Positions 1-20,000 of a DNA stretch of 20,000 bases are shown here, one piece after another. Source of the DNA: an uncultured virus (IMG/VR IMGVR_UViG_3300042006_000224) (lineage: Duplodnaviria; Heunggongvirae; Uroviricota; Caudoviricetes; Schitoviridae); IMG/VR virus record IMGVR_UViG_3300042006_000224; one strand, 5' to 3'. The notes beneath the pieces are model-generated. The model saw only the letters and a program-made list of their open reading frames with translations, did not search any database and was not told where the DNA came from. How positions within the stretch are numbered: the first letter of the stretch is position 1; every line of letters starts with the position of its first letter. The position numbers were made by a program, and so were the translations under genes.

Positions 1-2
1 AC

Positions 3-611
3 TTCTACATCACCACTGACTTCGCGACTTCCGAGAAACAATCGGCGGATTTCAGCGTAATCTCGGTGTGGGCGTACAACTACAACGGTGATTGGTACTG
101 GGTAGACGGTATCTGCCGCCGGCAGGACATGTCGGCAAACCTGACTGACCTTTTCTCCTTGGTTTCGAAGTGGCGTCCTTTGGGTGTTGGTATTGAGGTA
201 TCTGGTCAGCAATCTGGTTTCATTCCTTGGATTCTGGACATGATGATCCAGAAGAACATCTTCTTCGTGCTGACTTCCGAGAACAACAGCACTAAGCCGG
301 GTATTCGACCGAATACCAACAAGATGCAGCGATTCAACACGGTTGTGCCCCTCTTCAAGCTGCACAAGATATATTTCCCCGAAGAGGAAAAGACCACGCC
401 GGTTATGATGGAGATGGTCAACGAATTGAGTCTTGCGTCGGCAAGCGGGTTCCGTTCGAAGAAAGACGACTTCATTGATACCATTTCAATGCTATCGGTC
501 ATGCGTCCGGTCGCGCCGACCTCTCAGGACATCGAGCAGCGCGAAGGCGGTGGAATGTGGGATGATGACTTCGCTCCGGAGCCCGGGGCACTGGCCAACT
601 ACTTAGCGTGA
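3..611 (+). CDS. terL: Terminase large subunit, C-terminal RNase H-like nuclease domain (5' truncated by window edge; N4 gp68-like)
   Basis: Frame is open from nt 3 and reads FYITTDFATSEKQSADFSVISVWAY...GVGIEVSGQQ...RSKKDDFIDTISML. This is the acidic-residue pattern of TerL nuclease domains. The track start at 66 is only an internal GTG. Confidence 0.9.
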   Translation, partial: FYITTDFATSEKQSADFSVISVWAYNYNGDWYWVDGICRRQDMSANLTDLFSLVSKWRPLGVGIEVSGQQSGFIPWILDMMIQKNIFFVLTSENNSTKPGIRPNTNKMQRFNTVVPLFKLHKIYFPEEEKTTPVMMEMVNELSLASASGFRSKKDDFIDTISMLSVMRPVAPTSQDIEQREGGGMWDDDFAPEPGALANYLA

Positions 612-618
612 GGCAACA

Positions 619-1284
619 ATGAAACTGTCCTATATTTTCAGCCAACTGGAAACCAGTGAGCTGAAACAACTGAGCTGTATCGATCCTGCCACCGGCAAGA
701 TCAAGGCTGAGCAGTACCAGGGTATCGTCGACGTGATGAACCAAGGGCTGGTCGACCTGCACACGCGCTTTGACCTGAAGATCGGCAAGGTCGAGGTACC
801 GATTGATCCACTGGTTTCGGTGTACGACATGACCGCGGTGGACCCGCAGGTGCGTGGCCGCTTCCTGCAACTGCACAAGGTGACCGATGAAGCCGGCCGT
901 GACCTGCAGGTCAACGCCTTCACCGATTACTCGCTGAGCTTCCGCAATCAGTACGTGTTTGAGGTGCCGGAGTATCTGCGTACGGTGCATCCGCTGGTGC
1001 GCGTGAATGTCCTGTACCGCTCGCTGCCGACCAAGATCGGTGACTGCTACGGCGATCTGGACCCGGAGCTGGTCGAGGTAGACCTGCCGATGGCCTACGT
1101 CTGGGCCCTGTGCCTGTATGTAGCCAGTCGATTGCACACACCAGTCGGTTTGCAGGATGGGACTTACCGAGTGAATGCGTTCCTCGGGCTGTTCAACGCC
1201 GAGTGCACTCGACTGGAGGAATTCGGTATGGATCTGGACTTCCAACGGGATCTGGGCCAACTCCAACGGGGAGGCTGGGCATAA
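619..1284 (+). CDS. Virion neck / head-to-tail adaptor protein (N4 gp67-like, DEV gp83-like), 221 aa
   Basis: GAGG at 610-613 precedes the ATG. It lies directly after terL, as in N4-like phages. It has an adaptor-like N-terminal helix (MNQGLVDLHTRF) and C-terminal ALCLYVASRLH. Function is assigned by synteny and recalled similarity. Confidence 0.7.
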   Translation: MKLSYIFSQLETSELKQLSCIDPATGKIKAEQYQGIVDVMNQGLVDLHTRFDLKIGKVEVPIDPLVSVYDMTAVDPQVRGRFLQLHKVTDEAGRDLQVNAFTDYSLSFRNQYVFEVPEYLRTVHPLVRVNVLYRSLPTKIGDCYGDLDPELVEVDLPMAYVWALCLYVASRLHTPVGLQDGTYRVNAFLGLFNAECTRLEEFGMDLDFQRDLGQLQRGGWA

Positions 1285-1287
1285 AGC

Positions 1288-1318
1288 AAAAAAGGGGCCG
1301 ATTGGCTCCTTTCTTTTT
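1288..1318. terminator. Bidirectional intrinsic terminator
   Basis: AAAAAAGGGGCC-GATT-GGCTCCTTTCTTTTT: GC stem with one G-U pair, an A-run before and a T-run after. It lies between convergent genes (adaptor on +, dUTPase operon on -). Confidence 0.85.
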
Positions 1319-1378
1319 GAATAGGTGGCGGGATTACGCTCCCGCCTGTTCGCTCCACTCTTCGCAGTGGCGCAGAAT

Positions 1379-1549
1379 TTAGTTTTGCCGCTTCATGTCG
1401 AGCCACGACAGTTCTTGTTCAAACAACTCTTCTTCTGGCATATCTTCTGGCATCCAGGCATCGCCATGTTGTGCGAGCTTCTCGGTGTTATATACGAGAA
1501 ATTGATCAAGTTCTGCTTTGCGTAGCGCAACATATTCCGTAAGGGTCAC
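1379..1549 (-). CDS. Small acidic hypothetical protein, 56 aa (MTLTEYVALRKAELDQFLVYNTEKLAQHGDAWMPEDMPEEELFEQELSWLDMKRQN); not in ORF track
   Basis: The GTG start overlaps the dUTPase TGA (GTGA, translational coupling). GGGAG RBS lies 9 nt upstream, and the TAA is at 1381-1379. It is followed by hairpins and a terminator. Confidence 0.75.
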   Translation of the reverse strand: MTLTEYVALRKAELDQFLVYNTEKLAQHGDAWMPEDMPEEELFEQELSWLDMKRQN

Positions 1550-1971
1550 TTACCGGTGCTCCCGAAGCCACCCGCACCGCGCGTGCTGGAATGGGTGAAC
1601 TCGCTGACAAATTGCAGCTCTGGTGTCGATACCGGCACAACAACGAACTGAAACAGGCGCTCGCCTGCTGCCCACTGCACATAATCCCCGGAACGTCCTT
1701 GAACGTTCACCTTCCATTCGCCTTCGTAATCGGAATCGATAACGCCACAGGTATTGCCCAGGCGGATACCCGATTTCACGCCTGCACCCGAGCGCGGCAG
1801 AATAAGGGCAACATGTCCGGCCGGAACCTTGGCTGCGAAGCCAAGTCCCTGCAATTCTGCATTACCGCTCACGGATGTACCGGCTTTAGGCATATACAGG
1901 TCATAACCCGCAGCACCTTCCGTTCCGCGAGTTGGTGTGATCAAATCCGGGTGAAGTTTGATGATTTCCAC
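1546..1971 (-). CDS. dut: Trimeric dUTPase, 141 aa
   Basis: All five dUTPase motifs are present: AAGYDL, PRSG, GVIDSDYEGE, GERLFQ, RGAGGFGSTG. Start revised to the GTG at 1971 (AAAGGGA upstream), because the track's longer start overlaps the portal gene. Confidence 0.95.
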   Translation of the reverse strand: MEIIKLHPDLITPTRGTEGAAGYDLYMPKAGTSVSGNAELQGLGFAAKVPAGHVALILPRSGAGVKSGIRLGNTCGVIDSDYEGEWKVNVQGRSGDYVQWAAGERLFQFVVVPVSTPELQFVSEFTHSSTRGAGGFGSTGK

Positions 1972-1977
1972 TATGAT
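1972..1977 (+). promoter_or_regulatory. Candidate -10 element (TATGAT) for a late promoter driving the portal operon
   Basis: TATGAT lies about 20 nt upstream of the AGGAG RBS (1996-2000). There is no convincing -35. A promoter is needed here because a terminator at 1288-1318 closes the upstream + transcript. Confidence 0.3.
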
Positions 1978-2008
1978 GCTTCCCTTTACTGGTTTAGGAG
2001 ATGTGCCA

Positions 2009-4162
2009 ATGGCACTTGATGAACAACAACCGCTCGTTACTAAGAACGAGCATAGCTTAACGGATTGGTCGAAAGAACCAACCCTTTCTGAGCTGAAGGC
2101 TGACGTTGAGGGCTCGAACAACTCCCATAACGCACAGGTTCAGCAAATTGACACTTGGCTGGACTTTCTCCATACCAAAGGTGCTGGTGCCGCGCCGAAG
2201 ATTAAAAACAAGTCGCAGGTGCAGCCAAAGACGATTCGGCAGCAGGCAGAGTGGCGATATGCATCGCTATCCGAACCGTTCCTGTCGTCTTCTGACATCT
2301 TCGAACTGAAGCCAGTGACCTGGGAAGACCGCAACGCGGCGATCCAGAATGGCCTGTTGCTCAACAACCAGTTGAACACCCGCATCGACAAGCAGCATTT
2401 GGTCGACACGATGGTGCGCTGCGCCGTGGATACCGGGGTGGCTTTCCTCAAGGTGGGCTGGAAGCGTGAGACGAAGATGTCGAAGCGCATGGTTCCGCAG
2501 TACGAGTTGACCTCGAACCCGGAATACCTGCCAATCATGCAGGAACTCGACGCACTCAAGGCCGAATCCCCCTCGCAGTATTACGAAGTGGACGAAGGCT
2601 ACCGTCTTGCACACGAAACCTACGAAACCGACGGTATTCCGTACGCTCCGTTCCAAGTTGGGATGATCGAAGAAGAATTCGAAGAAGTTCTGGCGAACCA
2701 TCCCACTTTGGAAGTGGTATCGCACAAGAACGTTATCGTCGACCCTTCCTGCAACGGTGTGTTGGAAAACGCCGGGTTCGTGGTGCACAAGTTCCTGTCC
2801 AGTCAGGCTGATCTGAAAAAGGACGGTCGTTACAAGAACCTCGACAAGATCAAAGCAGACCAGTCGAATCCATTGTCCGAGCCTGACTATGCGGTGAATG
2901 CGAAGGATAAGACCTTCAACTTCGCAGACAAGGCGCGAACCAAGTTCGTGGTGTACGAATACTGGGGCTTCCGCGATGTTCACGGTAAAGGTGATCTGAC
3001 TCCGTTTGTTGCAGCCTGGGCCGGCGATGTGCTGATCCGGATGGAAGAGAATCCGTTCCCAGACAATGCAATTCCGTTTGTGGCGATCCCTTACCTGCCG
3101 GTGTTCGAATCGGTCTATGGCGAGAGCGATGGCTCGCTACTGATCGAAAACCAGAAGACGATCGGTGCAGTTCAGCGCGGAATGATTGATGTGCTGGCCA
3201 AGTCGGCCAACGGCCAGACTGGTATCGCAAAAGGTGCACTCGATGCGGTGAACCAGCGCAAGTTCGAAGAAGGGCGGGACTACCAGTTCAACCCGGGCAA
3301 CGACCCGCGTACGGCGATCCATACCCACACCTTCCAAGAGCTGCCGACCTCGGCGTGGCAGATGGTGCAGAGTCAGAACCAACAAGCGGAGGCCATGACC
3401 GGGGTACAGGCTTTCTCTGCTGGTTTGAGCGGTTCGTCTCTGGGTGATACGGCAACTGGTGTGCGTGGTGCGCTTGACGCTGCATCCAAGCGTGAATTGG
3501 GCATTCTACGGCGTATGGCCGCAGGTGTGGTCAAAGCAGGGCGCAAGATCATCGCCATGAACGCTGTGTTCTTGGAAGACCGTGAGGTGATCCGGGTTAC
3601 CAATCAATCGTTCGTGGACATCCGCCGCGACGACTTGCCAGGTAACTTCGACATCAGTCTGGCGATCTCGACTGCCGAAGAGGACAACGCCAAGGCGCAA
3701 GAGCTGTCGTTCATGCTGCAAACGGTAGGGCCGAACGCAGGTTGGGGCGTGACTTCGCTGATCCTGGCTGATATCGCCCGTCTGCGTAAAATGCCGGACT
3801 TGGCAAAGAAGATTGCGGACTACCAGCCAGAGCCGGACCCAATCGCACAAGCCAAGGCACAACTGGAAGTTGCACTGCTGCAAGCACAGATCGCGACCGA
3901 ACAAGCGAAGGCCGCGCACTATGCAACCGGCGCACAACTCGCTTCTGTGAAACAAGGCACTGAAGTTGCGAAAGCCAACGCATTGAATGCAAGCGCTGAC
4001 AAAACTAACCTCGACTTCCTTGAACAAGAGTCTGGTGTAGCACAAGAGCGCAACTTGCAGTCTCTTGACCGTCAAGCAGAAGGTCAGGCACGATTGCAGG
4101 CAGTTCAGTCGGTTATCCGTCAACAAGAGGCCAGCCAAATGAATAAACCTAGCGCAACGTAA
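2009..4162 (+). CDS. Portal protein (N4 gp59-like, DEV gp80-like), 717 aa
   Basis: AGGAG at 1996-2000 supports the ATG at 2009. N4-type portal features include LTDWSKEPTL, YEYWG and ENPFPD...PFV. The long C-terminal Ala/Gln coiled coil fits a barrel domain. It lies upstream of the scaffold and capsid genes. Confidence 0.92.
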   Translation: MALDEQQPLVTKNEHSLTDWSKEPTLSELKADVEGSNNSHNAQVQQIDTWLDFLHTKGAGAAPKIKNKSQVQPKTIRQQAEWRYASLSEPFLSSSDIFELKPVTWEDRNAAIQNGLLLNNQLNTRIDKQHLVDTMVRCAVDTGVAFLKVGWKRETKMSKRMVPQYELTSNPEYLPIMQELDALKAESPSQYYEVDEGYRLAHETYETDGIPYAPFQVGMIEEEFEEVLANHPTLEVVSHKNVIVDPSCNGVLENAGFVVHKFLSSQADLKKDGRYKNLDKIKADQSNPLSEPDYAVNAKDKTFNFADKARTKFVVYEYWGFRDVHGKGDLTPFVAAWAGDVLIRMEENPFPDNAIPFVAIPYLPVFESVYGESDGSLLIENQKTIGAVQRGMIDVLAKSANGQTGIAKGALDAVNQRKFEEGRDYQFNPGNDPRTAIHTHTFQELPTSAWQMVQSQNQQAEAMTGVQAFSAGLSGSSLGDTATGVRGALDAASKRELGILRRMAAGVVKAGRKIIAMNAVFLEDREVIRVTNQSFVDIRRDDLPGNFDISLAISTAEEDNAKAQELSFMLQTVGPNAGWGVTSLILADIARLRKMPDLAKKIADYQPEPDPIAQAKAQLEVALLQAQIATEQAKAAHYATGAQLASVKQGTEVAKANALNASADKTNLDFLEQESGVAQERNLQSLDRQAEGQARLQAVQSVIRQQEASQMNKPSAT

Positions 4163-4180
4163 CGACAATCGGTAATATGC

Positions 4181-4200
4181 GGGACTTCTCACGAAGTCCC
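4181..4200. other. Perfect 8-bp intergenic hairpin (weak terminator, or RNA processing/stability element)
   Basis: GGGACTTC-TCAC-GAAGTCCC lies between the portal stop and the AAGGAG RBS of the next gene. It has no proper U-tract on either strand. Confidence 0.55.
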
Positions 4201-4227
4201 CTCTAATTTCTCCAAGGAGCACCCCAA

Positions 4228-4569
4228 ATGGGCAATGCCGTTAAACAAATCGAAATCACCATCGAACAATGCAAAGAAGTCATTGAACGCGGCAAAGCGC
4301 TCAATCGTTTGCTGGAAAACCCCGATTTCAGTTCGCTTATCATGAAAGGTTACATGGAGCGCGAGTCGCACCGTCTGACCCTGCTGCTGGCCGATCCTTC
4401 CTGCGAAACTCCGCAAGCCCGCGAGAATATCGTGCGTGACCTGTCTGCCATTGCGCAATTGAACGCGCACTTCCGCACTATCCGCACTGCGGCTGAAGTT
4501 GCTCAGCGCACCCTGGTCGAACACGAAGAGTTGCTGCAAGAAGAACTCGTCGCAGACTTGGAGGCTTAA
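4228..4569 (+). CDS. Conserved small helical protein between portal and scaffold (N4 gp58-like), 113 aa
   Basis: AAGGAG RBS. The sequence ALNRLLENPDFSSLIMKGY is of the kind seen in post-portal proteins of N4-like phages. Supported by synteny. Confidence 0.75.
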   Translation: MGNAVKQIEITIEQCKEVIERGKALNRLLENPDFSSLIMKGYMERESHRLTLLLADPSCETPQARENIVRDLSAIAQLNAHFRTIRTAAEVAQRTLVEHEELLQEELVADLEA

Positions 4570-4572
4570 GCC

Positions 4573-5760
4573 ATGTCTTCTGACTTCCTGACGATGTCCG
4601 ATGCTGACTTCATGGCGCAAGGCGCTGGCAAGTTGGCTGAAGTTCAAGCGGCTGCCCAAACCAGCACCCCTGACGCAACTACTCCCGATAACGTGGAGAC
4701 TTCCAATGCCGACGCCACCGCTGCTGCCGAAGCACTTGCCGCTGGAACTGATACTGCTCCCGATACAACTGCTACCCCGGAAACAGACGAAGAAGGCGAA
4801 ACGCAGAACGAAGGGGGCGAGCAGGAAGAAGGCGGCGAACTTGGTGACGGAACTGACGAAACGAATCCGGCGCAGCCAGAACTGGGCGCTGATGGTCAAC
4901 CAGTCACCAAACCAGAAGTAAAGAAGGCAGAAGTCTCCACTTCTGATACTGGTTTGCCGGAAGGCGCTGAACGCATCTTCGCAACCTTCCGTGCGAACGG
5001 TCGCGACATGCAAGTGAAGTCTGTGGACGAAGCAATCCGTCTTATGCAGATGGGTGCCAACTATTCGCAGAAACAGGCTGTTGCCAAGAAAGATCGCGCA
5101 TATGTGAAAGTTCTTGAGCAGAACGGCTTACTTGACCATGAAAAGTTGGCGTTTGCTGTTGACTTGATGGCCGGAAAGCCCGAAGCTATCGGCAAGTTGC
5201 TGAAAGACTCCAAGATTGACGTTCACGACATCGATGATGACAAAGTTGCAGCATACCGCGCAGAATCTCGCGCACCGAGTGCAGCATCTCTGGACCTCGA
5301 CGAAGTTGTAGCAGAAATCGAAGGTACTGCTCACTTCACTCGCCTTGTAGGCGAAATGAAGACTTGGGATCAAAAGTCCCAGGCATTGTTGGGCAGTCAC
5401 CCGCAAGCGCTGAAACAGCTCACTGAGCAGATGGAATCCGGCGTTTACGACAAGATCATGGACGAAGTCAATCGGCAACAGGTATTGGGGGCGATGACAG
5501 GTGTGCCGGTAATGCAGGCATACAACGAGATCGGTCAGAAGATGGCCGAAGCTGGTGCTTTCAACGCCCCGGCTCCGAAGGGTCCAGTAAAGAAGCTGGT
5601 CACTCCGGGCAAAAAGACTTCGCCGGCTACGAAGGCCGATGAGGAACGCCGTCGCGCTGCTGCCCCATCGAAGGGTGCAACGACTGCAACACAAGAAGCG
5701 AAGAAACCTGACTTCCTCTCGATGAGCGATGCAGAGTTCTTGAAGCAATCCAAACCGTAA
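4573..5760 (+). CDS. Probable capsid scaffolding protein (N4 gp57-like, often annotated as tape measure), 395 aa
   Basis: GGAGG RBS within the end of the previous gene. It has an acidic low-complexity N-terminal region, a conserved-looking FRANGRDMQVKSVDEAIRLMQMGANY core and a basic Pro/Ala C-terminal linker. It lies immediately upstream of the major capsid gene. Confidence 0.7.
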   Translation: MSSDFLTMSDADFMAQGAGKLAEVQAAAQTSTPDATTPDNVETSNADATAAAEALAAGTDTAPDTTATPETDEEGETQNEGGEQEEGGELGDGTDETNPAQPELGADGQPVTKPEVKKAEVSTSDTGLPEGAERIFATFRANGRDMQVKSVDEAIRLMQMGANYSQKQAVAKKDRAYVKVLEQNGLLDHEKLAFAVDLMAGKPEAIGKLLKDSKIDVHDIDDDKVAAYRAESRAPSAASLDLDEVVAEIEGTAHFTRLVGEMKTWDQKSQALLGSHPQALKQLTEQMESGVYDKIMDEVNRQQVLGAMTGVPVMQAYNEIGQKMAEAGAFNAPAPKGPVKKLVTPGKKTSPATKADEERRRAAAPSKGATTATQEAKKPDFLSMSDAEFLKQSKP

Positions 5761-5775
5761 TAAGGAAAACCCGCG

Positions 5776-6960
5776 ATGGCAGCTCCAAATACTTACACTC
5801 CGGCTTCGTATAATGCCCCACCGGGCACACCGTCCAGCATCGGCCCACAGGCCTATGAAGAGTATCACCAGAAACAAGCGCTGATCGAAGCGCGTAAGGA
5901 ACAGTTCTTCACCCAACTGGCCGACGTTACCGTCATGCCGAAAAACATGGGCAAGAAGATCACCAAGTTCCACTACATCCCACTGCTCGACGACCGCAAC
6001 GTCAACGACCAGGGTATCGATGCCAACGGCGCAACCATTGCCAACGGCAACCTGTACGGCTCCAGCAAGGACATCGGTGTCATTACCGGTAAGCTGCCAG
6101 CTCTGACCGAACACGGTGGCCGCGTTAACCGCGTTGGTTTCACCCGTATCGAACTGGAAGGCACGCTGGAAAAATTCGGCTTCTACGAAGAATTCACCCA
6201 GGAATCCCTGGACTTCGACAGCGACGCCGAGCTGGACATGCACATCACCCGTGAAATGGTGAACGGCGCTCACCAGATGTCCGAAGCTGCTCTGCAGATC
6301 GACATCCTGAACGCTGCCGGTGTAATTCGTTACGCTGGTGATGCAACCTCCAACGTTACCCTGAACAGCGGCGACGTTGTTACTTACGACGACCTGTTGC
6401 GTCTGGGTATCCAACTGACCAACAACCGTACTCCGCGTACCATTACGCAGATCAACGGTACCCGTCTGACCGACACCCGTACCATTCCGGGCGCACGTCC
6501 ACTGCACTGCGGCTCCGAGTTGATCCCAACTCTGAAAGGCATGAAGGACATGCACAACAACCCTGCATTCATCTCGGTCGAGAAGTATGCGGCTGGCGGT
6601 GAAACCCTGATCGGCGAAATCGGCCAGATCGATGAGTTCCGTATCATCATCGTGCCGGAAATGCTGAAGTGGTCTGGTGGTGGCGCTCTGGTCACCGACG
6701 CGCTGTATCACGACAACGGCACCAACTACGACGTGTTCCCAATGCTCTGCATCGGCGACGGTTCGTTTACCACCATTGGTTTCCAAACCGACGGTAAATC
6801 GGTGAAGTTCAAGATCATCAAGAAGCTTCCGGGCGTTGAAACTGCGGATCGCCTGGACCCGTACGGCGAAATGGGCTTCATGGCCATCAAGTGGTACTAC
6901 GGCTTCATGACTCTGCGTTCCGAGCGCATTGGTCTGATCAAGACCCTTGCCCTGCTGTAA
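5776..6960 (+). CDS. Major capsid protein (N4 gp56 family), 394 aa
   Basis: TAAGGA RBS. N4-gp56-type motifs: YIPLLDDRNVNDQGIDANG, GNLYGSSKDIG, GGRVNRVGFTR, DPYGEMGFMAIKWYYG. Strong codon bias, and followed by a terminator. Confidence 0.95.
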   Translation: MAAPNTYTPASYNAPPGTPSSIGPQAYEEYHQKQALIEARKEQFFTQLADVTVMPKNMGKKITKFHYIPLLDDRNVNDQGIDANGATIANGNLYGSSKDIGVITGKLPALTEHGGRVNRVGFTRIELEGTLEKFGFYEEFTQESLDFDSDAELDMHITREMVNGAHQMSEAALQIDILNAAGVIRYAGDATSNVTLNSGDVVTYDDLLRLGIQLTNNRTPRTITQINGTRLTDTRTIPGARPLHCGSELIPTLKGMKDMHNNPAFISVEKYAAGGETLIGEIGQIDEFRIIIVPEMLKWSGGGALVTDALYHDNGTNYDVFPMLCIGDGSFTTIGFQTDGKSVKFKIIKKLPGVETADRLDPYGEMGFMAIKWYYGFMTLRSERIGLIKTLALL

Positions 6961-6980
6961 CGGCAACTGCAATACCATTT

Positions 6981-7002
6981 GGGGAGCTTCGGCTCCCCTT
7001 TT
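6981..7002 (+). terminator. Intrinsic terminator after the major capsid gene
   Basis: GGGGAGC-TTCG-GCTCCCC-TTTT: 7-bp stem, C(UUCG)G tetraloop and a short U-tract. Confidence 0.9.
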
Positions 7003-7035
7003 GGGTACAACTCGCACCGTTTCCGGAGAAACGCA

Positions 7036-7758
7036 ATGTCTGATGACCAAGCTGTACCTGATGAACTCGAATCTCTCAAAGCCCGAGCTACTAAGCTGGG
7101 GATTACTATTGACGGTCGCTGGGGCGTAGAAAAGCTCCGCGAAGTCGTGAACGCCGCAATCCAAGGTGATAAGCCAGTGACTGAACCAACTACCGCCCCT
7201 GCTCCACAACCGGCTCCAGCTACAGTAGCTGCGCCAGCTCCCGCGGTTAAAGCGGTCGAGCAAGCACCCGCTGTCGTGAAAGAAGCGCCGGTCGAGAACG
7301 AAATCAAATCCCCGGTCGAAGTCACCAAGATGCCTTCGCTGGCTGACGCCATGAAAGAAGTTCCGGTGGATGCTGGCCCGGAAACCGAAGGCCAGAAGAA
7401 GAACCGTCTGCGCCGTGAAGCGATGGCCCTGGTGCGTGTGCGTGTGTCCTGCATGGACCCACAGAAGAAGAACCTCAAGGGCGAATTGCTCTGCGTATCG
7501 AACCGTAACTTCGGTACTGTGCAGCGTTTCATTCCATTCAACCGTGAATGGCACATCGAGAAGGTGCTGTACGACGCGATGATGGAAAAGGAATACATGG
7601 TGTTCGACCGTGAGAAGACCGGCCGTGCTGGCATCGAAGTCGTGACCCCGCGTAACGTCCCGGCGTTCAACATTCAGGTTCTGCCACCACTGACCAAGGG
7701 TGAGCTGAAAGATCTGGCTCAGCGTCAAGCCATGGCCGACGGTACCCGTCAGGAGTAA
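7036..7758 (+). CDS. N4 gp55-like protein (DEV gp76-like), 240 aa; N-terminal helix-extension-helix-like module, Pro/Ala linker, conserved C-terminal domain
   Basis: GGAG at 7025-7028 supports the ATG at 7036; the track start at 6979 runs through the terminator. C-terminal LVRVRVSCMDP...FNIQVLPPLTKGELKDLAQRQ. Supported by synteny. Confidence 0.75.
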   Translation: MSDDQAVPDELESLKARATKLGITIDGRWGVEKLREVVNAAIQGDKPVTEPTTAPAPQPAPATVAAPAPAVKAVEQAPAVVKEAPVENEIKSPVEVTKMPSLADAMKEVPVDAGPETEGQKKNRLRREAMALVRVRVSCMDPQKKNLKGELLCVSNRNFGTVQRFIPFNREWHIEKVLYDAMMEKEYMVFDREKTGRAGIEVVTPRNVPAFNIQVLPPLTKGELKDLAQRQAMADGTRQE

Positions 7759-7764
7759 TAACGT

Positions 7765-8499
7765 ATGGCAGTTACCCCGATTACCCTTGCTGACTTGACT
7801 CAAGCCACAGTTGGGGGTACCGGGGCATTCGATACGCTGATGCGTTCGATGGTCGGTCACCTCGAATTGGAGTTCAATAAAGGACGCCTTCGAGGGGCTG
7901 ACTATGCCAACGTCTACCTGAATGCACTGACCCCGGTATTGCAAAATGCCGTGGTCTTTTTGCTTCAGAAGGACGAAGCGGCGAACAAAGCAGCCTTGGT
8001 CGATGCTCAGGTACGTTTGACCGAAGTTCAGATCCTCTTGGCGGAAGCCGAGCTGGAACGTGAGCTGATCAACAAGGAACTGGTGCAGGCCCAGGTATCC
8101 AAGACCATTGCTGAAACCGTGAACCTCGGCCAACAGTTGTTGAACCTGCGGGCTGAAGAGTGCGTACTTAAATCGCAATACGACATCAACCTGTCGCAGA
8201 ACCTGCAAGTCGTGGCGCAAACCAGTCTGGTTAACCAGAAGGTGGCAACCGAGAAGGCGCAGACCTCCGGTATCGCGATTGAGCCGAATTCGGTGATTGG
8301 TAAGCAGATCACCCTGTATACCGCTCAAGCCAATGGCTTCGACCGGGATGCAGAGCAGAAAGCGGCCAAGGTGATGATCGACTCGTGGAACGTACGGCGA
8401 ACCACGGACGTGGGTACCGTTGCCGACGGAGTCAACCAACTCCACGATGCCAACGTGGGCCGCGCAGTAAATGCGCTCCTTGGTGGCGTAGGGGCTTAA
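7765..8499 (+). CDS. Tail tube / lower collar structural protein (N4 gp54-like, DEV gp75-like), 244 aa
   Basis: AGGAG RBS. N-terminal GTGAFDTLMRS...GADYANVY, a central heptad coiled coil and C-terminal IGKQITLYTAQANGFDRDAEQKAAK. Supported by synteny. Confidence 0.7.
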   Translation: MAVTPITLADLTQATVGGTGAFDTLMRSMVGHLELEFNKGRLRGADYANVYLNALTPVLQNAVVFLLQKDEAANKAALVDAQVRLTEVQILLAEAELERELINKELVQAQVSKTIAETVNLGQQLLNLRAEECVLKSQYDINLSQNLQVVAQTSLVNQKVATEKAQTSGIAIEPNSVIGKQITLYTAQANGFDRDAEQKAAKVMIDSWNVRRTTDVGTVADGVNQLHDANVGRAVNALLGGVGA

Positions 8500-8515
8500 A
8501 CCAGCGTGATAGGAT

Positions 8516-8544
8516 AGGGGAACTTCGGTTCCCCTTTTTCTTTT
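8516..8544 (+). terminator. Intrinsic terminator
   Basis: AGGGGAAC-TTCG-GTTCCCCT-TTTTCTTTT: 8-bp stem, UUCG loop and long U-tract. It directly abuts the GGAG RBS of the next gene. Confidence 0.92.
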
Positions 8545-8554
8545 GGAGCAATTC

Positions 8555-10843
8555 ATGGGGCTTTTCAGCAGCAAGAAGACTTACACGGTCAACGTCACAG
8601 TTAGCCCCGTGTTTGAAGAAGAACAGATCCCCACTAGTGCCCTTAACGGCTTAATCAAGGGGATCATGCAGGAACAGGACATTGTTCCGTCGATGCTCGA
8701 CGAAATCTCCCAGTGCATGGGCATTCGTGCCATGACGGCGCTGCACAACACCCAAATGAAGGGTTATGAGCCAGGCATTCCCTCGGCACAAGTGGCGACC
8801 TACATTCAAGCCAAGGATCAAGTAATCAGCGCGATTGAGGCCAATATCGGCCGACAGATCGATGTTGAGTATTACTACATGGGTCCGCTGAACTCGATGC
8901 ACTTCGGCTGGCAGTATTGCCACGATTCGCTTGGCTACAACGTGGCCACCAACGAACTGACGGTGCTCAGTGCCTCTACTGGTTTCCCGTGCTACCTGTC
9001 GGACATGAAGGCCACGTATCTGCGTGAAGACTTCGACTGGATGATCCAGACCAACGATACCGGAATGCTTGCGCAACTCGGCCCGTCTCCACGTTCTGGT
9101 TTCCGTCCTTCGGCGCCGTACAACATGCTGAGTGGCATAGGCCAGTACGCCCAGCAGCCAGCGTACGAGGTGAGTGACGTTTCGACGGAAGACTACGTGA
9201 CCATCCAATATGAGTTCCAAAACGCCAGCGGCGCCTTTGAGACTCGTGGTATCACTGTCTCCATGGCCTCGCTGGACAACATCGCCGACTTCCACATGTG
9301 CCGCTACAAGGATTCGACCGGCAAGACCGGGTTCTTCACCTATCTGCACGGCTCCGGTACCTATCCATCTATTGATCTGGCTTACGCCCTGGAACACAGC
9401 CCGCTGGGTACGTACTTTCCGTGGGCCTACTTCCGTCACCACGGGCAAGACGCTTACGACATCGAATCAGCTACCAGCATGGGGCAGATGAAGGCTTGGT
9501 GTGAACAACTGGGGGTGAGCTACGATCAACTGTATGACGGGGTGCATGAAGACCCGAATGTGGACGATACAGAGCAAAGTTTGCTGCTGATGGCCATTAA
9601 CCCTGGCCATGAGAACCAAGCGTGCCGGGAATACCTGTTCAAGCATTTCAGCGCGCTACATGCGAACGCATTGCCACAAGTGCAACTAGACCCGTCGCTT
9701 GAGGGCAAACTGAATGCATTCACGTCGTCACCGTCACAAATGCAGCATATCCGCGATAATCGCTTCGCAATGTCCTTCCAGTTCAGCGGTATTTCCAAAC
9801 GCCGCGTTCCCGGGAAGATTGCCAACAAAAATCGCTATAACTCGCACTTCGGCATCCTAAGCCAAGACAGTCAGAACTATCTGACCCAGACGCCTATCGG
9901 TACCGGGGTTGATAACGCTTTTTTGGAGCAACCGGGTTGGATCTATCAATATCAGGTCAATGACTCGGTATACGAAGAGATCATCGTCTACGGGCTGCGG
10001 GTGAACTACCAAGTTCACAGCAAGAAAGGATTTGCGGCGAGCCGGCAGGATAAAGAGCTGCTTATCCCGCTTGACTCGGCAATCGTGCAAACCATGTCGG
10101 TTCCCGCACGAGAGCAGCTATTGTGCCGGTCACTCACCATGATGGTGAACACCGTGATCATCACCAAGTCACCTTGGTATGCGTCGTCGGCCTTCCGCAT
10201 CATCCTGCTCGTGATAGCCGTGGTGATCACCATTCTGTCGGCCGGTTCGGCATGGCAGACCGTTGTTGCTGCCTGGGGGGTAGGTATCGGGGCACTTGCT
10301 GTCGTGATCATAACAACCATCGTGAAAACCATGGTTATCAGCTATGGGATCAAGCTGTTCACCCAAGCGGTAGGCCCGAAGGTGGCATTGATTGTTGCCC
10401 TAGTTGCGGTGATCTACGGCAACACCACAGCCGCAACAGAGGCTTCCGCGACATGGGCAGAGAATCTGGTGCAGATGGGTACGTCTTTGGTAAAGGAAGC
10501 CGGGGAACTGAGCCAGCAACAACTCGCTGCCGGCCTAAAGGATATCGTTGAGGACGCTGAAGCGTTTTCTGCGTGGGCACAAGACCAAATGGACGGCTTA
10601 ACTGATAACATGCTGGCCTTGGGTATGAATCCGGCAATTGTCGGGCTAAATGCCTTCGATGTGGTAAAAATGGGTCCGCGGCTTGTTCTTGGTGAGAATC
10701 CGTCGGATTACTACGCACGAACCGTGCATGCGGGCAATATCGGTACATTGGCGTTCGATATGACAGAATCCTTTGTTGCGATAAAGACTTCGCTGCCAAC
10801 TTTCAATCAAACGCAGGAGAGCTTCAATTATGGCGGGGACTAA
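8555..10843 (+). CDS. Virion structural protein, tail plug-like (N4 gp53-like, DEV gp74-like), 762 aa, with C-terminal hydrophobic segments
   Basis: GGAG at 8545-8548 supports the ATG at 8555 (MGLFSSKK). It lies between the tail tube and the ejection genes. There are three hydrophobic stretches at about 10195-10420. Confidence 0.7.
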   Translation: MGLFSSKKTYTVNVTVSPVFEEEQIPTSALNGLIKGIMQEQDIVPSMLDEISQCMGIRAMTALHNTQMKGYEPGIPSAQVATYIQAKDQVISAIEANIGRQIDVEYYYMGPLNSMHFGWQYCHDSLGYNVATNELTVLSASTGFPCYLSDMKATYLREDFDWMIQTNDTGMLAQLGPSPRSGFRPSAPYNMLSGIGQYAQQPAYEVSDVSTEDYVTIQYEFQNASGAFETRGITVSMASLDNIADFHMCRYKDSTGKTGFFTYLHGSGTYPSIDLAYALEHSPLGTYFPWAYFRHHGQDAYDIESATSMGQMKAWCEQLGVSYDQLYDGVHEDPNVDDTEQSLLLMAINPGHENQACREYLFKHFSALHANALPQVQLDPSLEGKLNAFTSSPSQMQHIRDNRFAMSFQFSGISKRRVPGKIANKNRYNSHFGILSQDSQNYLTQTPIGTGVDNAFLEQPGWIYQYQVNDSVYEEIIVYGLRVNYQVHSKKGFAASRQDKELLIPLDSAIVQTMSVPAREQLLCRSLTMMVNTVIITKSPWYASSAFRIILLVIAVVITILSAGSAWQTVVAAWGVGIGALAVVIITTIVKTMVISYGIKLFTQAVGPKVALIVALVAVIYGNTTAATEASATWAENLVQMGTSLVKEAGELSQQQLAAGLKDIVEDAEAFSAWAQDQMDGLTDNMLALGMNPAIVGLNAFDVVKMGPRLVLGENPSDYYARTVHAGNIGTLAFDMTESFVAIKTSLPTFNQTQESFNYGGD

Positions 10844-11294
10844 CTTCTTGCCCTTCGATTTCGACCTTAGCGGTATCTTCGGGGGCACAACTGGCGGCGA
10901 CAACGGCACGGGGCTGGTTAACTTTCCTGGCTTCGGTGGTGGCGGTTCTGCTGGCGCACCTACGGCCAATGGCGGGGGCGGTTTGTTCAGCAACCTGTTC
11001 AACCGCCAATCCCTGTTCGGCGGTACCGACATGAACACCGGTATCTCGACTGGCGGTTGGGCACCGGTAGCATTAGGCGCTGGGCAGGCCATCTTTGGCG
11101 CACTGCAAGGCAACAAGGCGACGAAGCTGGCTGAAGACCAGTTCAAGGAAGGCCGTCGCCAATTCGACCTGAACTTCAACGCTCAGCGTCAAACTATCAA
11201 CTCGCAACTGGAAGATCGCCAGCGTGCACGCGTTGCGTCGAACCCGACGGCATACGAGAACACTGACGACTACCTGCGTAAGAATCGGGTGTAA
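10830..11294 (+). CDS. Small ejection protein (N4 gp52-like, DEV gp73-like outer-membrane channel), 154 aa
   Basis: AGGAG RBS at 10815-10819 and a 14-nt overlap with the upstream gene. Gly/Phe-rich N-terminus, amphipathic WAPVALGAGQAIFGALQG and a C-terminal helix (NSQLEDRQRARVASNP). No Cys. Confidence 0.8.
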   Translation: MAGTNFLPFDFDLSGIFGGTTGGDNGTGLVNFPGFGGGGSAGAPTANGGGGLFSNLFNRQSLFGGTDMNTGISTGGWAPVALGAGQAIFGALQGNKATKLAEDQFKEGRRQFDLNFNAQRQTINSQLEDRQRARVASNPTAYENTDDYLRKNRV

Positions 11295-11296
11295 CC

Positions 11297-12574
11297 ATGG
11301 CCGAGCCGATCACATGGCGTAACGTTGGCAGCGGAGGTGGGGGTAACCCCGCCGCTTTGCTGGCGATGGGGCAGAATCAGGTGCAGCAGGGTCTTTCGGC
11401 CCTGGGCAGCTTGTTCCGCGATGAACAGAAACTTCAGATCCGCAATTCGGCGCAAGTTCGGGAGAACAACACGTCTCAGTACCTTGATGCCGTGGCAAAC
11501 GCCGGAGGCATTGATGCACTACAAAACCCTGAGACTCGTGCTCAACTCGAAGGTATGCGCGCAGGTTTCGGCGCTGCAATCGACCGAGACGCTACTCGCG
11601 GTGCAATTGACAACCGGGTTAAGGGACTCCAACAGCAAGCCTTGGTGGAGAATCAGTTCACGGATCAGGCGACGGAACGCCAGCAACGTGGGCTGGTAGA
11701 TAAAGGTTTGGAGCTGGCCCAAGCCGGGGATATGCAGGGCGTGCAAAAATTGCTCGCTGACACGCAGTTCTTGGACGAAGGCAAGGTCGCCACCAACCTC
11801 ATGGGGATCTTGGATGCCAAGACCCGCCGTCAGTACGCTGCCGAGGACCAACAGCGTCAGGATCGCTCTGAGAGCCGTCAGATCGCACAATTCCAAGAGA
11901 GCATGGCTGCTGCCTCGGAAAACCGCCAAATGCGCAAGGAAGCGATGGCGGATTCGCGCCAAGAGCGTGCTTTCCGTAATGGTGCTCGCGTTCTGGATGA
12001 TGCTGCGGAGCAAGCCAAAGGAATCCTGAATACCCGGCTGGCGGGCAACGAATGGGCCAATGTTTCGACTGACCCAGGCAAGGACGCTGCAGTTCTGCTG
12101 AAAGGCCTGACTGAGAACGGCAACTTCACGTCGTTCCTCAATTCGGACAAGACGGACATCCGTCAGATGCAGGAAGGCGTAACTGAGCTGTTGGCAACCG
12201 GTGTTGAAGCCGACGGGCAGACCTACAAGGTTCCGCCTGCCTTGCTGCAACAAGTCATCAATCAGAACAGCAAAAACTGGAATATCCTCGATAACCCGAT
12301 GGATAGCATCCGTAATGATCTGCGCAATAGCCTATCGGGTAATGCAGGTGCAGGAAACCGTGCAAAAGTGCGTGAAGCGCAGGAAGTACGGGATCGTGCG
12401 AACAATGTGATGCAAACCCTTAAACGGGCGAAAACGCAGCTTGGGTCTAGCTCTACGCTCGATACTTCTGGTATTGTGCAGGCACTCGCTGAGTTGGCAG
12501 GAAAAGCACCGGTCAACTCGTCGGAGCGTGGCCCAAACCTCCTGCCTGACGCAGACGAGGATTCTACTTACTGA
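11297..12574 (+). CDS. Ejection protein (N4 gp51-like, DEV gp72-like periplasmic tunnel), 425 aa
   Basis: Starts MAEPITWRNV. Ala/Gln-rich, probably all-helical, with no Cys. It lies directly upstream of the vRNAP. Confidence 0.8.
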   Translation: MAEPITWRNVGSGGGGNPAALLAMGQNQVQQGLSALGSLFRDEQKLQIRNSAQVRENNTSQYLDAVANAGGIDALQNPETRAQLEGMRAGFGAAIDRDATRGAIDNRVKGLQQQALVENQFTDQATERQQRGLVDKGLELAQAGDMQGVQKLLADTQFLDEGKVATNLMGILDAKTRRQYAAEDQQRQDRSESRQIAQFQESMAAASENRQMRKEAMADSRQERAFRNGARVLDDAAEQAKGILNTRLAGNEWANVSTDPGKDAAVLLKGLTENGNFTSFLNSDKTDIRQMQEGVTELLATGVEADGQTYKVPPALLQQVINQNSKNWNILDNPMDSIRNDLRNSLSGNAGAGNRAKVREAQEVRDRANNVMQTLKRAKTQLGSSSTLDTSGIVQALAELAGKAPVNSSERGPNLLPDADEDSTY

Positions 12575-12589
12575 TAAGGGGATACAAAT

Positions 12590-15500
12590 ATGGCAAACGG
12601 CAACGAGAACAACGGTTTCGACCAACTGTTCCCTGCCGGCCTGCCTGCCGCACAGACAGGGGGCTTTCGCCCCCTTTTTGACACCGCTGCGAAAGCAGAA
12701 CAGGTTGCGGCAGCTTCTGAAGACAAGAAGCAGTCTCTTATCGACAAGATGGGTTACGACTACGACGATACCATTGGAATGGGCCTGAACCTCGGCGCCT
12801 CCCTTGTGTCTGGTGCCAGCCGCTTGGCTGGTAACCTCGCAACTCTGCCGGTCGATTTGATCTCTGGTTTGGCCCAAGGCTCTGTACCTGAAGAACAGGT
12901 ACAGGCATACAACCGTGTGCAAACTGGTCAGGCATCTGATGCTGATCGCGCATTGTTGGAACAAGTTGCACCGTTTGAAGACGGTGTGCCGCAAACGTAT
13001 CTGGAACGCTTGCAAGGCACCCAGGGTTTGCAAGAAGTCGGGCAAAACATTTCCGACTTCTTCGATATCTCCAGCATTGTCGAACAAACCAACCGTGAAC
13101 GCCTCAGCCGCGACATTAAGGAAGAAACTGCCGGTGGTGTTGCCGATTTGCGCCGTGCTTCGGATGAATTCGAAGACGGCAAGTATCTCGACGCGCTGGT
13201 TACTGGTGTTGGTGGTTTGGCTTCGACTGTGGGCAATGCGCTCGCAGCCGGTGCATCGAGCCCCCTGGCCACGACTGAATACGTGGTAGAGAACGTTCCT
13301 CAACTGCTGGCTGCGGCCTACAGTGCCCCTTCTATGGTGGCTTCGAACGCCGGTTACGGTTTCGACGCTTACCGTGAAGGTGTGCGCGAGTTCTTCGACA
13401 AGAACGAAGGCCAACTGCCAAACGCTGAACAGCGTGCGGAAATGGGTCTGTTCGCTGCCTCTGCGGCACTGGCTGAACAAGTCGGTGATGCAACCATGCT
13501 TCGTGGTTTCCGTAACGCCGGTACCGGTTCCGCTTCCAAGGCAATGGCCTCGGCTGCGGGTATCGGCGGTGCAATGACCCGTGAAGGCGTTACTGAAGGC
13601 TATCAGACCTACGCGGAAGCGCGGGCCAAGCTGGAAGACCCATCATTGGAAGAGATCGTCGAAGGCGCCACTATTGGTGCACTTGTCGGTGGTAATTTCC
13701 AAGGTGCTGTAGAACTGGCGAAAGCCGGTGCTCCAACAGAAGATGCTGGCACTCGTGCTGCATCCGCTGAAGCTTTTACCGCTGCTGTTGAATCCGGTGA
13801 TGTTTCACCCCTGACTGATGCAGAATCCGCCACTTATAATCCGGTTCGTGCTGTTGAAGCGCTGCACCAGATGAACTTGGCAGAAGGCGCTGATGTCAAG
13901 GCAAACCTCGCTCAAGTTGACCAAATTCAGCAAGATGTGACGGCTGACGTGTCGGCTCTGCAAGCCCGTCTGGAAAACACTTCCCCGGAAGCTGTGGCCC
14001 GGATCGGTTCGATCGTTTCTCAGCTTGAGGCCGCTGGTGCAGACCAAGCCCAAATCGCCGAGATGCGTGAGATCCATGAGGCTGTGGCGAGCTACACCCC
14101 AGAACAACGGAAAGCTGATGAGGCTCGCCTTGCTCAACTGGAAGCCCAGTTGGGTGGCATTCATAAAGCAGCCGAGCGCATGCGCGTAGACGCCAGCCCT
14201 GAGCCGGCTGAAGTCGAAAGCATCGCTACTGAAGCACAGGCAGGTGATGTACAGGCGGCTGACCGTCTGTTGACCCTGACCATGACCAACCCTGATTCCG
14301 TGGACACCCAGGTCGCTGATGCTCTTGCACAGAGCGAAGCCCTGTCAGAGCCGCAACGTATCGCCATGCGCCTTTTCAGCGAGGCTCAGGTGGCAACCAA
14401 CGCCCTGAAAGGCCTTACTGGCGTACGTTCGGACATTGCCACTGGTGGCGACGGTTTCAAAGGTATCTCGCAATATCGCAATGCAATCCGTATGGCCCTG
14501 GCCAATGGCAACGAAGGTGCAGCCCGCTCGCAAGTCGATGGCATCCGCGCATTCGCAGCCAGCCGAGAGTCGAAACTGAACGCCATCACCGCTGCCTTCG
14601 AGCAAGTGAAGGGCACAGACAATTCGATCAATCTCGTGCGGAATCAGCAAGGTGAATGGGGTCCGACTGATCTGAAGGGCAAAGCCCTGAAGAAAGCCGG
14701 TGGTGTGGAAGTCTCGGCACGTTCTTTCAAGCTGCGCGACGGTGTAGCTGCGGAAGCTGACGCTTTGACCAAGACTGCTGCTGCATTCGAAGCTCTGGTA
14801 AATGCTGCTCCCACTCCTGTTTCGGCGCCGGTTGTGCAACCGACGGCTGAGGTACAGGGTGACGTTACCCCGGCAACTCCTGAAGCTGCTGCCACGCCTG
14901 CTGTTGAACCTGCACCGGTAGCTCCGGTAGCAGACGAAACACTTGCGTCCGCGGCGCCTGACGAAGCTGCGATCACCCCAGAAGATGCCCCGAGCGTGAC
15001 CGATGAGGCGCAGGCGAATGCCGGCCAACTCACCACAATCGGCGAGCGAACTGGTGCGGCGGTAACTGCCGACAACTACCGTTCTATCAATCTGGTTTCC
15101 GAGCTGTTTGAACAACAGGCCGGCAACGAGACTGATGCAAGCGTTCGCCCGCTGGTAGCTGTCAAAGACTTCGCTTCGGCCATCCAGGCTGGCGAAGTGC
15201 AGGCCAAGGACTTCATTGATCAAGAAGGTGACCTGACTGGCCCGCAAACCCAAGCCCTGAACGCTTTCTTTAACTTCGCGCAATACTCTGCGCAAGCGAT
15301 CCGCGACCAGTTTAAGGTGACTGAAACTCGTGCCAAACGCCCGGACTTCTTCTATCGGGATATGGCACAGTTCCTTCAGAACGCGGATGGGCAAATTGAT
15401 GAGAACTTGGCGACTGCTGTCTCGTACGGCATGTTCTCCTGGGCCAACGAAAACGCAACTCAACTGCGTAATTCTGACGAGGGTATCAACGCTATTCTGT

Positions 15501-18500
15501 TGAGAGAGTTCGATTCTGAAATCTCGTCTGCTGCCTACAAAGAACTGTCGCTGATCGGTACGCGTGAAGCCGTGGTTGCCTCGCAACTCGGTGGGCGTAT
15601 CGTTCAAGCGATGGGTCTGCGACCAAACCAGCAAGGTACCAATGCCGAGCTGAGCAAACTGGAAGCCTCTATCGGTACCCGCGCTATCGCCGCCATGGTG
15701 AAGCTGGGCATCGTCGAGCGGGTCCAATTGTCTGATGTGAAACTTCAGGCCCTGATGAATTCTGGCGAGCCGGGTAACGCCCGCATGAACCACACTTTCG
15801 TCCGGGTTAAATCGGCCGAAGTGAATGGCAAGCGCGAGCCAGCCCCTATCGTCAAACGTATCCGTGAACGCAACGTCAGCTCGCAGTCGGTGGTTGCCAA
15901 ACTGATGTCAGTTGAAGCGGCCGGTGTTGAACCGAGCTACACCCCGGTGAAGTTCGACCAGGCATTCGCCAAGCGCACTGGTCAAGCCGTCCCGAAAGGG
16001 CTGGCCGAGACACAGAATAAGGAAGGCGCCAAGGCTCACGTTGTTCGTCAGAACATGTGGCATGTCTGGGGCCGACTGAGCAAGCAGGCGCTGTACGCAA
16101 TGGGTGGTGTGGTGTCCACGTCCGATGCCCCGACTCACGTCGAGAATCTGGCTTCCCGCCAAGCGAAGAACGACGGGCTGATTCAGCAAGTCGAGAACTT
16201 CGACACCTTTATCAAGGCCATGGCTGCCGATTCGAGCACTGAAGGTCTGGAACAGCCGCTGTACTTCGGCCGTTCGGTCTGGAAGCCTCAGCGTGTTGGT
16301 TTGACCACCAACGTGGTGAATCCACAGACTTCGAAGATCCACCGTCACATGTTGGCCATGCAAGGTTGGAATGCGTCCGTCGAACTAGCTGATGCTGCGT
16401 CGATGAACAACTTCAAGCTGCGTGTGCTGGAAGCGTTCGGCAAGAAGACTGAAGCGACCAATACCCCTGTTGTGCTGGCCGGTTACGACGCTGTCGTGTC
16501 GAATCCTGCAATTCAGGCGGGTATTGATGCGTTGGTCGACGTGCTGCGTGATGTCGGCACTACCAACGAAGAAGCTATCGTTGCTGCGGTAAAAGCCGGC
16601 GGTGAGAACTTCCATTCGTTCGATGCACTGGTTGCCTTGGCTGAACAGCGTATTGCTGAGCAGGACGGCAAGCCTTCGTTCGAAACGAGCATGATGGGTG
16701 AGGTTGACGGTGTCACCAACGGGCCGATGCTGTCCCTGCTGATGCTGGGTGCCAAAGGCTTCGAAACCATGAACCAAGGTGGGTTCTTCGAGCTGGAAAG
16801 CCCGTACTCGCAGTTCAATGACTTCCACGCGGTGGATGGCAACCTCGATCTGTATGAGTCGAACATTGCCGGTGCGTTGAACCGTCTGCAAGGCCGCAAC
16901 GTCAACATGCTGCAAGCCATGCAGGTAATCACCGGCCAGTTGCAAACTGTCGAGGGTAACGTGACCTCCAAGGGTCGGAACATCATCAAGAAGCCCCTGA
17001 CTGCACTGATGTTCGGGTCCAACCCGAAAACAGCAGTAGAAGGTATGGCTGATGGTTTCGTTGAAGCGATTTACAGCCGTATCGAAGATGCTGCTGCGAA
17101 CCGTGACAATGCGGCAATTACTGCACTGTTCTCCGCGGTCAATACCCTGATGCGTCTGCCAAAGGCTGCATTGCCAGCAAACGCCGGCTATGAGCAGGCA
17201 CTGGAAACCAAGCTGACTGAACAGCAGAAAACTGCGCTGAAGAAGTCGTTCTATGAGCTGTTGGGTAAGCCAACCGAAGATGCCCTGGCTGACAACTACG
17301 CGACCTTCATTGCACGGCGTAACGTGATCAACCAGACCGCACAGCTGTCGTTTGACCTGTTCAACGCGGTTCGCGAAGGCGTCACCGAGTTCGTTGAAGG
17401 TTCGAGCGCAGAAGTGGCACGCAACAATGCTGGTGAGGCGATTCGCACCCTGACCAAAGAGCAACTGACACAAGTCGATGCTCTGATGGGTGATATGGCG
17501 CCGATCCTGCAAACTGCCATGTCTCAGGCGGCAGGTCAGCGTGAAGCGGGCATGTACATGGCGAAGTCGCAGCGTAAGCTGGATTCCTCGCTGCCGTATG
17601 AGCAAGAAGTTGCTTTCGGTGACATGGTCAACACAATCGCACCAGATGGCCAGATGATGGGCATTGGTTCGTCGAAAGTGTCGTCTACTCGCACCGAAGA
17701 CATCGACCCGGGCGTAATGCCGTTCATTACCTCGATTCACTCTTCCGACTCCGCGATTGCCTCGGCCGTCTACGGTGAAATGGAAGCGCTCAACGTTCAC
17801 GACGCCTTGGGTGTCGATCTGAACAATGTGGCGAAAGTGGGGCAGGAACTGAACAAAGCTACCTTCGAAACCCTGCTGAACTATTCGTCGCCGACCGCCA
17901 TGTCCAACATGTTGGATGAAGTGCTGGCCGGTGTCGCTAAAGCGATGCAGAACCCCGAATTGGCCGCTCGCATCCAGCCAAAGCTGCGCGAGAAGATGAT
18001 TCAGCGTGCCGAGAAGAAGCGCGGCGGTATTGCGCAACAACTGACCGCTATCCGTGAAACTGCCCGTCAGGCAGACACTGATAAGCTGTCGATGATGGCT
18101 GAGCTCAAGGCAATCGGTCAATACGCCACTGAAGGTGGTTCGTACGTGGTAACCGACGCTGATCGCGAAGCTGCAGCCAAGAAACTGGCTGAGGTGGGCA
18201 CTTCGTTCAACGAAGGCGCTGAATCCGTGGCTGAAATGCTGGACGTTGCGGCTGCTGTCGATCCTGCTGTGTATCAGCCGGGTCAACGCGCTGTGCTGGC
18301 CAACACTTCGGTGACTACGCTGGCGCCGGCTACTTCCCTCAATACCCTGGCTTCGCTTGAGCAAACCAACGCAGTTGAGCAGGTCATTGCTTCCATGGTT
18401 TCGGGTAACCGGACTCTGGGCGATGCTGTGCAGATTCTGCCTGAGCATCAAGCCGCCGATGTGATCAACGCGGTAAACACTGCGTCTGAAGAGGAGCTGT

Positions 18501-20000
18501 CGGTATGGGGCCAGTTGGGTACCCCTGTGGTGCAATCTGACACCAATCTGGTAGAGCTGCTGTCCGGTAACATCCTGTCGGCGCACAACCTGATTGATTC
18601 ACTGGTTGCCTACAGCCAAGACCCGTTCCAGCGCACTGTGCTGCAAATGGCCAAGAAAGGTATCCCTGCTGGCGTGCGTGTGAACTACATCACCGCCGAG
18701 ACTGGTCCTGAAGGTGCATTCGGTGAAGGTGTGGACAAATCCCGTGGTTGGTACGCACAGCGTAACGGCACCGAAGCATTGTTCATCAAATCGCCTGAAT
18801 TCGTTGAATCGGGTATCACTCCGGAGCTGTTGACCCACGAACTGGTACACGCTGCCCTGGCCAACTTGGTTGATCAGCATGATGGTGCCAATACGATCGC
18901 CGGTCGTGCAGTGGCTGATCTGGAAAGCCTGCGGCAGATCGCTGACGAGCTCATCGCCAACAATGGTGAGATGTCGGCACGATTCCGCAATGCCACGTCC
19001 AACGTGCATGAGTTGCTGGCCTGGGGCCTGACCAACAAGGCATTCCAGCGCGATGTGTTGTCCCAAGTCCAAGTAGAGCAGCGTAACCGCAGCTTCCTCG
19101 ACGGCCTGAAGACTTTCATCGGCAAGCTGACCACTCTGCTGTTCGGCGACAATAAAGTGTCGGCAAACAACGGTATGGCCAACTTGGTGGCGAATGCTGC
19201 CGGTCTGTTCCAAGAAGCCGCCGCTGTACGCGATGCCCGTGCCACCAAGACGCACAAGTACGAAGATGCGGTCGATCACATCAATGCCATGACGGCCGAG
19301 CAAGTGTTTGACGCACTGGCTTCGGTATCTGGTGTGCAAACGGATGTTCGCCACGTTGAGTACCTGAAGAACCTGCTGGCTGAGACAGTTGACCCGGTCT
19401 ATGGCCCTTACGGTGCATTCAAGGAACAAGCTGCGGCAAACCGTGCGCTGACGCCAATGGATGTGTTCCTGAAGGCTGTGAACACCGGCAAGCTGCCATT
19501 CAGTTCGGAAGCAACGGCCAATGCCTTTATCCTGTCGCAACAGGAAGCATTTGTACTGGAATCGGTCGAAGCCACCGTGGCCTTTGCCATGGAGCACAAA
19601 GACACGCTGTTCGTGCGCCAAGCGCTGGAAGATTTGTTCAAGGAAGCACGAGCGACCCTGAACAAAGATGGCCGCAACTTCCACAAGGGAATCTGGGCTA
19701 CCGCAAGCCAGAATGAGAAGGATATCGCCAAAGCGAAATGGGACTTCGTGTTCCGTCCGCAAGCGGGCATCACTGGCAAGAATGCCTACCTGTCACGCTT
19801 TGCAGCGTTGGGTCTGGCCTCGGCTGAAGTTCGCAACGTGTTGGCGTTCTCGACGGCGAATCTGGAAACCCCGCTGAAGGAACTGCCGTGGGCCAGCCGC
19901 CTGACCGAGCTGTTCCGTCGTCTGATGCAACGCCTGTCCTCGTTGATGACCAAGGTCACCCCGGGCATGGCGGGCAATCAGGCACTGCGTACCCTGGTCG
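12590..20000 (+). CDS. Virion-encapsidated RNA polymerase (N4 gp50-like vRNAP), at least 2470 aa, 3' truncated; absent from ORF track because no stop codon falls in the window
   Basis: AAGGGG RBS and ATG at 12590. Manual translation of this frame gives no stop through 19999. T7-superfamily motifs: A GEVDGVTNGP (16697-16726), B RNIIKKPLTALMFGS (16976-17020), IHSSDS (17735-17752) and C LNVHDA (17789-17806). No Cys codons were seen. Confidence 0.97.
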   Translation, partial: MANGNENNGFDQLFPAGLPAAQTGGFRPLFDTAAKAEQVAAASEDKKQSLIDKMGYDYDDTIGMGLNLGASLVSGASRLAGNLATLPVDLISGLAQGSVPEEQVQAYNRVQTGQASDADRALLEQVAPFEDGVPQTYLERLQGTQGLQEVGQNISDFFDISSIVEQTNRERLSRDIKEETAGGVADLRRASDEFEDGKYLDALVTGVGGLASTVGNALAAGASSPLATTEYVVENVPQLLAAAYSAPSMVASNAGYGFDAYREGVREFFDKNEGQLPNAEQRAEMGLFAASAALAEQVGDATMLRGFRNAGTGSASKAMASAAGIGGAMTREGVTEGYQTYAEARAKLEDPSLEEIVEGATIGALVGGNFQGAVELAKAGAPTEDAGTRAASAEAFTAAVESGDVSPLTDAESATYNPVRAVEALHQMNLAEGADVKANLAQVDQIQQDVTADVSALQARLENTSPEAVARIGSIVSQLEAAGADQAQIAEMREIHEAVASYTPEQRKADEARLAQLEAQLGGIHKAAERMRVDASPEPAEVESIATEAQAGDVQAADRLLTLTMTNPDSVDTQVADALAQSEALSEPQRIAMRLFSEAQVATNALKGLTGVRSDIATGGDGFKGISQYRNAIRMALANGNEGAARSQVDGIRAFAASRESKLNAITAAFEQVKGTDNSINLVRNQQGEWGPTDLKGKALKKAGGVEVSARSFKLRDGVAAEADALTKTAAAFEALVNAAPTPVSAPVVQPTAEVQGDVTPATPEAAATPAVEPAPVAPVADETLASAAPDEAAITPEDAPSVTDEAQANAGQLTTIGERTGAAVTADNYRSINLVSELFEQQAGNETDASVRPLVAVKDFASAIQAGEVQAKDFIDQEGDLTGPQTQALNAFFNFAQYSAQAIRDQFKVTETRAKRPDFFYRDMAQFLQNADGQIDENLATAVSYGMFSWANENATQLRNSDEGINAILLREFDSEISSAAYKELSLIGTREAVVASQLGGRIVQAMGLRPNQQGTNAELSKLEASIGTRAIAAMVKLGIVERVQLSDVKLQALMNSGEPGNARMNHTFVRVKSAEVNGKREPAPIVKRIRERNVSSQSVVAKLMSVEAAGVEPSYTPVKFDQAFAKRTGQAVPKGLAETQNKEGAKAHVVRQNMWHVWGRLSKQALYAMGGVVSTSDAPTHVENLASRQAKNDGLIQQVENFDTFIKAMAADSSTEGLEQPLYFGRSVWKPQRVGLTTNVVNPQTSKIHRHMLAMQGWNASVELADAASMNNFKLRVLEAFGKKTEATNTPVVLAGYDAVVSNPAIQAGIDALVDVLRDVGTTNEEAIVAAVKAGGENFHSFDALVALAEQRIAEQDGKPSFETSMMGEVDGVTNGPMLSLLMLGAKGFETMNQGGFFELESPYSQFNDFHAVDGNLDLYESNIAGALNRLQGRNVNMLQAMQVITGQLQTVEGNVTSKGRNIIKKPLTALMFGSNPKTAVEGMADGFVEAIYSRIEDAAANRDNAAITALFSAVNTLMRLPKAALPANAGYEQALETKLTEQQKTALKKSFYELLGKPTEDALADNYATFIARRNVINQTAQLSFDLFNAVREGVTEFVEGSSAEVARNNAGEAIRTLTKEQLTQVDALMGDMAPILQTAMSQAAGQREAGMYMAKSQRKLDSSLPYEQEVAFGDMVNTIAPDGQMMGIGSSKVSSTRTEDIDPGVMPFITSIHSSDSAIASAVYGEMEALNVHDALGVDLNNVAKVGQELNKATFETLLNYSSPTAMSNMLDEVLAGVAKAMQNPELAARIQPKLREKMIQRAEKKRGGIAQQLTAIRETARQADTDKLSMMAELKAIGQYATEGGSYVVTDADREAAAKKLAEVGTSFNEGAESVAEMLDVAAAVDPAVYQPGQRAVLANTSVTTLAPATSLNTLASLEQTNAVEQVIASMVSGNRTLGDAVQILPEHQAADVINAVNTASEEELSVWGQLGTPVVQSDTNLVELLSGNILSAHNLIDSLVAYSQDPFQRTVLQMAKKGIPAGVRVNYITAETGPEGAFGEGVDKSRGWYAQRNGTEALFIKSPEFVESGITPELLTHELVHAALANLVDQHDGANTIAGRAVADLESLRQIADELIANNGEMSARFRNATSNVHELLAWGLTNKAFQRDVLSQVQVEQRNRSFLDGLKTFIGKLTTLLFGDNKVSANNGMANLVANAAGLFQEAAAVRDARATKTHKYEDAVDHINAMTAEQVFDALASVSGVQTDVRHVEYLKNLLAETVDPVYGPYGAFKEQAAANRALTPMDVFLKAVNTGKLPFSSEATANAFILSQQEAFVLESVEATVAFAMEHKDTLFVRQALEDLFKEARATLNKDGRNFHKGIWATASQNEKDIAKAKWDFVFRPQAGITGKNAYLSRFAALGLASAEVRNVLAFSTANLETPLKELPWASRLTELFRRLMQRLSSLMTKVTPGMAGNQALRTLV
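12658..12679 (+). terminator. Intrinsic-terminator-like hairpin inside the 5' end of the vRNAP gene
   Basis: AGGGGGC-TTTC-GCCCCCT-TTTT: 7-bp GC-rich stem plus T-run, at about codons 23-30 of the vRNAP. Confidence 0.65.

Follow-up and report, generated by a model that had tools for sequence, protein, structure and literature searches.

The virion RNA polymerase (vRNAP) encoded in the window, the whole 20,000-nucleotide stretch of DNA from an uncultured virus of the Schitoviridae that was analysed here, carries Phe instead of Tyr at the motif B position of T7 Y639, and across vRNAPs this Phe is coupled with a His in the palm, at the position of T7 H784. The Phe itself is an ordinary trait of the lineage, in print since 2010; the coupling with His is what our analysis adds to that published observation. 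The explanation that best fits the evidence overall, to which we assign a probability of roughly 0.55, is that this is a functional RNA polymerase in which the check on the ribose would rest largely on this His (H1717) and would probably be weaker than that of N4, the Phe being no recent mutation but an ancient state that its clade has inherited and that selection has preserved.

The gene in question runs to the end of the window:

12590..19999, + strand: gene for the N4 gp50-like virion RNA polymerase, codons 1-2470 (ORF list, translation)

The reading frame is open at its 3' end, where the window stops, leaving 2470 readable amino acids that match phrog_2206 ('virion RNA polymerase') at E=0 (1407.5 bits, residues 42-2469). 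Searched against the PDB, the single sequence gives no match, owing to the bias filter of HMMER; the family profile finds N4 vRNAP chains at E=1e-166 over its full length and the mini-vRNAP chains 3c2p, 3q0a and 2po4 at E about 4e-41; the Pfam model PF21894 (N4_RNAP_helical) scores 22.9 bits on the protein, under its cut-off of 27. The closest full-length relative among those listed (P0002, 3384 aa) is 97.7% identical, position for position, across the 2470 shared residues, and close relatives measure 3380-3384 aa, the giant size of a family of about 3,400-3,500 aa. No Cys occurs in the 2470 residues. The same strand carries, further upstream, genes for terminase, portal, major head and N4-type virion proteins, which places the vRNAP gene after the structural module, as expected for the family. 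This open reading frame is a Schitoviridae virion RNA polymerase (N4 gp50-like), the identity proposed in an earlier note made from the letters of the window alone, and phrog_2206, the family profile and the fold match described below all bear it out. The N4 vRNAP travels inside the virion, enters the cell by injection and reads early genes from single-stranded DNA hairpin promoters; the present product would likewise be a virion-packaged, injected, single-subunit polymerase of an N4-like phage, probably with a Pseudomonas-type host. For LUZ7, a phage of the Phe type, primary early transcripts from N4-like hairpin promoters are attributed to the vRNAP (PMC9163698).

Within this gene, the polymerase domain and three of its motifs were located as follows:

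15137..18439, + strand: polymerase domain, residues 850-1950, the N4 mini-vRNAP equivalent (AF2 model, Foldseek, family profile)
16292..16294, + strand: R1235, Arg of the T/DxxGR motif (N4 R424, T7 R425; column R in 185/186 rows)
16706..16723, + strand: motif A, D1373 (N4 D559, T7 D537) to G1378 (T7 G542) (186-row alignment)
17798..17803, + strand: motif C, H1737-D1738 (T7 H811-D812; N4 F950-D951) (alignment, palm BLASTP)

The AF2 model of the domain, which was built from the smaller alignment A2 and not from A1, has a pLDDT of 88.2 and a pTM of 0.86. Its best Foldseek match is the N4 mini-vRNAP chain 3c3l_B (E=3.3e-32, TMq 0.70), the top 10 matches are N4 vRNAP chains only (E 3e-32 to 6e-27, TMq 0.66-0.70), and T7 and mitochondrial RNAPs come after them; the comparison with N4 mini-vRNAP structures suggested in the earlier note thus yields a matching fold. 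The columns of R1235, D1373, R1463, K1467 and D1738 (R424, D559, R666, K670 and D951 in N4) are constant in 185-186 of the 186 aligned vRNAP domains. Both catalytic residues, D1373 of motif A (GAC, 16706-16708) and D1738 of motif C (GAC, 17801-17803), are Asp in all 186, with N4 D559 and D951 among them, and are intact here as had been claimed. The motif A strings read EVDGVTNGP in our enzyme, EADGVTNGP in N4 and AFDGSCSGI in T7, and G1378 (domain position G529) is invariant in both A1 and A2. Around the T/DxxGR motif the local strings are KPQRVGL, MTRVGRM and MDWRGRV, respectively, and the residue preceding the motif C Asp is His in 167 rows, Phe in 18 and Tyr in one.

The substitution itself lies in motif B:

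16976..17020, + strand: motif B (O helix), with R1463, K1467, F1475 and G1476 (translation, 186-row alignment, domain model)
17012..17014, + strand: TTC codon of F1475, the N4 Y678 and T7 Y639 position (translation, alignment, contigs of 4 runs)

Positions 16976-17020 read cgg aac atc atc aag aag ccc ctg act gca ctg atg ttc ggg tcc, which translates as RNIIKKPLTALMFGS (R1463 to S1477), as had been read previously. The corresponding residues are R1663/K1667/Y1675 of N4 gp50, equal to R666/K670/Y678 of mini-vRNAP (offset 997; motif RGIAKNPLTITIYGS), and R627/K631/Y639 of T7 RNAP (motif RSVTKRSVMTLAYGS); the N4 and T7 numbering used in the earlier note agrees with these sequences. The pattern R-x3-K-x7-[YF]-G matches only once in the whole protein, at motif B, and its Arg and Lys are invariant in 186 of 186 rows, with Phe at 1475 in place of the Tyr of the canonical Rx3Kx7YG. 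In the domain model a helix spans domain residues 611-625 (1460-1474) and F1475 (domain F626) stands just past its C-terminal end; our enzyme therefore has a Phe at the end of the O helix, the feature that characterizes T7 Y639F. An hhalign comparison of the family profile with T7 pairs the motif B stretch with T7 626-642, though weakly (E=0.099). F1475 aligns with T7 Y639 and N4 Y678, and the O helix holds no alternative Tyr, since Y1495 is the only other candidate within residues 1450-1510.

A TAC codon misread as TTC during sequencing or assembly, or decay of the gene, could in principle account for such a codon. We found no evidence in support of this, and at the contig level it is refuted: contigs of four metagenome runs, one of them perhaps the run that yielded the window, span the F1475 codon without any difference at 17012-17014, all 23 listed relatives with at least 77% identity (P0002-P0024) read MFG, and the frame runs uninterrupted through 2470 codons and encodes every catalytic residue. 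An artefact is accordingly hardly credible, and the Phe at 1475 is confirmed. The contig differences that do fall in or beside motif B (16975, 16978, 16996 and 17020) are all synonymous changes at third codon positions; they represent strain variants from three further runs. These synonymous-only variants indicate purifying selection on motif B.

The distribution of Phe and Tyr places this residue in an evolutionary context. A HMMER search returned 845 proteins at E<=0.001, from which the best 150 representatives of 50%-identity clusters were used; this list leans to our enzyme's side of the family because the HMMER bias filter also drops N4 itself. Phe occurs in 135 of these 150 nearest clusters (134 Phe and 15 Tyr by alignment, plus P0186, Phe by pattern only), and FG in 119 of 120 near homologues among the matches listed. 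In a tree of 186 vRNAP rows, position 1475 is Phe in 145 and Tyr in 41, with no other residue. A single clade of 160 rows (support 99), which contains both our enzyme and LUZ7, holds all 145 Phe rows together with 15 Tyr rows, while the 26 rows outside it, named phages including N4, are all Tyr. These named phages show that Phe is not the rule throughout the vRNAP family; conversely, Tyr does not define the family either, because Phe is found in 145 of the 186 sampled members. A search seeded with N4 added little diversity, returning at least 120 relatives that are 74-100% identical, with Tyr in 120 of 120. Mapping the Phe/Tyr label on the tree requires at least 12 changes, nine of them forced by well-supported branches, and reveals repeated reversions from Phe to Tyr within the Phe clade. 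The legend of Supplementary Fig. S2 in Ceyssens et al. 2010 already lists "Y678F" for LUZ7, LIT1 and PEV2 (PMC3715699). The earlier note had asked whether Phe is shared across LUZ7/LIT1-like phages and had suggested mapping Tyr versus Phe on the Schitoviridae phylogeny: the Phe set falls in one 160-row clade with LUZ7 inside it, and LIT1 has Phe according to that legend. The vRNAP of phage phCDa, which is not in the tree, also has Phe. The interpretation offered in the note therefore holds for the identity of the gene, the equivalence of F1475 and the intact Asp residues, and needs correction in that Phe is not special to this phage but the normal state of the clade.

The note had also posed a choice between relaxed ribose selectivity and selection of rNTPs by different residues, which we judge to be the right question. 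The Y678F mutant of N4 mini-vRNAP reportedly shows relaxed discrimination similar to that of T7 Y639F. A literature search for a biochemical assay of sugar selectivity in any Phe-type vRNAP found none. Work on T7 RNAP places R425, G542, Y639 and H784 proximal to the incoming nucleotide, with the Y639 hydroxyl bonding the 2'-OH of the incoming NTP, while H784 is said to touch the hybrid in its minor groove and not the ribose that comes in; by the same account, a mutant bearing H784S accepts 2'-F NTPs although its Y639 is unchanged, and the T7 variant that admits most is Y639F/H784A (PMC4551944). Discrimination is lowered by Y639F in T7 and by Y564F in Syn5 (PMC4538805, PMC6535458). T7 Y639F is described as using dNTPs as efficiently as rNTPs (PMC6535458), and as still discriminating substantially against some analogues (PMC4538805).

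The palm counterpart of H784 was assigned by BLASTP of palm segments (E=0.028), in which H1717 falls opposite H784, and H1737-D1738 opposite H811-D812:

17738..17749, + strand: H1717-S-S-D1720, equivalent to T7 H784-S-Q-D787 and N4 G-T-G-D (palm BLASTP, column counts)

At the four nucleotide-proximal positions our enzyme thus has R1235, G1378, F1475 and H1717, exactly the T7 Y639F genotype. This identity, together with the lowered discrimination of the T7 and Syn5 mutants, argues for an enzyme in which loss of the hydroxyl leaves little sugar discrimination, a state that would be tolerated because cellular rNTP pools far exceed dNTP pools and that would let 2'-modified or mixed RNA/DNA products be made readily in vitro. 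Such a relaxed enzyme, the first option of the earlier note, has to be weighed against what the rest of the clade has kept.

In the H1717 column, picked on purpose as the T7 H784 equivalent and in that sense chosen after the fact, the 145 Phe rows have His in 143 and Gln in two (P0150, P0195), whereas the 41 Tyr rows have His in 10, Gln in 15, Gly in 11, Ser in three, Leu in one and Ala in one; seven of the 15 Tyr revertants inside the clade retain His. A set of 80 IMG/VR loci comprises 62 with Phe and His, none with Phe and another residue, 10 with Tyr and His, five with Tyr and Gln, and three that are incomplete. Nine losses of His are inferred inside the Phe clade and seven of them lie on branches ending in Tyr, which make up 10.6% of its branch length (approximate binomial P about 4e-6, obtained by parsimony on a single midpoint-rooted FastTree topology); in five of these seven the parent node already had Tyr. 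A conservative independent-pairs test of the coupling over nine pairs was not significant (median p 0.0625), with a mean over random pairings of 4.6 pairs changing in the same direction, 0.1 in the opposite direction and 4.3 showing no difference. A general covariation scan over 11 Phe-to-Tyr sister pairs, which are very divergent (path lengths 0.8-2.1), found no convincing partner column. Its best candidate, a Gly-to-Ala change at 1729 seen in seven of 11 pairs, was set aside, Ala being present in 17% of Phe rows and 24% of Tyr rows.

These counts bear differently on the alternatives. For the relaxed enzyme, the retention of Phe through a deep clade under purifying selection and the near absence of Phe with His lost (2 of 145 rows, 0 of 62 loci) are difficulties that together suggest selection still acting on the joint action of the two residues, and we regard this alternative as unlikely, though it deserves serious weight. 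It could also be that Tyr and Phe are functionally equal, the hydroxyl being idle in this clade and the link to His a product of shared ancestry; at least 9-12 Phe/Tyr switches, codons one nucleotide apart (TTY/TAY) and an independent-pairs result above 0.05 would all fit. A neutral exchange of this kind nevertheless appears very improbable, given that, averaged over the random pairings, His ran against the trend in only 0.1 of nine pairs, that 7 of 9 His losses fall on Tyr-state branches, which account for 10.6% of the length, that the IMG/VR loci repeat the pattern, and that the coupled columns are exactly the two known sugar-selectivity residues of T7. Finally, H1717 or other residues might replace the Tyr hydroxyl wholly, so that selectivity equals that of N4 and F1475Y would be neutral. 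The near-obligatory His with Phe points this way, as do the repeated reversions to Tyr without any other consistent change, which suggest that Tyr and Phe are nearly interchangeable in this background; yet the same His fails to compensate Y639F in T7 (PMC6535458) and the general scan yields no further partner residue, and we think full compensation rather improbable.

The covariation with the H784 equivalent favours selection of the sugar partly by other residues. In the reading we prefer, the ribose check in the Phe clade would have moved off the aromatic hydroxyl and would depend largely on the conserved H1717, H784 being the second T7 residue with a known effect on selectivity for the 2' substituent. 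The enzyme would then probably discriminate against dNTPs and 2'-modified NTPs less strongly than wild-type N4 does, without losing this ability, and the remaining discrimination could suffice in cells because rNTPs far exceed dNTPs. H1717 may not rescue much, however, because the T7 enzyme with Phe and His (Y639F) is already strongly relaxed, and the coupling could concern fidelity or extension instead of sugar choice, because T7 H784 is described as touching the minor groove of the hybrid. More tentatively, Tyr and His may form an either-or pair in single-subunit RNAPs, whose joint loss selection would bar and in which Phe with His would give intermediate selectivity: T7 and some vRNAPs would have retained both, the N4 side would have given up the His but not the Tyr, and the Phe clade would have given up the hydroxyl but not the His.

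To our knowledge, N4 is the only vRNAP studied biochemically, and it stands apart at two of the four nucleotide-proximal positions, having Tyr and Gly where a large, mostly uncultured clade has Phe and His; conclusions drawn from N4 Y678F should therefore not be carried over to Phe-clade enzymes. It is the pattern around the Phe, rather than the Phe alone, that could matter, and the natural coupling of the Y639 and H784 equivalents offers a cheap and direct test of how the two residues share in sugar selection. The Phe-and-His vRNAPs are natural enzymes that may accept 2'-modified NTPs. If the either-or reading is true, a single change of the His could give a very permissive polymerase, and if in addition the hairpin promoters are N4-like, these enzymes could be a source of 2'-modified RNA from single-stranded DNA templates.

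Among known systems, the nearest named relative is phCDa (Shizishanvirus, Schitoviridae), which is 78.6% identical in nucleotides across 98% of a 2.5-kb query and 83.4% identical in amino acids across 501 residues. Its vRNAP matches ours throughout motif B, RNIIKKPLTALMFGS, and also has the HSSDS...HD palm. The two are different phages, ours being a soil phage of a rhizosphere metagenome lineage. Phe-type motif B is shared with the vRNAPs of LUZ7, LIT1 and PEV2 (Migulavirinae), Littlefix, KPP21 and YH30 (among the listed homologues, P0052, P0077 and P0078); LUZ7, whose motif B is RKVIKQPLTAMMFGS, also has His at the H784 equivalent. LUZ7, Littlefix, KPP21 and YH30 fall in the 160-row clade, and LIT1 and PEV2 are not in the tree. 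These LUZ7-type enzymes, from phages of P. aeruginosa and other pseudomonads, are about 47-53% identical to ours over the 501-aa core. N4 gp50 and its mini-vRNAP (2PO4, 3C2P, 3C3L, 3Q0A) belong to the same family and fold, share the four motifs with the R424, D559, R666, K670 and D951 equivalents, likewise lack Cys and are encoded after the structural genes. They differ in having Tyr (Y678) for F1475, Gly for H1717 and Phe for H1737, and identity is low (about 15% by Foldseek; 26% over 188 residues by tblastn). T7 Y639F and Syn5 Y564F have the same O-helix change as our enzyme, on a background with the T7 R425, G542 and H784 equivalents unchanged. Our enzyme is unlike T7 and Syn5 in being related to the N4 vRNAP with its single-stranded DNA hairpin promoters. 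Those two variants are laboratory mutants of promoter-specific enzymes transcribing double-stranded DNA, whereas the Phe described here is a natural and ancient state.

Positions 16976-17020 read cgg aac atc atc aag aag ccc ctg act gca ctg atg ttc ggg tcc and translate as R1463-NII-K1467-KPLTALM-F1475-G-S. This confirms the claim of the earlier note that motif B of the virion RNA polymerase (vRNAP) has Phe in place of Tyr at the sugar-discrimination position, with R1463 and K1467 present and F1475 encoded by TTC at 17012-17014. The pattern R-x3-K-x7-[Y/F]-G has a single match in the query protein, and the catalytic Asp residues of motifs A and C, D1373 and D1738, are both there, as that note had stated. 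The possibility that the codon is really TAC was checked on contigs from four runs (one possibly the window's own source), which are identical at 17012-17014; strain variants near motif B (16975, 16978, 16996 and 17020) all fall on third codon positions and are synonymous. MFG is common to 23 of 23 relatives that are at least 77% identical to the query (P0002-P0024, among the matches listed).

Gene content of the window
1-12574, + strand: N4-type structural module, upstream of the vRNAP
cut at the window start, + strand: terminase large subunit, in the upstream module
within 1-12574, + strand: N4-type virion protein, in the upstream module
1958-4162, + strand: portal, in the upstream module
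5776-6960, + strand: major head protein, in the upstream module
8543-10843, + strand: 766-aa conserved protein of unknown function, one of several such in the module
12590..19999, + strand: vRNAP open reading frame, 2470 codons, open at the window end

The encoded protein matches PHROG 2206 'virion RNA polymerase' over residues 42-2469 (E=0), while Pfam N4_RNAP_helical scores 22.9 bits, under its cut-off of 27. vRNAPs have been remarked to lack Cys, and the query agrees, with none in its 2470 residues; the same holds for N4 gp50 (3500 residues) and for the 3384-residue homologue P0002. Close full-length relatives have 3380-3384 residues. The region 16700-17300, or near variants of it that differ mainly at third codon positions, is present in rhizosphere metagenome runs of several studies, in some as near-identical DNA, which suggests that the lineage is represented by several circulating strains in rhizosphere samples.

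To place F1475, residues of N4 (NC_008720) and T7 (NC_001604) were read directly from the fetched sequences. Motif B of N4 gp50 is R1663/K1667/Y1675 in RGIAKNPLTITIYGS, which with an offset of 997 gives R666/K670/Y678 of mini-vRNAP; the mini-vRNAP numbering of R424, D559 and D951 was likewise confirmed, and the same residues are listed in a passage of Zhao et al. 2009 (PMC2784036). T7 has R627/K631/Y639 in RSVTKRSVMTLAYGS. In a MAFFT alignment of 186 polymerase domains, the query and N4 motif residues share single columns; the motif B Arg and Lys and both catalytic Asp occur in 186 of 186 rows, and the T/DxxGR Arg in 185 of 186. A family profile compared with T7 by hhalign gave one weak match (E=0.099), exactly at motif B on T7 626-642. 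Residues 850-1950 were modelled with AlphaFold2 (pLDDT 88.2, pTM 0.86); the model forms a helix over domain residues 611-625, and F1475 (domain residue 626) follows it immediately. The ten best PDB matches of this model are all N4 vRNAP chains (3c3l_B, E=3.3e-32, TMq 0.70), which the family profile also finds by sequence, and T7 and mitochondrial RNA polymerases come next. The O helix and its surroundings contain no alternative Tyr; the only one in residues 1450-1510 is Y1495. F1475 is the counterpart of T7 Y639 and N4 Y678.

The Phe is widespread. Core-region homologues have FG in 119 of the 120 matches listed and YG in one, and among 50%-identity cluster representatives (the best 150 of 845 matches) 134 have Phe and 15 Tyr; the 150th, P0186, was unaligned by BLAST and has Phe by pattern. 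This list is biased, as the HMMER bias filter excludes N4-type proteins, and the N4 side was therefore sampled separately. In searches with the query vRNAP domain the filter drops N4 gp50 itself; single-sequence HMMER searches split the family artificially and hide its N4 side. N4 relatives at 74-100% identity have Tyr in all 120 listed. Across 27 named phages from about 20 genera or subfamilies, Phe occurs only in LUZ7 (Migulavirinae). Tyr is found in Enquatrovirinae (N4, St11Ph5, KP8), Rothmandenesvirinae, Humphriesvirinae, Fuhrmanvirinae, Pontosvirinae, Pacinivirus, Cbunavirus, Efbeekayvirus, Presleyvirus, Demetervirinae, Cavevirus, Rhodovirinae, Riverridervirus, Huelvavirus and several unclassified named phages. 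Phe is also present in phCDa, Littlefix, KPP21 and YH30. The host named in the label of PP852687.1, Photobacterium phage TEMp-D1, looks out of place. This record ranks among LIT1-like phages in the match list and is 47% identical to the query, as are the LIT1-like phages of Pseudomonas aeruginosa.

The motif B Phe was already published in 2010: for LUZ7, LIT1 and PEV2, Ceyssens et al. (PMC3715699) give motif B as Rx3Kx7YG in the legend of Suppl. Fig. S2 and note Y678F. The published 'YG' is not universal, since some Tyr-type vRNAPs (among the named phages L008, L012, L016, L018 and L020) lack the Gly, with Y-S in Humphriesvirinae, Efbeekayvirus cp20 and Pantoea G19 and Y-N in Vibrio phage D499. 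Full-text literature searches on residue and motif found no further discussion of a change at Y678, and the searched passages of a 2015 review, a 2024 DEV paper and a 2026 N4 cryo-EM paper do not mention the motif B residue.

We mapped the Phe/Tyr state on a FastTree phylogeny of the 186 domains, built from 1073 columns that exclude the trait column. Its rows are the query, the 150 representatives, 8 additional close relatives and the 27 named phages; the remaining close relatives and all N4-near proteins (the 74-100% set) were omitted as redundant. All 145 Phe rows fall, together with 15 Tyr rows, in a single clade of 160 (support 99). The 26 rows outside it have Tyr without exception, and only Phe or Tyr occurs in this column in the 186 rows. 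The tree implies a minimum of 12 Phe/Tyr changes, of which well-supported branches force 9 (11 and 8 in an earlier 174-row tree). T7 has Tyr at this position, as does Syn5 in a passage of PMC4538805, and Phe is the only state on the clade's basal branches, so the simplest history, read from a single FastTree topology with a midpoint root and no outgroup, is one Tyr-to-Phe change at the clade base followed by many reversions. What the earlier note observed stands, and its interpretation is partly supported. In this window the Phe is an ordinary, lineage-typical trait.

A second residue varies with it. The palm segments SIH1717SSD1720S...NVH1737D1738 of the query and FVH784SQD787G...LIH811D812 of T7 align by BLASTP (E=0.028), and N4 has TIGTGDG...KIFD in the same columns. 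In motif C (17798-17803) the query and T7 have His before the Asp (HD), and N4 and its side of the family have Phe (FD); with H 167, F 18 and Y 1 at this position in the 186 domains, N4 is atypical here too.

Residues in the H1717 column, the equivalent of T7 H784
Phe rows (n=145): His 143, Gln 2 (P0150 and P0195; alignment checked)
Tyr rows inside the Phe clade (n=15): His 7, Gln 7, Leu 1
Tyr rows outside the Phe clade (n=26): Gly 11, Gln 8, His 3, Ser 3, Ala 1

Parsimony mapping places 9 His losses in the Phe clade, 7 of them on branches ending in Tyr, which make up 10.6% of total branch length (approximate binomial P about 4e-6); Tyr was already at the parent node in 5 of these 7. A conservative independent-pairs test with 9 usable pairs (mean of 4.6 in the same direction, 0.1 opposite and 4.3 without difference) was not significant (median p 0.0625). 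The column was picked from knowledge of T7, and an unbiased covariation scan did not single it out. Among 80 IMG/VR loci kept of 175 confirmed relatives, whose lineages partly overlap the 186-row set, 62 have Phe and His, none Phe without His, 10 Tyr and His, 5 Tyr and Gln, and 3 are incomplete. A literature search for the Phe/His coupling found no paper that mentions both vRNAP and H784.

In nature, T7 and a few vRNAPs retain both residues. The N4 side has only the Tyr, the Phe clade only the His, and enzymes that have lost the two together hardly ever occur. Such a distribution fits a function that the two may share, with at least one half retained, and on that basis we read the query vRNAP as a working RNA polymerase. 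According to a passage of PMC9163698, LUZ7, also of the Phe type, uses N4-like hairpin promoters for its primary early transcripts. The main rival to the His-based reading given below is that the query enzyme just has the relaxed selectivity of T7 Y639F. That mutant admits dNTPs efficiently according to a passage of PMC6535458, and according to one of PMC4538805 it still substantially discriminates against some analogues. Passages of PMC4551944 bear on His: a T7 mutant with H784S takes 2'-F NTPs with Y639 intact, and Y639F/H784A is the most permissive combination. Our preferred reading is that a sugar or primer-terminus check would lean on His1717, leaving selectivity probably lower than that of N4 yet not lost; it is the Phe/His coupling that merits experimental work.

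Among named phages, the one closest to the query is Pseudomonas phage phCDa (Shizishanvirus, Schitoviridae), with 78.6% nucleotide identity over a 2.5-kb query and, across 501 residues, 83.4% identity at the amino-acid level. In T7, R425, G542, Y639 and H784 adjoin the incoming nucleotide (a passage of PMC4551944), and the query has equivalents of all four: R1235, G1378, F1475 and H1717.
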